A stretch of DNA of 64,000 nucleotides. Origin: a virus. The stretch is from positions 4,850 through 68,849 of the IMG/VR virus record IMGVR_UViG_3300027759_000079; one strand, 5' to 3'. The notes under the pieces were generated by a model. That model was not told the DNA's origin and did no database searches. It was given only the letters and a program-made list of their open reading frames with translations. Every line of letters starts with the position of its first letter. The stretch's first letter is position 1. Shown here piece by piece: positions 1-64,000 of this stretch. Made by a program: the position numbers and the translations under genes.

Positions 1-1731
1 TTTAAGCTCTGGCGGAAGGTCAAAACTCTGGTGACCATTAGCTGTTGTTGTAGGAATGATTAGAGAACACTGCGCTTTAACCAATTCGATCAAATCAGAT
101 TGATGGTCAACGAAATCAACCATCTTTGCGTCGTTCGTTTGATTATCTTCTTGATCTCGGAAGAATTTAATCGTTTTAATTGGAATGGTCTTGTTTTTTT
201 GAGCTGTGAAATCGTTATCAACAGCTTCAGCAGCGAACAGCATCTTTCTATGATCGAAGTTAGATTGCAATAACTCGTTGGCGTAGCGAATCCAAGAGCT
301 TGTTGGCACTCTAAGGTAACAGATACGAGTGTCTTTTAAGTTATACGCTCGTCTTGCTTTGCGAATCTCGTCTTGGTATTTTTCTGGCGAATCAAAATCA
401 GCTTCAAACATTTTGATTTCAATTTTGCTTTGTTTAAATACTTCGCTTTCGTTCGCAGCGTTGATAAACTGTACGCCACCGTTATAGTCGCCGCACATTC
501 CAACGATATTGAAGTTGTTCATCAAATAAGCTAAGTATTCGATGTGCTTTTTAAGATTAGTTCCTGATACAGCATAGTTGTGAACAAGAATTCCTTTACG
601 ATTAGCGACATCTAGCTTAATAAGATTAATAGCAAAGTCGTCAGACGATTCATTTTCTGCCCACGAAGGATCGAAGCTTAAAATATAATCAGAACCTTTC
701 TGTCCAGCCACTTCAATCGCCTGTCCTTCAAGCGGCTTGATCGTGCATTCGTGCATCTTGCTCAATTTAAAGTAACCAGAAGAATCATCCATGAATCTAG
801 AACCGAATTCTCTTTGGAACTGCGACTCAGACATTGTTGACTTAGCTTGTGTCAGCAAACTCTCATCATAAAGACCATGAGGAGCTACATCATAAGAAAA
901 ATGCAATATAGCTCTAGTTGAATTACCTTTTCCATCCTTTTCTGGAAACTTGATAAGCGATTCATATTGCTTGTATAGCTTATACATATACTCAAACTGA
1001 TAAGACGCAGAAGATAGTACAATAATTTTATTATTTGGCCATCTGAACCGCTCTTCTTCAGTCATATCTCCTTTAGCTATTAGCTGAGTCTCTAAATCAT
1101 ATACTTCTTTTCTCTCTGTTGGGTTCTGCACTACAGAAAGGAACGGAATAATAACTTCGTTGAAGATTCTTTCTGGCATCAACAAGAATTCGTCGATCAT
1201 CATACGGTGAAAGCGAAAACCACGAAGCTTTTCGCCATCGCCAAGAGGCAAGCAGGTAATTTTACTGCGACCAAACTCCATTGTCCATTCGTCAGAACTC
1301 TTAGACACTTTAGTGATAGCTTGCTTTAAGAAAATAGCATTTGGCTTGTCCGCGATTTCTTCAATCTTGCGGAAAATCATCTTTGCTTGACGAAATGTTT
1401 TACTTACGATGCCAATGTGAACACCTTGATTCAAAATCGCATCTAATGCAGCGAAAACCGCACAGGTAAAGCTCTTAGAAAGACCACGACTCCATACCAT
1501 CATGGAATAGTCTGTTTCAAACATCGTTTTAATTGCGAGATGCTGAAACGGAAACGGCTTTACGCCACAAATAATCTCAGATGAGAATGAAATGTTACTG
1601 CGCAGAAATTTATATAGAAGAATCTTAGCTTCGCGCTCTTCTAGATATCCTTCTTTCTTTAAAATCTCTTCGTTTACTTTATTGCTGTTGTAAACGCTTT
1701 TTCTTTTTTGGTCGCCAACGATCCAAGCCAT
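1..1731 (-). CDS. terL: terminase large subunit (C-terminus runs off window)
   Basis: Not in ORF track; manual translation from ATG 1731 (MAWIVGDQ...) is open to the edge. Shows FPFQ adenine-binding motif, Walker A WSRGLSKS, Walker B RGFRFHRMMIDE, coupling motif LSSA, QREF and RNase H-like SFDPS motif. Confidence 0.85.
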   Translation of the reverse strand, partial: MAWIVGDQKRKSVYNSNKVNEEILKKEGYLEEREAKILLYKFLRSNISFSSEIICGVKPFPFQHLAIKTMFETDYSMMVWSRGLSKSFTCAVFAALDAILNQGVHIGIVSKTFRQAKMIFRKIEEIADKPNAIFLKQAITKVSKSSDEWTMEFGRSKITCLPLGDGEKLRGFRFHRMMIDEFLLMPERIFNEVIIPFLSVVQNPTERKEVYDLETQLIAKGDMTEEERFRWPNNKIIVLSSASYQFEYMYKLYKQYESLIKFPEKDGKGNSTRAILHFSYDVAPHGLYDESLLTQAKSTMSESQFQREFGSRFMDDSSGYFKLSKMHECTIKPLEGQAIEVAGQKGSDYILSFDPSWAENESSDDFAINLIKLDVANRKGILVHNYAVSGTNLKKHIEYLAYLMNNFNIVGMCGDYNGGVQFINAANESEVFKQSKIEIKMFEADFDSPEKYQDEIRKARRAYNLKDTRICYLRVPTSSWIRYANELLQSNFDHRKMLFAAEAVDNDFTAQKNKTIPIKTIKFFRDQEDNQTNDAKMVDFVDHQSDLIELVKAQCSLIIPTTTANGHQSFDLPPELK

Positions 1732-2648
1732 GATTGATCCTTTTCTATGAAGTATTGAACGTCTGTTTCCCAAAGTTTTGGGCCGCAGACGAGAAGTTTA
1801 GGTATTAAAACTACGCTATTTTTCCTGCTGCCAGAAAAAACAAATTGACAGTTCTTGTGAAACTCTTGTTGCAGCAAACGCATATTATGATATACAAATT
1901 TTAGGTTAGATTTATGCGGAGTGAAGTCGTTATTGTTTTTGATCTGATCAAAACTAGACTCTACTACAACAAACAAGAAACAATCCATAGATTTGCATCT
2001 TTCGATCTCTCTTTTAAACCTATCAAAGTTTTCACCAACTAAAGTGCTCTTAAAATCATTCTCCGATTTTCTATCAACGAATGTTTTAGAGTAATTTTGC
2101 CCACCAGCAGTATAGTCTCCAAAATCTAACTTAACTTCTCTTTGATTTGAGAACTGCAACGGCTGTTGCTCTCTTGTATCAATGAAAATATTAACATTAG
2201 AGTAGTCAGAGTAAAAATCTTTGTGGATATTCTTCGTGAACATTGGCTTTGCGCCAATCTCTGAACAAACAGCAGAGTAAGAACCGTAATGCTTCTTGAA
2301 ACAGTCGATACTTGGCAGTTCGCTTGTCTCAATTTCAATATGACTAGGCGCAACAACTAATTCTTTGTTAGCTACTCGTCTTTGAAGCAGTTGTTTGATG
2401 TACGGTTTAACAACTTCTGCTTTTTCAAAGTTGCACCACTTTAATAACTGCTCTCTGTTCTCGAAATCCTTTTCAAAATAAGACTCTTTATCCTTGAAGC
2501 TTAACTTTGTACCAGTTAAGAGGTTTTTCTTCGGGTAATGGGCACAGTAGTAGTCTCCAAGCGACATCTTATGCTTCTTCAAATGAGTATGAAGACTTCT
2601 TTCGCTTGGAAAATCTTGATTACATTCTTTGCACTTAAACGGCATCAT
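1674..2648 (-). CDS. C2H2 zinc finger + ERCC4/XPF-type nuclease
   Basis: N-terminal CKEC..HLKKH finger; IDTREQ, GDY, VDRKS and VVVE motifs typical of ERCC4 domain. Confidence 0.75.
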   Translation of the reverse strand: MMPFKCKECNQDFPSERSLHTHLKKHKMSLGDYYCAHYPKKNLLTGTKLSFKDKESYFEKDFENREQLLKWCNFEKAEVVKPYIKQLLQRRVANKELVVAPSHIEIETSELPSIDCFKKHYGSYSAVCSEIGAKPMFTKNIHKDFYSDYSNVNIFIDTREQQPLQFSNQREVKLDFGDYTAGGQNYSKTFVDRKSENDFKSTLVGENFDRFKREIERCKSMDCFLFVVVESSFDQIKNNNDFTPHKSNLKFVYHNMRLLQQEFHKNCQFVFSGSRKNSVVLIPKLLVCGPKLWETDVQYFIEKDQSWLGSLATKKEKAFTTAIK

Positions 2649-3711
2649 CTAATGATATACCCAAGATACGAGCTTTCCACTCCACCATGCTTTCAAGCTT
2701 GCCAGCTTCTTCTCTAACAAGAGTCTTTTGCATTTCGGCGATCTTGATCATGTTAGCGCGCTCTTCTTCGTCTTGAAATAGCTGAACGATAGCCAAGATA
2801 GAAGCATTTTCCTTTTGTTTAGCATTGATACGTCCTGATCTATCGCCTTGAAGCTTTTTAATAAGACTTTCGACGCGACCTTCACACTGATGGTACTCAC
2901 CACTCTTAGCTTTGATGATTTCGGCAAGACGAATACTCATTTCATTCTGCTCTTGAGTATCTTCAAACATTTTATTGAGCTTATCCAAGTGTCTTGAAGT
3001 AGTTTCTAAGTTGATGATTTCTTTGCACACGTTCATGTACAAATTAACTTCATCAGCAGTAAGGTCTGGCTTGTCCCAAGTCATTCTAATGAACTCTTCT
3101 TCAAAAATATTACGATCTTCTTGCGATGTATAGCAGTTGATGATCTTTTGGAACCGCGAGTTAGCTAAATTGATAGTGAGCTTCTCAATACAGAATTTAT
3201 GTTGGCGGTTTAATTTTTCTTTATTGATCTTTTCGCCAGTAGCTTGATTGATTTTGTTAATAACACGCTCAACAGAACGCGGAACTAAGTATTTTAAACC
3301 AATAGCAGTTTCGGATTCAGGTTGACCTTCTACATTTGCCGTTCTAACGAAGTTTGCCACAGCTCTTTGCTCGACTCCAAGGTTAACGATTCTGCGATCA
3401 GGAAAAATAAGCTCCGCAATTCTTACGGCGGACAATCCAATAGCTGTTTGGTCAATGATAAACTCTTTTTGAGACTCTGTGAACTCAATGTCCGCTGCCT
3501 TTTCGTACTTAGATGTTTTGTAATTGATTTTATTGCTCGCCAAGAACGATCTGATAGCAATTCCTTGCTTAGATCGACCATCAAGCTTCTCGTTAGCAAA
3601 GAATTTGCGCGTGATAGTATTTAAATCAGGAAATTGCTTGGCTAAATCTTTAATCTGTTCCGCTTCTTGGTTAGTAAACGAAATATCTGTTGTTTCTTCT
3701 TTAGCTTCCAC
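2635..3711 (-). CDS. hypothetical helical protein, terminase small subunit candidate
   Basis: 358 aa, HTH-like segment (GLSAVRIAELIF) and coiled-coil C-terminus, two genes upstream of terL; function from position only. Confidence 0.35.
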   Translation of the reverse strand: MEAKEETTDISFTNQEAEQIKDLAKQFPDLNTITRKFFANEKLDGRSKQGIAIRSFLASNKINYKTSKYEKAADIEFTESQKEFIIDQTAIGLSAVRIAELIFPDRRIVNLGVEQRAVANFVRTANVEGQPESETAIGLKYLVPRSVERVINKINQATGEKINKEKLNRQHKFCIEKLTINLANSRFQKIINCYTSQEDRNIFEEEFIRMTWDKPDLTADEVNLYMNVCKEIINLETTSRHLDKLNKMFEDTQEQNEMSIRLAEIIKAKSGEYHQCEGRVESLIKKLQGDRSGRINAKQKENASILAIVQLFQDEEERANMIKIAEMQKTLVREEAGKLESMVEWKARILGISLDDAV

Positions 3712-4408
3712 TTAAAATATCCTCCGATTGTAAAATTTTCAAAGCTACTTGCCTAAACAGCTTCTTAAGATTTTTGATTTGCTTATATCCAGCCTTCTTG
3801 CCCTTTTCATTTGTCTTGTAACCCATTTCTGCGGCTACTTTCTCTTCATCAGCACCATCAACAAAGAGTCTTGTATATACTCTATATTGTTTTGGAGCTA
3901 AGTATAATCGCATTTCTTCATGAAGGCGAGATGCACTAGATAAAATGTCAAAGTTCTGATCGCGCATTGAATGCACAGCATCAACATGGCCTTCAATAGA
4001 GACGCAAAGCTTAACATCGTATGCGCTCTTCTTTGTTTTCTCCCATTTCCTGTATAGTGGGCACTCAGAACACTGTCTTCCGCTTGGTGTTATAGAGCAA
4101 GCTGGTGGTTCGTTGCCTTGATTAAACTTACAGCCCAAACATGGGCGAGTATAATTGGAATAGTTGTTACGAAGCAAGTTCTTAATCTGATTAGAAGTGA
4201 TTCTAGCAATCCAAGGTTCAAGTGGACGATCTTGTTTCCACATATGCCACTTCTTTGAGATGTGAAAACGCACAATCTGTGCGACATCTTCGTAATCCAT
4301 CCAACAAATAGCTTTGAGCTGCCAGATATATCTGTGCTTCTCAATGATTTTGTCTATTACATCCTTCTTATCGTCGTAAGTTATTTTACCCAGCTTTTGA
4401 GCTTCCAT
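3701..4408 (-). CDS. phage RNA polymerase sigma-70-like factor with Cys-rich insertion
   Basis: Region 2-like DYEDVAQIVRFHISKKW...LEPWIARITSNQIKNLLR and region 4-like LAPKQYRVYTRLFVDGADEEKVAAEMG. Confidence 0.65.
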   Translation of the reverse strand: MEAQKLGKITYDDKKDVIDKIIEKHRYIWQLKAICWMDYEDVAQIVRFHISKKWHMWKQDRPLEPWIARITSNQIKNLLRNNYSNYTRPCLGCKFNQGNEPPACSITPSGRQCSECPLYRKWEKTKKSAYDVKLCVSIEGHVDAVHSMRDQNFDILSSASRLHEEMRLYLAPKQYRVYTRLFVDGADEEKVAAEMGYKTNEKGKKAGYKQIKNLKKLFRQVALKILQSEDILSGS

Positions 4409-4763
4409 ATTTTTCAGGAGATAGGCCATCAATACCATCAGAGCGCTTTACTTTGAATTTCTTAGCTTGCGCTTGCATGGGATTCCGTTGTAAATCTTCT
4501 AGATTGAAGGATTTAAACCCTCCATCCATTTCGATTTCAACGTCTAACGACTCTATGTGTGGAAGCTCCTCAATGTCCGAAGAATCTTCGTCATCGTCTT
4601 CTATTTGCGAACTGCGAATAGCAGTTGGTTTCTGCTGGACTTTTGCCGTTGACTGCTGAACAGCTTTCGAGCCAAAAGAGTTGCCGCATTTTGAGCAAAA
4701 GTTTGGTGCAAATCCAACATACTCATGTTTTGCACCGCACGATGAACAGAAAGTGATAGCCAT
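4386..4763 (-). CDS. zinc-ribbon protein with acidic tail
   Basis: FCSSCG...NFCSKCG double CxxC. Confidence 0.6.
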   Translation of the reverse strand: MAITFCSSCGAKHEYVGFAPNFCSKCGNSFGSKAVQQSTAKVQQKPTAIRSSQIEDDDEDSSDIEELPHIESLDVEIEMDGGFKSFNLEDLQRNPMQAQAKKFKVKRSDGIDGLSPEKYGSSKAG

Positions 4764-4768
4764 AGTTA

Positions 4769-5110
4769 TTATTTAGATATGCGGTCAACCTTATCGTTAA
4801 GATTTTCCAGCTTTACTAATATCTTAGTTATATCTTTCTGTATTTCAACCATTTTGTCCGTATTAACTGGCTTTCCTTCATCATCTACTATCTTTGAAAG
4901 GCGTCGAGAAATACTTTTTACTTCTGTATTAACGTAAGATATTTGCTCTGCCTGAACCTTCATCTCTAAAGCAACAGGATTAAAATCATCCTTCTTTACA
5001 TACGTTGTATTTAGGTAATACAATACACAGGCGATCAAAATTCCGCCAAATACCTTAATAATATTTGCCCAACTATTCAACTGAGACGTTTTTGACGTTG
5101 CGCTGCTCAT
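4769..5110 (-). CDS. single-TM coiled-coil membrane protein
   Basis: N-terminal hydrophobic helix (IIKVFGGILIACVLYYL) then coiled coil. Confidence 0.5.
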   Translation of the reverse strand: MSSATSKTSQLNSWANIIKVFGGILIACVLYYLNTTYVKKDDFNPVALEMKVQAEQISYVNTEVKSISRRLSKIVDDEGKPVNTDKMVEIQKDITKILVKLENLNDKVDRISK

Positions 5111-5852
5111 CTTTTATTCTATAACGAAGATTAATGTTATTAATCTTCTTTACAACGAATTTTAAGATTTCGCTTCTTTTAATATCTTCTTCAGAGAACT
5201 CAAAAGTATAAATTCCTTTTTGAACGCAGTCTTCTCCAGTGAAAAGCTCAAAGAAATCAAGGAAACCGTTCTTAACTTTAATATCCGATTGCATAAAATC
5301 TCCGCATAAAAAGATTTTTGTGCCTTCTCCAATTCTAGTAATCAAGGTTGTAATCTCTTTAGCTGTAAAGTTTTGCACTTCATCAGCAATGATAATTTTA
5401 TCAGTGAATGTACTGCCTCTCAGGAAGTTTACTGGTACTGCGGTAAGTCTTCCGTCGTCTTTAAGACGGTGAGCATCAGTAGCTTCGATAATTTCGTGAA
5501 CTTTATCCTCAAGAGGAATCAAGTAAGGCGCGAATTTGTCGCCAACTGTTCCGGGCAGTGCGCCTAAAGACTTTTCTCCGCTCTCTGCGATTGTTCTGAT
5601 GTAAATAATTTCTTTGTCATTGTTACTAATGAGGTTTAACGCTGCGTAAACAGCCATAAATGTCTTTGATGTTCCCGCTGGTCCAGCGATGAAAGAGATT
5701 TTGGTCTGCTCGTTTAAAAGTATTTTTAATAAGTCTTGTTGCTTATCTGAAAACTTAAATTTTCTTTCTTTAAATTTGATTTCTTGTTTTAGTTGCGGAA
5801 TTGTGATTCCCGCAGGTTTGGTTTTCTTATTCTTAGGGGCTTTTTTTGCCAT
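5073..5852 (-). CDS. phoH: PhoH-like ATPase
   Basis: GPAGTSKT, LGALPG, FLRGSTF, IIADEVQN, TRIGEG, GDFMQSD motifs. Confidence 0.92.
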   Translation of the reverse strand: MAKKAPKNKKTKPAGITIPQLKQEIKFKERKFKFSDKQQDLLKILLNEQTKISFIAGPAGTSKTFMAVYAALNLISNNDKEIIYIRTIAESGEKSLGALPGTVGDKFAPYLIPLEDKVHEIIEATDAHRLKDDGRLTAVPVNFLRGSTFTDKIIIADEVQNFTAKEITTLITRIGEGTKIFLCGDFMQSDIKVKNGFLDFFELFTGEDCVQKGIYTFEFSEEDIKRSEILKFVVKKINNINLRYRIKDEQRNVKNVSVE

Positions 5853-5858
5853 AAAGTG

Positions 5859-6656
5859 TTAAACCATCTCTTCAATAATCTGCAATCCTCCTTTAGCGAC
5901 TCCGTTGGAATCAACAGAGAGGGTTTGATTAGATAAAACGCCAGCTACCGAAAAAACAGTAGCATCTGACATCGTGATGGTGCAGGTTACTGTCGTGTTT
6001 GGCTGATAATCCGCTAGCCAGTCTGCATTACTCAGTCCATTTACTTGCAAGGACTTTGTAACTTTAGAAACGCTAACTTTTTCAGGATATTCCGAGCCAA
6101 TCACAAAATTTGGAACTCTATCGACTTGAATATCGAAAGAAATATTTTCATATTGTGAAATTGGAGTAGCGGAAAAATTTGGAGCAGTGAATTGAACTGT
6201 TGTTGCTCTTAAAGGCGATAATAAAGTAATGCCGCTGCCAGTAGTGGCTTGCTGCTCCGAATGAACGTAGATTCCAGAGCCAGTTGCTAGTCCGTAAGAG
6301 TCAAATTGCAGCGCCGCAGATGCAACTTTCCACGGCTCAAATGATGCGGAGAAACTTTTCAAATAACACTTGTTAAATTGGTAATCTGGAACTTTAATCA
6401 GCGAACCAGTAACCGAATCTCCAGTTAAGTTGATAATCTTGTTGATTTCTCCAGAAACCAAAAGGACATTCGCGGAAATGCTTGAACTTTTTGGGCCAGT
6501 CTGGATATAGTAGTCCATTTGCTGACCAATTCTTCTAACTCTTTTTAAACTAGTTGTATTTGATGCGCTTAAACTAGTTGCGTATAAGATGTTGTCAGTG
6601 GCACTATCAGCGTTAGTAAAATACGCTCTGATTTTATCGTAAGTAACGTAAGCCAT
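5859..6656 (-). CDS. putative virion structural protein (tail tube/hub-like, beta-rich)
   Basis: Ser/Thr/Gly-rich, beta-like two-domain pattern; preceded by GTGTAA motif; fold is inference. Confidence 0.35.
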   Translation of the reverse strand: MAYVTYDKIRAYFTNADSATDNILYATSLSASNTTSLKRVRRIGQQMDYYIQTGPKSSSISANVLLVSGEINKIINLTGDSVTGSLIKVPDYQFNKCYLKSFSASFEPWKVASAALQFDSYGLATGSGIYVHSEQQATTGSGITLLSPLRATTVQFTAPNFSATPISQYENISFDIQVDRVPNFVIGSEYPEKVSVSKVTKSLQVNGLSNADWLADYQPNTTVTCTITMSDATVFSVAGVLSNQTLSVDSNGVAKGGLQIIEEMV

Positions 6657-6660
6657 CTGA

Positions 6661-7026
6661 TTATTTTACACTCTTTTTGAACTGTTTAAGATCAGCGTCG
6701 TCAATCATTGCGAGTCGTTTCAAAAACTTGACATTCTCTAGTTTTACGTTCTGCATAACAAGACGACTGCCGCCAGTGATGATTCCTTCTTCGTTAACAT
6801 CGTAGATAAATAAGGTTGTTGACATTAAACCGATTCTCACGATTCTTGCTGGGCTTTTTGTGCCGTCCCAAAACATTAAAACGTCATCTTCTTTTAATCC
6901 AGAAGTCATTTTAAAGATAATGCTCTTGACAATGTTAATAATAAATTCTTTAAACAGCAACGAAGCAACGCCCGCTACTAAAAGTACCGAATTTTGAGAA
7001 ACAAAAGAATTCATCTGATCTTCCAT
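6661..7026 (-). CDS. small membrane protein, MscS middle-domain-like
   Basis: TM helix followed by GLKEDDVL...ARIVRIGLMSTT, resembling the MscS beta domain. Confidence 0.35.
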   Translation of the reverse strand: MEDQMNSFVSQNSVLLVAGVASLLFKEFIINIVKSIIFKMTSGLKEDDVLMFWDGTKSPARIVRIGLMSTTLFIYDVNEEGIITGGSRLVMQNVKLENVKFLKRLAMIDDADLKQFKKSVK

Positions 7027-7078
7027 ACTATTTTTTACACTTTAACTGGAAAAACCACCTCTTGAACTACTATAAGCT

Positions 7079-7327
7079 ATGAACGGAAAAGGATCAAAAC
7101 GTCGCCCATCTTCTATTTCTTCTGATGAGTTCGCAAACAGAATTGACGATATCTTTAAAAAGAAAAATAAGGTGCAAGTGCCTGTTCTTCAAGACAAAGA
7201 CGGTTACTTTATTAAAATTCCAAAAAAAATGCTCAAAAAGGCTGGACTTAATGAAGGAGATAGTGTTGATTTCATTCCATCAGGAGACGGATATCTCGTT
7301 TCCAAAACTTTAAAACCAAATAAATAA
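7079..7327 (+). CDS. AbrB/MazE-like DNA-binding protein
   Basis: YFIKIPKKMLKKAGLNEGDSVDF swapped-hairpin signature. Confidence 0.65.
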   Translation: MNGKGSKRRPSSISSDEFANRIDDIFKKKNKVQVPVLQDKDGYFIKIPKKMLKKAGLNEGDSVDFIPSGDGYLVSKTLKPNK

Positions 7328-7331
7328 TTTT

Positions 7332-7892
7332 ATGGGAATGTTCGACACAATTATCGTTAGCGACACTCTTCCTTACTCAGAGGAAATGATTTGCCTTGGC
7401 CTGAACTCAAATGATGGCGATTTTCAAACTAAAGACTTAATTAACTGCTTAGAAACTTATATTTTACAAGACAAAAAACTTTTTGTCAAAAAATACAAAG
7501 TAAATGAATATGTTAAGCCTGAAAAATCATCTGATGGTTGGAATTTCGGCCATATGGAAAGAAGCGGCGAATACCTTGAACAAGTTATTCATCATGGTAA
7601 GATTAATTTCTATACTAGTCATCTTGATGTGCTTGACGTTTGGGATACTTGGGAAGAATACGAAGCTACTTTCACTAACGGCATTTGCGAAAGCATAGTT
7701 TTATTTAAATTTACTAAAGAAGCAAATAAAGATAGAGTAGAAAGAGAGAAAAAGTGGAAAGAAGAACTTATCAGAGATCATAACCTTTGGTACAATAAGT
7801 ATATTTTTTATACTCTTCCTTATCGCAAGTTCTCTCAATATAAATATAAGTTTTTCACAGCAATCGCTAACTTTTTCCACAAAATCGCATGA
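7332..7892 (+). CDS. hypothetical phage protein (MGMFD-start type)
   Basis: 186 aa ORF in co-oriented run. Confidence 0.6.
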   Translation: MGMFDTIIVSDTLPYSEEMICLGLNSNDGDFQTKDLINCLETYILQDKKLFVKKYKVNEYVKPEKSSDGWNFGHMERSGEYLEQVIHHGKINFYTSHLDVLDVWDTWEEYEATFTNGICESIVLFKFTKEANKDRVEREKKWKEELIRDHNLWYNKYIFYTLPYRKFSQYKYKFFTAIANFFHKIA

Positions 7893-8068
7893 TCACAACC
7901 AATAAAGAAATCTACAAAGAAGATATTGCTGCCATGACTAATGCGGCTTATCAAGAACTCGCAAAGCGCGACATTCATTTTAATTCTGTCGAAGAAGATG
8001 ATGAATTTCACGATTTTTTAACGGCAACTCTTGACATTTGGTTTAATACTGATCACTCTAAGGAATAA
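7889..8068 (+). CDS. hypothetical protein (59 aa)
   Basis: Manual translation MITTNKEIYKEDIAAM...; ATGA overlap with upstream stop, fills gap. Confidence 0.55.
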   Translation: MITTNKEIYKEDIAAMTNAAYQELAKRDIHFNSVEEDDEFHDFLTATLDIWFNTDHSKE

Positions 8069-8069
8069 T

Positions 8070-8396
8070 ATGAAAAATTTAAAATTAAACGAAGACTATT
8101 TAAAGTACCCAACAGTAGAATCTGTTTTGCGTGAAATTATTAATGACGATATGCTTGACACAATAGCTGTGGCGAGTATTAAATTCCATTTAGGATGCAC
8201 CAAACAAACTTTAGATAGATATAAGTCGCAGAAAAATCTTGTAGATTGGGAAAAAGAAGACATGGAATATTACGAGCTTCTTTTAGCGGCATTTTGTCTT
8301 GTCGGCAATTACTATGGCATAGATACAGCGGAGTATAAACAAAAACCTACCAAAAAAAATGGAAAACCAAAAACTAAAAATTCCAAAAAGTCTTGA
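8070..8396 (+). CDS. hypothetical protein
   Basis: ATG 1 nt after upstream stop; tight packing. Confidence 0.55.
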   Translation: MKNLKLNEDYLKYPTVESVLREIINDDMLDTIAVASIKFHLGCTKQTLDRYKSQKNLVDWEKEDMEYYELLLAAFCLVGNYYGIDTAEYKQKPTKKNGKPKTKNSKKS

Positions 8397-8568
8397 AGGT
8401 CACGTTTTGCGTTTGCAAAAAGACATTGACCACCTTCATGAGAAGATAGAAGAAGAAATCGAAATGACTGCGCTTATCCTTGACATAAAAGACAAGGATT
8501 CGCCAGAATATAATATTCTTTGGGACTTTTTACAAAATGATTCAAGATGGATGATCGAATTTGAATGA
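8359..8568 (+). CDS. hypothetical protein
   Basis: 69 aa, ATGA overlap with next gene. Confidence 0.55.
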   Translation: MENQKLKIPKSLEGHVLRLQKDIDHLHEKIEEEIEMTALILDIKDKDSPEYNILWDFLQNDSRWMIEFE

Positions 8569-9200
8569 AAATTATCTGCATATCTGACACGCATGGTCTT
8601 CACGGATACATGAAAAACAAAATTCCAGATGGAGATATGATTATCCACTCTGGAGACTTCTGTAATCGTGGAGATTACTTTGAATGCGTTGAATTCTTTA
8701 ATTGGTTTGGTGCTTTGCCACACAAATACAAGCTAGTTATTGCTGGCAACCATGATATTTGGATGGAAAAAGCGAGCCGTTCTGAAATTAATGCAATTAT
8801 ACCGTCTGGTATTCATTATCTTCAAGATGAAGGCGTGACAATCGAAGGTTTAAACTTTTGGGGTTCTCCAGTTCAGCCAGAATTCTTTGATTGGGCATTT
8901 AATCGCAAGCGCGGATCAGCTATCCAGCAACATTGGGACTTGATTCCCAAAGATACTAATGTTTTGATCTCTCATGGCCCACCTATGTCTATCCTTGATA
9001 AAACTATTCAAGGTACTCACGTTGGATGCGCCAATTTATTCACCACAATCACTGAACAACTTAAACTTAAGCTTCATGTCTTTGGCCATATTCACAATGG
9101 TTACGGCGTTGAGGTTAAAAACAATACAATGTTTGTTAATGCGGCTGTCTGTGGCGAAGACTACAAACCTACCAATGCTCCAAGAATTATTCAACTCTAA
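8565..9200 (+). CDS. calcineurin-like metallophosphoesterase
   Basis: SDTHG, HSGD, GNHD, SHGPP, FGHIH motifs. Confidence 0.9.
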   Translation: MKIICISDTHGLHGYMKNKIPDGDMIIHSGDFCNRGDYFECVEFFNWFGALPHKYKLVIAGNHDIWMEKASRSEINAIIPSGIHYLQDEGVTIEGLNFWGSPVQPEFFDWAFNRKRGSAIQQHWDLIPKDTNVLISHGPPMSILDKTIQGTHVGCANLFTTITEQLKLKLHVFGHIHNGYGVEVKNNTMFVNAAVCGEDYKPTNAPRIIQL

Positions 9201-9204
9201 AATT

Positions 9205-9804
9205 ATGACCGCACAAGAATATATCGCACAAGGCAAAGAAAAAACAGAAAAGAAAGTATGGTTTTGGCCTACTGGCTGGTATGTTATGCCGTATGCTTTG
9301 TCTAGAGGAGAGTGGAATATTTACGATGCTTACTTATCTGTCGAATATCCTGTTCAACGTTTCTTAAGAGAGACTTGTAGTAGCTGGAGGCATAGCATTT
9401 CGTTTAATTACCGCACTACTAAACGTACAATCAAGAATTACTTGCGCCATCCTCGTAAAGATTTCCGTGATGCTGTGTTTTCTAAACATGGTGACATGGA
9501 TATGGTCGAAATGATCGTCCTTTTCCATCTTAACTGTGTCGTTGAGCTTGTCGAAAAAGAAAAATACTTTGAAACGTGTTGTAGCGTTATGGATAGTAAG
9601 AGCGAATTTGAGCTTGAGCTTAAAGAGGCTTATGATTACGCTAAGACTGGGCGCGCCAAGCTGCTTGATGAAGTTGATAATACTTTAATGAACATGGACA
9701 ATGACGAGTTTCAAAAGTATCTTGAAGCAGATAAGTATTTAACAGAATGTGATACAGTATTATGCGATTTCGTAGTTAAAAACCGTGAAAAGTTTTGGAC
9801 CTAA
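9205..9804 (+). CDS. hypothetical protein
   Basis: Likely start MTAQEY just after upstream stop. Confidence 0.6.
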   Translation: MTAQEYIAQGKEKTEKKVWFWPTGWYVMPYALSRGEWNIYDAYLSVEYPVQRFLRETCSSWRHSISFNYRTTKRTIKNYLRHPRKDFRDAVFSKHGDMDMVEMIVLFHLNCVVELVEKEKYFETCCSVMDSKSEFELELKEAYDYAKTGRAKLLDEVDNTLMNMDNDEFQKYLEADKYLTECDTVLCDFVVKNREKFWT

Positions 9805-9805
9805 A

Positions 9806-10012
9806 ATGAAAAGCATAATTTTAAGAATAATTTGGGCGTTGCTAGCTATACCAGCGTTCATTGCGCTTGGAGGCTTAACCTTTTTAGTTCAACTGAGCTT
9901 TAATCCCAAAGAAGCCGGGCATGATTTTGTTAAAGGCTTCAAAGAACTCGTTTTTTATGTTAAAAATGGATACTATCTTCCTTACGAAGAGGATTTAAAT
10001 GATACAGACTAA
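9806..10012 (+). CDS. small membrane protein
   Basis: Hydrophobic N-terminal helix. Confidence 0.5.
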   Translation: MKSIILRIIWALLAIPAFIALGGLTFLVQLSFNPKEAGHDFVKGFKELVFYVKNGYYLPYEEDLNDTD

Positions 10013-10586
10013 TACAATAATTGATGATTTAGTGATAGAAGAAGTGTTAGTTTATAAAATTTCTAATGAAGGCCGTAAAAACAAGCTTTTGTGTTCTAAT
10101 ATCTTAGATCACAAGATCTGCTATAGTTGTAAACAAATAAAAAATTTTTCTGAATTTCATAAAGATGTAAAAAGAAAAAATGGTCGGCATGGATTATGTA
10201 AAAAGTGCACTAAATCAAGAAATCCAAAAAATAAAGAAACAAAGAGACAAGCGAAGATTGATATGGTGAATTTTCTAGGTGGAATGTGTATTAGATGCGG
10301 TTATTCACATCCAGAAGGAATTGATTTTCATCATATTGATCCATCTAAAAAATTATTTACAATCGGTGATAGTATAATATTCTATCCATTAAAAAGTCAA
10401 AAATGGATAGATGAATTACTAAAGTGCGTGCCGTTATGTAGAAACTGCCATGCCGAATTTCACGCTGGTAGATACACTCTAGAACAATATTTACACAAAT
10501 TACCAAAATTTAATGAAAACATTCAAAAACAGGATTTTACTGGGGATCAGCTTATACTTGGGTTTCAAATTGGCTGCTCTGATTGA
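9999..10586 (+). CDS. HNH endonuclease with zinc knuckles
   Basis: CYSC..CKKC, CIRCG, DFHHID...CVPLCRNCHAEFH. Confidence 0.8.
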   Translation: MIQTNTIIDDLVIEEVLVYKISNEGRKNKLLCSNILDHKICYSCKQIKNFSEFHKDVKRKNGRHGLCKKCTKSRNPKNKETKRQAKIDMVNFLGGMCIRCGYSHPEGIDFHHIDPSKKLFTIGDSIIFYPLKSQKWIDELLKCVPLCRNCHAEFHAGRYTLEQYLHKLPKFNENIQKQDFTGDQLILGFQIGCSD

Positions 10587-10618
10587 GCTATTTTTAGCAT
10601 TTTTAATTAGAGGATAAC

Positions 10619-11107
10619 ATGAACAAATACATATTCGTTGATTTAGATGAAACATTAATTCATACTGTTGGCTTACATACAGGTACGGATATACTTAATT
10701 ACAAGAAGATATCTTTATCTAAACATGAGAGTTACAACAGTAGATTAAGAGGTTGTTCACTAGCCTTTTTAGAAGCTGCACGCAAAAAGGCCAAAGTCTT
10801 TATGCTAACAGTAGCAACTAAAGACTATGCGCTTGCCATGAACAAAGCCTTTTCTCTTGGATTTAAGGCAGAAGATATATACTCGCGTGAGGATGTTCGC
10901 CGAAAGCCAATTAAACCTCTTCAAATTGAACCGGGCACAGTGTGGTTGTTCGATAACCTTCCATCAAGCTATAATGATGAAAAGTGTGCATTTTTGGCAC
11001 ATTTGGGAAAGTTAAATTACGTTAAAGTTTTTGAGATGGATCATTATTCTGCGGATCAGCTTGATCCAGATGATCTTCTGTTACTTTTGGAAGAAGAAGT
11101 ACAATAA
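10619..11107 (+). CDS. HAD-family (NIF/FCP1-like) phosphatase
   Basis: VDLDETLIHT motif I, T motif II, FDN motif. Confidence 0.75.
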   Translation: MNKYIFVDLDETLIHTVGLHTGTDILNYKKISLSKHESYNSRLRGCSLAFLEAARKKAKVFMLTVATKDYALAMNKAFSLGFKAEDIYSREDVRRKPIKPLQIEPGTVWLFDNLPSSYNDEKCAFLAHLGKLNYVKVFEMDHYSADQLDPDDLLLLLEEEVQ

Positions 11108-11117
11108 ACTATTCTCT

Positions 11118-11435
11118 ATGGAAACAAATAATAAAAAAAATAAAAAATGGCCCAAGTTCTGGGCTTTATTCATCGACGAAGACATAAACAAAAAAGCTCA
11201 GACGCTCCAATCATTGTCTGAACTTCTTAAAACAAGAATAGCTGTTCTTAACGAAGCTATTCGTTTAGACTTAAAGTCTTTCTACAGCAGAAGAAACAAA
11301 AGATGGGTATTCTTTAAAGACCAGCAGTGGACCTTAAGCCCCGAATTAAATACATTAGGACTAAATATCTCTAAGGTAGGTAATAGACAAGCTGATTATA
11401 GAGTTATTCTTGATACTTTTAATAAAAAGAGTTAA
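11118..11435 (+). CDS. hypothetical protein
   Basis: Basic ORF starting METNN in co-oriented run. Confidence 0.45.
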   Translation: METNNKKNKKWPKFWALFIDEDINKKAQTLQSLSELLKTRIAVLNEAIRLDLKSFYSRRNKRWVFFKDQQWTLSPELNTLGLNISKVGNRQADYRVILDTFNKKS

Positions 11436-11448
11436 ATAAGGTATTTAT

Positions 11449-12120
11449 ATGAGTCTAAATATAAAAAAAGAAACTCCAAAAGAAAAAGTCGCTATAACCG
11501 CTACAGTTGTTAAAGATTTTTTAGATCTTTTGGATAGGATTGGTGGAATAGAAAATTTTCCTGAATCCATAAAGGTTTGGAGAGCTTACCGTTACAAGTA
11601 CGAAATAGAAGATTGTATTTCTGCCGAAGAAATAGCTACGCTATATAGATATGATGATGATGGCAATGTTTTTAACATTAGAACAGGCAGACAAGTTGGG
11701 CATCTTTTTGCAAAGGATAGTAGTTTACGCATTGAGGTTCGTTATAAACATTATAAATTTTTAGTTTCTTTGGCTAAAATTGTTTTTTGTTTAGTGCATA
11801 AACGTTGGGCCGAAAAGGGTTGCGATGTTGATCATAAAGACAATAATAAATTGAATAATAGACCATCCAATTTAAGAGAAGGTACAAAATCAGATAACGG
11901 AAGTAATAGAAGACAATTAAAAAAAACTAAATCAGGTATAAAAGGTATTTTTAAGATAAAAACAGGCGTTAGCGCTACTGTTTCAAAAAATAAAAAAATA
12001 TATTCAAAATATTTTGCTTATAATAAATACAATTCTGAAGAAGAAACTATACTCGCTGCCAAAACTTGGCGTGATGCTACCGCTAAAGAACTTCACGGCG
12101 AATTTTTCAACGAAAACTAA
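11449..12120 (+). CDS. HNH homing endonuclease with AP2-like C-terminus
   Basis: VDHKDNNKLNNRPSNLR; SGIKGI...AAKTWRDATAKELHGEF. Confidence 0.85.
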   Translation: MSLNIKKETPKEKVAITATVVKDFLDLLDRIGGIENFPESIKVWRAYRYKYEIEDCISAEEIATLYRYDDDGNVFNIRTGRQVGHLFAKDSSLRIEVRYKHYKFLVSLAKIVFCLVHKRWAEKGCDVDHKDNNKLNNRPSNLREGTKSDNGSNRRQLKKTKSGIKGIFKIKTGVSATVSKNKKIYSKYFAYNKYNSEEETILAAKTWRDATAKELHGEFFNEN

Positions 12121-12123
12121 TTT

Positions 12124-12708
12124 ATGAACGAAGATCATAAGCAAAATCAAGAATCTGAAGAGTTTTATATTACTTTTGAGCAGAGAGACGCTCTTTTGGA
12201 ATATCTAAGTTACTTTTCCATCAATAAAGAACGATATATAAAAGCTTATCTAGATTATAAAAATAAATTAACCATAGAGTTTCTGCATGAAAACTATATT
12301 GTTGATTTTAAGGAAGGTAAGTTATTTAATAGAAAAAACAATAAAGAAATAGGCTTTAAACATGGAGATTATCTTAATTGTTTTATTAAGGGTAAATCTA
12401 TCCGATTGCATATTGTAATTTTTGCTATGTATCATAATCGTTGGCCGCATTTAAATATGCTAGTTGACCATATAGATCGGAAGCGTTTAAATAATTCTAT
12501 ATCTAACTTACAAGAAGTCACTCCTGAAGGAAATAACAAGAATGCGAGTAAATTTAACCATGGAATAAAGGTAGTTTATTTAAAAAATACAATAAAGTAT
12601 AGGGTTACGAGATTTAAAACTTATATTGGTTCATATGATTCTTACGAAGAAGCCTTGAAAGTCTCTTTAAATTGCAAAAGAGAAGATTTAATAAAAAGGC
12701 TTAGTTAA
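12124..12708 (+). CDS. HNH homing endonuclease
   Basis: RLHIVIF...VDHIDRKRLNNSISNLQEVT...N; YIGSYDSYEEA tail. Confidence 0.85.
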   Translation: MNEDHKQNQESEEFYITFEQRDALLEYLSYFSINKERYIKAYLDYKNKLTIEFLHENYIVDFKEGKLFNRKNNKEIGFKHGDYLNCFIKGKSIRLHIVIFAMYHNRWPHLNMLVDHIDRKRLNNSISNLQEVTPEGNNKNASKFNHGIKVVYLKNTIKYRVTRFKTYIGSYDSYEEALKVSLNCKREDLIKRLS

Positions 12709-12905
12709 ATTTCCCCCCGCCCGGAAAGCGAGTTTTACTTTTAGTTGTTTTTAAGTTTTTTCTCTTTTTCTTAGAAAAGGGTGGGGGGTATTAAGTTTAT
12801 GTGGCGCAAAAGCGCAAGATTGCGCCATGTGGCGCAAGTAATTGAATTAAGATGGTTTTAGTTGAATGTAGAGCGAGGAATTACCATCCCCCCCCGCCGC
12901 CACAC

Positions 12906-12946
12906 AAAAAACCCCCGCACTTTTTTTCAAAATGGGGGGGAGTCTT
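12906..12946 (-). terminator. probable intrinsic terminator
   Basis: Minus strand GACTCCCCCCC...GCGGGGGTTTTTT, imperfect hairpin plus U-tract right after stop at 12947. Confidence 0.45.
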
Positions 12947-13150
12947 TTAGTGAATATAGTCCATGAGCAAGTCATAGCCACACAAGTCAAACAGCATTTC
13001 AAGCTGCGCCTCTGTTAAGTCAACGCCATCGACAAAATGCGCCGACACGATAAACGCGTCCGAATAATCGGGTGCATCATTGTGGTCAATTCCATCGAAA
13101 TCAACCGATTTTAGATCAACTTCTTTTCCATCTATTGTAACGTTTTTCAT
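12947..13150 (-). CDS. hypothetical acidic phage protein
   Basis: 67 aa, DGIDHNDAPDYSDAFI motif. Confidence 0.6.
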   Translation of the reverse strand: MKNVTIDGKEVDLKSVDFDGIDHNDAPDYSDAFIVSAHFVDGVDLTEAQLEMLFDLCGYDLLMDYIH

Positions 13151-13170
13151 ATGTAAAAAAAAATAAGGGT

Positions 13171-13407
13171 TTAACCCGATGAGTCAACAACGTAGCACAG
13201 TAATTTCTCAAAATTAAAAAACAACGTGTTGTTTCCGCTGTTGTCGAGGTTTTCGCGGTGCCATTGGCCGTCACGCATGATTGCGCGTTGCTCTGCCGTT
13301 GGATAAGAGCCACCACCGAAAGAGCCGAGGCTTTTGAAACCTTCGACCGAGCCGAGGAAGCGATTAACTTTGTGCGCTTGTTGCGTGTTTGGATTGATTA
13401 AGATCAT
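13171..13407 (-). CDS. hypothetical protein
   Basis: 78 aa, directly downstream of promoter-like element. Confidence 0.55.
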   Translation of the reverse strand: MILINPNTQQAHKVNRFLGSVEGFKSLGSFGGGSYPTAEQRAIMRDGQWHRENLDNSGNNTLFFNFEKLLCYVVDSSG

Positions 13408-13413
13408 GGGGAA

Positions 13414-13441
13414 ATAATACGCGCTAGGATGATGAACGCAA
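13414..13441 (-). promoter_or_regulatory. sigma70-like promoter, probably leaderless transcript
   Basis: TTGCGT-N16-TATTAT, ATG 6 nt downstream of the -10. Confidence 0.5.
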
Positions 13442-13522
13442 GCGAAATTCTATTTTTTTGTGCGTTGTTTTGTAAGTAGCGTAAATAAAACAACTAAGAA
13501 GATAAGAAAAGAAAGCATTTTC

Positions 13523-14236
13523 TCATGCGTTGACGGACGTTTTAACCACGAAGCCGCTTTCATCTTGTTTTCCTTTACCCTTGGCATACAAGGCAACGAC
13601 GACGTTTTTAGCATCGAGGAAACGTAGGTCGCTAGAATCTCCGTTGGCTACGGTGTAACCGTTCCACGTCGTTGGATAGTTAGCCGAGTCAAACACTACC
13701 GCAACGTTGCCACCTGCGGCCAACACTTGCAACGCTTCGACCTCGTTTGATTCACTGCGCGAGAATGTCAAATGGTAGTTAGCTGGCATTTCTCCGCGAG
13801 CGTGCGCTAATGCACGCGAAACGCTTTTCGTGTAGTCGTAGAACTGTACGTTGGGGAATTGCTGCATGACACCGAGACGCTCCCATGGTATGTCGCTAGT
13901 ACCATTCAAGCGCACACAGTAAGTCATGCCCAACTTAGCTGCACGCTTCATGCCGCGCACAATATCCTTGTTCAACTGCATGAAAAATGCTTTCTTGTCA
14001 GTGAAAAATAACCGTGTCTTGCGGATGCGTCCTAAGCGCACGTTACTCATGCGGCCACGTCCTGCGGTGAATAGGCAAACGGCAAGGCAACCTGCCGATG
14101 CGTTCACGCAAAGATTGCCGAAGCCTCCTTCGTTCGCGGGCGCAAGGTAAAGTATGTCAGTTAGGAACTTAAGAGCAAAACCCTTTGAGGTTTTCGCGTC
14201 TGAATTGCTGGCAAGTAAAGGAAGCGATTTAGTCAT
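13523..14236 (-). CDS. gp88-like (radical-SAM-related) phage protein
   Basis: LCVNASAGCLAVCL, VRLNGTSD, QFYDYTK, NYHLTFSRSE, GDSSDLRFLD; start reassigned to MTKSL at 14236. Confidence 0.7.
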   Translation of the reverse strand: MTKSLPLLASNSDAKTSKGFALKFLTDILYLAPANEGGFGNLCVNASAGCLAVCLFTAGRGRMSNVRLGRIRKTRLFFTDKKAFFMQLNKDIVRGMKRAAKLGMTYCVRLNGTSDIPWERLGVMQQFPNVQFYDYTKSVSRALAHARGEMPANYHLTFSRSESNEVEALQVLAAGGNVAVVFDSANYPTTWNGYTVANGDSSDLRFLDAKNVVVALYAKGKGKQDESGFVVKTSVNA

Positions 14237-14323
14237 GCGGAAAAATTGACCGTTTCCGTGCATAAAAACGATTAAAAAATAATTAAAAATCTTCACTAAA
14301 AAAACGAGGTTGGCATGGCAAAT

Positions 14324-14515
14324 TGTTCCACGGTGCGCGAATTGTTCCACGAAAAAGGCGCGCAGAATAACGGCGAAAAAAATAAAGTCAAACTTTTTTT
14401 TCAGAAAAAAATTGTTCCACGACGAAAAATTGTTCCACAGCCGGGCCGGGCCCGGTATGTTCCACGACCCCCAAATTGTTCCACGAAATTGTTCCACGCT
14501 GAAAAATTGTTCCAC
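14324..14515 (+). repeat. TGTTCCAC array 1 (8 copies) with central CCGGGCCGGGCCCGG core at 14441-14455
   Basis: Copies start at 14324, 14343, 14413, 14431, 14458, 14477, 14490, 14508. Confidence 0.95.
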
Positions 14516-14554
14516 GCTCTGAATAAAAAAAGATTAAAAAAGATTAAAAAAGTG

Positions 14555-14582
14555 TTGCTATCTGTAAAACATGAGTCATTAT
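14555..14582 (+). promoter_or_regulatory. sigma70-like promoter, leaderless
   Basis: AAGTG-TTGCTA-N16-CATTAT-N7-ATG; same geometry as 16455-16482. Confidence 0.55.
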
Positions 14583-14589
14583 CAGTCTT

Positions 14590-14784
14590 ATGAATCAAAC
14601 ATCTACTGTCTTCGTTGTTCTCTCTCCCTCCGCGATTTCTCTTCGCCTTTGTTTCTTGGGGCATGGCTCCACGAAAGAAGAAGCGATGGCCGACGCCTTC
14701 GGCCCTAAGCCTTGGCCACGCTCTGCCAAGAGTGCCGTCTGCAAAGAAGTGAGCGAAGATGAATTTTTCGACCTCAAATACTAA
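14590..14784 (+). CDS. hypothetical protein
   Basis: 64 aa, first gene after promoter. Confidence 0.55.
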   Translation: MNQTSTVFVVLSPSAISLRLCFLGHGSTKEEAMADAFGPKPWPRSAKSAVCKEVSEDEFFDLKY

Positions 14785-14864
14785 TATGAATGAATACGAA
14801 TTAGCCGAAATTTTCCTTGCAAACAATCTCTCCACAAGTAAAGTAATTGAACACCTAAAAAAAC

Positions 14865-15323
14865 ATGAAATCTCTATTCCTCCTCGCCGCGTCTTTGATT
14901 GGGCTTTCGACATTGCAAGCTTCGCAGATTCCCAAACCAACGGAAATTCTCGTCACCATAAGCAAAAGTGAAATCGTCGCCGCAACTTTGATTGCTGAAG
15001 CTGGCGGCGAAAAAGACTTTCGCGCAATGGCCGCAGTTGCCGAAGTAATTTACAATCGCTCACTCGCCCGCAAAATCTCGCCCGCGCAAGTTTGCTTGCA
15101 ACCAAAACAGTTCTCTTGCTGGAACAACAAAGATGTCGAAGGTGGAATTGAAAAAGCGAAGAAGCACAAGAAATGGTCAAACGCTCTCAAAATTGCTCAA
15201 AATTTAGGCTCGACAAATTACACGAAAAACGCACAGTTTTATCACACGATACAAATTAATCCTTCATGGAATAAAAAAATGCTTGCAACCGTAACGATTG
15301 AAAATCATAAATTCTACAAATGA
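14865..15323 (+). CDS. SleB/Hydrolase_2 cell-wall hydrolase with signal peptide
   Basis: TLIAEAGGE...AVAEVIYNR...QPKQFSCWN...FYH...IENHKFYK. Confidence 0.85.
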   Translation: MKSLFLLAASLIGLSTLQASQIPKPTEILVTISKSEIVAATLIAEAGGEKDFRAMAAVAEVIYNRSLARKISPAQVCLQPKQFSCWNNKDVEGGIEKAKKHKKWSNALKIAQNLGSTNYTKNAQFYHTIQINPSWNKKMLATVTIENHKFYK

Positions 15324-15598
15324 AAATCCAACCTACTACCGTCAACTTGTCTTACAAAACTGGCACGATTGCCAACGTCACCATTCAACAAATCACCAAC
15401 GCTCTTGGCTTTGAACCTCGCAACAGTAGCGACGGCAAATCTTGCGCCATGTGGGATTTCTCTGTTGAGCTAAATGGCGAAACTCACGACTGCTCAATCT
15501 GGGACTGGAAAGGATCTAGTTCCGAAAAATATTTTTCTTGCTTCATGCCGTTTCAAATTCAGGATGAAGTCGAGAAATTGCTAAAACAACAAAACTAA
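15320..15598 (+). CDS. hypothetical phage protein
   Basis: 92 aa, ATGA overlap; DGKS..W..IWDWK pattern. Confidence 0.6.
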   Translation: MKIQPTTVNLSYKTGTIANVTIQQITNALGFEPRNSSDGKSCAMWDFSVELNGETHDCSIWDWKGSSSEKYFSCFMPFQIQDEVEKLLKQQN

Positions 15599-15629
15599 AA
15601 CAAAAAACACTAGATAGGAAATTGCTAAA

Positions 15630-16151
15630 ATGAACACGAACATTGCTACGGAAATTCAGAAACTCACAAACACCGCTTTGCCAATCATGGAGAAGCTCGA
15701 TGCTGCTAAGAGTCTTGAAAAACAGATTCGGAAACAAATTGTTGAACTCGCTGCTGAACGTAAGCAGGAAATCAAAGAAGCGTCTGACTTGGAGAAGCGC
15801 GTTGCCGCTGCCGTCGAACACGCATATGCTACCTCTGAGCCTCAGAAATACAAAGGCAACAGTCACACGCTTTCCGCTGCTCGGAATTGGCTCGCCCAAC
15901 TCACCAAAGCAAAGAAGAAGCCGAACATTAGCCAAGGCGTGCGTCAGTTGTTTGATAGGGAAAAAGCTGTGAGCCTCACGCGCTCGCGTGGATGGCTGCA
16001 TGAAGAAGAACGCATCAAAATCGCATTCTATGCCCAAAATCTTCCGAAGGTTACTGACCGCGTTAATTGTGTACTTCACTTCACTCATATCGCAACAAAG
16101 TTCAACTGCTCTGTTATGACTGTGAGGAATTATTCTAATTACTCTGCATGA
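15630..16151 (+). CDS. hypothetical protein, coiled-coil N-terminus, possible C-terminal HTH
   Basis: 173 aa; FTHIATKFNCSVMTVRNY resembles HTH. Confidence 0.5.
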   Translation: MNTNIATEIQKLTNTALPIMEKLDAAKSLEKQIRKQIVELAAERKQEIKEASDLEKRVAAAVEHAYATSEPQKYKGNSHTLSAARNWLAQLTKAKKKPNISQGVRQLFDREKAVSLTRSRGWLHEEERIKIAFYAQNLPKVTDRVNCVLHFTHIATKFNCSVMTVRNYSNYSA

Positions 16152-16309
16152 TATAATTTTACGGACTATAATATAGGGAGAACCTATATAGGGTTTTTGG
16201 TATGTTGAACCCATTTTAACACCGTACTACGCCGCGCTATATAGTAATATATAGTGCGGTTTTTTTGCTATATAATATATAGTGTCTAGTTGCAAGTTAC
16301 TTGCGATAA

Positions 16310-16416
16310 CCGGGCCGGGCCCGGTTGTTCCACGACGACCAAAATGTTCCACGGAAATGTTCCACGCAGAAAAAAATGTTCCACGAAATTGTTCCACGCT
16401 GCGCGCATTGTTCCAC
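16310..16416 (+). repeat. CCGGGCCGGGCCCGG core (16310-16324) + TGTTCCAC array 2 (6 copies)
   Basis: Copies start at 16326, 16345, 16358, 16377, 16390, 16409 (spacing 19,13,19,13,19). Confidence 0.95.
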
Positions 16417-16454
16417 ACTACGCAAAAAATCTTTCGATAAAGTGAAAATAAGTG

Positions 16455-16482
16455 TTGATGAAAACAAAAGAGCGGTCATTAT
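16455..16482 (+). promoter_or_regulatory. sigma70-like promoter, leaderless
   Basis: AAGTG-TTGATG-N16-CATTAT-N7-ATG. Confidence 0.55.
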
Positions 16483-16489
16483 CTGAAAT

Positions 16490-16723
16490 ATGGAAAATAA
16501 CACTACTCAAAAAACCGTCGCGGAGATCCGCGATGAAATCGACAATATCCGCTCCAAAATGTGCGGCCAGTTCGCTTACCTTGGAATGTTCGACAAAAGC
16601 TACTTCGACCTTTTCACGAAGGAGCAACTCGTCGAGCGTTTCGCTGACATTGCCAACGAATCAAAACAACTCAAAGATCAGTACGATCAGAAAATCAACG
16701 AAATGCTTAACGCAAAATCTTAA
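16490..16723 (+). CDS. hypothetical coiled-coil protein
   Basis: 77 aa directly after promoter. Confidence 0.6.
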   Translation: MENNTTQKTVAEIRDEIDNIRSKMCGQFAYLGMFDKSYFDLFTKEQLVERFADIANESKQLKDQYDQKINEMLNAKS

Positions 16724-16724
16724 A

Positions 16725-16928
16725 ATGGAAAATCAAACTAGACACTTAACTCTCACCACGACGGAAATCGGCGTGCTTGAATCTCTCCTCTCAAATCCAG
16801 TAATCGGCTTATCGGACAAAAATCGCATTGCTTTCCGCGATTATCTCGTCGATGCTGCTCACTTCAATAAGCGGTACGAAATTTGCCGCACTGAATCCAC
16901 TACCTTCAAATTTTACTCCCATGAATAA
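16725..16928 (+). CDS. hypothetical protein
   Basis: MENQTRH start 1 nt after upstream stop. Confidence 0.5.
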   Translation: MENQTRHLTLTTTEIGVLESLLSNPVIGLSDKNRIAFRDYLVDAAHFNKRYEICRTESTTFKFYSHE

Positions 16929-17214
16929 TGAACTAAAAAATACCATCGAGAAGATCGTCGCGTCTAAAGGCGCGGCTATCGTCTCTTTCAACTACAACGG
17001 CAAGAAACGCAACGGCGTGATCGGCTTCAGCTCAGAGAAGAAAGGACTTGGCCCGCGAGTGTGGGGCGAGCATCTTTCCTCTGCTATCGTCGAGCATAAC
17101 GGTAAACTGTTCTTGTCGATGCAGACGAACAACGAAGAAACTCCAACAGGTCACGCTTTCAAATCGTTCGACCTTTCCAAGATCGAAAACTTCAGTCATA
17201 AATCCAAAAAATAA
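16921..17214 (+). CDS. hypothetical protein (SH3/WYL-like beta pattern)
   Basis: VSFNYNGKKR...FKSFDLSKI. Confidence 0.45.
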   Translation: MNNELKNTIEKIVASKGAAIVSFNYNGKKRNGVIGFSSEKKGLGPRVWGEHLSSAIVEHNGKLFLSMQTNNEETPTGHAFKSFDLSKIENFSHKSKK

Positions 17215-17220
17215 AATCCC

Positions 17221-17985
17221 ATGAAAATGTTAAACTTAGCCGTATCAGGCGCAGATCATGCGTCTGTTCCTCTCGATCAAATCAACCTAGTGCCAACGCC
17301 ACAAGCGACGAGCACTTTTCAACCTATCGCTCACAGTGTCCTCATCGACATTTTCCGCGATCAACTCAAAACCGCTGGCTTGTCTGTTCTCTCGGAACAC
17401 CACACGCTGGCCCGCTACGGTCAACGCTACTTCGGTCTTTTTCAAATCGACATGAAGCGCGAAGGCGCGAGTTCGGGAACGGTTGTTGGATTGCGTAACG
17501 CTCACGACAAGAGCTTTCCTGCTGGCATTTGCGCGGGGAACGCTCCGTTCGTGTGCTCAAACCTCTGCTTCCATAATGAGGTCGTGCTTGGTCGTAAGCA
17601 CACCACGCATATCATGAAGCACTTGCCCGAAATCGTCTCGCGTGCCATTGGCAAGCTTGGCGATATGTGGGTCAAGCATGAGAAGCGGGTCGAAGGTTAT
17701 TCCAACACTGTCCTCACTGACGAGCAAGCTGGTCACCTGATTCTCAAAGGTTACCGCGCTGGCGCGATTGGCAAAGGTATGATCGTGGACGTTCTCGATC
17801 AGTGGGAAAAACCTCTGCATGAGGAATTCGCACCGCGTAACTTGTGGTCGCTGCACAATGCGTTCACGGAGGTTTATAAAGGCAACCTCGTCGCCTTGCC
17901 GAAACGCTCGGAGGCGTTGCATAGCATCTTTGATCCGTTCGCAGGTCTTACTGTGGACATGAGTCCCATCGAGATCGCTGTATAA
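17221..17985 (+). CDS. DUF932-family protein
   Basis: GLRNAHDKSF...FVCSNL...RKHT...NLWSLHNAFTE. Confidence 0.75.
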   Translation: MKMLNLAVSGADHASVPLDQINLVPTPQATSTFQPIAHSVLIDIFRDQLKTAGLSVLSEHHTLARYGQRYFGLFQIDMKREGASSGTVVGLRNAHDKSFPAGICAGNAPFVCSNLCFHNEVVLGRKHTTHIMKHLPEIVSRAIGKLGDMWVKHEKRVEGYSNTVLTDEQAGHLILKGYRAGAIGKGMIVDVLDQWEKPLHEEFAPRNLWSLHNAFTEVYKGNLVALPKRSEALHSIFDPFAGLTVDMSPIEIAV

Positions 17986-18004
17986 TATAATATAATATAG
18001 TCGA

Positions 18005-18039
18005 GGGGCTGCACCTTTATGGTGTGGCCCCTTTTTTTT
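18005..18039 (+). terminator. intrinsic terminator
   Basis: GGGGCTGCACC-TTTAT-GGTGTGGCCCC followed by T8. Confidence 0.85.
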
Positions 18040-18048
18040 GAAAAAAAA

Positions 18049-18124
18049 TGTTCCACGACGCCTAAATTGTTCCACGAAAATGTTCCACGACGTGCAAAAT
18101 GTTCCACAGCCGGGCCGGGCCCGG
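18049..18124 (+). repeat. TGTTCCAC array 3 (4 copies) + CCGGGCCGGGCCCGG core (18110-18124)
   Basis: Copies start at 18049, 18068, 18081, 18100 (19,13,19). Confidence 0.95.
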
Positions 18125-18248
18125 TAGATGCAAAATCTTTGCGTTAATTTTACTATAGCATTATATATACTATACTATAGCTATATCATTATTACATATT
18201 ATATCATTCACCTTTCATTATTATGTATTATATAGTTCAGCTTTCGTT

Positions 18249-18335
18249 TTTTAGTATTAAGAGAAAAGTGATTCACCTTTTAGTATTAAGCAGTAAGTGA
18301 TTCACCTTTTGTTATTACGAGAGAAGTGATTCACT
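18249..18335. repeat. three 29-bp tandem repeats with palindromic GTGATTCAC
   Basis: GTGATTCAC at 18268, 18297, 18326; unit ~TTTTAGTATTAAG-N4-AAGTGATTCACC. Confidence 0.85.
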
Positions 18336-18397
18336 ATTGATACTATTACCATGATAAAAAATATCATGAATACGAAATAGGCGGGTGTTGACATATG

Positions 18398-18472
18398 TGG
18401 TGTCCTCAGAAAGAATCGAACTTTCATTGAGGCTTTAGAAGAGCCTTGTATTATCCGTTATACGATGAGGGC
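18398..18472 (-). tRNA. tRNA-Arg(TCT)
   Basis: Cloverleaf, anticodon stem AGGCT/AGCCT, loop CTTCTAA, GTTCGA T-loop, encoded CCA. Confidence 0.85.
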
Positions 18473-18475
18473 AAA

Positions 18476-18552
18476 TGGCGGGATGGACGAGACTTGAACT
18501 CGCGGCCTTCTGCGTGACAGGCAGACGCTCTAACCAATTGAGCTACCACCCC
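18476..18552 (-). tRNA. tRNA-Asp(GTC)
   Basis: GGGGTGGTAGCTCAATTGGTTAGAGC...CTGTCAC...GTTCAAGTC...CCA. Confidence 0.95.
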
Positions 18553-18558
18553 AAATTA

Positions 18559-18729
18559 TTAACTTTGTTGTTGTTTGAGTTTATCTCGTTGCAATTTTCT
18601 CATCTCGTTCTGAAATTTGCGATCTTTCTTTTCATCATACTTAAGAGCTTTGTCAAACTCTAATTTATACTTAGCATAAATGAATCGCAGTGTATTCATT
18701 GTAGATGATGCTTCTTCTGGTAAAGCCAT
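18559..18729 (-). CDS. hypothetical protein (56 aa)
   Basis: Manual translation MALPEEASSTMNTLRF...; fills gap before tRNAs. Confidence 0.45.
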   Translation of the reverse strand: MALPEEASSTMNTLRFIYAKYKLEFDKALKYDEKKDRKFQNEMRKLQRDKLKQQQS

Positions 18730-18738
18730 ATTAATGTA

Positions 18739-19005
18739 TTAGTCGGCAGTTAAAAAAAATGAATTTCTTGGATGTGGATGATCTTTATCCATTATGCCAT
18801 AAGCAATCTTTTCTGCTTGCTCATAGTTATCTGCTTCGATAGGAATTTTGTTTGGATTAAAATAGACTATACAATCCCCAACAATAGCCGCATTGCGCGA
18901 AACAAATCTACCTTCGCCCATCTCAACGACTCTTTGAACAGATTGATGAATAATACTGTTAATTCTGCACCCTTTAACTTGGTATATATTTATATTGTAT
19001 TTCAT
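18739..19005 (-). CDS. hypothetical protein
   Basis: MKYNINIY start 1 nt after upstream stop. Confidence 0.5.
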   Translation of the reverse strand: MKYNINIYQVKGCRINSIIHQSVQRVVEMGEGRFVSRNAAIVGDCIVYFNPNKIPIEADNYEQAEKIAYGIMDKDHPHPRNSFFLTAD

Positions 19006-19006
19006 C

Positions 19007-19192
19007 TTAATGAATAAGGAAGTAATCTTTACTGTGAGAGTTAATCTCAAATGATGAGAGATCGTTTGTTTCTACAATGTGACGTAATTTCTCTAATACT
19101 TTCTTCTCGGCTTCTTCTTTAGAAGATGCGTCAAGCAGATCATAAAAATTAACAGAGAAAGCATAAGATGTTTTGGTTCTAGATTTAGACAT
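19007..19192 (-). CDS. hypothetical protein
   Basis: 61 aa, ASSKEEAEKK motif. Confidence 0.5.
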   Translation of the reverse strand: MSKSRTKTSYAFSVNFYDLLDASSKEEAEKKVLEKLRHIVETNDLSSFEINSHSKDYFLIH

Positions 19193-19195
19193 AAG

Positions 19196-19351
19196 TTAGT
19201 TGTTTAGTTCAAGTAAAATTTTGTTCGTTTTCTTTGGCACAGCTACCACAGGAGTAAGTTCATCAGTCCAGACGTTCCAGACTGTAACGGTTTGTTCTAG
19301 CTGCTCAGGAGAGAAGGTTTGCAGTTTTTCGATTAGTTGTTTATATGTCAT
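19196..19351 (-). CDS. hypothetical protein
   Basis: MTYKQLIEKLQTFSPEQLEQTVTV; start reassigned. Confidence 0.55.
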   Translation of the reverse strand: MTYKQLIEKLQTFSPEQLEQTVTVWNVWTDELTPVVAVPKKTNKILLELNN

Positions 19352-19589
19352 GTTAGTAATTAGTTTATCAAAAGTTTTCGCGTGATTAAAGTATGCGCGA
19401 CCCACTTCCGGTTCCTCCCAGCCAAATTTGTGGTATCGGCGGATTGAGGAAAATGTTTGAAAGAGCGGCCTGATTTCCCGCCCCACCTAGTATTGTCAGG
19501 CGTGGGGGGCGGGAGTCAGATGACCTCAACAAAGATGAGTGTGAGAATTTTTTTGGACTCGTCAATAGTTTTTCTGCTTTTTTTTCTTT

Positions 19590-20528
19590 TTATTTTTTCT
19601 CAATAACAGCAGATAAAGCCTTGACACCTTCAGCAGTAATCTTTCGCGCACCTTCGATCTTCATGTAGCCGCGCTGGAGGAGGAACAGTTCAACGTCGCG
19701 TTGAAGAGCGGAGCGAGAGATGCCAGTCACAGCACTTAGCATAGACAGCGAGCAGTCGCCGCGCTGATGAAGAGTTGTCAACACTTGAATCTCAGAGTTA
19801 GATAGACCAGAGGAGTTGATGCCGATCTTGTCGCAGAGAGCTGTCCAGTCAGAGGTGTCAAATGTTTTTTTATTTTTCATTTGGCAATACATCTCGACTT
19901 GCTTTGCGCGTTGGATAGCAGAGCGAGCGTTACCGCGAACAGTCTTGGCTACGAGTTCAAGCACATTTTCTTTGAAATCAATTTCGGGAAATGCGCGTTT
20001 GATAATCTCGGCGGTTTCTTCAAGCGAGTACGCTTGAAAGTCAATCGAGAGCAAACGATCTTTCAGCGGAGTGAATAAACGATCTTGTTCAGTCGTTGCC
20101 AGCATAAAAGATTGCTGCTTAAAATTGAACTCGTACAGTCCATCTTTCCAGCTCACTTGCTTGCGCTCAGTCTTTTCTGTATTAAACGCCGAAAGTAATA
20201 CAGTCATTAAGTCTTTGGGCAGAGCATGACACTCATCCAGTAGAACAGTAACTTCGTTGTTTTGAATCACAGGAGCGAACACTTGTTCAAAGAACACTTG
20301 AGCGTTCTTGATCGTGCCGCAGTTGATCTCAAGGAATGGGCGAGCTTGCCCATCTTTGCCAACGATAGAACGCGCCGCTTCTTTGGCGAACTCGGTCTTG
20401 CCCATTCCCTTTGCGCCAGTGAGCAAAAGAAAAGGAAAACGCTGTGATTGATTTTGGGCGTCAAGATAAAAGTCGAACTTCTTCTTAACGTCAGTTTGGC
20501 CGATTAGGTTGGTGAAACGAGTTTTCAT
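19590..20528 (-). CDS. ruvB: RuvB-like Holliday junction branch-migration AAA+ ATPase
   Basis: LIGQ, GAKGMGKT, LLDECH, LATTE, PLKDR, RGNARSA and winged-helix tail VELFLLQRGYMKIEGARKIT. Confidence 0.75.
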   Translation of the reverse strand: MKTRFTNLIGQTDVKKKFDFYLDAQNQSQRFPFLLLTGAKGMGKTEFAKEAARSIVGKDGQARPFLEINCGTIKNAQVFFEQVFAPVIQNNEVTVLLDECHALPKDLMTVLLSAFNTEKTERKQVSWKDGLYEFNFKQQSFMLATTEQDRLFTPLKDRLLSIDFQAYSLEETAEIIKRAFPEIDFKENVLELVAKTVRGNARSAIQRAKQVEMYCQMKNKKTFDTSDWTALCDKIGINSSGLSNSEIQVLTTLHQRGDCSLSMLSAVTGISRSALQRDVELFLLQRGYMKIEGARKITAEGVKALSAVIEKK

Positions 20529-20529
20529 G

Positions 20530-20757
20530 TTAGTTTAGTTGGGTCAATTTATATTCAATAACAGGTGAGATTTCTTGTTTAACTTCACTGACAATGGGTG
20601 CAATCAAATTTACTGTCAAGCCCATTTTTTCTAGCCATACGCGAGAAACAGGAACAGGAATTTCCCCGAAACGTTTTAGGTCGGAGATCGACACGTTAAC
20701 AAAAGAGGTGCCGCCAGCGGGACGACCTCTGCCTTTTTTTAGTGATGTAGTAACCAT
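20530..20757 (-). CDS. small basic protein (GRGRP motif)
   Basis: KKGRGRPAG AT-hook-like motif. Confidence 0.5.
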   Translation of the reverse strand: MVTTSLKKGRGRPAGGTSFVNVSISDLKRFGEIPVPVSRVWLEKMGLTVNLIAPIVSEVKQEISPVIEYKLTQLN

Positions 20758-20765
20758 AGACCAGA

Positions 20766-20794
20766 ATTAAAAATCATTTTTAATCCATCGTCAA
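20766..20794 (-). promoter_or_regulatory. sigma70-like promoter, near-leaderless
   Basis: TTGACG-N17-TTTAAT-N8-ATG. Confidence 0.65.
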
Positions 20795-20824
20795 CATCTT
20801 TTTTAATCTTTTTTTAAAATAAAA

Positions 20825-20883
20825 TGTTCCACGATGTTACTAATGTTCCACAAAAATGTTCCACAACGTGCAGAATGTTCCAC
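20825..20883 (+). repeat. TGTTCCAC array 4 (4 copies)
   Basis: Copies start at 20825, 20844, 20857, 20876 (19,13,19). Confidence 0.95.
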
Positions 20884-20898
20884 ACTAACTAAGCAGCT

Positions 20899-21441
20899 TT
20901 ACTCGGTTTTCTTTTCTTTGGCTGAGATGATCTTGTTTTTCCATACCATCCAGCCAATGCCCAAGATAAACGACAGCACCACCAGTACGGTAACTACGTA
21001 CTTGCCAACGAACGATTCTTGTTGCGGTTTAATTGCAATAGTTTCTATTGCAGGTACTTTGCCCATAGGTACTATATCTACTTCCTCATTATTTAGCTTA
21101 TTACCATTCGTGTTCTCATTATTAGGAGAAATACTATTCGTGTTTGGAATCTTTTTATATGAATTTAAAATAGCTTCTTTAGTCTTCTCTTCTACTAACT
21201 TATTCAAATCACTTTCTTTTACCATGATATATTTCTCGGCATTAAAGTTGACGATTGCCGGGCGCCCGGCAGAAGGCGTAGCTTCTACTGGCTGCTTATT
21301 TACAACCGGGCTGTTCGTGTTTGGTTTAACAAAGACTGGCGCATTTTTATTAGCTATTGTACCATCTGGCATCTTCATAAAGGAACTGCAACCACTTAAC
21401 AATAAAGATAATAAGGCTATATTTAGACTTTTTTGATTCAT
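20899..21441 (-). CDS. lipoprotein with C-terminal TM helix (u-spanin-like topology)
   Basis: Lipobox LLLSG-C, Ser at +2, C-terminal YVVTVLVVLSFILGIGWMVW then basic tail. Confidence 0.55.
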   Translation of the reverse strand: MNQKSLNIALLSLLLSGCSSFMKMPDGTIANKNAPVFVKPNTNSPVVNKQPVEATPSAGRPAIVNFNAEKYIMVKESDLNKLVEEKTKEAILNSYKKIPNTNSISPNNENTNGNKLNNEEVDIVPMGKVPAIETIAIKPQQESFVGKYVVTVLVVLSFILGIGWMVWKNKIISAKEKKTE

Positions 21442-21462
21442 GTTTAGGTTCCTATATTTAGC

Positions 21463-21879
21463 TTACTTCAGTTCACCTTTTGACTTTAGCATTTTAGCAT
21501 TAGCCAAATGTAATTCTTTTACTTTCTCTTTGTTTTCTCCTTGATAAGCAACAGCATAGTAATTAGAGATCATCCATTCATTTACTTCTATACCAGAAGG
21601 TGTCTTTAACTTAGCTAAGATGCGCCCAAATTTTTCATTAGGATCTAATTTAGTCTCTATATATACATACTCATCTTTAGATAATACTTCTTTTAGTTTC
21701 TCTTTAGATAACTGTCCTCTTACTTTCTCTTCTTTATCTGATGTTCTGCTCTCTGGAGTATCAATACCATCTAGTCGGATGCGCTGTGCGCGCAACCAAA
21801 CGCCGAAACCAAGGTCGAAATCGACCTCAATAGTGTCTCCGTCAATGACTGAAATGATTTTTGCTTTATATTGATACAT
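21463..21879 (-). CDS. staphylococcal nuclease (SNase)-like protein
   Basis: VIDGDTI, IRLDGIDTPE, EKFGRILA, VNEWMI. Confidence 0.9.
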   Translation of the reverse strand: MYQYKAKIISVIDGDTIEVDFDLGFGVWLRAQRIRLDGIDTPESRTSDKEEKVRGQLSKEKLKEVLSKDEYVYIETKLDPNEKFGRILAKLKTPSGIEVNEWMISNYYAVAYQGENKEKVKELHLANAKMLKSKGELK

Positions 21880-21943
21880 ATTAAATAGTTACGTTATTTT
21901 AGGTGAGTCTCAAAGTGTTTTCCGGGTCAGGGTATTATACCAC

Positions 21944-22183
21944 TTATACATCTATTGTATTCTTTTTTATTACCTTTGTCAACATTCTTTTTATCTTAGC
22001 CATTTCAATACTAGTCTTAGCTGTCTTAAAAAGCTCTTTGCTTGTGTCGTATAACATACTACATAATTTTGATATTGTTGTGAAGATTCCCATGAACGCG
22101 CTCGCGCACAGCGCGATTGGCAACACTATAACTAACAACACTATAACTAGTGCTGTGTATGTAAATATATATCGAAATATCAT
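21944..22183 (-). CDS. small membrane protein
   Basis: Hydrophobic N-terminal half. Confidence 0.35.
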   Translation of the reverse strand: MIFRYIFTYTALVIVLLVIVLPIALCASAFMGIFTTISKLCSMLYDTSKELFKTAKTSIEMAKIKRMLTKVIKKNTIDV

Positions 22184-22400
22184 AGGAGAAGTATATAGAT
22201 TATATAGAAAGAGATACTATTATGCAAAGAAAATTTTGTTGATTTTAAATTAATTAAAAATGGGAATCGAGGTTGGTGCATTTTAAACAACAACTCATCT
22301 TACATATCTATCTCTTATCTATTCTTTCTCTATATTCTTCTTATATATCTTATCTATGTATTTTGATGTATCTTACCCTAAGAAAAAGGGTATGAGAACG

Positions 22401-22757
22401 TTATTCTTTATCTACTAAATCACTGAGGTAATCGTTGCGGGACTTTTTGACGCTTTTGGACGTTAAAACCTTGGTATTTTGGGGCTTTCTTTTTGTCTTA
22501 AAGGTTTTGGGCTTTTTCACTCCTAAAACCACTGCATTTTCCTTCAATTTTTTACTTACTTTTACCGCTTCTTTTTCATCAATAGGTGTAGGATCATATT
22601 GATCATCATTTTTGACCTCAAAACGATCAAATTCATCGTCCTTTTTTGAATAATAAAACTCAGCTAATAATACTAGTATAACAGGTATAGAAATCAACGC
22701 TAAAAACATCAATTCTGATGTGGTTGGGGAGGCGTTAATGAGTAAAAGTTCGTCCAT
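22401..22757 (-). CDS. single-TM membrane protein
   Basis: TM helix then charged tail. Confidence 0.5.
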   Translation of the reverse strand: MDELLLINASPTTSELMFLALISIPVILVLLAEFYYSKKDDEFDRFEVKNDDQYDPTPIDEKEAVKVSKKLKENAVVLGVKKPKTFKTKRKPQNTKVLTSKSVKKSRNDYLSDLVDKE

Positions 22758-22830
22758 AAAAAAAGATAAGGTTAATAATTTGGAGCTTTTAGTTATATAA
22801 GGTTCTCTGTTGTTTAATTACACAAAGAAA

Positions 22831-22866
22831 TACCCCCAAATTAGCTTTATGGCACCTTTGGGGGTA
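22831..22866 (-). terminator. hairpin / probable terminator
   Basis: TACCCCCAAA...TTTGGGGGTA inverted repeat followed on minus strand by TTTCTTT. Confidence 0.55.
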
Positions 22867-22893
22867 TAGGATGTTGAGTTAAACGCTTGTAAA

Positions 22894-23088
22894 TTACTTA
22901 ACAAGGCCCGCCAAACCACCTTGAGACGCCGCCAGCTTGTCTTTAACGACCTCCAAGATCATTTGGAGGCTCGCTTCCATGACCTTGTGTTCCTTTGGCG
23001 TTAAACGAGCTTGTTCATAAAGAGCAGCGACATTATTGAAAGCAACATCCAATGTGAGTTGCGGTTGATTTTGTGTTTGATTTTCCAT
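22894..23088 (-). CDS. hypothetical protein
   Basis: 64 aa ORF. Confidence 0.55.
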   Translation of the reverse strand: MENQTQNQPQLTLDVAFNNVAALYEQARLTPKEHKVMEASLQMILEVVKDKLAASQGGLAGLVK

Positions 23089-23111
23089 AGAAGTATATAT
23101 ACTAGTTTATA

Positions 23112-23696
23112 TTAAAGTTTGCCACGCATTTTGTCTATACATTTTTTGATAAAAGTCTTATCTTTTTGCATAGAGCGGAAGAAGAAGTAAGGAAACCAAA
23201 TGATCTTTGGTATCTTTAACACCTTCAAGTTCTTACAGTTAATTACCTTAGGCATTTCGCCATCCCAAATGCGAACTACAACAGTTGAATTATCTTCAAT
23301 AGAAACGTTATCAACTGTGCCATTTCTTGTTGGTTTTGTCCAAGGTGTCCAATAGTTGTCGTATTGGCCGATCTCGATTGTGTATTCCTTACCTTTGCGC
23401 GTGAATAAAATATCTTTTAAATTCCATCCATCAATGCTACCTTTTAGGGTAACGCCGTTGTTTAGTGGGTTTAAAGTCATGTTAGTGAACGAGTAATTAG
23501 AACCGCGAACAGCGTCAATGCAATCTTCTTTGCCGCCATTTACTGTTACTCCTGTTACTTGAACGTTGTCGCATTGCGAGAATTTCATAACATCATCCCA
23601 TTCAGAAGGATTAAGTGGATTTTCCCATGCGTCAATTACAACGTCTTTTAATTGAACGTGTGATTTATAGTTTGTGTCTTTTTTTCCAGAACTCAT
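23112..23696 (-). CDS. beta-helix (pectate lyase-like) protein
   Basis: DDVMKFSQCDNVQV...GGKEDCID...NGVTLKGSID repeat pattern. Confidence 0.5.
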   Translation of the reverse strand: MSSGKKDTNYKSHVQLKDVVIDAWENPLNPSEWDDVMKFSQCDNVQVTGVTVNGGKEDCIDAVRGSNYSFTNMTLNPLNNGVTLKGSIDGWNLKDILFTRKGKEYTIEIGQYDNYWTPWTKPTRNGTVDNVSIEDNSTVVVRIWDGEMPKVINCKNLKVLKIPKIIWFPYFFFRSMQKDKTFIKKCIDKMRGKL

Positions 23697-23712
23697 AGAC
23701 TCTAATTTACAC

Positions 23713-23958
23713 TTAAAATGTTTCGGGGCTATTTAGCATAGCATCAAGTTCATTTAATCTAGCTTGTAATGTATCTGCGCGATCTCTTTCTAGTTTTATC
23801 ATGTGGTTAGCTGTTAATAAATCTAAATTTAGATTATGTAAGCGAGTTGTTATTTCAGTGAGTTCCGTTTCCAACTCTCTTGCAAGGTCGGCTCTTACAA
23901 TCCATTCGCCTTCCCATTCTTCCCATTCTTCTTGTGTTGTGCGCGGTGCTGGGTTCAT
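23713..23958 (-). CDS. hypothetical coiled-coil protein
   Basis: 81 aa, VRADLARELE motif. Confidence 0.55.
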   Translation of the reverse strand: MNPAPRTTQEEWEEWEGEWIVRADLARELETELTEITTRLHNLNLDLLTANHMIKLERDRADTLQARLNELDAMLNSPETF

Positions 23959-23962
23959 TTGT

Positions 23963-24160
23963 TTAAAACGTTAATTTCCTAGCTTCTTTAATGATTTGAT
24001 TCATTCTTTGACCGTCTAATGCGCGGCAAGAACCAATATAATTTGGGCGAAACTCGCCACCAGAGTCGCATTCTTCTGTGATCTCAAGCAAATCAATAAA
24101 CTCTTTCCATAAGTTGTTTAACTTCTCTTCTTTAGTATTAGACTGGAGTGTTTGTTTCAT
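23963..24160 (-). CDS. hypothetical protein
   Basis: 65 aa in co-oriented run. Confidence 0.5.
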   Translation of the reverse strand: MKQTLQSNTKEEKLNNLWKEFIDLLEITEECDSGGEFRPNYIGSCRALDGQRMNQIIKEARKLTF

Positions 24161-24170
24161 GTGTTTTAAA

Positions 24171-24479
24171 TTATTTTAAACGGAAGGTTTTGAGGGAAAT
24201 GTTTTGGCTGGCAGCGTTAAAGAAACGGTCAATGAAGTCGTTTCTTGGTTCGATAGACACGATCATAAAACGAGCATCTTCAAAATTCATGTCCATATTA
24301 ACTCCAAATACTGCCACAGGTTCGCCGCCTTCATCTTTGTCGAAAGCGAGAGAAGTTTTACCTTGTGCGCCCATGTGACAAAGCTCGTCGATCAGCTCTA
24401 TTCTTTCTTTACGGTATTTAATCATGCCGTAATACATAGAATAAAAACGAAATCGCATACGTTGAAGGAAGTTTTTCAT
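24171..24479 (-). CDS. hypothetical protein
   Basis: 102 aa in co-oriented run. Confidence 0.55.
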   Translation of the reverse strand: MKNFLQRMRFRFYSMYYGMIKYRKERIELIDELCHMGAQGKTSLAFDKDEGGEPVAVFGVNMDMNFEDARFMIVSIEPRNDFIDRFFNAASQNISLKTFRLK

Positions 24480-24514
24480 GTTATTAGTTTAGTTTTAGGA
24501 AGTTTTTAATAGTA

Positions 24515-24844
24515 TTAGTTTGTAAAGACGTTGCCAATGAATTTTTTGTCTTTGAAATACTTTGCGGCGATCTTGTTGAACTGAAAATATGAATCAAGCA
24601 TAGAGATTGGAAGCGCAGCACCAGATAACGCGATGGCGCGATCATAAGCAATCTTTTTAGCCAAGTTCTTATCAAAAATGTCACCGATATTAACGTTGCA
24701 TAACGACCAACCAATGCTGTAATAACCTTCAAGAGATTTTGTTTCAGTAGCGGCGAACACGCCAACTCTCTGACCTTTTCGATTATAGTGGTAAATATGC
24801 AGTCCTTTTGGGAATTGCATAGTTTCTTTTTCTTTGTTATTCAT
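24515..24844 (-). CDS. hypothetical phage protein
   Basis: IGWSLCN...DIFDKNLAKKIAYDRA motif. Confidence 0.6.
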   Translation of the reverse strand: MNNKEKETMQFPKGLHIYHYNRKGQRVGVFAATETKSLEGYYSIGWSLCNVNIGDIFDKNLAKKIAYDRAIALSGAALPISMLDSYFQFNKIAAKYFKDKKFIGNVFTN

Positions 24845-24864
24845 GTGTTATGTTTAGAGTAAAA

Positions 24865-24952
24865 TGGTAGCCGAGATGGGAGTCGAACCCATAATCCCTA
24901 AAGGGCAAGCGATTTTAAGTCGCTTATGTATAGCCAGTTCCATCACTCGGCC
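24865..24952 (-). tRNA. tRNA-Leu(TAA)
   Basis: Anticodon loop CTTAAAA, long variable arm CCCTTTAGGG, GTTCGA, CCA. Confidence 0.92.
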
Positions 24953-24969
24953 AAATTTGTTCTTCCCCT

Positions 24970-24997
24970 ACCTTAGCAGAAGAAAAGCGTTTGTCAA
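24970..24997 (-). promoter_or_regulatory. sigma70-like promoter of tRNA-Leu
   Basis: TTGACA-N16-TAAGGT with TG upstream of -10. Confidence 0.55.
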
Positions 24998-25003
24998 TAC
25001 CTT

Positions 25004-25237
25004 TTAAGGATGTTTTGATTTTATTTCCTGAAATCTTTTGATAACTTCATCCAGTTTCTTTATCTCTGGTGAAGAATCTTCCATCCAAGAATTAACTGTG
25101 CGAAGTTCTGTTGCGTAAGGATATAAATCTTCTGCTATTGTTTGCCATTCATCTTGAGTCAAGAGCAGTTGGTGAATCAACTGTGCTGACTTGTCAGGAT
25201 TTTCTTTTACCCATTCTATATTCATCCTGCACTCCAA
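25004..25237 (-). CDS. hypothetical protein
   Basis: 77 aa ORF. Confidence 0.5.
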   Translation of the reverse strand: MECRMNIEWVKENPDKSAQLIHQLLLTQDEWQTIAEDLYPYATELRTVNSWMEDSSPEIKKLDEVIKRFQEIKSKHP

Positions 25238-25566
25238 GTACGATGTTTCTCAGCGACCCATTCATAACCACTAGACTCGCAAACGATCCATTGAACATCA
25301 TCAGGTATTTCTACGATTTTAACTGTGCAACATTCACCCGAAAATCTTTCTGAACCAATTTGTTCAAAGATTCTGATGAGAATAGGATCGTCGCGTAATA
25401 GTAAATATAAAGTAGCATTGAGTTCTTGAGGTAAAATAAGATATTCGCCCCAAGAAGGATTTTCGGTGACTGTATAAGATATACCTTTTTCTTTTAAGTA
25501 AAGCTCTTTAGCTTCTAATGATAAAGAGAAACCACCAACATCAGTGTTAATTAGGATTTTTTGCAT
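25222..25566 (-). CDS. conserved hypothetical phage protein
   Basis: KILINTDVGGFSLS...RDDPILI...KIVEIPDDVQW...GYEWVAEKHRTW; start moved past tRNA-Thr. Confidence 0.7.
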   Translation of the reverse strand: MQKILINTDVGGFSLSLEAKELYLKEKGISYTVTENPSWGEYLILPQELNATLYLLLRDDPILIRIFEQIGSERFSGECCTVKIVEIPDDVQWIVCESSGYEWVAEKHRTWSAG

Positions 25567-25574
25567 ATATAAAA

Positions 25575-25649
25575 TGGAGCTTCCGACAGGAATCGAACCT
25601 GCAATCTCAGCTTTACAAAAGCCGTGCTTCACCATTAAGCTACAGAAGC
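25575..25649 (-). tRNA. tRNA-Thr(TGT)
   Basis: Loop TTTGTAA, GGTTCGATTCC, CCA. Confidence 0.92.
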
Positions 25650-25758
25650 TAATTGATTTACCAGCGATTTCTTCTAGTAAAATAGTTTGGTCGATTCCAT
25701 AAGTGACGTAGCACTATTATGAAGATCAGGATTGATAACATTATGTGTAATATATTAT

Positions 25759-26022
25759 ATGGATAGCCCCCGATTATTACAAGCAGATATACATAATAAT
25801 TATAGCATTGTGTCTGGAGATTGGTCTAGTTACAAGACACAAATCACTGGACTATACTCTGCTACTGGTTACGCTGCTTCTGGCAATGCAACTTTCGGGG
25901 ACTTCTCCGATCATTTAGTTAGAGAATACAATCACAAGATCGAACGGTTGGGGATGCCAACAGGCTTATTCATTCGACCTTATGATGCTGGTTATAGATT
26001 AACTGGTATTGCTATCAGTTGA
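25759..26022 (+). CDS. hypothetical protein, lone plus-strand gene
   Basis: MDSPRLLQ start 8 nt after GTGTAA motif; Gly/Ser/Thr-rich. Confidence 0.55.
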   Translation: MDSPRLLQADIHNNYSIVSGDWSSYKTQITGLYSATGYAASGNATFGDFSDHLVREYNHKIERLGMPTGLFIRPYDAGYRLTGIAIS

Positions 26023-26343
26023 TTTGCGTTCTTCTTTGCCTTTGATATAGGCAGACATTAAGACGCAGTAGTTGAGAATATCCAAGATAGCGTCCTCATA
26101 GCCTTCGTTTGCAACCAATAGCTTTCCATCTTGGGCAAACGTGCTAAGACGAGATACTTTGTCTATAATACGAATAAGGAAACCTTGCTCGGTAGTGCAG
26201 ACGCCCATAGCCTCGCACCGCTGGAAGTTGGCGAACGGTACGTCGCCTTTACTACCAGCGTAGTCGTTGTTTTTGGTCTGCATGATCTCAAATGCTCGCT
26301 TACAGAGCAGATGGTGATGCTCAAACAGGTCTTGTCTATTCAT
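25999..26343 (-). CDS. DUF1599/Nmad1-like nucleotide-modification-associated protein
   Basis: KNNDYA...FANF...IRIIDKVSRL...EDAILDILNY. Confidence 0.65.
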   Translation of the reverse strand: MNRQDLFEHHHLLCKRAFEIMQTKNNDYAGSKGDVPFANFQRCEAMGVCTTEQGFLIRIIDKVSRLSTFAQDGKLLVANEGYEDAILDILNYCVLMSAYIKGKEERKSTDSNTS

Positions 26344-26365
26344 GGTTAATAAAAATTAATTTAAA

Positions 26366-26677
26366 TTACTCGCCTTTGATGACTTTTGATCTGACCTTAG
26401 AGAGCAGAGAGATAACGTCTTTAGAGTCCACGACAACAGGAACGTTGCGCTGAATCTTACCAGAGGCGTCTTTAAAGGCGTGAACGATTTGATAAGTCTC
26501 CTCTGTTCGCGCCGTCTCGGAAGTGAAACAATGCGCCGCCCATGCTGCGGCATTGTCTAAGGCGAAATCATAAAAGTTAATGCAGTTGCGAAGCGTACCG
26601 TCTCGTTCAAGATTCCAAATCTCAAACCAGTCTCGGTTAGTTTCTACTCCATTAGTAGTTAGTTGTAGTGTGTCCAT
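26366..26677 (-). CDS. hypothetical protein
   Basis: 103 aa ORF. Confidence 0.55.
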   Translation of the reverse strand: MDTLQLTTNGVETNRDWFEIWNLERDGTLRNCINFYDFALDNAAAWAAHCFTSETARTEETYQIVHAFKDASGKIQRNVPVVVDSKDVISLLSKVRSKVIKGE

Positions 26678-26680
26678 AGT

Positions 26681-26977
26681 TTAATCGTGAAAAGATTGTT
26701 TAACAATATCGTGAGGATATTCAGTTTTATTAATAGATTGAAGTTCATTCGCTCTAGTAATCATATAGTGATGAATAAAATGGCGTGTTTCCCAATCTAA
26801 TAGGCGACCTTCCTCTTGAGGAAGTCCTTGAAGAACTTCGTCAAGATTTAGGTCAAAGCTCAAGCACAAGGCTTGAATCTTACGATAAATGCCGATCTCT
26901 TTATACTTTAGTAGAGCAAAGGCAATATCGAGTTCAATCATATTGGCGTTTTCTAGTTTTTCGACGAGTGGGTTCAT
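26681..26977 (-). CDS. hypothetical protein
   Basis: 98 aa ORF. Confidence 0.55.
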   Translation of the reverse strand: MNPLVEKLENANMIELDIAFALLKYKEIGIYRKIQALCLSFDLNLDEVLQGLPQEEGRLLDWETRHFIHHYMITRANELQSINKTEYPHDIVKQSFHD

Positions 26978-26978
26978 G

Positions 26979-28079
26979 TTAGAACGACTCTACAATCGAC
27001 GCTTCAGCAGCGGTGATTCTTGTGTTATCGGACTTGAGAATACCTTCATTGGTATCATAGTCCAACTCAAAGATAATGTCAGCTAGTTCATCATAAGTAA
27101 CATCGTAATTTGAGAGAGCAGAGGTCATGATATAGTTCAGTGATGGATAAATACCTTTGTCGATATAGGTTGAGATAATAGCATCAACCTTTAGTTTGAT
27201 AGCTTCTTGACGCCAATCAATCTCGCTGGAGTTGTCTTTATCACAGTCGCAGTGACCGCAATCACTATCGCAATCATAATCATCGTCTTCGCTATCGTCT
27301 GTGCTATACACAGGCTCGTTGATCTCTTTGCGCTCTGGAGTAATATCAGAGTGAACTTTATACTTGCTCACGCGCAACTTTTGGAAAGAGCAGTCAGTTG
27401 GAACGCTAACAGCATCGGCAGGATTAACTTCGACGACGAGCAAGCGTCCAGTTGGGCCAGCCCAAGATGTAGCGTAATCAAAGCTACCAACGTGCAAGCC
27501 AAAGGAGCAGTGATTGTCTTTGTTGTCGTCAACAGAGCGGCGAGCAACTTCAATCGTTGAGCCAAGAGTGTTCAAGATATGACCTGACTCGTTCACTTTG
27601 CCTTGAACAACGACGGTATCTTTATTGCCGCTGCTGGAATAAAAATCATTTTTAACTCCTTTGTAAGCGAGGAAATTTCCTTCTGGCGTGATTGGAAGCG
27701 ACTTGTAGGACAAGAACGAATAGAGTTCGTTGACCGAGTTAGCCGAGACGTTAGACATGAGCTTGTCGATGAAGTTCAACAAAGGCTCGGCATCTTTAGC
27801 TCCAGCTTTCAACAGCTCAAGCAGTTTAGTGACAACGACGCCATTTAGTTTTTCTGTGCCGTAGAACACTTCACCATCGTTGACGCGCAACTTGCCGTGA
27901 GAGAAGTTGACGATCTTGTGCTCGATATTCACCAGAGCGGGAATATCGGCGTAATTCGCGTCGATCAAGGCTTTGCGTAAAGCAAAGAAGTTCGGGTTGG
28001 ACTTCTCGACGGTGTAAGGACGACCATTAACGAAAACGGTAATGGAATCATCGCGCATAATGTAGGCTGGCTTATTCAT
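26979..28079 (-). CDS. rIIB: rIIB-like protein
   Basis: LYSFL..LPITPEGNFLAYKGV, CSFGLHVG, VEVNPADAVSVP, KLRVSKYKV. Confidence 0.85.
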   Translation of the reverse strand: MNKPAYIMRDDSITVFVNGRPYTVEKSNPNFFALRKALIDANYADIPALVNIEHKIVNFSHGKLRVNDGEVFYGTEKLNGVVVTKLLELLKAGAKDAEPLLNFIDKLMSNVSANSVNELYSFLSYKSLPITPEGNFLAYKGVKNDFYSSSGNKDTVVVQGKVNESGHILNTLGSTIEVARRSVDDNKDNHCSFGLHVGSFDYATSWAGPTGRLLVVEVNPADAVSVPTDCSFQKLRVSKYKVHSDITPERKEINEPVYSTDDSEDDDYDCDSDCGHCDCDKDNSSEIDWRQEAIKLKVDAIISTYIDKGIYPSLNYIMTSALSNYDVTYDELADIIFELDYDTNEGILKSDNTRITAAEASIVESF

Positions 28080-28098
28080 ATTAGTAACTTAGTTTTGT

Positions 28099-30204
28099 TT
28101 AGTTTTGTTGTTTATCTATCAAGGAAATGTAATTAGCGAAATCTTTGATGGTTTTTTCGCCAAAATTGTAAGCATAGCTATTAGCAACTAACGATATAAG
28201 TGGGTACTTATTCATAAGAGCACTATGCTCGGCGTCAATTTTGCTTTTGTCAATAGTTTCTTTAACGAAAGTTTTGGTAATTTGAAATAATTCCATCATG
28301 TGTTTGTTATCGTTGTAGAAGCTAACGTCGGATTCACTGGCTTCCCCAAAGAACAGTTTCAAAGCATGATTTTTTTCGAGCACAGAGCTGATGTCTTTTA
28401 CATAAGAATTTCTGAATTTAGAGCTGCGATAATTGATCTCGTTGTTTTTAGAGATAGACTCACTATGTAATTTTAATTGTTTTTTAATGTAATCTTCAAC
28501 CAGAGTTGCGACATTGACCGCTTCATCGCTAATATCAGAATCATCGAAAACTCCATAAACAATATCTTGGTCAACGATCTTTAATTCATTGAGCATTGTA
28601 AATAACTCATAAGAGTTGTTTTGACCAAACGTTTGTTTAGAAATCTCACATACAGGACGCTTATCTTTATATTCTAGTTTAACATAATAGAACTTACCTT
28701 CATCTGGAAGATTTGCGCCCGCGATATATGGACGATGACTATAAGCACCTTTGTTATATACAGTGCGAGCTTCTGAAGCCTTAGCCGCATCAAGTTTCAG
28801 TTCTTGAGTAGTAGAAGAAAGGAAAACACGTTTGCAAGTAGTATATGTAGTTAAGAACGCTTTAGCTTGTTCTGGAGTGAATACAAACACGCAGAAACCT
28901 CTTTTGTCTGCGTTTTCAGAATTTCTCTGAATCCAACGAGCTTTAGCAAAAAGGTTTTTCTTGTTGTCCGCTATAAGAATACAATGATTGCTATTAGAAT
29001 AGAATACAGCAGGACTAGTTCCTTTTTTATCAACTTTATTAGCTGCTCGGAAATTATTGTTACGATTAACCCAATAAACAGTTTCAGCGTTATGAGCAAA
29101 GTTTGGCAGAACTTCGATCTTGTCACCATTAGCGGCGTTAAAGATCATTGGCATATCAGACGCGATATTCTGCAATACATAGTTATCGCTGACGCTATTA
29201 ACTTTAGACATAAACTGTTCTACGTCGTTAATATCATCGAGAGACTTTTGGAAAACCGCTCTGATCTCAGCCTCAAAGTTAGAGAAGAACAAAACGATAT
29301 TCTTTTTAGTGTGCTCGTTGTATTCTAAACTTTCTCTGGAGTGATGAAGCGAAAGCGCACCAACAGGAAAAAAGAAAACGAAGGATGAAGCAGCGTAAGA
29401 ATTTCTGAGAGAGTTATAGATTGGGAAGACCTTGAGCTTATCAGAGAGAATCTCAAGATTGAGTGGATAAGAGATGCCGCCCATAACAATCATTGGCCCA
29501 TCTTGGCGACGATGATAATAACCGCTTTTATTCTGCATCTGCAACACGCCCCAAGTGTGATTCTTCATCAACCACTCGTAAGAGAGTTCTTTATCGTCAA
29601 TGCCAGTGGCAACGAAAGGAGCGGACGAAAACTTTAATACTTTGTAGGCAGCTTCTGCGAACTTGGCAACGTCATCAACTTTGACTGCGACGGAAATCTC
29701 GACGCCGTTTGGCTCAGTGGTAGATTCTTCCGCGAGCTTGGTGAAGCGAGTGTCGCCGCCTTCGTCAACATAAACGGAGATGATAATCTTTTCGCCATCT
29801 TTGCAGGAAACAACGGTGAATGAGTCGGTATAAGACAAAGGAGAGAATCGACCAATACCGAAACCGCCGATAGCAGAGTTGTCGCCACGTTTGGAGGAGC
29901 GACCATACTTGGTGTAAAGACCAAACAACTCTTGTTCAGAGAGGCCAGTACCAAAATCACGCACAGAATAAGTAGAAGCGAGAGCAGTTGGAAAACTGAT
30001 CTTGATTGGCGTGCTGCTGTTAGCGGCGGCATTAGCGTCAACAGCGTTAGCCCAAGTTTCGCGCACAGTGGCGAGAATGGTATCGGAGTAATTGTTACGA
30101 AGCAGAGATGAAATGTAGCGCATTTCGCTCGCATCAATGGTAGCGATTTCAGATTTGAAATCGTGTGACTCAACAACGTTTTTCTGGATGGATTTAACAA
30201 TCAT
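28099..30204 (-). CDS. rIIA: rIIA-like protein (GHKL ATPase N-terminus)
   Basis: VRETWANAVDA, VRDFGTGLS, IGGFGIG, LHHSRESLEY; adjacent to rIIB. Confidence 0.85.
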   Translation of the reverse strand: MIVKSIQKNVVESHDFKSEIATIDASEMRYISSLLRNNYSDTILATVRETWANAVDANAAANSSTPIKISFPTALASTYSVRDFGTGLSEQELFGLYTKYGRSSKRGDNSAIGGFGIGRFSPLSYTDSFTVVSCKDGEKIIISVYVDEGGDTRFTKLAEESTTEPNGVEISVAVKVDDVAKFAEAAYKVLKFSSAPFVATGIDDKELSYEWLMKNHTWGVLQMQNKSGYYHRRQDGPMIVMGGISYPLNLEILSDKLKVFPIYNSLRNSYAASSFVFFFPVGALSLHHSRESLEYNEHTKKNIVLFFSNFEAEIRAVFQKSLDDINDVEQFMSKVNSVSDNYVLQNIASDMPMIFNAANGDKIEVLPNFAHNAETVYWVNRNNNFRAANKVDKKGTSPAVFYSNSNHCILIADNKKNLFAKARWIQRNSENADKRGFCVFVFTPEQAKAFLTTYTTCKRVFLSSTTQELKLDAAKASEARTVYNKGAYSHRPYIAGANLPDEGKFYYVKLEYKDKRPVCEISKQTFGQNNSYELFTMLNELKIVDQDIVYGVFDDSDISDEAVNVATLVEDYIKKQLKLHSESISKNNEINYRSSKFRNSYVKDISSVLEKNHALKLFFGEASESDVSFYNDNKHMMELFQITKTFVKETIDKSKIDAEHSALMNKYPLISLVANSYAYNFGEKTIKDFANYISLIDKQQN

Positions 30205-30238
30205 GTTAGCAATTTGGTTAGTAATTTAATCTGCAACC

Positions 30239-30266
30239 ACTCTACCACACTTTTCTTATCCGTCAA
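30239..30266 (-). promoter_or_regulatory. sigma70-like promoter of rIIA
   Basis: TTGACG-N16-TAGAGT with extended TG. Confidence 0.55.
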
Positions 30267-30511
30267 GTGGTTTTGATAACTTTTTTTAAGTTTTTTTGAG
30301 AAAGTTCCAAAGCCTTGTTTTCCAGCCACTTAACGTGCGAAGAATTTTCGCAGAAAACAGAAAGCACCGAATTTTTATCAGAAGTGTAGCTCGAAATCAC
30401 GAACTCAACGTGAAATTTGAACTGCTTCAAAAACTGATCTGAAACTTGCTCGTAAATCCCATAGACTTCCGAGAGGTTTTTAGAGGAAAAAATTTGGTGT
30501 TTGGTGTTCAT
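30263..30511 (-). CDS. hypothetical protein
   Basis: 82 aa ORF. Confidence 0.45.
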   Translation of the reverse strand: MNTKHQIFSSKNLSEVYGIYEQVSDQFLKQFKFHVEFVISSYTSDKNSVLSVFCENSSHVKWLENKALELSQKNLKKVIKTT

Positions 30512-30513
30512 TT

Positions 30514-30876
30514 TTAATTAGTTTTTAATCCGAATTTTGGGTCGTTCGCTTGCTGAATCATAGTAACGTAATCAATGAATTTTTCTAAGTGAATCCACAC
30601 TTTACCGTGCTGCTCTATCTCTTTATCGCTGAAACCTTGTGAGATCATATTCTCCATTTGATTTTTATTCAGCACCAAAAACTCCACCGTGTTCTTCCTG
30701 TAATTTGGACAGATGATCGAGTAAAGATGCTCGGTCTGAACTTCTACGCCAACGTATTTTTTTTCGCTGGCAGAATCTGCCAGAGGCATTGGTTCAGTTC
30801 TGAATCCGATTCGTGTTCTAAAAAGAAAATCAGTTGTTCTCTTTGCTACTAGGTCTATTTCTGTTTGTAGGTTCAT
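30514..30876 (-). CDS. hypothetical protein
   Basis: 120 aa, ATGA overlap with upstream gene. Confidence 0.55.
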   Translation of the reverse strand: MNLQTEIDLVAKRTTDFLFRTRIGFRTEPMPLADSASEKKYVGVEVQTEHLYSIICPNYRKNTVEFLVLNKNQMENMISQGFSDKEIEQHGKVWIHLEKFIDYVTMIQQANDPKFGLKTN

Positions 30877-31778
30877 AAGTGATACTCTAAATTTAAAAGT
30901 TTGAAAATAGCTTTGTCTTTACCCTTGAGTTCCACGTCGAAGAAAACGTCTTTGCCGTAAGCGTTGGGCTTGCCAATCGGCATATCAGCGTGCTTGCGCG
31001 TGTCATTGACGCCCTCGGAAAAGTGGAATAAAGGAGCGGTGTTCCAAGTAGAATAAGCGAGATTGAAATCTTCTTCGTCGGTGGTGCCAGAGTTGCAAAA
31101 TTCACGATGGAGAGAGTCGTAGGTTACAGGGATTCCGCTAGTGAGGAAAAAATGTCTGTGCAAGTTAGCGATGTTCCATGAGCCAGCAACGTTGTCGTTG
31201 ACTTCGACGACTAGACGCGACTTTACGTTGCGAGGTAGAGTATCGTAATTGGCGAGAAAGCGTTGGGAGATTTCTTCGCAGTCGCCATCTTGACGACAAT
31301 GAATGTTGAGCGGCGAGCGATAGTCTTGAGGCAAGTCAAGCATATCAAATAGTTCGGCATGAGAAATTAAGTCGCGCACACTGTTCCTGATTGCGTCAGG
31401 ATTTTGGCTAGTGAGCGTGATGTATTCGGAAGGATGAGCGGAAATTCTGACGCCACTAGCTTTGATCTCGTTGGCGATTCTACGCAGAGCGTCACGCATA
31501 TCAGGCCAATCAGGTAAGTCTTGCAGACGAAGATTAACGTCAGGATGATTGATAACAGGCGTCAAACTAGAGGACAAACGATAGCCAGCAATGCCGTAGC
31601 TGTGGCAATGCTTGATGATTTGATGCGTGATGAAAAAATTATGGAGGATGCGTTTGCTAAGAACGCGAACAGCATCGGCTCGATTTAGAGAAAGGAATCG
31701 AGTGAGAGTCATAGTCTCAAACTTGAAGCCTTTGTGCTCGGCAAGGATTTCGGATATGCAACAGAGAGATAGTTTCAT
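30873..31778 (-). CDS. uvsE: UV damage endonuclease (UvsE/UVDE)
   Basis: YRLSS, RISAHP, LNIH, RLVVEVND, PVTYDSLH, PLFHFSE, RKHAD, VELKGKDKA. Confidence 0.9.
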   Translation of the reverse strand: MKLSLCCISEILAEHKGFKFETMTLTRFLSLNRADAVRVLSKRILHNFFITHQIIKHCHSYGIAGYRLSSSLTPVINHPDVNLRLQDLPDWPDMRDALRRIANEIKASGVRISAHPSEYITLTSQNPDAIRNSVRDLISHAELFDMLDLPQDYRSPLNIHCRQDGDCEEISQRFLANYDTLPRNVKSRLVVEVNDNVAGSWNIANLHRHFFLTSGIPVTYDSLHREFCNSGTTDEEDFNLAYSTWNTAPLFHFSEGVNDTRKHADMPIGKPNAYGKDVFFDVELKGKDKAIFKLLNLEYHL

Positions 31779-31820
31779 GTAAGAGAGCTAGATCATAAAC
31801 CGTCTAGCTTGTCAATGGTT

Positions 31821-32324
31821 TTACTGGTCGAGATTGAACTTTTGCAGCTTACCAATCTGCAAATTTAAACAGTCTGCTGGATAGTAATAGAGCTTGTGAG
31901 CAGGAGAAGATTCATCCAGTTCTCCTTTTTTACAGTTCAAAGATTGATTTAAAAATGATTTTTTATTCATGTAACCAAGAATCCAGCCTTTTGAATAGTC
32001 TTTAAGAATACTGGTGAATAAGTAGTAATCGCAGTTCTGTAAGGTGTTGAACTGATAAACTGTGCAGTTGTAAGAAGGTTTAGGTCTAACTGTGCGTTCT
32101 TTGGCTTTGATTTCAAAACGTTTTCCTTTGTTTGATCGCCAATCAGAGTTATAGTCTTCGTGAGAGATGATCTCGCCGCCGAGAGCTTCCTGAACCATTA
32201 AGTCAGAGATCATGGCGATTTTCCAGCCATCGCCGTCTCGGATGGAGTTTTTTAATTTTGGCTTATCTTCCGCTAATTCTAATGCGGTGGCGACTAGCTG
32301 CGGGTGTAGGTCTATTTCTATCAT
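31821..32324 (-). CDS. hypothetical protein, PD-(D/E)xK-like
   Basis: D..FEIKAK, CDYYLF, GWILGY pattern. Confidence 0.45.
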   Translation of the reverse strand: MIEIDLHPQLVATALELAEDKPKLKNSIRDGDGWKIAMISDLMVQEALGGEIISHEDYNSDWRSNKGKRFEIKAKERTVRPKPSYNCTVYQFNTLQNCDYYLFTSILKDYSKGWILGYMNKKSFLNQSLNCKKGELDESSPAHKLYYYPADCLNLQIGKLQKFNLDQ

Positions 32325-32430
32325 TTATTTGTCCTAAAAGTGTTCATGTTTGATTTTATTTGGCCGCAAAACGTTCATGTTTGGTTCTAATGTATATATT
32401 ATTTGCGATTTTTTGATTCGTGTTTGAAAC

Positions 32431-32505
32431 TGGAGCGACAGGTGGGGGTCGAACCCACGACAGCTTGTTTGGAAAACAAGGACTCTACCACTGAGCTACT
32501 ATCGC
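32431..32505 (-). tRNA. tRNA-Gly(TCC)
   Basis: Loop TTTCCAA, GGTTCGACCCC, CCA. Confidence 0.93.
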
Positions 32506-32514
32506 TAAAATTGA

Positions 32515-32895
32515 ATCCCCTACCATGCGCCTAGTAACCTTTCGGTTAACACGGATAGAACCCGACATTCAATGCAGGTAGGGAAATTGCACACAGCCAT
32601 TATTGTCATTGATGTTACTCAAGAGGACTACTGTGTATGTTAAAATAGAACATCCATCCATAGCGTCCTATGGAATCACCTGTTAGTTCAGGCTGAATAC
32701 GTTTCGTAGCGTTATGATAGGCATTAATAGTCAGGGACTACTAAGAATTATGCGTCAATAACACCGTGCTCGATAGAGGCATTTCGGATGAAGTTGGTTC
32801 CTCCTGCTGTATAAGTCCACCGAGAATTCTCAGCAGTTTAATGCACTTATACACGCTATATTTATTATAGCGGATGCAACACACAGAAAGGAAGA
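32515..32895 (-). ncRNA. candidate cluster of four structured non-coding RNA units
   Basis: No ORF in track; four consecutive segments each closed by terminal stems, most with internal hairpins (see findings). Confidence 0.5.
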
Positions 32896-32947
32896 TGGGA
32901 AAGAACAAAAAAGAACCTGCTTATTTTACATTAAATGTCAAGTGTTT

Positions 32948-33328
32948 CTAATCTGTTTCTTGAAATTGTTTCCTCCATTCATCATACTTAATCTTAGCGG
33001 CGTCAATAGCTGGTCGAATACCTTTTGCGCCGTTACTAAACTCAATCCATTCATAGCAACCGCGATTCTCTTTCTCTACGCTAATTCCAATTTGAAATGG
33101 AAGATTGAAATATGTTTCATCAGTATCATCAGGATGATCTTCAACGGTATAATAAGGTACGGAGCTTATACTTGTGCCTCCATTTTGAAGAAATCTTTCT
33201 AACCAATTTAGGCGACTTTCTGCTTTATCTAAATTTTCAAACGCTTGCTTGAGTTGCTTTTCAAGCATAATCATTTTTTCTTGGTTGTTCATAAAGATGC
33301 TATCCTTGCAGTTTTGTTTAGGTTTCAT
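32948..33328 (-). CDS. hypothetical protein
   Basis: 126 aa; RLNWLE...IRPAIDAA motif. Confidence 0.55.
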   Translation of the reverse strand: MKPKQNCKDSIFMNNQEKMIMLEKQLKQAFENLDKAESRLNWLERFLQNGGTSISSVPYYTVEDHPDDTDETYFNLPFQIGISVEKENRGCYEWIEFSNGAKGIRPAIDAAKIKYDEWRKQFQETD

Positions 33329-33464
33329 ACAAATCTGATATGTTTACAAAGCCATACAATTCCATATACTATGCCGACATTTACAGTAATAACGCCGATC
33401 ATAAAAAAGAAAATGACTAGTTTAACAAACCAATCTGGAGCGCGTGGAAGATTATCGAACATAA

Positions 33465-33953
33465 TTAAACGTATCCTTGTTCATCAACTATTGCCATAAG
33501 AATCTTCTCTGCGTTCTCTTGAAAAGATGGATAAGCTAATGTGTTAAATGATTCACCGTGTTTAGCTATAAACTTATCCCAGTCCTTTTTTTCTTCAAGA
33601 GTGAGAGGATTTTTTTTAGGACGAGCTTCTGACGCTTTACGAATAATATCAATAAGTTTATCTTCAATCAAACGAGCAGCAGCAGTAAGCGGTGCTTTGT
33701 CTGGATAAATTTGCTGGCGAATAGAGGTACATCCTTTATCAATCTTAATAAGCCAGAAGCCTTCACGGAGACCATCGTAGGCATAGGGATCGTTTACAGG
33801 AACGAATTTCTTACCTACCTTACGGTAAACCCGTTGGTCTTCTTTAGCAGCAGCCCGTGCGGTTACATTATTAGTATCAAACTCATAGTTAAGCTGATCC
33901 CGTAAACGGCGACATTCGTTCTGATAGTATTCTAAATCTTTGTTCTTTTTCAT
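33465..33953 (-). CDS. hypothetical protein
   Basis: 162 aa ORF. Confidence 0.6.
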   Translation of the reverse strand: MKKNKDLEYYQNECRRLRDQLNYEFDTNNVTARAAAKEDQRVYRKVGKKFVPVNDPYAYDGLREGFWLIKIDKGCTSIRQQIYPDKAPLTAAARLIEDKLIDIIRKASEARPKKNPLTLEEKKDWDKFIAKHGESFNTLAYPSFQENAEKILMAIVDEQGYV

Positions 33954-33959
33954 AGTTTT

Positions 33960-34253
33960 TTATAGTAATGCAGCAGCGCGAAATGTTAATGGTTTGCCTT
34001 TTTTAATTTCAAACGAAAATGGCTCTACTGGTTGACAATGATCGAAACGTTTAATGAATTTCCGCGCTTCTTTGGGTAATTCATATCTATCGCGTTTATC
34101 ATCAGGACGATAAACTATATAACTTGTGCAAACGTAGGAATCACAGTCGTTATTATTTTTAACGGCACGCTTAAAAGCATGAGCGATAGGACAATAATAA
34201 CAACTTGATCGAAGGCCTTTGTCAATATCTTTTTGTGTAACTTTAATTTTCAT
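33960..34253 (-). CDS. hypothetical phage protein
   Basis: MKIKVTQKDIDKG...CPIAHA...FIKRFD...VEPFSF. Confidence 0.65.
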   Translation of the reverse strand: MKIKVTQKDIDKGLRSSCYYCPIAHAFKRAVKNNNDCDSYVCTSYIVYRPDDKRDRYELPKEARKFIKRFDHCQPVEPFSFEIKKGKPLTFRAAALL

Positions 34254-34471
34254 TTTAAGTTTCCGCCGTAATAATCAAATGTTTTCTCAATAGCATCTAA
34301 AATGATAACGAGTTCGCCCAATTCGTGATGTTGATAATACTCAAGTTTCTTTTTCTTTTTGAGTTTAACTATATCTTCACGAATGTACAAGATGCTTTGT
34401 TTTAGAGAGCATCGTGTAATACCATCGGCTGTATCTGGATCAATTTCTACTTTCATATTAGTATTTTTCAT
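34250..34471 (-). CDS. hypothetical protein
   Basis: 73 aa, ATGA overlap. Confidence 0.55.
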   Translation of the reverse strand: MKNTNMKVEIDPDTADGITRCSLKQSILYIREDIVKLKKKKKLEYYQHHELGELVIILDAIEKTFDYYGGNLK

Positions 34472-34472
34472 G

Positions 34473-34787
34473 TTATTTCAGTAAACTCATTTTTATGCCT
34501 AAAGCATCTGCACAAGAAAATTGATCACCTTTTTCAAAACTAAGTTGATTGAGTTTAAATGGTTTCAAGACTGTATCTCCGTTCCAATACAAAGCTTGAA
34601 TTGAGATATATCCAAGTTTATTGAGTTTATTACGGAGCTTTGTAAATTCAGGATGATCTTTGACTCCTACCGAGTTTCCTTGAAGGACGATTTTACCAGA
34701 AAGATCGTGAAGAATCGCATACTTAATATCTTGTACAGAACAGAAGTATTCGTTCTTTAGTTTAAACTGTTTGATTGGGGTTTTCAT
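34473..34787 (-). CDS. hypothetical protein
   Basis: 104 aa ORF. Confidence 0.55.
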   Translation of the reverse strand: MKTPIKQFKLKNEYFCSVQDIKYAILHDLSGKIVLQGNSVGVKDHPEFTKLRNKLNKLGYISIQALYWNGDTVLKPFKLNQLSFEKGDQFSCADALGIKMSLLK

Positions 34788-35379
34788 ATTTTGGAATCTC
34801 TGACCAAGGAACGTAATTTTGATCGAAAAAAGCAGTCTTAGCGTGTTCTTTATTTAAAGTCTTTAACCATCCATTCCGAGTACCTCCTGTTGCGTGCAGT
34901 TCACCAGATTGACCAGTTTCTTCGCAGGTTCTGCCAGAAGCAGTCTCTGCAAAGTGAACGATACCATTAATGTAGTCCGAATAACGATCAATAATCCTTT
35001 GAAGATCAGGATACTTTCCAGTTTGAATAAGAGACATGACTTCTTCACTATACTCTTCACGATAGTAAAAACGAAGTGTGCCGTATTTCTCTTTGACCTG
35101 AGTAGCGATTATTTGTGGAGGCTCCACACTAAAGTAATAACCGTCTTCAGCTTGCCATTTGTATGGTTTGATGCCAAGACGTTTGCCATCTTCCTCATCT
35201 ACTTGGACGCTTGTAGAGTAAGTATAGGTGAGAGCTTCGCACAGTACGTCGATAAGATTATACCATCCATCGCCCACTTCAAGCCCCCAACACATACAAG
35301 TTTCGGTCATAGGTTTAGTACGATCACCAAACATTTTAGGGTATTTATCAAAGATTTTTTTTTGTAGTTCTGAGTTCAT
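34762..35379 (-). CDS. conserved hypothetical phage protein
   Basis: GDGWYNLI...QVKEKYGTLRFY...SGRTCEETG...GWLKTL. Confidence 0.7.
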   Translation of the reverse strand: MNSELQKKIFDKYPKMFGDRTKPMTETCMCWGLEVGDGWYNLIDVLCEALTYTYSTSVQVDEEDGKRLGIKPYKWQAEDGYYFSVEPPQIIATQVKEKYGTLRFYYREEYSEEVMSLIQTGKYPDLQRIIDRYSDYINGIVHFAETASGRTCEETGQSGELHATGGTRNGWLKTLNKEHAKTAFFDQNYVPWSEIPKYENPNQTV

Positions 35380-35381
35380 AA

Positions 35382-35594
35382 TTATTCCTCAACTTTATCA
35401 AGAGCGCATCTTGCTTCGGTACGAATCGCCTGTGCAAGCTCTTCTATGGTTTTATAACGACTATCGCCATGCTTCAACAGATTGCGAAGCATATTGTCAA
35501 TTTCATATAACGCCATCCAAGCATCATTAGCTTGAGCAGCGCGCATATACTCATAAGTCTCTTCTGGTAATTTATATTCTAGTGTTGCTTTCAT
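35382..35594 (-). CDS. hypothetical phage protein
   Basis: MKATLEYKLPEE start. Confidence 0.6.
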   Translation of the reverse strand: MKATLEYKLPEETYEYMRAAQANDAWMALYEIDNMLRNLLKHGDSRYKTIEELAQAIRTEARCALDKVEE

Positions 35595-35608
35595 AAGTTA
35601 ATTTATAA

Positions 35609-36007
35609 TTATTCAAAAGCGAATTTGTGAAATGATTCTGGTAAGATAACGTTAGCAGGAATTTCTTTTCCTTTAAATAAAGCGGCAACATCTTCAACGC
35701 TGTATCCAGCAAGACCGCAACCAATCTTAGTTACCAAGAACTCAAGTTGAGGAAAGCAGTTAGCTGTTCCTAAAAACAAGTCGATTTGATATTCAATATC
35801 AGTAAGTACCAAAGTAATGATTTGATGATCTTTGGTTGGCAAAGCATAAGATTGACCATAAAGACCAACGCCTTTCCCCCAAACCGCGCCGAATTTCTTG
35901 TGAGCAAGAGCAGCAGCTCCTGCACCATGAATTCCAGCAAAGTTGCTGCCAAACACGAAGATTTGATGAGGCTCAAGAGAAGTAATATTTTCGGGTGTGA
36001 ATTTCAT
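35609..36007 (-). CDS. Macro-domain-related phage protein (IFVFGSN family)
   Basis: IFVFGSNFAGIHGAGAA, SYALPT, VTKIGCGLAG. Confidence 0.7.
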   Translation of the reverse strand: MKFTPENITSLEPHQIFVFGSNFAGIHGAGAAALAHKKFGAVWGKGVGLYGQSYALPTKDHQIITLVLTDIEYQIDLFLGTANCFPQLEFLVTKIGCGLAGYSVEDVAALFKGKEIPANVILPESFHKFAFE

Positions 36008-36092
36008 TTACAAGAGAGATATCAAAGTGATTTTGGCGGGTATGTCAAGCGTTTTTGGGATTTTTTTTGAAAAAAGTGTAAAATAAATTACA

Positions 36093-36344
36093 ATGGAGAT
36101 TTCTCCTGTCAATTCCATTTCTTTTGGGCCATCTGTTAAAGATGTCGCTTCGCTCTACGCGAAAAACTCGCCTGTCGCTCTAGTTTCTCCTCAGAGAATC
36201 GAACCTAATGGAATAGATCAGGAAGAGCTTTATGATTTAAAAAAGCTTTTAATTCAAGCTATCGACAGTATGAATTTTAATTTAGCTATACAAGTTCTTG
36301 ACAAGATCATCAAGATGCACAAAGATGCTGGCGCAATTTCTTGA
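36093..36344 (+). CDS. hypothetical protein convergent on cyclase
   Basis: 83 aa, preceded by GTGTAA motif at 36076. Confidence 0.55.
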   Translation: MEISPVNSISFGPSVKDVASLYAKNSPVALVSPQRIEPNGIDQEELYDLKKLLIQAIDSMNFNLAIQVLDKIIKMHKDAGAIS

Positions 36345-38393
36345 TTACTTGCTGGTTGCGTGATAAACACCGTCCCAATCTTTGGGTAAGTTTGTGGTTT
36401 TGAGTTCGGAGATTCTGCTTTCCAGCATCTCGTAATACTCAATCATCTTTAGATTTTCTGCTTTGAGTCTAGTCAGGTAGATCATTGCTTCGTCCCAGTT
36501 CATCGCGTAATAGAAATCCATCATCTTCTTGTGATGAGAAACAATCTTATTTGCCTTCTCATCGTTCGTGATTACGGTATAAATCTTAATCCCTTCCTTC
36601 TTCCCTTTGACCGCGATGTTGTCTAACTCTAAGAAATTAAAAGAGTTTTCGATGCCTTTCACGGTTTGTTCGCCAATGACGATTCCAACGTGATAAGGTT
36701 TGCTTTGACCTTCCAAGCGAGATGAGAGATTGACTGCATCTCCAAGGCAAGTATAGTCAAAACGATTTTCTGAACCCATGTTTCCAACTACAACGGAGCC
36801 AGAATTGACGCCAACGCCAATGGAAAGTTGCGGTAATTTTTCCAACGCGAGTTGTTTATTTAGCTCATCGAGCTTGACGAACATCTCAACAGCGCACTCA
36901 ATAGCTAATTCTTTGTGGCGCGCTACATCAACAGGCGCGTTCCAGAAAGCCATAACTGCATCGCCAATTAGTTTATCAACAGTTCCATCTTTACTCATAA
37001 CGAGCTTGAGCATAGGAGTCATGTAACGGTTAATCAAAGAAGTTAATCCTTGAGGATCAGTCTTGAAATGCTCGCTAAGTGCAGTAAAACCGCGAACGTC
37101 AGAGAAAAGGATTGTCAAGTTTTTCGTTTCGCCGCCAAGTTTTAATAGTTCTGGATTAGTTTGGAGCTTTTTGACCATTGCAGGAGCAAGATAGTGTTCA
37201 AACTGCTTTCTGATTTGCTGCTTCTGTTTAAACTCGTTGATGAAGCGCATGAACGCAGACACAGAGAAGCAGATGAAAAGGCTAAAGACTATCCAACTAT
37301 AATCAAAAAGTAGTCCATTGCCAAAGGCTTTGGCGCCATAAATGACTGGCGCAACCATCAAACCGATGGATAATCCAGCGCAAACTAAGTAATTCAACCA
37401 AATGAACGCGACTATAACTAACAATGCAGCAAGAGTGCCATACAGAACCTCGTATAAATTGAATTCAGACGGTCTTTCGAGTCTTGAGTCATCTAGCAGC
37501 ATTTGAGCGGCAAATAGCGGTATTTCGTAACCATTCTTGATATTAACCGATGTTGCGACAGTGTTGGAAAGACCTTCTGCTGTTGGCGCAATCATCACGA
37601 TCTTGCCTTTAACTGCTGACCAATCTTCTTTCGTGAATGAAAAAGACTCAAAGGTGTATTTGAAATTCAACCAAACTCGCCCATTCTCGTCAGTTTTAAT
37701 TGTTTTAAATTTAGGAATACGAACGGCAGATACGCCAGCTTGATTAACTTTTGCTTGGTAACTTGGGTCATTTGAAGCTACGCGCAAAATTTCTAATGGC
37801 AGTGTTGGGTAAAACTCTTTGTTCACTTGAACGATCAGCGGTAATCTTCTTACTACGCCATCAACTTCGGGCGCAGTTAAGAGCATACCAACGCCAGCAG
37901 CAGCTTCGCCAAGTTCTTTTGTCGGCCCAATCGCCGCAGAGTAATCAAATAGCCAATCATTGATGCCACTGCCAACAACTGCTACGCCTCTTGGCACAGG
38001 TGAGCCTTTTCCTTTATTTGCCGCAGATTGACTAATGATTACAGGATACTTGCCGAAAGTTTCTTTTAGTGCGGCGTCTCCATTGAATCGGTCACTCTCA
38101 GCAAAAATAATCGGCAATACGACAATCTCTGCTCCGTTATCAAATGCCTTTGTTATTGCGTCGGCTAAGATTTGTCTTGGAAAAGGCCATTGACCATGCT
38201 TCTCAAGAGTTTTCTCATCTATCTCTACTACAACAACACTTTCACTTTGGACTTTCTCTTGAGTGATCTGATAGTAATCTAATGCTTTTAATCTCGCCGT
38301 CTCAATGAAGAATGGGTCTTGAACTCTTAAAGTTACTAGACAAATTAAAACTAACAGTGATGCGATTGCTGTATAGATTCTATATTTCTTCAT
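36345..38393 (-). CDS. CHASE2-domain class III adenylate cyclase
   Basis: VVEIDEKTL..GQWPFPR, DGVVRRLPL (CHASE2), three TM helices, ILFSDVRGFT, VDKLIGDAVM, DYTCLGDAVNLSSRLEG, VKGK. Confidence 0.93.
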   Translation of the reverse strand: MKKYRIYTAIASLLVLICLVTLRVQDPFFIETARLKALDYYQITQEKVQSESVVVVEIDEKTLEKHGQWPFPRQILADAITKAFDNGAEIVVLPIIFAESDRFNGDAALKETFGKYPVIISQSAANKGKGSPVPRGVAVVGSGINDWLFDYSAAIGPTKELGEAAAGVGMLLTAPEVDGVVRRLPLIVQVNKEFYPTLPLEILRVASNDPSYQAKVNQAGVSAVRIPKFKTIKTDENGRVWLNFKYTFESFSFTKEDWSAVKGKIVMIAPTAEGLSNTVATSVNIKNGYEIPLFAAQMLLDDSRLERPSEFNLYEVLYGTLAALLVIVAFIWLNYLVCAGLSIGLMVAPVIYGAKAFGNGLLFDYSWIVFSLFICFSVSAFMRFINEFKQKQQIRKQFEHYLAPAMVKKLQTNPELLKLGGETKNLTILFSDVRGFTALSEHFKTDPQGLTSLINRYMTPMLKLVMSKDGTVDKLIGDAVMAFWNAPVDVARHKELAIECAVEMFVKLDELNKQLALEKLPQLSIGVGVNSGSVVVGNMGSENRFDYTCLGDAVNLSSRLEGQSKPYHVGIVIGEQTVKGIENSFNFLELDNIAVKGKKEGIKIYTVITNDEKANKIVSHHKKMMDFYYAMNWDEAMIYLTRLKAENLKMIEYYEMLESRISELKTTNLPKDWDGVYHATSK

Positions 38394-39577
38394 CTCTGAG
38401 TAATGTAAACTTTACTTTTTTCACCGTAGTTTAAAACGTAAGCTTGACCATTAACAGTAACGGTAGAGTTAGCGTCGTATTTGGTGGTAAATTTGATTAC
38501 ACCTTTATCAGTAGATAGAGACAATGAAGCGTATTTTCCGTCAGTAGTAAATCCGTTGTTAACAGTAGCTGTTGCTGATATTATATTATTTGTCTGAATT
38601 GGATTCGTGATTGAAGGCACTTCAACTTTAGGAGCTTCTTGAACTGTGGCAAAATTTGCAACAGTTGCAGGAACTTCAACTTTTGGAGCTTCAACTGTTG
38701 GAGCTTCTATTTTAGCGTCCAGTTTTATTTGAACAACCTCCGCTACTTGTTTAGGCGGAGGCGGAGCATCTGTTGTTGTGCTTGCGGCTTCTGTTACCGA
38801 TTCAGAAGCAGTTTGTTGTGCTACTTGAGTTTTAGTATCTACAGTTTTCTTATTTGATTTATCGTCTTTCTTGTCTTCGGCTTTATCTTTTTCAGACGAA
38901 ACTTTTTTTATCTCTTTACTATTCTTAGTGATAGATTTATTACTCTCTACCAGAAGATTATTATTGATCTTAGATTCATCATTCAAATCTAGAATAACTG
39001 GTGCTGTTGGATTAGAGAAGGCAGAGGAGATAAACGTTGCTTGGTAAGCCTGATTCAAGACAACTGTACCACTAGAGTTGGTAACTTCAATCGAACCTAC
39101 AACTGGCGGCAAACCAGTTAACGATGGAAGAGACGGCAAAAGAACAATTAAACTTTTACCGTCTTCTCCTACGCTCATCGAGAAATCAGTTCCTCTAACT
39201 GATACAACAGCAGTTGGAGTTTTGATTTTTATATTTTCTCTACTATTCTTTGCTATTAGCCCAGAAGTATATCTCACTGTTCCCGATGCAGCTTTGATCG
39301 ACAAAGAACCTTTGCCGCTAGATGGATCATAAACAAACTCGTCGATTTTTAATTTAGAGAACTCTGTAATCTGGACTCTTGTATCGTCTTCAAAAGTAAT
39401 GCCAACGCGAGATTGAAGTGTTTCGATAGTATCAAACATCTCAACCCCAACGTTAGCTTTACCATCAATCTTGCTCTTATCTCTGGTAATTTGAGTTGGG
39501 CCAGTAGCCTCTACTATTTTACCAGATGAACCAAAAAGAGATAAAGCCGTTAATAAAAATATAACGGCAAATCTCAT
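38390..39577 (-). CDS. FecR-domain periplasmic protein
   Basis: Signal peptide; DTIET, ITFEDDT, IKTPTAVVSVRGTDF; Pro/Thr/Ala-rich linker. Confidence 0.85.
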   Translation of the reverse strand: MRFAVIFLLTALSLFGSSGKIVEATGPTQITRDKSKIDGKANVGVEMFDTIETLQSRVGITFEDDTRVQITEFSKLKIDEFVYDPSSGKGSLSIKAASGTVRYTSGLIAKNSRENIKIKTPTAVVSVRGTDFSMSVGEDGKSLIVLLPSLPSLTGLPPVVGSIEVTNSSGTVVLNQAYQATFISSAFSNPTAPVILDLNDESKINNNLLVESNKSITKNSKEIKKVSSEKDKAEDKKDDKSNKKTVDTKTQVAQQTASESVTEAASTTTDAPPPPKQVAEVVQIKLDAKIEAPTVEAPKVEVPATVANFATVQEAPKVEVPSITNPIQTNNIISATATVNNGFTTDGKYASLSLSTDKGVIKFTTKYDANSTVTVNGQAYVLNYGEKSKVYITQR

Positions 39578-40293
39578 TAAGGAATCGGAGGTAAACTAGC
39601 AGCAGTTGTGCTTTGCTGAATGGTAACTGTATTGAAGCTGCCAGTCAAATTGTAGTTCAAAGTTTGCTTTTCTGAACCTGCTTGCTGGAAGTTCATTGTG
39701 TTTGAGCTTCCTAAAACAGTTACAACTTGACTATGACCACTGCCAGCAGCGTTGCCGCCCGGATTACCTGCCTGAGTTGTAGTTAATGTGTTGCTGGAAC
39801 CAGTGATGAGATAATCTAATTTGTTATATTTACCATCATCAATTCCAACTTTCATTACGTTACTATTACCAGTAACAGCGAATTTAACATCGCCATTAAC
39901 AGTGGTCGCTTTGTCGGTGCTGTTACCGATAGCGTCTTTGTTGAGCAAGAATGTATTTGAGTTGCCAGTGAAAGTAAGATCAATATTGTTATTTGCTCCA
40001 TTTGTGAACATCTTTAGGTTATTACTATTACCAGTAGTAATAGATTTAAGGGTCAAGTTGTTACCGATCATGGAGAAGTTAGCATCGTTATTGTCTCCAA
40101 CTTGTCTCATCTCAAAAGTGAGATTGTCGGATGTTATTTCGCTGGGCGTGCCAGACGAACCAATTTTATTAACGCTACCAGTTTGAACAATAGTTGTTGT
40201 ACCAGTAGTGGTGATTTGATTAATGTAGATTTGATTCTGCCCAAAGCAAAGGGCTGATAAAAATACATACAGGGCTAATAGTTTGATTTTCAT
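39577..40293 (-). CDS. curlin-repeat (CsgA/CsgB-like) secreted protein
   Basis: Signal peptide; ~22-aa beta-arcade repeats QTGSVN, QVGDNN, TGNSN x3, TGSSN, LGSSN, TGSFN. Confidence 0.7.
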   Translation of the reverse strand: MKIKLLALYVFLSALCFGQNQIYINQITTTGTTTIVQTGSVNKIGSSGTPSEITSDNLTFEMRQVGDNNDANFSMIGNNLTLKSITTGNSNNLKMFTNGANNNIDLTFTGNSNTFLLNKDAIGNSTDKATTVNGDVKFAVTGNSNVMKVGIDDGKYNKLDYLITGSSNTLTTTQAGNPGGNAAGSGHSQVVTVLGSSNTMNFQQAGSEKQTLNYNLTGSFNTVTIQQSTTAASLPPIP

Positions 40294-41084
40294 TGTTTTT
40301 GAGGGGTTTTATATTTCCAGAATCTCGATTTCTCTCCTTGATCTACTATCTCTATTACTGCTTGTTCAATAGCACTTCTAACAGCTATTGTATTTGGTTC
40401 GTTGGCAGTTAATCCAAGTTCAGCTTCCACAGGAGTTACGCCGTGTTCGTAGAACTTGAATAGGTTGCCTGAAACCGCGACACTAGAAATTGTTTTAGTT
40501 ACAGCTACGCTAAGTAGTATCTCACCTGTTTGTACGCTAACGAAACGAAGTGATACTGTAACAACGTCTTTGCGATATTGAGCACTAGATGATATGCCAA
40601 GAACGCTTGCGCCAGCGCCACCAGTAATTATGTTGGTGTCGTAGCCGATGATACCACCTTCTGCAATGATGCCAGCAAACAGCATAGGAGAGAGCTTTTC
40701 AGCGTCTCTGCCTTGAAAGGTTTCTCTCGTTTGGTTGATTAGCTGCCGTTCTCTAATGATATTGTCTAAACTGGTGCGTTCTAACACCTGAAACCATTGA
40801 CCGCTGCCAGCAACGCGCAAAGCGTCTATAAGCCAGCTTTCCGCGCCTTGTGTGACTGCGGACGAAAAAGAGGCGTAGGAATCTACAGTTTTGCGTTGAC
40901 CAGTCTTATCGACGAAGGAATAGACGGCAATGCTAATTCTAGGACTCTCTGGAGGCGGTAAATTACGCAACTGCTGCTCCAAAGGTGGAGCTTGCAGTTT
41001 AGGCTTCTCTAATATAGCAGGTTTTTGCGGAAAAGATGAGCAACCTACTAGGAAAAGAAGTAAGAATGGAGTTAACCATCTCAT
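40290..41084 (-). CDS. csgG: curli secretion channel lipoprotein CsgG
   Basis: Lipobox LVGC; AVYSFVDKTGQRK, SSAVTQGA, WFQVLER, EGGIIGYD, YRKDVVTVSLR, EAELG..NEP. Confidence 0.92.
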   Translation of the reverse strand: MRWLTPFLLLFLVGCSSFPQKPAILEKPKLQAPPLEQQLRNLPPPESPRISIAVYSFVDKTGQRKTVDSYASFSSAVTQGAESWLIDALRVAGSGQWFQVLERTSLDNIIRERQLINQTRETFQGRDAEKLSPMLFAGIIAEGGIIGYDTNIITGGAGASVLGISSSAQYRKDVVTVSLRFVSVQTGEILLSVAVTKTISSVAVSGNLFKFYEHGVTPVEAELGLTANEPNTIAVRSAIEQAVIEIVDQGEKSRFWKYKTPQKQ

Positions 41085-41086
41085 CC

Positions 41087-41542
41087 TTATCCACCTCCTG
41101 GTTTGAGGACTCCAACAGGAAGCTGAATTTGTGTAGAGCTACCTGTTGCGGGGTCGTTGATATATAGCGTTACTAAATCGCCATTCTTCTGCCAAGTGAC
41201 GGTTGCGCCACCTTGTAAATTAATAATGCCAAATGTTTCGCCGCTTGAATTGAAAATTTGATCTGTAACTTGAGAAGCAAGCTGAGAATAAATTCTTGCC
41301 TGTAAGTTATTTATGAAAGTATTAAGCGGAGTATTTGTAGCTTGAATCTTTTGTTGTTCAAGATCAGCTTTTAAGTTATCCTTAACAGCTTGTTTACGAG
41401 TTCTCGCTAAATTCTCTACTGTGAGAGCGTGTCCAGAGTAGTTAACTCCATTAAAAAATGGAGACTTGAAGGCATGAACCATCTCGCTTCCATGCGAGCT
41501 GGAAATAAAAATAAATAAAATTAGAAAAAATGCCTTCTTCAC
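41087..41542 (-). CDS. csgF: curli assembly protein CsgF
   Basis: Signal peptide, mature SEMVHAFKSPFFNG, FINNLQARIYSQLA, TGSSTQIQLP. Confidence 0.85.
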   Translation of the reverse strand: MKKAFFLILFIFISSSHGSEMVHAFKSPFFNGVNYSGHALTVENLARTRKQAVKDNLKADLEQQKIQATNTPLNTFINNLQARIYSQLASQVTDQIFNSSGETFGIINLQGGATVTWQKNGDLVTLYINDPATGSSTQIQLPVGVLKPGGG

Positions 41543-41553
41543 CTATCATACAA

Positions 41554-42216
41554 TTACACTTTTTTATCGGATTCTTTGAATTGATAGAAGTAATCGTCGT
41601 TATCTAAAGCGACCCACTTGCCTTTACCTTCGCAAGTGAACTCTTTATCAAAGACTTTCCAATCTGGCTTCTCTAATTTTTTAGCGATAAAAGCGCCACC
41701 ATCTTTCCAAACAACTCTATTATTTGGCTGAAAGAATAATTGATTACATTCTTTACCTGTTGAGTCTTGAAGACCCCAAATAAGATGGCCGCATTTGTGT
41801 CCTCCAGCCATTTCAGAATAGCCAAACGCAGCATCAGGATTATCATGCCAGTCTATTGTAAATAAGTATTTGCCCTTAACCCATTCGTGATTCTTGAGTT
41901 GAACTTCAACAGCGGCGTTCTTATGATACTCATATCTTGTTACAGACAAGACATTTGAATAACAATCCCAAAGTTGCAGCCAATCTAAAGGATAGTTAGA
42001 GTGTTTAGAATCTAGCGTCAGATATTGAATCGGCACTCTATCGTGTCTAGAACCATACTCTGTCATTATTTGAAATGTAAGACAGCGACGAGTTAATGAG
42101 GTAACTCCGAAAACTTCACATGAAATATACTCTTTTTCAGCTTTAGTATGATTATAAAGAAAGTCGCTGCTTAAATAAGCATGAAAAACAGGAATATTCG
42201 CATTTAAGTATGGCAT
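41554..42216 (-). CDS. conserved hypothetical phage protein
   Basis: MPYLNANIP...LQLWDC...GKYLFTIDW...HKCGH...QPNNR. Confidence 0.7.
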   Translation of the reverse strand: MPYLNANIPVFHAYLSSDFLYNHTKAEKEYISCEVFGVTSLTRRCLTFQIMTEYGSRHDRVPIQYLTLDSKHSNYPLDWLQLWDCYSNVLSVTRYEYHKNAAVEVQLKNHEWVKGKYLFTIDWHDNPDAAFGYSEMAGGHKCGHLIWGLQDSTGKECNQLFFQPNNRVVWKDGGAFIAKKLEKPDWKVFDKEFTCEGKGKWVALDNDDYFYQFKESDKKV

Positions 42217-42869
42217 TACTTAGTTTTACGCTTTTTTGCTGGTGCTTTGGACTCTTTATTTTTATTTTTAATAAACTCGTTCATATCTTCTACCTTCATA
42301 ATATCTAAATTGGTAGTGATATGATCATAGAATTCAGGGAAACATTCTTTAAATAGCTTAAGATTAATAACTGTTGACTCCATAGAAGGTCTGGAAAAGG
42401 AAGAGTAAAGAGCTTTAACCGCTAGTTCATCGCCTTGTATAACTGCTTCGCGCAATTCTGGACATAAGAAAAGACCAAGGAAACAATCTTTAAAGCTATT
42501 GACTAACATTCCAATAGATAGTTCAAATTGTTTTTGATTTACGAAGAATGTTTCAACTGGAATATTCCAGCTAACCATTGCGTCATCACCGTAATCAATA
42601 CTGATCTTAAGAGTTTTTTCTTTTATCTTGGACCAAATAACCTCACCAAGATAAGGCTGGCAAACAGCGAAAAATCCAGATAGTCTTTCTCTAATGTCCG
42701 CAGGAATCTCTGAATCAAATTGAGTATTGACTGCGATTTTAGTTAAATCGACAATAGCTTCTTTAAAGTTTTTACGAGTAACTTTCTTTTTCAAGACAGA
42801 TTCAAAATCTTTCTTTACTTTAGAAAATTCTGTAAACAAAATTGTTTCTTGTTCTTTGTAAGTCATCAT
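42216..42869 (-). CDS. hypothetical protein
   Basis: 217 aa ORF. Confidence 0.6.
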   Translation of the reverse strand: MMTYKEQETILFTEFSKVKKDFESVLKKKVTRKNFKEAIVDLTKIAVNTQFDSEIPADIRERLSGFFAVCQPYLGEVIWSKIKEKTLKISIDYGDDAMVSWNIPVETFFVNQKQFELSIGMLVNSFKDCFLGLFLCPELREAVIQGDELAVKALYSSFSRPSMESTVINLKLFKECFPEFYDHITTNLDIMKVEDMNEFIKNKNKESKAPAKKRKTK

Positions 42870-42892
42870 TATTGGATTTCCTTATTTGCTCA

Positions 42893-43207
42893 TTAGCTTT
42901 TCCATCCAGTTTCAGATTGCTGAAAAGAGTGAAGGGTAATCATACAGTCGCAAACATAATCTTGCGTTGCAAGCCATCCGAGAACTCGCAACTTTTCAAG
43001 CCCAAAGCCAATATTCTTAACTTCCATTTCAAATCTTCTTGGAGTTTCGATTGGAAGACCTTCTTCGGATAATGTAATAAGAAGCATTAGTTTTGTATCA
43101 TCGAGATCATTTGTGGAAATAATCGAGGCTTTATAAAGCGTAAGTTCTTGGATATTAAGATGCTTGCGCGACTTTTCTGTGAGGGCGAATGTAACTTCGT
43201 ATTTCAT
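42893..43207 (-). CDS. hypothetical protein
   Basis: 104 aa, ATGA overlap. Confidence 0.5.
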   Translation of the reverse strand: MKYEVTFALTEKSRKHLNIQELTLYKASIISTNDLDDTKLMLLITLSEEGLPIETPRRFEMEVKNIGFGLEKLRVLGWLATQDYVCDCMITLHSFQQSETGWKS

Positions 43208-44193
43208 GTTAAGAAATCTTTAATTTTTTGAATTGCTGTGGTTTTTTCAAGGAAAGCTTGTTGGACAAACTGCCGTTGATGTTTAAGTTCTTGCTCGTAG
43301 TTCAATGATGAAACATAATTTGTCAAGCCTTTTGACAATCTTTTTTCATCAATAATGATATTAGGAGATAAATTATACCCGCAGTTCTTAATAGTATTTT
43401 CGCATCCAGCGTCGAACAACATAACAACATCATTCATTAAAGACTCATAGAAACGATTCGCCAAGAAAGCGTAGTTTGAGTGAGTGTGTAGATCTTCAAT
43501 GTAGATTGAGTATTTATATTTGCGTAAATCCTCTTCGTTCTTCTTCCAAGACAATTTTTCAACATAACTGCATTTGCAGTTGATCGCTTGGAATTTCTTA
43601 ACATTCTTTGGTGAACAAGAAAGAGAAACGCCTTCTGTTAAAAACTTCTCGAAAGAAACTTGGCGATGCTTACGGTAAGTGCCATAGTAAATGATACCGT
43701 CCTTATCGGCAGGATTCGTCGGATTGCGCGTATCCATAATCAAAGAATTAAGATTCACGGTAAGCCACTCAACAATAAAGTCGTTTAGCTTTTTGCCCGC
43801 GATGTTTTTATTGAGAATCCAGTGGCGATAACCGCTACGAGGATTATTGCAGATCATGTCATACTTTAATCCATGATTAATTACGCCATAGCGAAGAAGC
43901 TGATTGTCTTCAATGTCATGGTCGTTAACTAGCCAAACATACCTCGCGTTTGGATTCTTCGTCAAAATTTCGCGGTAAGGAACATGAGGCATATACGGTG
44001 ACGCATACGCGCAAATGATTACGTCGTACTGGTTGGCTAAGATTTGTGGCAATTTGTATTCGCCATCCAATAGGTCTGCGCCGAGTGCCTCGGCCAGAAT
44101 CAAGCTGTTACGGCAATGAACGATTGATGTATCGTCAAACTCATTTGACAGCGGCTTTCTCTTGCTTGTGCTTTCGATGATTAAGATTTTCAT
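43204..44193 (-). CDS. GT-B glycosyltransferase resembling T4 DNA beta-glucosyltransferase
   Basis: IIYYGTYRKHR and SIYIED..SNYAFLANRFYESLMNDVVMLFD parallel the T4 BGT C-domain motifs as recalled (IYGGSFR; IIGD..NFITLRVWETMASDAVMLID). Confidence 0.55.
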   Translation of the reverse strand: MKILIIESTSKRKPLSNEFDDTSIVHCRNSLILAEALGADLLDGEYKLPQILANQYDVIICAYASPYMPHVPYREILTKNPNARYVWLVNDHDIEDNQLLRYGVINHGLKYDMICNNPRSGYRHWILNKNIAGKKLNDFIVEWLTVNLNSLIMDTRNPTNPADKDGIIYYGTYRKHRQVSFEKFLTEGVSLSCSPKNVKKFQAINCKCSYVEKLSWKKNEEDLRKYKYSIYIEDLHTHSNYAFLANRFYESLMNDVVMLFDAGCENTIKNCGYNLSPNIIIDEKRLSKGLTNYVSSLNYEQELKHQRQFVQQAFLEKTTAIQKIKDFLT

Positions 44194-44566
44194 TAAATTT
44201 TGCGAATTCGCCTTGTTCGTTTGAGTAGTAAATTTCTTTGAAAATTACATCGCCCAAAAGCTTTTGGCAGTGTTTGCAAGGTTTACCCATAGCTATTTTT
44301 TCGTTTCTGTCAATACGAAATGTAACTAAAGTATTTTTCGAGTGATCGACCTTGCCAGATTTAATGACGGCGCACGCTTCGGCATGGATGCCGCTTCCTT
44401 CAAAATAACCGTACTTTCTGTTTATCGGGTGAGACTTGTTTGAGTTTCTTCCGATAGAAACGACACGATTCTTGTGCAGTATAAAAGCAAAATGACGACA
44501 CCGGATTCCAGTGTCGTCATAGATAATTAGATTTTTTGCTAGGTTTACGAGACGCTCAAACTTCAT
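44141..44566 (-). CDS. cytidine/dCMP deaminase-fold protein
   Basis: IHAE and KPCKHC zinc motifs, EIYYS. Confidence 0.8.
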   Translation of the reverse strand: MKFERLVNLAKNLIIYDDTGIRCRHFAFILHKNRVVSIGRNSNKSHPINRKYGYFEGSGIHAEACAVIKSGKVDHSKNTLVTFRIDRNEKIAMGKPCKHCQKLLGDVIFKEIYYSNEQGEFAKFNENLNHRKHKQEKAAVK

Positions 44567-44952
44567 TAGAAGTTATATCTAATGCGGACTTCGCCGCCTG
44601 TGTCAAGGAATTTTGATGGCAATTTAGAATTTAAACGCTTGCCATTGCTTCCTTCAAACTTGAGTTTAACATCAACTTTGCTGATAGAGACTTTGGTTCC
44701 GAGTTCAAAAGTGTCCATGTTTTGACCTTTGTTAAAGGAATTGACATATTGACGACCTTTGCCAACTTCGGCATAAACCCAAGGATAAGCTACGCCAACG
44801 CGAGCTTCATGGGAATATGTTTGGGTATTCCAGTTAGTAGCGGAGGTGTTATTCTTGGACTCTAGATAAAATGGGATACCAGCGTGAGCTTTGGTAGCCA
44901 AAAGAGCTAGAGTTAACGAAACGATGAATAGTTTAATTTTGTTCATAATCAT
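44566..44952 (-). CDS. secreted outer-membrane beta-strand protein
   Basis: Signal peptide ending AHA, alternating beta strands, C-terminal VRIRYNF (BAM-type signal). Confidence 0.55.
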   Translation of the reverse strand: MIMNKIKLFIVSLTLALLATKAHAGIPFYLESKNNTSATNWNTQTYSHEARVGVAYPWVYAEVGKGRQYVNSFNKGQNMDTFELGTKVSISKVDVKLKFEGSNGKRLNSKLPSKFLDTGGEVRIRYNF

Positions 44953-44971
44953 TATAATTATTACATTAACT

Positions 44972-45457
44972 TTAATTTTTTCTATAAATAAGTTTTAAAA
45001 ACAATTCGCTTTCTTGATTAACTTCCTCGAAACCATAAGATTTAATTAATTTTAAATAAGAGTCGAATCTTTTGCGCTTTTTGAATACATGAACAGTGAT
45101 TTCTCGGTATTTGGATATTTCTAAGTAATTCGTGAAGGCTTGTTTGATCTGTTCGGTTTGATGGATAACTTTGGGGTCAGAGAACATATAAGTGAACTCT
45201 GCTGAGATGCTAGTGGTTTCTCGGAATACTAATGCGCCAAAGATTTTGCCTTTGTCATTTTTAAACACACAAGACGTTCTAAAGTTATTTTGTAGGTTTA
45301 AAGATATTTCCTTAAAGAATAAAGAAGGCGAGGCAATCGTTGTTATACCAAATGAGGCTTGGGCTTTTACCGCTAATCTTAAAACGTCGGGTAAATCAGA
45401 CAAACGCATTGGCATTACGGTAAATGCGTCTATTTTTATATGGTTTTTCTGACTCAT
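44972..45457 (-). CDS. GNAT-like acetyltransferase
   Basis: MPMRLSDLPDV...KIFGAL...LIKSYGFEE. Confidence 0.5.
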   Translation of the reverse strand: MSQKNHIKIDAFTVMPMRLSDLPDVLRLAVKAQASFGITTIASPSLFFKEISLNLQNNFRTSCVFKNDKGKIFGALVFRETTSISAEFTYMFSDPKVIHQTEQIKQAFTNYLEISKYREITVHVFKKRKRFDSYLKLIKSYGFEEVNQESELFLKLIYRKN

Positions 45458-45487
45458 GGGTGTAATATAATCTAAAGGTAAAAGGAA

Positions 45488-47050
45488 ATGTCAAGGGAAT
45501 CTAATCATAAAGCTAATTCGGAGTTATTTTCGCTGGAACCAACAGCGTTGTTGGAATTCTTCGTGATTTATTATGATTACGTTAATATGCCAGATGAGAA
45601 GCTTTACATTCATGGCGGCACTAATGGAATAAACGGCTCAATCTATTGGCAAGGAGAAGAATATGTACCTTTTCCTATACAAAGTTCAGGTTTTGAGAGT
45701 AAAGGCGATGGTTCTCTTCCTAGACCAAAGTTAATGGTATCTAATCAGGACTTTTTCATGTCCAACTTGATTAGAAGATACAACAATCTTGCTGGTGCCA
45801 AGATAGTTAGAAAAAGAGTATTCCTTAAGTTCTTGGATAACAGAAACTTTTCTGAACAGCGTAATCCTTATGGAACTGCCGATGCTAATGCTGGTTTAGA
45901 AGATCAAGTATTTTTCATTTTAAGAAAATCGAGCGAAAACAGAGCTGTTGTTGAATTTGAACTTAGCTCTCCACTTGAGTTAGAACACGTTACGTTTCCG
46001 AAACGTATCGTTATGGCTCGTTATTGCTCTTTTCATTACAGAGGTAACGGTTGTCGTTATATGGGTGCGCCAGTAGCTAATGAATACGACCAAAGATTAT
46101 CTACGGTAATGGATTTACGAAATGGTATTCTTAAAAGAAAATACACTAATACTGTATTACCTCCTTTAGCTGGTGATCCAGCTGTTGATGTTCTTGAAGA
46201 TTATCCAGATTTCTTTGTGACAGATTTACGCGATTCTATTTACGTTAATTCTTCGGAAGAAGTTTTGTCTGATGTTGTTGTTTCAGTGGCGACTCAAAAA
46301 TGTTTTACTGAGTTTTATGGGTTTTTCAAAGTTGATCGCGGAGAAAATGGGAGCTATTCTTTTGGGGTTGATGTCGATGATTCGGCGGAAGTATATATTG
46401 ATGGAGTTAAAGTAGCTTATAAATATGGAACAGGCTCAATGAGAAACGAGAATTTACCTAGTCTTTTTAACGTAGTTGTTTCTAGTCCAAATTTAGGAGT
46501 AGGCTACCACAATATTTTAATCAAACATTATAATTATTTAGGTGGAAATGGCCTTGATTTATATTATCAAACAGGAACTAATTTAGGAACAGCAACTTGG
46601 ACAAAGATTCCAACTACTCGTTATTATTATGACGCGACAGATTCTGGAAAACTTTCTTCAGGACAAAAATTTACATTTGACGCTTCCTTAAATAAATCAG
46701 TTGGAAATGATAGAGCTACTTTATTATCAGCAAAGAATGAATTAAGATGGAAGAACAATGGAAATGCTTATAAAGTTGGTGATTTCGTATATAGAGAAAC
46801 GAGCAATATAAAAGTTTCTAAAAGTGATATTAACGAAGTCCCAAATTGGGAGCCGCTTATGAAAGTTTACGTTTGTTTGAAAAACCATACATCAGCGCCT
46901 AATAAAGATCCATTCTTTAATAAAGAACATTGGGTTGCTGATCAATGCTCTAAAACTCTTACTGGATGCAAAATGAGATTTGGAAACGAAGGATCGCTTC
47001 CTTTTGGCGGGTTCCCCGGTACAGAAGAATACAGCATTAACGGACAATAA
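45488..47050 (+). CDS. tail tip protein L (lambda gpL-like) with PA14 insertion
   Basis: WQGEEYVPFPIQSSGFE..G.LPRPKL, ELSSPL, CSFHYRGNGC, DQCSKTLTGCKMRF, FGGFPG. Confidence 0.9.
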   Translation: MSRESNHKANSELFSLEPTALLEFFVIYYDYVNMPDEKLYIHGGTNGINGSIYWQGEEYVPFPIQSSGFESKGDGSLPRPKLMVSNQDFFMSNLIRRYNNLAGAKIVRKRVFLKFLDNRNFSEQRNPYGTADANAGLEDQVFFILRKSSENRAVVEFELSSPLELEHVTFPKRIVMARYCSFHYRGNGCRYMGAPVANEYDQRLSTVMDLRNGILKRKYTNTVLPPLAGDPAVDVLEDYPDFFVTDLRDSIYVNSSEEVLSDVVVSVATQKCFTEFYGFFKVDRGENGSYSFGVDVDDSAEVYIDGVKVAYKYGTGSMRNENLPSLFNVVVSSPNLGVGYHNILIKHYNYLGGNGLDLYYQTGTNLGTATWTKIPTTRYYYDATDSGKLSSGQKFTFDASLNKSVGNDRATLLSAKNELRWKNNGNAYKVGDFVYRETSNIKVSKSDINEVPNWEPLMKVYVCLKNHTSAPNKDPFFNKEHWVADQCSKTLTGCKMRFGNEGSLPFGGFPGTEEYSINGQ

Positions 47051-47051
47051 T

Positions 47052-47414
47052 ATGAAATCTATAATTGATCACGCAGCCACATCTGACCTTGAAGTTTGCG
47101 GATTCATCTGCATGGAAGATGGCAAAGTGGTAACTGAGCCAGCAAAAAATATCGCTATCTACGAAAATAACTTATTTGAGATTCACCCATTAGAGGTTGT
47201 AAAGAAAATCAGAAGCGGCAAGTTGATGGCAATCTATCATACTCATCCTTCATCTGGAGAAGAGGAATCTAAGTTTGATAAATTTAATTGCGAAAATTCT
47301 TGTGTTCCGTATCTAATCTATAGCAAGCAAACAGAGAAGTTTAATCTTTTAACGCCAAAGATTCCTCATGTTAGTAAAGAGTACATTAAAGTATTAAAGG
47401 AGATGTATGACTAA
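47052..47414 (+). CDS. tail assembly protein K-like, JAB/MPN domain only
   Basis: EVCG...YHTHP..ESKFD; no NlpC domain. Confidence 0.8.
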   Translation: MKSIIDHAATSDLEVCGFICMEDGKVVTEPAKNIAIYENNLFEIHPLEVVKKIRSGKLMAIYHTHPSSGEEESKFDKFNCENSCVPYLIYSKQTEKFNLLTPKIPHVSKEYIKVLKEMYD

Positions 47415-50169
47415 TATATACTTGCATGGAGAATTGAGAAATCTTTACGGCGAACATTTTAAGCTGAACATTGAATCAGCGAAAGATACTTTTCGTGCAA
47501 TCAATTCTAATAGAAAAGGTTTTATTACTACCGTTAAAAAATTAATGGGGAAAGGTGTTTATTATAGAATAATTATTGATGACGAAGTATTAAGTGATTC
47601 CAAAGAGCTGGGAATACAAAAAATCCCACAAGAAATACATATTGTTCCTGTGGTTTGGGGAGCTGGAAGTAACGGAGGAATGCAAATTTTATTAGCGGCG
47701 GTTCTAATTGCGACGAGTTTTATCGTTCCGACAAATTTTGCTTTTGCTATAAACGCTTTAAGAATGGTGGGAGCGGCTCTAGCTGTTCAAGGCGTTATGA
47801 CGCTTTTGTATCCACCAGCAAAACCAGATTTTAATCAAGAAGTGTCTGCTGGTGGTAAATCTTATCTTTTCGGAAGCAAACCGGGCAACGCGTCTCAAGG
47901 CCAAGCTGTTCCAGTTGGATATGGCAGATTACTAATTCAATCTTCTCAAATAAGCGCAACAGCTAACCATTATCCATTAGCAACAGACATTAAAAAATTA
48001 ATGGCTCCTACTGATATGCCAGTAAGCGATTATACCGAAATTATCGCTAATGACGAAGCTCCTTCTCCTTATGGGTTAAGCGTAGATGGATTCTCTACAA
48101 ACCAAGCTACAGACCTAGGAGACAGTCAAATCTTCTCTTCTATCAATTTAGTTAATTCTTATATTAATATACTTACAACTAGCGTGGGCAAAGTAGCGAG
48201 TGATCCTGTTGAAGTTGTTGTGAAAACCAATGGAGAAGTAGTATCAAATCCAAATTTAGATACATACGATCAAGATATTAGTTACGAATGGAAAGAGATT
48301 TCTGCAACTACGCCCGGTGCTATTAAGATGGAAACTGCGTACGCTTTCAATGATGGATTAGTCTATCGTTCTTATGATCCATTATCATTTAGATTAAAAA
48401 CAAATTTAGGAACAGGAGATTTAAATACTCAGCCAAATTATTTCAATGTTTATGAAAGCGGGTCGTTAGTAAAATGGGGTCCAACTGAATTTAATGATTT
48501 ATCTATTGGAGATTGGGATAAAGATTACCTATTCAAGAAAAAAGAATTAACAAATTATCAAGATCGTTATTTCTCTGCCGTAAGAGATTCGATGGGTAGA
48601 GCTGCGATTAGCGGAGCCTCTAGAGCTGGAAGCGTAGTGACGGTAACTACGCAAAACTCTCATGGATTTTTGAATAATATCAACGTCGATTTATTTGAAT
48701 TAATAGGAACTGGAACAAATACCTCCTATGCTAACGGAACGCATTTGATATCTGTTACAGGAACAGGAACAGGACAAACTAATTTTACATTTAGTATTTC
48801 TGGTGCAAGCGGATCTGAAGTATATTCGACATCAACAGGTTCTTATGCTGTAGCTACAGAACAGATAGCTCCTTTAAGCGGATCAACAGTAATTACTGGA
48901 TTTTGGTCAGAAATACAAAACCCATCCAGTCAATATATATACAAAGCTTTAAAAATAAATACTGGAGTCATTCCATCTTTAGATCCTACAGGATGGAGCT
49001 TGGTGACATCTCCTTTAGCAGAAACAGGGTTTGACGCGTTAACTAATAGTTTTCCTGCATTTTCAACACAAGGTATTTATGTTGGAGACGTTAATCAAAC
49101 AAATCTTCAAACTATAATTAACTCTGATGTAGATAGAAACTCAGTAGATAACTATATGATGGAGTTTTATGGTTACTTATATGTAGAAATGAATCAAGAT
49201 AAAGTTATTGACATTGTCGATGCACAATCAGGAGTAACTTACGAAATAACAAAAATAGGATCAACTGGTCAATGGGCAACTATCGGATTAACTGGATCAG
49301 GAAGTGCGCCGATTATGCCTGAACTTGGAATGACTTTTGTTAAAAATGCAACAGCAGCTTTGACAGCAAGCAATGGAAAAGTTTATCCTGTAAGAAAATT
49401 TAACTTTAAAGTAGATTCTGATGATGCTGGCGATCTTCATATAGACGGACAGTTAGCTAGCTCGTATTACAATTCGCATGGATTTGCTTTAAATAATGTT
49501 CCAGCTCCAGCAATCGCGGATATACCATCGACAACAACTGAAATAATGTTAACCGCAGGTTTCCATAGTTTAAATGCTAGATTCCAAGATGGAATTGGTT
49601 CTGACGGATTGAGTATTTATTATAGATCAAAACTTGATGGAGAGTCGTATTCACAATACGAAGTATTACCGTCTTCCGTTTTAAAGCATAGATCTTATAA
49701 TGATTTGTCTCAAAAGAAAAATGTTAAATTCTCAAACAAGAGGACTTTGATTGCGGCTTCTTCTATGGTGGCTGGTAAAAAATATAAAATTGTTACATTA
49801 GGAAGCGTTAACTGGAGTTCTATAGGAGCGAGTTCTCCAGCAATAGGAAGCGTATTTTACAGAAACAATACAGCGATAACTGGTTCTGGAGGATATGTAT
49901 TTGAAGATTTGTTTAGTTATTCTCAGTATTCTTCTGCTGAATTTAACCGATTAGTTAGATTCACGGCTGAAAGACCAAGCTCTGATTTATCTACATCTGC
50001 AAAATCTGGTTTGTCAATATATAAAGCAAAGTGGCAATGTATCGCTAAAATCGGAACATCTAAAACCATCTATTCTTCGCCAGTAAAAATAGATGTAAAG
50101 TTCTTAAATTCCAATACTCAAAAATCATTACAGTCTTCTGTAAGCGATTCCAGACTGATAGGCGAATAA
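47407..50169 (+). CDS. tail assembly protein I-like with long C-terminal extension
   Basis: IYLHGEL, IHIVPVVWGAG, SYLFG..N...QGQAVPVGYGRL, then ~700 aa of adhesin-like domains. Confidence 0.8.
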   Translation: MTNIYLHGELRNLYGEHFKLNIESAKDTFRAINSNRKGFITTVKKLMGKGVYYRIIIDDEVLSDSKELGIQKIPQEIHIVPVVWGAGSNGGMQILLAAVLIATSFIVPTNFAFAINALRMVGAALAVQGVMTLLYPPAKPDFNQEVSAGGKSYLFGSKPGNASQGQAVPVGYGRLLIQSSQISATANHYPLATDIKKLMAPTDMPVSDYTEIIANDEAPSPYGLSVDGFSTNQATDLGDSQIFSSINLVNSYINILTTSVGKVASDPVEVVVKTNGEVVSNPNLDTYDQDISYEWKEISATTPGAIKMETAYAFNDGLVYRSYDPLSFRLKTNLGTGDLNTQPNYFNVYESGSLVKWGPTEFNDLSIGDWDKDYLFKKKELTNYQDRYFSAVRDSMGRAAISGASRAGSVVTVTTQNSHGFLNNINVDLFELIGTGTNTSYANGTHLISVTGTGTGQTNFTFSISGASGSEVYSTSTGSYAVATEQIAPLSGSTVITGFWSEIQNPSSQYIYKALKINTGVIPSLDPTGWSLVTSPLAETGFDALTNSFPAFSTQGIYVGDVNQTNLQTIINSDVDRNSVDNYMMEFYGYLYVEMNQDKVIDIVDAQSGVTYEITKIGSTGQWATIGLTGSGSAPIMPELGMTFVKNATAALTASNGKVYPVRKFNFKVDSDDAGDLHIDGQLASSYYNSHGFALNNVPAPAIADIPSTTTEIMLTAGFHSLNARFQDGIGSDGLSIYYRSKLDGESYSQYEVLPSSVLKHRSYNDLSQKKNVKFSNKRTLIAASSMVAGKKYKIVTLGSVNWSSIGASSPAIGSVFYRNNTAITGSGGYVFEDLFSYSQYSSAEFNRLVRFTAERPSSDLSTSAKSGLSIYKAKWQCIAKIGTSKTIYSSPVKIDVKFLNSNTQKSLQSSVSDSRLIGE

Positions 50170-50172
50170 TAC

Positions 50173-51066
50173 ATGAAAATACTTAATCCATATAGATTTT
50201 TCAAAGGAGCATTTGGCTCTGGAACTGACGCCGCCACTCCAAAATTAATACCGCCCCGCGAACAAAACGGTCTTTTAAAATCAATATCTATATTTGAGTG
50301 TGTTGATTTGCTTTGCGAAGGTCCAATTTATGGATTGGTTGATCAATTTGGCAAAAAAATATATGGTTTAGATATGCTAAAAGGAATTTATTTGAACGAT
50401 ACTCCTGTTATGAATTATAAAGGAGAGTATAATTACAGAAATGTAATGATGGAAATCAACTTTGGAACTGAAAATCAAAAACCGTTAAATAATTTCAAAA
50501 AAGTATATATAGCTCGTCCAGCTAATTTTAAGTTACTAGGCCCAATCTCTAATACAGATACAGGAGCTGAAGCTGCTTTGAACAATAGACCAGGTGGTAA
50601 TTTCGTTAATTGGGCAAAAAGTAGTGATGGCTGGCCTAGCGAAAACCAAGATCCTTTTGTATTTATTCATAAGATAAAGAATAAAGACGTTAAGAAGTTA
50701 AAAATTAGCTTATTAATAGAGCAGTTATTCGATACAGTGAGCGAGGGGAACGATACAAACGGAGGATTGGGCACAAATAAAGCTACTAATTTAGAAATAA
50801 ATATTAAATTTGGATTAGATGGCGGACTTATTCTTGGTAATAGAAATATAGTTATCAATGGTTTTGTCAATTCTCCATACGGATTAATGATCGGAGACGG
50901 CTCAAGCATGGGTGTTGGAGGAAGTCTTAATAGAAATATCGGAGTTGGAACTATGTCAGGAAATGATGGAAATGGACCATCAGCGGGTGGTTCATTACCT
51001 AACGATACCACAAGAAATTATTGGGATGATTATTTAAGAGATCAATGGAAAGTAGGAGAACCGTAA
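50173..51066 (+). CDS. tail tip protein J, N-terminal part
   Basis: VDLLCEGPIYGLV, IYLNDTPV, FGTENQ. Confidence 0.8.
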   Translation: MKILNPYRFFKGAFGSGTDAATPKLIPPREQNGLLKSISIFECVDLLCEGPIYGLVDQFGKKIYGLDMLKGIYLNDTPVMNYKGEYNYRNVMMEINFGTENQKPLNNFKKVYIARPANFKLLGPISNTDTGAEAALNNRPGGNFVNWAKSSDGWPSENQDPFVFIHKIKNKDVKKLKISLLIEQLFDTVSEGNDTNGGLGTNKATNLEINIKFGLDGGLILGNRNIVINGFVNSPYGLMIGDGSSMGVGGSLNRNIGVGTMSGNDGNGPSAGGSLPNDTTRNYWDDYLRDQWKVGEP

Positions 51067-51067
51067 T

Positions 51068-51631
51068 ATGTCTATTCAAAAAACACAAGCAGAGGTTGTA
51101 GCGTTAGGAATTAGCCCAAGAAATTATTCAGCTATACTATCTACTATATATGATTTAAACGATAAAGCGGTAAGCAATTATGTTCCAACAGCTCCAAATA
51201 CTATTGTATATACAAATTCTGTTGTTGGAGACGGAGCTTCATATAAAACGTTTAATGCGTTAGCTGCAAACTCATTTGTTAAAGGAAGTTCTATAACTGT
51301 TTCAGGAAGAGCTAGTTATTTTATTTATAGTGGATATACAACTATTTCTCAAAAAGCTGCTATTAAAGTAGTCGCTGAAATTGATTTCGGTCGTTCTTCG
51401 TCCACTTATCAAACTTATACTTGGGAAATGTTGGCGAGTGAAATTGTTACTGAAGGAAATAATGTAGGAACATTTTCTTTTCAAATACCATCCGAAATTA
51501 CCAGTAAGCTAGCAGTAGCAGACGATCATTATTTAGCTATTTGGGCTACATCGCCAGACAATGCGTTTGTAAAATTAACGGCAAGTGGAACTACTAATAA
51601 TGCAAGAAAATTTGCAATAACAGCATCTTAA
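51068..51631 (+). CDS. hypothetical virion protein between the two J halves
   Basis: 187 aa, Ig-like beta pattern (ITVSG, GTFSFQIP). Confidence 0.55.
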   Translation: MSIQKTQAEVVALGISPRNYSAILSTIYDLNDKAVSNYVPTAPNTIVYTNSVVGDGASYKTFNALAANSFVKGSSITVSGRASYFIYSGYTTISQKAAIKVVAEIDFGRSSSTYQTYTWEMLASEIVTEGNNVGTFSFQIPSEITSKLAVADDHYLAIWATSPDNAFVKLTASGTTNNARKFAITAS

Positions 51632-51645
51632 AAATATAATAATTT

Positions 51646-54600
51646 ATGTCAGACGATCCAAACGAACCACAATCGACCGAGACAAGCCCAATTACACAGA
51701 ATGAAATGCTATCTGCTGACATTGTGCTGCCTCCGTCTGTAAACGGAAGAGATCGTTTCATTTTGATAGAAAAGAAATCGCCAGAAACTATTAATCCTTT
51801 GGTCAAAAGAGAAGTTAGCGTAGAAGCTGTAATTGAAGTTATAGATAGAAATTTCTCTTATCCAATGGCCGCTCACGTTGGATTAAAATTTGATTCTAGA
51901 ACGTTTTCTAGTATTCCTTCAAAAAAGTTTGATGTCAAAATGAAGAAGGTTAAAGTTCCTTCTAATTATTATCCGACAGGAGGCAACGGTTTAGATAGAA
52001 GATATGTTTATCCAAATCCCGATTATGACGCAGACCCAAATACATTAGACGTTGTATTTATGGTTGATCAAAATATGAATTTTGCAACCAGAGCTTTATT
52101 AAAAAGAAACTTAAAAGATATAATTTCTAAATTAATTTCTGGATATAAATACACAAGAGCTTCTATCTGGCAAACATCGAACGGAACCAACACGACAATT
52201 AACGAAAAAACAGGAGATATAATTAATAACTTTACCTTTTTTTCAGATGATGGAGCGTTCTTTGAAATTGAAACTCCTGATTCTGATGGGGCAAATAATA
52301 CAAATCTTTACAAAAAATTGTTCGATGCTTTAAGCTCAACTCAAATTTCTACAAATCCAGATGAAACTATTATTGCTAATTACTTTTTAAGAAAAACTCA
52401 ATTTAGTATTACAGATACAGTAGGACAATCGAGCGAAGGATCAACTTTAAAACACGTTTGGGAAAATACTGTTAGAAAGGTTATTTATTTTTCTGGATCA
52501 ACTCCAGAAACAATGAGCGAAAATACTTATGATACGCTGTTATCTCATGCAAGAGAAAGCTGCATTAATATTTATTACTTTCATAACGATTCAGATTTTT
52601 CTGGCACAAGAACTTTAAGAGAACTCGCGGAGGACACAGGAGGAGCAAAGTTCTGTATGCTTCATGATTCAGACGTTAAATTAACTCAGTTCTGTGACAA
52701 TAACTTTTACGACAGTAATAAGATATACTATGGAGATTGGGACGGAACATTTAAGATCGCTTGGACAGATAATCCTGCTTGGGTATTGTATGACATTATT
52801 ACTGATCCTAACTATGGATTAGGTAATTATATTGATTCTAAAGCCGTAGATAAGTGGACTCTTTATGATATTGGTCGTTATTGTGATTGCGTTGATGATG
52901 ACGGAAGATTTAGAGGAGTTCCAGATGGCAAAGGCGGATTAGAGCCAAGATACACTTGTAACATTATCTTCTACAACAAAGATGAAGCTTACAATGTATT
53001 GAAAGATATTTCTGCTGTATTTAAAGGCATCTTGTATTGGACGACAGAAGGCTTTTCATTCTTTGCTGATATGCCGAAACAAGCTGTAATGCAGTTCGCC
53101 AATTCTTCAGTAAAAGATGGAGTTTTTAATTACGAAGATACTGCTAAAAATTTACGTTACACATGTGTAGAAATTACTTATAACGATAGATATGATTTTT
53201 ACAAACCAAAAGTAGAATACGTCGAAGATTCGGAAGGTATAGTCAAATATGGATTAAATCCGTTTAAAGTTAATGCCGCTGGATGCACCTCTAGATCAGA
53301 AGCGAAGCGCATAGGAAGATACGTTATGTCAACTTCTATGCACGAATCAGAAGTAGTAAACTTTACCGCAGGTATAGAAGGCTCTTATCTCCAAATCGGA
53401 GATTTATTTACGATAAGCGACGAAATTAAAAATGTCGCAAGAACGTTTGGAAGAATTCTCGATGTAGATTCAGCTAACAAAACAATCAAAATTGATGGTG
53501 AGTTCCAACAAGGATTATCTTCTGGTATATTTGTTCACATTCCATCTGGAAATTATAAAGTATCTGATTTAAATGCGCTTAATGATTCTGATGGTAATTT
53601 TACTGGAACTTTAGAAAACATCAGAGCTAGACGCCAAAGTCAATTAAAACAATTAAATATTAAACAAGTCCAAGATGATACATACGGATGCACTTTGACT
53701 GTTACTGGTAATTTCTTAATGGATTCTGTAATTACAGACGTTCATTTGGAAGAAGGAAGACTTTCTGGTGCTGTTACAACTGGAGATAGCGTTTTAACAG
53801 GAATCGTTTACAGATTTCCAGAAAATACAATAGCTGATGGAAATCCAACTTGGGACACTTTATCTTATCAACAAGTAACTGGAGTATTTAATGAAGTTGG
53901 GCTTGATGTTGACTTAATTGGAGAAGCTGGAACAGGTCAATTAATTGCTCCTGTGTCAAATAACTGGCTGGGCAAAATAGACTATAAGCTTAATGGATCG
54001 AATTCATTCTTTTATGCAAATGGCTCCGCTCAAGTAGAAGTAAATACTAATGCTGTCGCTATTGCAGAAATATCTGCTACTAATGGTTCTAGAATTAACT
54101 CTGCAACAGTATCTAATTTAGATGATGTATGGGGTTCTTCTATATATACATCTGCGGTAACTGGCAATGTAATAGCTATATTCACAAGAGGTCCGGTTGT
54201 TAGTAATTCATACGCCGCTTCTAACGCTAATTGGAAAAATCTTGCAGCAACAGAGGTATTCAAAATTGGTAAAAATATATCTGCAACTTCGACTTCTTTC
54301 GGATATGCGGCTGCATTTGTCAAAGGTGGATACAGAATTATTGAAAGAGCTTCTAAAAATTTGAGTGATCAAGGAAGTTTGACGTTCTATTATAGAGATT
54401 TGTTAGCTTTAAGTAAGCTGCGCCCATACTACACAATCTCTCAGGCTGACATTGGAAATAATCAAGCAACGAATCTTAAAGATTGGACATTTGATTTCGC
54501 ATACAAAGTTGGAGACAGAGTAAAGAATAATGGAAATGTTTATTTGTGTGTTCAAGATCATAAATCGCCAACTACATTTGAAGTTGGGAATAAATGGACT

Positions 54601-57237
54601 GCTGGAAATTCTTTAGGATATTCAACATACGGATTCCCAAAAAACTTTTATGTAAAACAAAGTGGTCAAAAAATACCGATCACAACAGAATTAACAACTG
54701 CTCATATTACTGGAACATTCCTTTCTTTAGGTATAAATAAAATTCATGTTGGAGCAGGACCACTTGGAGAAAGTAATTTAGCTACGCTAGCGGAAGGTTC
54801 CGGTTTAGGTTATAGCGGATTAGTATATGGAACTGGTTATCCTATTGGTTATTATAATTTAAACGTAGATACATCAGCCAGAAACTTAGATTTACTTTCA
54901 GCTGGAAGCAGTTATGTGTTAAGTGGTTCAGGAGTTGAACCTAAATATTACAAAACTATCGCTACAAAAGAAGAAGAGGCTAATCAGTATGCTATTGTTG
55001 GATTGCAGTATATGCCAGACAAAGAAAACTTTGTAGAGAGAGAAATTGCGGATAATTCACCAAGCCAATACGTTACTTCGCCTTATGATAAAATCATAAA
55101 GCCAGATCCAGTATCAGCTATCACAAATACAGGTATATACGGAGGAACTGGATTAGATGTTACTTGGCAGCAAGTAACAAGTACACCAATTAACGGTTAT
55201 AAAATATATGTAAGCAGACCAGACTATTCAAATACTAACGATTCTGCTTTAACCGAGTTTTTCGCAGTACCATCTGGGACTAACAAGGTTACTATCCCAA
55301 TTAATCAAAAATGGGGACAATACGATATTGATGTTTATAGTCAAGGAATTACTCCTTACAAATTTTTGTCTGATGGCGCTGCGTCAATCGCTATTCAAGT
55401 TTTACCAAATCCAACATTGCAGATTGGTGGAACAACGGTTAATTCTGTATTGGTTAGTGGAATTAAATTAGATACAGCTGATACAGATAGCTTAAGATAT
55501 AATATTGGTTACAAATCTTCTGATTCCTGCTTTACTGGCGTTGGCGTAGGAAACTTTACATCAGCCGATTTAACATTTAGATGGAAGTATATTGATCCTA
55601 CAGGCGGAATAATTTCTAACATTGATCAGATGAGGCGCAATCCTTTTATCGAGTTTCCTCCAAAAGTAACTTTGGAAATCATCAATGAAGGTGGCGCGGT
55701 TTTAGAGACTGTAAAACAATACCAAGGATTTTCTTACAGAATAGATGAAAATGCTAATAAGAAATTAGTGAGCAAGGAGCAAAGTAACTATCAAAACGTA
55801 CAAGCTTCTAGAAACTTAGGATTGAGAATCAAAATCGAAGATACCAATGGTAAATCTTTTACTGGAATTTATCAAGCGACAAACATTCCTCCTTCGTATA
55901 AAGAAATTGAAGTTATCGACTCTTACCAAGATTCGCCGTATCAAATTCTTTCTGGTATTTATGGAAATCAATCCTACCAAAGATTAGCTGTATGGTGCAG
56001 TGGCGCAAATAATATCGTTACTGGCTCTGGATTAAGAGATAGTGCTGGCGCTATGCTTAGAAGTGAAGACGAGAGAGATGTTTCTTATGGAGATATAGTA
56101 TCTGCATTTTTAAGAGCGACAGGATTTAATGGAATTGAAGAAGGAGCAATTCCTTCTGTTGCTGGAATTACTATCAATTACAGAGGTGATGGAGATCCAG
56201 ACTACGAGGCTTATGTCAATCTATATGGAGACTTACTGGACTTTTATAATAAGAATGTTGATAAATCAAAATCTAAAGAAAGTTTTGGATTAGAGCATTA
56301 TACAGCTTATGGAATAAATGAAGGAAGAGAGGTGCCGAAAACCAAAAACAATCCAATGGGAATTGCTGATTTAGACGCTGTGCCTACTGGCAAAATAGGA
56401 TTCTCTGGAATTGCTATGACAGTTTTACCAGAAAAAGTTTCTTTTAACAAGATTGTATTTAACTGTTCTTCACCTTTGTCAAATAAAGATGTTTATAAAG
56501 TGGATATATACACGGGAGATGTATCAGGTTTCGTTCCAGACGTATCGAAGAAAACGAACTATCATAGAGAGTATCTAATGACTGATACCAGAAGATTGCT
56601 TAACATCATAGAATTGAGCGACGAATCAATAAAGAGATCAACAGACTATTACTATAAATTCTTACCTTACGATGATTTTGGCAGCGGTATCATGTCTGCT
56701 GTTTGTAGCGGTTATTTAGTTAACGAAGAGAGAGAAGCTATAACTAAATCTTATAAGAAGAAAACACTTAACGGAAACGCTGACGAAGGAGAAATCAGTG
56801 CAGCTGATATGACCGAAGATATTAGATACAAAATAGTATCATTAGGCACAATCAACTGGAACGGAATTGGGCTTAATGCAGCTACAGTAGCAGAAATAAA
56901 CGTAGAATTTGTTTACAACGGAGAAACTATAACAGGAAGCAACGGCGTAGTTCAAAGAATAGAAAAACCTGAAATCATCGCACCAGCAGAAATGGACATA
57001 CTCCATGTTTTTAATACAAACAGTAATTCTACTGTAGTTGTCCCAGAAGATGTTGTTGAAGGGTCGTCGTTAAATTTCGTGAACATTGGAGAACACGATA
57101 TTTACGTCAACAATCCAGACGGAGATACAGCTAATGGTGAAAACATAACTGTATTGAAGCCTAACGAAAGAGTCGAATTATTTAAAATAAATGGACTCTG
57201 GATTGATCCAAGAGGCGATAATCTTTACTTAGATTAA
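51646..57237 (+). CDS. tail tip/host specificity protein J, main part
   Basis: YPMAAHVG, WDGTFKIAWTDNPAWVLYD, RYCD, EPRYTCN, GCTSRSEAKRIGRY, FN3-like segments. Confidence 0.92.
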   Translation: MSDDPNEPQSTETSPITQNEMLSADIVLPPSVNGRDRFILIEKKSPETINPLVKREVSVEAVIEVIDRNFSYPMAAHVGLKFDSRTFSSIPSKKFDVKMKKVKVPSNYYPTGGNGLDRRYVYPNPDYDADPNTLDVVFMVDQNMNFATRALLKRNLKDIISKLISGYKYTRASIWQTSNGTNTTINEKTGDIINNFTFFSDDGAFFEIETPDSDGANNTNLYKKLFDALSSTQISTNPDETIIANYFLRKTQFSITDTVGQSSEGSTLKHVWENTVRKVIYFSGSTPETMSENTYDTLLSHARESCINIYYFHNDSDFSGTRTLRELAEDTGGAKFCMLHDSDVKLTQFCDNNFYDSNKIYYGDWDGTFKIAWTDNPAWVLYDIITDPNYGLGNYIDSKAVDKWTLYDIGRYCDCVDDDGRFRGVPDGKGGLEPRYTCNIIFYNKDEAYNVLKDISAVFKGILYWTTEGFSFFADMPKQAVMQFANSSVKDGVFNYEDTAKNLRYTCVEITYNDRYDFYKPKVEYVEDSEGIVKYGLNPFKVNAAGCTSRSEAKRIGRYVMSTSMHESEVVNFTAGIEGSYLQIGDLFTISDEIKNVARTFGRILDVDSANKTIKIDGEFQQGLSSGIFVHIPSGNYKVSDLNALNDSDGNFTGTLENIRARRQSQLKQLNIKQVQDDTYGCTLTVTGNFLMDSVITDVHLEEGRLSGAVTTGDSVLTGIVYRFPENTIADGNPTWDTLSYQQVTGVFNEVGLDVDLIGEAGTGQLIAPVSNNWLGKIDYKLNGSNSFFYANGSAQVEVNTNAVAIAEISATNGSRINSATVSNLDDVWGSSIYTSAVTGNVIAIFTRGPVVSNSYAASNANWKNLAATEVFKIGKNISATSTSFGYAAAFVKGGYRIIERASKNLSDQGSLTFYYRDLLALSKLRPYYTISQADIGNNQATNLKDWTFDFAYKVGDRVKNNGNVYLCVQDHKSPTTFEVGNKWTAGNSLGYSTYGFPKNFYVKQSGQKIPITTELTTAHITGTFLSLGINKIHVGAGPLGESNLATLAEGSGLGYSGLVYGTGYPIGYYNLNVDTSARNLDLLSAGSSYVLSGSGVEPKYYKTIATKEEEANQYAIVGLQYMPDKENFVEREIADNSPSQYVTSPYDKIIKPDPVSAITNTGIYGGTGLDVTWQQVTSTPINGYKIYVSRPDYSNTNDSALTEFFAVPSGTNKVTIPINQKWGQYDIDVYSQGITPYKFLSDGAASIAIQVLPNPTLQIGGTTVNSVLVSGIKLDTADTDSLRYNIGYKSSDSCFTGVGVGNFTSADLTFRWKYIDPTGGIISNIDQMRRNPFIEFPPKVTLEIINEGGAVLETVKQYQGFSYRIDENANKKLVSKEQSNYQNVQASRNLGLRIKIEDTNGKSFTGIYQATNIPPSYKEIEVIDSYQDSPYQILSGIYGNQSYQRLAVWCSGANNIVTGSGLRDSAGAMLRSEDERDVSYGDIVSAFLRATGFNGIEEGAIPSVAGITINYRGDGDPDYEAYVNLYGDLLDFYNKNVDKSKSKESFGLEHYTAYGINEGREVPKTKNNPMGIADLDAVPTGKIGFSGIAMTVLPEKVSFNKIVFNCSSPLSNKDVYKVDIYTGDVSGFVPDVSKKTNYHREYLMTDTRRLLNIIELSDESIKRSTDYYYKFLPYDDFGSGIMSAVCSGYLVNEEREAITKSYKKKTLNGNADEGEISAADMTEDIRYKIVSLGTINWNGIGLNAATVAEINVEFVYNGETITGSNGVVQRIEKPEIIAPAEMDILHVFNTNSNSTVVVPEDVVEGSSLNFVNIGEHDIYVNNPDGDTANGENITVLKPNERVELFKINGLWIDPRGDNLYLD

Positions 57238-58289
57238 AGCTTAATATCGAAAACAGATTCGTCCATCTTGTTATCTACGCCTTTAACGTAGGACGAGATT
57301 TCTGTTTCTTGAGGCGCGACTTGAATCTTCTTGCTGTCATAGAAGCTATTCAACCATCCAGAAAGAGGATTAGCTTTAACATTATAGATTTTCTTGTAAC
57401 CCATAGAAGTTAAACGGTTATCAGCAAGCCATTCAACGTAGTTCTTAAGCGAATCAGAGGTTAAACCAATCAAGCTGCCGCGAGAGAAAAGGTAATCGGC
57501 CCATTCTTTTTCTGCGTCCACCGCCATACGATAAGCTTCGTAAACACGGTCTTCATTGTTCTTGGTTATTTCTTGAAAGCCTTCTTTTGGATTGTCGCGG
57601 AGAATTTTAAAGATATTCTGCGTGATAGCGACATGAAGATTTTCGTCTCTAGAGATCAGATTAATAATCTTTGCGTTCCCTTCCATCTTGCCGCGATATC
57701 CGAAATAGAACGAGCAAGCGAACGAGACATAGAAGGTAAGACCTTCGGTGATTTGGGTAGCCAACAAAGCATCAAAGATCTGCTGTTTAGGATCGCTGCT
57801 CTTAGTATTCAAGAGCGCGTCATATCGGCTAGAAATAGCTTCTGCGCGTTTAACAATCTCTTTATCTTCTAAGATAGAATCAAAGAACTTAGTAGCATCA
57901 GGATGTACATTTTGGAGAATGTAAGTATAGCTATTGCTATGAATAGTTTCAAAGAAAGACCATACATTCATGCAAATTTCAAGCTCTGGATTGCTAACGT
58001 AATCAGCAAGAGAGTTGATGCTGCGCGAAAGCATAGAGTCAGTCATCGTTTGAAAACGAAGGTTGCTATCAAAAACGAAACGTTCTTCTGGAGACAAGTT
58101 CTTGTAATCAGCAGAATCTTTAGTAAGATTAACCTCTTGTGGCCGCCAAAAGAAGTTCATCTGTTGATCATAAAGATCATAGAACTTTGGATACTTCAAG
58201 CGGTCATAACGCTGAATAGCTAAATCTTCGCCAAGAAAGATCGGCTGTTTAAGAGAATCTGTGTTTATGGTGTTTAATACTGTTTTCAT
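57234..58289 (-). CDS. nrdB: class Ia ribonucleotide reductase beta subunit
   Basis: FFWRPQEV, ETIHSNSY, EGLTFYVSF, RDENLH, APQETEISSY. Confidence 0.96.
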   Translation of the reverse strand: MKTVLNTINTDSLKQPIFLGEDLAIQRYDRLKYPKFYDLYDQQMNFFWRPQEVNLTKDSADYKNLSPEERFVFDSNLRFQTMTDSMLSRSINSLADYVSNPELEICMNVWSFFETIHSNSYTYILQNVHPDATKFFDSILEDKEIVKRAEAISSRYDALLNTKSSDPKQQIFDALLATQITEGLTFYVSFACSFYFGYRGKMEGNAKIINLISRDENLHVAITQNIFKILRDNPKEGFQEITKNNEDRVYEAYRMAVDAEKEWADYLFSRGSLIGLTSDSLKNYVEWLADNRLTSMGYKKIYNVKANPLSGWLNSFYDSKKIQVAPQETEISSYVKGVDNKMDESVFDIKL

Positions 58290-58292
58290 TTT

Positions 58293-60590
58293 TTATAAGG
58301 CGCAAGCTCCACTAGAGCAGTTATCTACTTCTTCTACTTCTGGTTCTAATTCTGTTTTTTTAACTTCTGTCGCTGAACCAAGTACGGTTTGTGTATCGCC
58401 GTCAAATGTGTTTGTATAGTAAAGATTTTTAATACCATACTTATAAGCCAACAGGATATCACGAACAAGATCGGTTTGTGGCGGAACTTTGTTTGGATAA
58501 TTCGCTGTATTGTAATACAAGTTTGTTGACATACTCATATCTACGAATTTTTGAATGGCAGCAGCTATTTTAAGATAGCCATCGTTGCTTGGCATTTCAG
58601 AAGCGATAGTGTAATGCTGTTTGTACTCTTTAATATTCGGTACAACGACAGAGATAACACCAGCTTTTGAACGTTTAAACGAGATTAGAGAGCGAGGAGG
58701 TTCAATGCCGTTTGTTGAAGACTGAATTACAGAACTAGATTCGACAGGCATAATCGCCGTCAAAGTGCTGTGACGCATACCGTGTTGAGCGATTTCTTTG
58801 CGAAGACCTTCCCAATCAAAATGGAGTTTTTCTGTAACGAACTCATCAACGTTCTTGCAGTAAGTATCTATCGGCAAAATACCTTGAGAGAATTTGGTCA
58901 AATGGAACTTTTCGCACTTACCCTTTTCTTTAGCGACTTCAACAGAAGCTTTGATAAGATTATAGCTCACAGATTCCATAAGCGCGGCTACCTTATTAGG
59001 AGCTTGCTTATCAAAATACTTCATTTGACGCTCGGCCAACCAAGCGGCCAAATTGGTAACACCAACACCAAGGCTGCGACGTTTCTTAGCAAAGTTTTCA
59101 GCAGCAGGAACAAAATAATTTTGATGGTCGATCAACTCTTCAAGCATACGGACAATAACGTCGCATACTGATTCCATTTCATCTTCTGAGATTTCTAGAA
59201 GATTGACGGCAGAAAGGATACAAACTCCGATTTCGCCATCTTTATCATTAACATCTTTGATTGCAGTTAAAGGATGGTTAACTTCCAAACAGAGATTAGC
59301 AGTATCAACTTGTTCAGTCCAAGAACCATGAGAGTTAGCATGGTCAACATTCATCAAATAAATGCGCCCAGTCTCAACACGCTCTTTAGAGAACAGGAAA
59401 AGAAGCTCTCTGGCATTAACTACCTTTTTAAATTTAATTTTATTATTGTTTTCTGCTGCTTCGTAAAGCTCTTTGAAACCTTCCATACCAAAGTTATTCC
59501 ATAGTTCAGGAACTTCATGGTAAGAGAATAAGGTCACTGTCTTGTTAGACATGGCGCGATCATAGAACAAACGATCAAAACCAATGCAGTAGTCGAGCTT
59601 ACGGACACGATTGTCGTCTGTGCCAGCGTTGTTCTTTAAAACCATAATGTCTTCAATGTCGTGGTGGAACCACGCAACATTAACAGTCGCAGATCCGCCA
59701 CGGATGCCATTTTGATGGCAAGACTTAACGGTGGACTCAAACATCTTCAAGAACGGAATTGGGCCAGTATGACTGACCATGCCGCCTTTAACTGGGCTGT
59801 TTACGGCGCGAATACGGCTGATATTCATGCCAATGCCGTATCGGTTGGCAGTAGCTAGACCAACAGCGGTATTATTGCCGAAAATCGAATCTAATGTATC
59901 GTCAACAGTGAACAAAGCACACGAAGCGTAAGACTTTAAAGTTGTGCGAACGCCCGCCATAATTGGCGTAGGAAGATTGATCTTGTGTTGGCTAAAATAA
60001 TTGTAGGCGCGTTTAACGTACTGGAGTCTGTTTGAGCTATAATTCTTAAACAGAGTCATAGCAATAAGCATATAAGCAAATTGCGGTGTTTCGTAGATTT
60101 TCTTTGTAGTGCGGTTTTGAACTAAGTATTTCTCGCACAACTGTTTAATACCAGCATAAGTGAACGAAAAATCACGGTCATGTTTTAAATACTCGTCAAT
60201 CTTATGGAACTCTCTTTCATCGTACCACTTAAGAATCTCGGCATCATAAATACCCGAATTAATGTTTTCCTTTACAAAATCAATAAGCTTTGGCGCGTTT
60301 CTGCCGCCCCAAACTTCTTTACGAAGCTGATAGCTTTGCAAACGAGAAGCAACGTATTGATACTGAGGTTTTTCCTCAGAAATAAGATTAGCGGCAGACT
60401 CGATCAAAGTGTTGTGAACATCTTTAGAAGATATTCCATCAAAGAAAGATAAGTTAGCATTAATTCCTACTTCTTCAAGAGAAGTGTCGCTAATACCTTC
60501 ACAAGCCCAAGCTAAAACTTTATTAATTTTGTCAGCATCGAATTTTTCAACTTCGCCGCTTCTTTTCTTTACATTCATTAATTTTTTCAT
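58293..60590 (-). CDS. nrdA: class Ia ribonucleotide reductase alpha subunit with ATP cone
   Basis: VKKRSG cone, PTPIMAG, SCAL, NLCLE, CILSA, MPVESSS, C-terminal CSSGAC. Confidence 0.97.
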   Translation of the reverse strand: MKKLMNVKKRSGEVEKFDADKINKVLAWACEGISDTSLEEVGINANLSFFDGISSKDVHNTLIESAANLISEEKPQYQYVASRLQSYQLRKEVWGGRNAPKLIDFVKENINSGIYDAEILKWYDEREFHKIDEYLKHDRDFSFTYAGIKQLCEKYLVQNRTTKKIYETPQFAYMLIAMTLFKNYSSNRLQYVKRAYNYFSQHKINLPTPIMAGVRTTLKSYASCALFTVDDTLDSIFGNNTAVGLATANRYGIGMNISRIRAVNSPVKGGMVSHTGPIPFLKMFESTVKSCHQNGIRGGSATVNVAWFHHDIEDIMVLKNNAGTDDNRVRKLDYCIGFDRLFYDRAMSNKTVTLFSYHEVPELWNNFGMEGFKELYEAAENNNKIKFKKVVNARELLFLFSKERVETGRIYLMNVDHANSHGSWTEQVDTANLCLEVNHPLTAIKDVNDKDGEIGVCILSAVNLLEISEDEMESVCDVIVRMLEELIDHQNYFVPAAENFAKKRRSLGVGVTNLAAWLAERQMKYFDKQAPNKVAALMESVSYNLIKASVEVAKEKGKCEKFHLTKFSQGILPIDTYCKNVDEFVTEKLHFDWEGLRKEIAQHGMRHSTLTAIMPVESSSVIQSSTNGIEPPRSLISFKRSKAGVISVVVPNIKEYKQHYTIASEMPSNDGYLKIAAAIQKFVDMSMSTNLYYNTANYPNKVPPQTDLVRDILLAYKYGIKNLYYTNTFDGDTQTVLGSATEVKKTELEPEVEEVDNCSSGACAL

Positions 60591-60662
60591 ATTGAAACCA
60601 AAATAGGTAAGATAATTTACAGGTTAAACAGACGTTAATTTTAAACAAAATCCTTTAAGAAA

Positions 60663-61142
60663 CTATTTGTAGTTCTTAACGAAATTGAGTGTATCCACAT
60701 TGAATCCATTGTTCATATAAAACATTTGGACTCTAGGATCGCCGCCATGACTAATGTAGGAGCAGTTTAAGAAGTCAAGGCTTTTTTGCTGAATAAATTC
60801 TTCTACGGCAGAAATTACCTTAATGCCGTCGAGAGAAGACTTTCCACAAGTAACCCAAATGATTTCTTGCACACCTTTCCTACCGCTAACCCAATCAGAG
60901 CTAACTACACCAGCAAAGATTGAGTTGGGTTTTCCGTCTCTAAAATAAACAAAGAAAACAGCGTCATCCTTGAGGGTGAGCAAAGCGGTAACTAGTCTAT
61001 CTTTTAGGTAGTCTAAATTCCACTCTGCTCCCCAATGTTTTTGAGTTTTGCAGATGTTTTGTATCCGCTCGGTCAAAGACATTTCATCAAGAATAGCTTT
61101 AAGCTCAGAAGCTTTAACGATTCTCTTGACCATATTAGACAA
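60663..61142 (-). CDS. GNAT-like protein
   Basis: EIIW...GIKVISAVEEF...FYMNNGF. Confidence 0.5.
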   Translation of the reverse strand: MSNMVKRIVKASELKAILDEMSLTERIQNICKTQKHWGAEWNLDYLKDRLVTALLTLKDDAVFFVYFRDGKPNSIFAGVVSSDWVSGRKGVQEIIWVTCGKSSLDGIKVISAVEEFIQQKSLDFLNCSYISHGGDPRVQMFYMNNGFNVDTLNFVKNYK

Positions 61143-61914
61143 ACTTAATTAAAGCGCGAGCTTCTTTAACTGGAATATCAGTCCAAGTTTTCCATTTAGA
61201 GGCTTCTTCGTTACGGTATGTTTCAGATTTCCAAAGACTGCGTAGAAAATCTTTAAAGCTTTCAAACTCATCTCCACCAGAATTATGTTCAGAGTCTCTG
61301 AATTTATTCTTTAAAACTCCTTGAGGAGTAATATCGCTTGAATGGTCGCTTGCGGCGATTACTTTACCAGAACCTTTCTTGTCGATTTCGTCTTCGCCGA
61401 CGATATGAATACCAAGATAATTGCGGACAGCGCGAACAAAAGCTCGATTGGCTGCAATAGTTTCTAGGAACTTTTGACCAAAACCATCAGTGTTTTCAGA
61501 AGTGGCGTTAGCAACATCCATAGAAGAACAAGCTTCCCAGCTATCTTCACCAGCAATTTGATTGGTGCTTTCAAAATTAGAAATCCAATCTACGGAGCAC
61601 ACAGCAACTACATAATCTTTTTCAAGTTTAGGAAAAGTATATGAAATCCTGCTGTAGCCACGAAGTTTAGCGACTTCTTTAATTCCCGAAAGTTTGATCA
61701 GAAGCTTATTATCTTCCAGCCCTTCGATAGAATCTGGAACTGGTTTACCAAAACGTTCAAACGAGCCTCTATTTGGATAGAGATGCGCTGGTTTGACCAT
61801 AGCTCGCCAGTTTACGGAGCCATCTTGATTGAAAATATAATCTACGTTTTTTAACAACCCTCGTTCGTCACGATTGGTCGGCTTGTCGAATGGTTTTGTG
61901 TTTGAGTCGTTCAT
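61135..61914 (-). CDS. hypothetical protein, Rad52/Sak-like annealing fold suspected
   Basis: LIKLSGIKEVA...ANA...ETIAANRAFVRAVRNYLGI. Confidence 0.4.
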   Translation of the reverse strand: MNDSNTKPFDKPTNRDERGLLKNVDYIFNQDGSVNWRAMVKPAHLYPNRGSFERFGKPVPDSIEGLEDNKLLIKLSGIKEVAKLRGYSRISYTFPKLEKDYVVAVCSVDWISNFESTNQIAGEDSWEACSSMDVANATSENTDGFGQKFLETIAANRAFVRAVRNYLGIHIVGEDEIDKKGSGKVIAASDHSSDITPQGVLKNKFRDSEHNSGGDEFESFKDFLRSLWKSETYRNEEASKWKTWTDIPVKEARALIKFV

Positions 61915-63070
61915 CTTTTATAATGTGGAAGTGTTCTAATTCCTCCCAGAAGACAGGATCATCTACGACTTTTGCCAATCTGTCAAGCTTTGGTTGATTG
62001 CTTTTCCAAGCTAACTTACTGGCGAAAACTTTTTCTTCTGAAAGGATTATCTTTTCAGAGGAAAACAAACACGTTTCATCTATCATGTCAATAGCTTTTG
62101 CGGATTTTTTATCGAAAGTTTCGTCTTTCTCTAGACCAAAATCAAAGAATTTTTCGGCCAACGTTCCCCAATTATCGCCATCTTTAGCGATTAAATCAAT
62201 TTTAATTCCAAGTGATTTAACGTCCTTGAGGTATTCAAGCGTAATTGTATCGTTAGCGATAACCGTGATACCGTGAACCTTAGATTTGATAGCGTCGATA
62301 ACTTTAATAGGAATTTCTTTATCGGTAATGATGTTAAGAAAGCTTATCGAAGCCAAGCGAACAAGATTAGCTTCAGAATAATGGTAATCCATTCTGATGT
62401 TGCAAATTTTATCTTTAATTACGGCTGGAGCCATCAAAGAATCAGGAACGATCTCAATCGTAGGCTTATGATACAAGTCGCCAATATGCAAGGTCTTTAC
62501 TTTATCTAGGTCATTTTCAATGCCAAGTTGATTTAAAGCCGCTCTAGCTACCACCTCTGGCATGAACGTGTTAATCTTCTTCTTTTCTTCTGTAAGCGAA
62601 AAGGATGGCTTGCCTTGAGTCTTCCAGTCAACTTCAAGCAAGGTTTGGTTCGCTGGGTCGCCCCAAAACGGTTTGCAGTTCTGGGCGTAGCAGTAAGGAT
62701 ACATTGCCACGATCTTTGTATTGAAATGACCCGCAAAGTGAGCCGACAAACTATCAATACCAAGATAAAGAGAAGCGTTCTTAATCAGATAAGCTAATTG
62801 AGATAAAGAAGTTTTGCCTCTCAAGTCCATATCGACTGCGCCTACCGATTGATCTGATTCAATTCCAACGTGAATGATTTTGTAATCAGTTGTGTATTCT
62901 TTGATGTGAGAAAATACCTTTGTCCAGTAATCGTACTGACGAGAATTACCTTTACCGCTTGTTTGGAAAACGATATACTTATCAACAGCTAAAGGATAAT
63001 AAGCTTCGTTAACAGTAGGTTTATCAATATAAACGCCGCAAGATAGTGCGTAACGATTAAGTAAGTGCAT
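61868..63070 (-). CDS. GT9-like glycosyltransferase
   Basis: DLRGKTSLSQLAYLIKNASLYLGIDSLSAHFA. Confidence 0.75.
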   Translation of the reverse strand: MHLLNRYALSCGVYIDKPTVNEAYYPLAVDKYIVFQTSGKGNSRQYDYWTKVFSHIKEYTTDYKIIHVGIESDQSVGAVDMDLRGKTSLSQLAYLIKNASLYLGIDSLSAHFAGHFNTKIVAMYPYCYAQNCKPFWGDPANQTLLEVDWKTQGKPSFSLTEEKKKINTFMPEVVARAALNQLGIENDLDKVKTLHIGDLYHKPTIEIVPDSLMAPAVIKDKICNIRMDYHYSEANLVRLASISFLNIITDKEIPIKVIDAIKSKVHGITVIANDTITLEYLKDVKSLGIKIDLIAKDGDNWGTLAEKFFDFGLEKDETFDKKSAKAIDMIDETCLFSSEKIILSEEKVFASKLAWKSNQPKLDRLAKVVDDPVFWEELEHFHIIKDERLKHKTIRQADQS

Positions 63071-64000
63071 GGCTAGAAAGAAGATTAAATTGGATTTTGT
63101 CTATACCATTATGTTGGTAATCGTAATTTTTTTGAGTTCCCAAATGCGGCAGGAATGTAATGTCGAAATAACCTTCGCCTTTAGCGTGACCTTCCATAGT
63201 CAACAGGTTCTCCATTGCAGGGCTAAACTGTAAAACTTTATGGATATGAGGATTGCCGTTAAGCAGCTCGTTAAATTCTGGCTTTGTAGCAAAGTAGATA
63301 TTGTATTCAGGATATACTTCCTTAATCGAAGGAAGCAAAGAAGTGCTCATGAAAACATCGCCAGCACTTTGTGGCATAACGAATAAGATTCGACGACCGA
63401 GATCATCTTTGTCAAGTAAGTCGGACAATTCAATTTTACTGTTTTGCTGATTCTCTTTGGCTCCAACATTTCTAAAATAAGATAAGATTTGATCTCTGGT
63501 TACTCCTTTGTTTAGTTGAGAAATCCAAGTTTTAAGACCATCATCATTCTCATCAACTGTCATTCTAAGAATGTTTTTGTATAAGTCGATAACCCAAGCT
63601 ACGTTGTCTTCTGTATCGAGAGGAATATGGTTTGGATTACGCGGAACAAAGTCGTCCTCAAAATTCCATTCAACAGTTGTGGAGTTGTCGATAATTTCTT
63701 CTAATTGTTTGCCAATAACCTCCGCAGAAAGATTCTCGATAACAAACTTTCTAGCTTTCTTACCCATCACAAGACGTTTTTCGAGAGGCATCTTGTAAAC
63801 TCGTTCAATTTTCTCAGCAATAGACTCAGGAAGTGTGGTCGCTTTGATGAAATTAGTGCCCGGTTCGTAGTACGGCTTCCAAGTAAGAGGCATACCACCA
63901 CTTTCTTCGGTAGAAAAGTCTTCTCCGCATGAATAATTGGTGACCAAAGTGATCAAGCCAGTTAGTTTAGCCTCAGTAACAGGAATTTCTTGACCACCAC
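63057..64000 (-). CDS. GT4 + GT9-N fusion glycosyltransferase (starts beyond window)
   Basis: Open to edge: GGQEIPVTEAKLTG (GT4 motif); SAGDVFMSTSLL..IK...LLNGNPHIHKV (GT9 N-domain). Confidence 0.75.
   Translation of the reverse strand, partial: GGQEIPVTEAKLTGLITLVTNYSCGEDFSTEESGGMPLTWKPYYEPGTNFIKATTLPESIAEKIERVYKMPLEKRLVMGKKARKFVIENLSAEVIGKQLEEIIDNSTTVEWNFEDDFVPRNPNHIPLDTEDNVAWVIDLYKNILRMTVDENDDGLKTWISQLNKGVTRDQILSYFRNVGAKENQQNSKIELSDLLDKDDLGRRILFVMPQSAGDVFMSTSLLPSIKEVYPEYNIYFATKPEFNELLNGNPHIHKVLQFSPAMENLLTMEGHAKGEGYFDITFLPHLGTQKNYDYQHNGIDKIQFNLLSSHALT

What the first reader, a model, noticed from the sequence alone, without database searches (positions are those of the whole stretch)
14324..20883. 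Four phased TGTTCCAC arrays with conserved 19/13-bp spacing
Seen: 22 copies of TGTTCCAC(G/A), all on the same strand, in four intergenic arrays (8, 6, 4, 4 copies). Start-to-start spacing alternates 19,13,19,13,19 in array 2 and 19,13,19 in arrays 3 and 4; the right half of array 1 gives 19,13,18. The sequence between boxes varies freely. The 32-bp period is about three helical turns, pointing to selection for a phased nucleoprotein complex. Known: TGTTCCAC is one half of the parS palindrome TGTTCCACGTGGAACA, and TGTTCCACA matches the DnaA box TTATCCACA at 7/9. Inference: these are iteron-like sites for a phage or host protein (ParB, DnaA, initiator or repressor). They could mark a multi-part origin, a decoy that titrates a host protein, or an injection-stop region like that of T5. 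Three arrays abut promoters and one follows a terminator.
Basis: partly seen in the sequence, partly recalled or inferred. Interest (0 to 1): 0.85.

Follow-up and report, generated by a model that had tools for sequence, protein, structure and literature searches.

The report
Half-parS box arrays in phage cassettes
Four arrays of a perfectly conserved 8-base word sit in the promoter-terminator cassettes that flank swappable early-gene modules of an uncultured lake phage; they look like docking sites for a DNA-binding protein, possibly the host's chromosome-partition protein ParB.

Summary
There are 22 exact TGTTCCAC on one strand in four arrays with 19/13-bp spacing, against 1.26 expected, and no decayed copy inside any array. 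The window is about half of an uncultured freshwater phage of roughly 140 kb with no close cultured relative.

In kin at 70-98% clamp-loader identity, the same boxes recur with the same spacing while the spacers differ.

The arrays are not a free-standing origin. They fill one slot of a repeated cassette: GC palindrome CCGGGCCNGGCCCGG, then boxes, then phased A-tracts, then TTGNNN-16-CATTMT, then ATG 7 nt on. The cassettes bound early-gene modules that are reordered between relatives and within lake populations, with joints inside the arrays. This resembles the PeSL elements of T4-type phages.

Kin carry the full 16-bp parS palindrome, perfect or with one mismatch, in their cassette regions. 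In the clearest cases it stands where the window has array 2 or array 3. No phage ParB was found.

Best reading: these are protein-docking arrays that read a parS half-site. Host ParB is the leading candidate but is unproven.

The parts
13523..14236 (-). GP88-family gene. It is the leftward neighbour of array 1; the + strand ORF 13926-14150 is its antisense.
   Evidence: Pfam PF17338, E 2.4e-46; translation
14324..14515 (+). Array 1, 8 boxes: a pair at 14324/14343, a pair at 14413/14431, then four at 14458-14515. Spacings are 19,70,18,27,19,13,18.
14441..14455 (.). GC-rich palindrome CCGGGCCGGGCCCGG inside array 1
   Evidence: 3 sites in the window, 0.07 expected
14555..14592 (+). Promoter-like TTGCTA-16-CATTAT, then 7 nt, then ATG at 14590 (a leaderless-type layout). 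It is preceded by the phased A-tract repeats aaaaaagatt.
14590..16151 (+). Early module 1: small ORFs, a cell-wall hydrolase-like gene at 14865-15323, and a 173-aa protein with an HTH-like C-terminus at 15630-16151
16231..16260 (+). Terminator-like hairpin with a T run, ending module 1
16310..16324 (.). GC-rich palindrome abutting the left end of array 2
16326..16416 (+). Array 2, 6 boxes, spacings 19,13,19,13,19
16455..16492 (+). Promoter-like TTGATG-16-CATTAT, then 7 nt, then ATG at 16490
16490..17985 (+). Early module 2, including a weak, sub-threshold DUF932-like gene at 17221-17985
18003..18033 (+). Strong terminator-like hairpin (13 pairs) at the convergent point
18049..18107 (+). Array 3, 4 boxes, spacings 19,13,19
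18110..18124 (.). GC-rich palindrome abutting the right end of array 3
20766..20794 (-). Promoter-like TTGACG-17-TTTAAT on the - strand. It reads into the 75-aa gene at 20530-20757 and the clamp-loader gene at 19590-20528. It is conserved in L128, L129 and L146.
20825..20883 (+). Array 4, 4 boxes, spacings 19,13,19. It lies 30 nt upstream of the - strand promoter, so the boxes are inverted relative to that promoter.

Best explanation
The arrays are docking sites for a sequence-specific DNA-binding protein. They are built into repeated early-gene regulatory cassettes of an uncultured freshwater phage.

Each cassette has, in order: a GC-rich palindrome (CCGGGCCNGGCCCGG), often after a terminator; a slot that in this lineage holds 2 to 10 boxes AAAW-TGTTCCAC-G, arranged as 19-bp pairs set 32 bp apart; 10-11-bp phased A-tract repeats; a sigma70-type promoter TTGNNN-16-CATTMT; and an ATG 7 nt later.

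The box is exactly one arm of parS, and kin carry the whole parS palindrome in their cassette regions. I take the host's ParB, bound as monomers or dimer arms to half-sites, as the leading candidate (my odds about 0.35). A phage protein of unrecognised fold comes next.

I infer that the bound arrays modulate the adjacent early promoters and may titrate the binder as phage DNA replicates.

Because all arrays point the same way, they also serve as direct-repeat homology patches through which early-gene modules are excised, swapped and reordered, as in the PeSL elements of T4-type phages.

Shown: the anatomy, its conservation, module reordering with joints in the arrays, and the absence of a phage ParB in the records searched. 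Inferred: protein binding, the identity of the binder, and any effect on transcription.
For: (1) Box counts. There are 22 exact boxes on one strand against 1.26 expected, and 0 of 35 one-mismatch copies lie inside the arrays.

(2) Conservation. Of 15 loci found through the clamp loader, 5 carry the boxes with 19/13(14)/18-19 spacing, including three at only 70-71% protein identity. A scan for the three-box pattern gave 15 stretches in 13 viral contigs, 11 of them kin, but only 2 unrelated stretches in 185,579 bacterial species genomes.

Over 13 related loci, some of them near-duplicates, 130 boxes lie on the majority strand and 9 on the other. Of 97 neighbour intervals, 88 are 13/14 or 18/19, and none is 32, 38 or 45, the values that a lost box would give. 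The spacers have low information content.

(3) Cassette anatomy. Twelve distinct cassettes share TTGNNN-16-CAT[TA][AC]T-7..9-ATG. The distance from the last box to the -35 hexamer is 27 in 3 cassettes, 38-39 in 7 and 48-49 in 2. The GC palindrome adjoins 3 of the 4 window arrays and most kin cassettes.

(4) Link to parS. A perfect TGTTCCACGTGGAACA sits after a terminator in L128, at the place of array 2. It also occurs in G019. TGTTCCACGTAGAACA, or its reverse complement, occurs in L136-138 at the place of array 3 and in L140 and L141. AGTTCCACGTAGAACA occurs in L140-142.

(5) No ParB_N domain was found in G000-G005. G000, G001 and G002 together span about 128 kb of an estimated 143 kb (the G002 part is inferred from lengths). 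No HTH_3, Sigma70_r4 or RHH_1 reached threshold in 5 box-bearing records.

(6) Published ChIP-seq shows that P. aeruginosa ParB binds the half-parS heptamer GTTCCAC genome-wide, independently of dimerisation and of the CTP-pocket residues (PMC10419367, passages read).

(7) Module shuffling. G016 has modules 1 and 2 in the opposite order, with arrays at the junctions. Contigs from 4 lake metagenomes show joints 16327->14457, 18090->14504 and 18075->14526, among others. No integrase or resolvase was found.
Against: No binding was tested and the host is unknown.

The closest kin of the box-bearing L136-138 (L133 and L135; DUF932 tree) have a different element, TGCCAA-N19/20-TTGGCA, in the same slot. 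L130-132 have no boxes. The boxes are therefore dispensable and lineage-specific, which fits a phage-encoded specificity at least as well as a universal host ParB.

A strictly kept 19/13 lattice suggests a cooperative, oriented assembly rather than independent half-site docking.

In P. aeruginosa, half-parS binding had no dominant effect on local transcription (PMC10419367).

Box orientation is fixed relative to the genome, not to the promoter: array 4 is inverted relative to its promoter. This is awkward for a simple activator model.

The 27/38/48 distance classes may only reflect copy number of the 10-11-bp A-tract repeats.

The records are fragments (28-52% complete), so a phage ParB or another binder could lie in the unseen part.
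Confidence: 0.55

Rival explanations
1. The boxes are operators for a phage-encoded early or middle regulator of unrecognised fold, acting as a temporal switch on a subset of early promoters. The resemblance to parS is a coincidence or a mimicry that has no role for host ParB.
For: Slot content changes between very close kin: a TGTTCCAC pair in L136-138 against TGCCAA/TTGGCA in L133 and L135. Only some cassettes of one phage carry boxes (L136).

A small three-helix ORF (window 14759-14968) is present in 13 loci. Twelve of these carry boxes or parS-like palindromes, and the thirteenth (L139) carries only a GTTCTAC-type near-palindrome. The ORF is absent from 5 loci that lack these elements but do cover the neighbouring hydrolase gene.

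Module 1 also encodes a 173-aa protein with an HTH-like C-terminus.
Against: No recognisable DNA-binding family reached threshold in 5 box-bearing records.

The three-helix ORF has no significant structural match. It overlaps the hydrolase signal-peptide coding region by about 85-210 nt, so it may be spurious, and its correlation with the boxes rests on two or three clades.

Recognition-helix variants of the 173-aa protein do not track the boxes. The AbrB/MazE-like protein also occurs in 4 of 5 box-less records.

This reading does not explain why kin keep the exact parS geometry.
Confidence: 0.3
2. There is no dedicated binder. The arrays are only homology patches of PeSL-type cassettes, kept uniform by recombination and gene conversion, and their only role is modular shuffling.
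For: Module order differs between kin, with junctions at the arrays. Joints fall inside the arrays in 4 metagenomes. All arrays are in direct orientation. PeSLs are known to act this way (PMC2839356, passages read).
Against: Conversion would homogenise the spacers as well, yet the spacers vary freely while 8-13 bp stay invariant. The box and spacing survive at about 70% protein identity. An exact 13-bp repeat unit gives only about 21 bp of continuous identity.
Confidence: 0.08
3. The arrays are iterons or DnaA-box clusters of a multi-part replication origin, or a decoy that titrates DnaA.
For: They are direct repeats in several clusters near a replication gene, the clamp loader. A/T-rich tracts lie beside them.

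In unrelated phages, TGTTCCAC(C/G) repeats sit beside genes for VapE-like, Prim-Pol/AAA_25 and DUF927 proteins. These were 4 of the 10 proteins scanned; I read them as primase-helicase-type replication proteins.
Against: The boxes match TTWTNCACA at 7 of 9 positions (16 boxes) or 8 of 9 (6 boxes), and none matches fully. The 13/19 spacing is neither the roughly 11-bp DnaA lattice nor the roughly 22-bp iteron lattice (both recalled, not from a call).

No DnaA_C domain reached threshold. No initiator gene lies beside the arrays. Cumulative GC skew has no extremum at 14-21 kb.

Close kin lack the boxes altogether, which would be odd for an origin.
Confidence: 0.05
4. The arrays are an injection-stop or genome-end signal of the T5 type.
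For: A preprint proposes that 8 specifically arranged DnaA boxes in the T5 left terminal repeat form the stop signal (bioRxiv 10.1101/866236, abstract and section 3.3.3 read).
Against: The arrays lie about 57-64 kb from the left end of the composite map and at least 45 kb from the right ends. The region is full of promoters and genes on both sides. There are no inverted-repeat pairs of boxes 3 bp apart, as in T5.
Confidence: 0.02

Closest known systems
PeSL (promoter-early stem-loop) cassettes of T4-type phages (Arbiol et al. 2010, PMC2839356; Comeau et al. 2014, PMC4122927)
   Same: Both are repeated intergenic elements made of a G/C-rich stem-loop, an AT-rich stretch and a sigma70-type early promoter. 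Both flank small genes of unknown function in a plastic region. In both, close relatives differ by swaps and indels whose junctions lie in the elements. No dedicated recombinase is found in either.
   Different: [quoted passage not shown] The slot content is exchangeable between lineages. The first gene starts 7 nt after the -10 hexamer. The phage has no close cultured relative and carries tail genes of the lambda type, so membership of the T4 group is not shown. Mini-circles were not tested.
Half-parS binding by chromosomal ParB of Pseudomonas aeruginosa (PMC10419367; PMC5961200)
   Same: The same heptamer, GTTCCAC, is involved. It is bound outside any palindrome, at many sites, without need of dimerisation or the CTP pocket.
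   Different: There the half-sites are scattered singly through a bacterial chromosome. Here they form phased arrays of 4-10 upstream of phage promoters. No ParB is known for this system.
KorB/OB operators of IncP plasmid RK2 and omega/heptad arrays of pSM19035 (both recalled, not read here)
   Same: A centromere-binding protein doubles as a global regulator through several operator copies placed upstream of several promoters. The omega protein reads both direct and inverted repeats.
   Different: Those replicons encode their own binder. The operators are palindromes (KorB) or contiguous 7-bp heptads (omega), not 13/19-bp phased direct repeats.
DnaA-box set in the T5 injection-stop region (bioRxiv 10.1101/866236)
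   Same: It is a conserved, specifically spaced set of short host-protein boxes in a non-coding region of a large lytic phage.
   Different: The T5 boxes are in the terminal repeat, lie in pairs 3 bp apart inside inverted repeats, and fit the DnaA consensus. None of these holds here.

Membership tests
parS/ParB centromere | 16-bp palindrome TGTTNCACGTGNAACA | tested here: not met
   The window has only half-sites. No 16-mer within 2 mismatches was found anywhere in the 68.8-kb record; the few 16-mers at 3 mismatches are box starts inside the arrays and two unrelated sites, none a palindrome. Kin do carry it: perfect in L128 and G019, with one mismatch in L136-138, L140 and L141.
parS/ParB centromere | Cognate ParB (ParB_N domain) encoded by the replicon | tested here: not met
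   PF02195 was absent from G000-G005. All records are fragments.
parS/ParB centromere | ParB binds and spreads from the site | not testable with these tools
   This needs EMSA or ChIP, and the host is unknown.
PeSL cassette | G/C-rich stem-loop next to an AT-rich stretch and a sigma70-like promoter | tested here: met
   The palindrome adjoins 3 of 4 arrays. Promoter-like sites follow arrays 1, 2 and 4.
PeSL cassette | Elements flank plastic modules, and relatives differ by swaps or indels at the elements | tested here: met
   Module order is inverted in G016. Joints lie inside the arrays in 4 metagenome runs.
PeSL cassette | Promoter and terminator activity; formation of mini-circles | not testable with these tools
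   No RNA holder was listed, and only contigs were available.
DnaA-box cluster | 9-mer fitting TTWTNCACA | tested here: not met
   By reading the boxes, the fit is 7 of 9 for the 16 G-ending boxes and 8 of 9 for the 6 A-ending boxes.
Iteron origin | Initiator gene beside the repeats | tested here: inconclusive
   The genes flanking the arrays are GP88, a hydrolase-like gene, a weak DUF932-like gene and the clamp loader. No DnaA_C was found. Other Rep families were not searched.
T5 injection-stop region | Located in the non-coding part of a terminal repeat | tested here: not met
   The arrays lie at least 45 kb from all contig ends of the composite map, and IMG/VR classes the records as having no end repeats.

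The most novel reading that the evidence does not exclude
A lytic freshwater phage lineage plugs binding sites for host chromosome-biology proteins into the upstream slot of its mobile early-promoter cassettes. In some lineages these are half-parS arrays or whole parS sites for ParB; in close kin they are a sigma54-type -24/-12 element.

On this reading, host ParB is recruited in dozens of copies per phage genome. It times or boosts early transcription, and it is progressively titrated away from the host centromere as the phage replicates. The same arrays let the cassettes hop between positions.
Probability: 0.2. Interest if true: 0.8.

Novelty: new variant of a known kind. Interest (0 to 1): 0.6.

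Why it matters
If the boxes are bound by host ParB, this would be a lytic phage that uses the host's partition protein through half-sites. It would give a natural, high-density test bed for the still unexplained half-parS binding of ParB.

Whoever the binder is, the cassettes show that PeSL-style modular shuffling is not confined to cultured T4-type coliphages and vibriophages. It operates in abundant lake phages. The cassettes also carry an exchangeable operator slot, so regulation and gene content are shuffled together.

The strict lattice (19-bp pairs, 32-bp period), 22 of 22 perfect boxes and a uniform leaderless-type promoter make it an easy system to test on the bench.

Tried and rejected
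- **First collection scan** (TGTTCCAC-N5-11-TGTTCCAC). Most hits had spacings in multiples of 9, which I read as collagen-like coding repeats; that reading was not checked. About a dozen unrelated contigs had intergenic pairs 13 bp apart. Their neighbours were VapE-like, Prim-Pol/AAA_25 and DUF927 proteins (which I read as primase-helicase type), terminases or proteins of unknown function, and none of the 10 records had ParB_N. Because these contigs were selected by the motif itself, they say nothing about the binder here.
- **Co-occurrence screen for a binder**.
  - The 173-aa HTH-like protein does not track the boxes.
  - The AbrB/MazE-like protein also occurs in box-less kin.
  - A roughly 200-aa family (9184-9804) is limited to box-bearing loci, but coverage of that region is uneven and it has no Pfam match.
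  - The three-helix ORF tracks the boxes, but it overlaps the hydrolase gene and has no fold match.
- **Fold of the 173-aa protein.** There was no match at E <= 0.001. The best, non-significant rows are HTH proteins.
- **Weak DnaA_C hit in G001** (14 bits). It lies in a 118-aa ORF and covers only profile positions 6-30, so I dismissed it.
- **Sub-threshold HTH_3 hit** (13 bits). It lies in a 314-aa open frame of G002 at a position that corresponds to the clamp-loader gene, so I dismissed it too.
- **Rfam.** The scan of 12-22 kb found only the two tRNAs.
- **Melnitz.** The first 50 of 141 kb were examined and held no such arrays. It proved to be only a distant relative through one gene.
- **Relatives search.** The genome search 'relatives' is not available for a virus record.
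- **Sequencing runs.** No RNA holder was listed, and only contigs could be laid, so transcription starts, molecule ends and expression could not be examined.
- **Literature.** Searches for the motif, for 'half-parS' and for parS / host ParB / phage genome turned up no paper describing such arrays in a phage. Supplementary files were not consulted.

Full report
**1. The observation**

TGTTCCAC occurs 23 times in the window. Twenty-two copies are on the + strand, in four arrays at the stated coordinates. The mean in 100 dinucleotide-preserving shuffles was 1.26, and 0 of 100 reached 23. The ninth base is G in 16 boxes and A in 6.

With one mismatch allowed there are 35 more copies (58 in all, 36.8 expected). 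None of these lies in an array. The arrays therefore contain only perfect boxes, with no decaying copies. The 4.8 kb of the record that lies outside the window adds no copy.

**2. What the DNA is**

The window is bases 4850-68849 of a 68.8-kb IMG/VR virus record rated 48% complete. It encodes rIIA and rIIB, a clamp loader, ribonucleotide reductase, lambda-type tail proteins and five tRNAs.

No phage in a 50,697-record collection matches it at the DNA level. The best protein matches are 39-41% for a cyclase (Melnitz and HTVC008M) and 27% for rIIA. Parts of the stretch are held by contigs of lake and freshwater metagenomes from 16 studies. The host is unknown.

**3. Local anatomy**

The gene to the left of array 1 is a GP88-family gene on the - strand at 13523-14236 (PF17338, E 2.4e-46). 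The + strand ORF there is its antisense.

Arrays 1 and 2 are followed, 39 and 38 nt after the last box, by TTGCTA-16-CATTAT and TTGATG-16-CATTAT. In each case an ATG follows 7 nt later. The intervening DNA consists of 10-11-bp A-tract repeats.

Array 3 follows the 13-pair terminator at 18003-18033, at the point where + and - transcription converge.

Array 4 lies 30 nt upstream of a - strand promoter, TTGACG-17-TTTAAT. That promoter reads into a 75-aa gene and the clamp-loader gene, again with the ATG 8 nt after the -10 hexamer. Its boxes are therefore inverted relative to the promoter they adjoin.

The palindrome CCGGGCCGGGCCCGG occurs three times in the window (0.07 expected). Each copy touches an array: inside array 1, to the left of array 2 and to the right of array 3.

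**4. Relatives**

The clamp loader retrieved 15 related loci at 70-98% identity. Five of them carry the boxes:
- L128 has two arrays with spacings 19,13,18.
- L129 has 19,14,18.
- L136 and L138 have 19,13,19, plus separate pairs at 19.
- L137 has a pair at 19.

The other ten have none or only single copies.

A scan for box-N10/11-box-N5/6-box found 15 stretches in 13 viral contigs. Eleven are kin; two belong to an unrelated phage with TGTTCCACC boxes. The same pattern occurs in only 2 unrelated stretches among one genome each of 185,579 bacterial and archaeal species.

Whole-record counts show the strand bias: 24/0, 14/0, 14/0, 9/0, 12/1, 6/1, 10/2, 9/2 and 6/1.

Over 13 related loci, some of them near-duplicates of one another, 130 boxes lie on the majority strand and 9 on the other. 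The 97 neighbour intervals are 13 (24), 14 (2), 18 (13), 19 (49), and ten others (25, 27, 44, 69, 70, 99). No interval is 32, 38 or 45, which a lost box would give.

The extended consensus is AAAW-TGTTCCAC-G(A/C). Spacer columns carry 0.1-0.5 bit, apart from a weak GAYG after the first box of a 19-bp pair.

The natural unit is a pair 19 bp apart. Arrays are such pairs set 32 bp apart.

**5. The cassette**

In L136-138 and their kin every unit reads: palindrome CCGGGCC(a/t)GGCCCGG, GTCAAG, an A-run, 2 or 4 boxes, A-tract repeats, TTGACx-16-CATTCT, 7 nt, ATG.

Twelve distinct cassettes fit TTGNNN-16-CAT[TA][AC]T-7..9-ATG. The distance from the last box to the -35 hexamer is 27 in 3 cassettes, 38-39 in 7, and 48-49 in 2. 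A thirteenth regex hit lies at a lone box in coding-like DNA. Nineteen last boxes had no match, among them arrays 3 and 4 and internal sub-arrays. The one-turn steps follow from the copy number of the A-tract repeat, so I do not count them as independent evidence for phasing.

Only some cassettes of one phage carry boxes (L136).

The slot is exchangeable:
- L133 and L135 group with L136-138 in the DUF932 tree (99/99 support). In the same slot they have TGCCAA-N19/20-TTGGCAYG-N4-TTGT, whose right part resembles a sigma54 -24/-12 element.
- L128 has (CTACCC)n and (ACCTACCCCT)10 arrays where the window has arrays 2 and 3.
- L149 and L155 have TTGCAA/ACTTGC words beside the palindrome.

**6. The parS link**

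The box plus its usual ninth base, TGTTCCACG, is exactly one arm of the palindrome TGTTCCACGTGGAACA.

That whole palindrome stands directly after a terminator in L128, at the place of array 2. It also occurs in G019.

The one-mismatch form TGTTCCACGTAGAACA occurs as follows:
- as its reverse complement, in L136-138 in the convergent gap where the window has array 3;
- in L140 and L141, about 20 bp before the GC palindrome.

AGTTCCACGTAGAACA stands in the same position in L140-142.

By my own arithmetic, a 16-mer within one mismatch is expected about 5e-4 times per 20-kb locus.

Whatever reads the box therefore also accepts the exact head-to-head geometry of parS.

No ParB_N domain was found in G000-G005. 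G001 reaches 38.2 kb beyond the left end of G000. G002 starts at array 3 and is 66.7 kb long. Together the three records should span about 128 kb of an estimated 143 kb; the G002 part is inferred from lengths alone.

HTH_3, Sigma70_r4 and RHH_1 did not reach threshold in five box-bearing records.

In P. aeruginosa, ParB binds GTTCCAC half-sites genome-wide. Monomeric and CTP-pocket variants do so as well. No dominant effect on local transcription was seen (PMC10419367, passages read).

**7. Shuffling**

In G016 the order is GP88, array, about 350 bp, array, module 2, array, module 1. This is the reverse of the window's order, and homology switches at the arrays.

Contigs from four lake metagenomes (four studies) laid on 13500-21500 show these joints:
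- 16327->14457 in two runs;
- 18090->14504;
- 18075->14526;
- 16284->18109;
- 18036->16267;
- a 90-letter replacement of the palindrome in array 1, in two runs.

No tyrosine or serine recombinase was found in five records.

This is the behaviour described for PeSLs: stem-loop, AT-rich stretch and sigma70 promoter, flanking ORFans, and recombining to swap modules (PMC2839356, passages read; PMC4122927, abstract and first part of the text read).

A uniform direct orientation is what such exchange needs if it is to avoid inversions. That accounts for the orientation being fixed on the genome rather than relative to promoters.

**8. Interpretation**

I consider it well supported (about 0.8) that the arrays are selected protein-docking elements belonging to PeSL-like cassettes.

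The identity of the binder is open:
- host ParB, or a protein with its specificity: about 0.35;
- an unrecognised phage protein: about 0.3;
- another host factor: about 0.1.

The remainder goes to there being no dedicated binder, or to an origin or injection role.

Against ParB stand the exchangeability of the slot between close kin and the strict lattice. Against a phage binder stand the lack of any candidate that tracks the boxes convincingly and the retention of parS geometry.

The origin, DnaA and T5-type readings fail on consensus fit, spacing, position in the genome and absence from close kin.

**9. Novelty**

This is a new variant of a known kind: PeSL-type cassettes with an added, phased half-parS operator array and an exchangeable slot. 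They occur in an uncultured freshwater phage lineage.

My literature searches found no description of it. Supplementary files were not seen.

I did not test it.

Noticed in passing
window 14577-14592, 16477-16492 and 20757-20771; kin cassettes in L136-138, L160-162 and L164: The first gene of each cassette starts 7-9 nt after the -10-like hexamer (12 distinct cassettes) and has no Shine-Dalgarno sequence. This suggests leaderless first genes in these early operons.
   Followed up: partly
L133 (rc) 1396, 2288, 8164; L135 (rc) 513, 1405, 8164; L140-142 (rc) 2368, 2587, 2070: In box-less close kin the cassette slot holds TGCCAA-N19/20-TTGGCAYG-N4-TTGT. The right part resembles a sigma54 -24/-12 promoter, with GT in place of GC at -12.
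   Followed up: partly
L128 (rc) 4231-4342, 5395-5558, 7058-7102, 8255-8354: There are long arrays of CTACCC (6-bp period, 18 copies) and ACCTACCCCT (10-bp period, 10 copies) at cassette positions. The complementary strand is GGGTAG-type and could form G-quadruplexes. A CACGCGCA x6 array lies at 4347-4396.
   Followed up: no
window 18266-18334: Three copies of AAGTGATTCAC(CTTTT) occur at a 29-bp period, between array 3 and the - strand tRNA-Arg and tRNA-Asp genes. They lie in an unusually AT-rich stretch full of TATA repeats.
   Followed up: no
window 12709-12950: The convergent gap between the long + operon and the - strand GP88 operon is full of poly-C and poly-G runs. It also has two copies of ATGTGGCGCAA flanking an inverted GCGCAA. 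The poly-G/poly-C content recalls PeSL stem-loops.
   Followed up: no
window 11449-12120, 12124-12708 and 9999-10586: There are two tandem HNH endonuclease genes (phrog_99, E about 1e-27 each). A third ORF gave a weak HNH_2 match (E 0.0022, 18.2 bits, below the Pfam cut-off of 21). All three lie just upstream of the plastic region.
   Followed up: no
window 14759-14968 against 14865-15323: A conserved small three-helix ORF overlaps the signal-peptide coding part of the cell-wall hydrolase gene in another frame. It is present only in kin that carry TGTTCCAC-type elements, so it is either an overprinted gene or an artefact.
   Followed up: partly
L130 (rc) 11408-11824; L131 (rc) 13487-15860; L142 (rc) 17778-18259: Other kin carry large arrays of CACTTGGT(T) with a 12/24-bp period, or a 15-bp-period GC-rich repeat, to the right of the clamp loader. 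I did not check whether these are coding.
   Followed up: no
window 36345-38393: A 682-aa adenylate/guanylate cyclase-like protein is shared at 39-41% identity with Pelagibacter phage HTVC008M and Methylophilales phage Melnitz. It gave by far the closest match to cultured phages of the two proteins compared with that collection.
   Followed up: no
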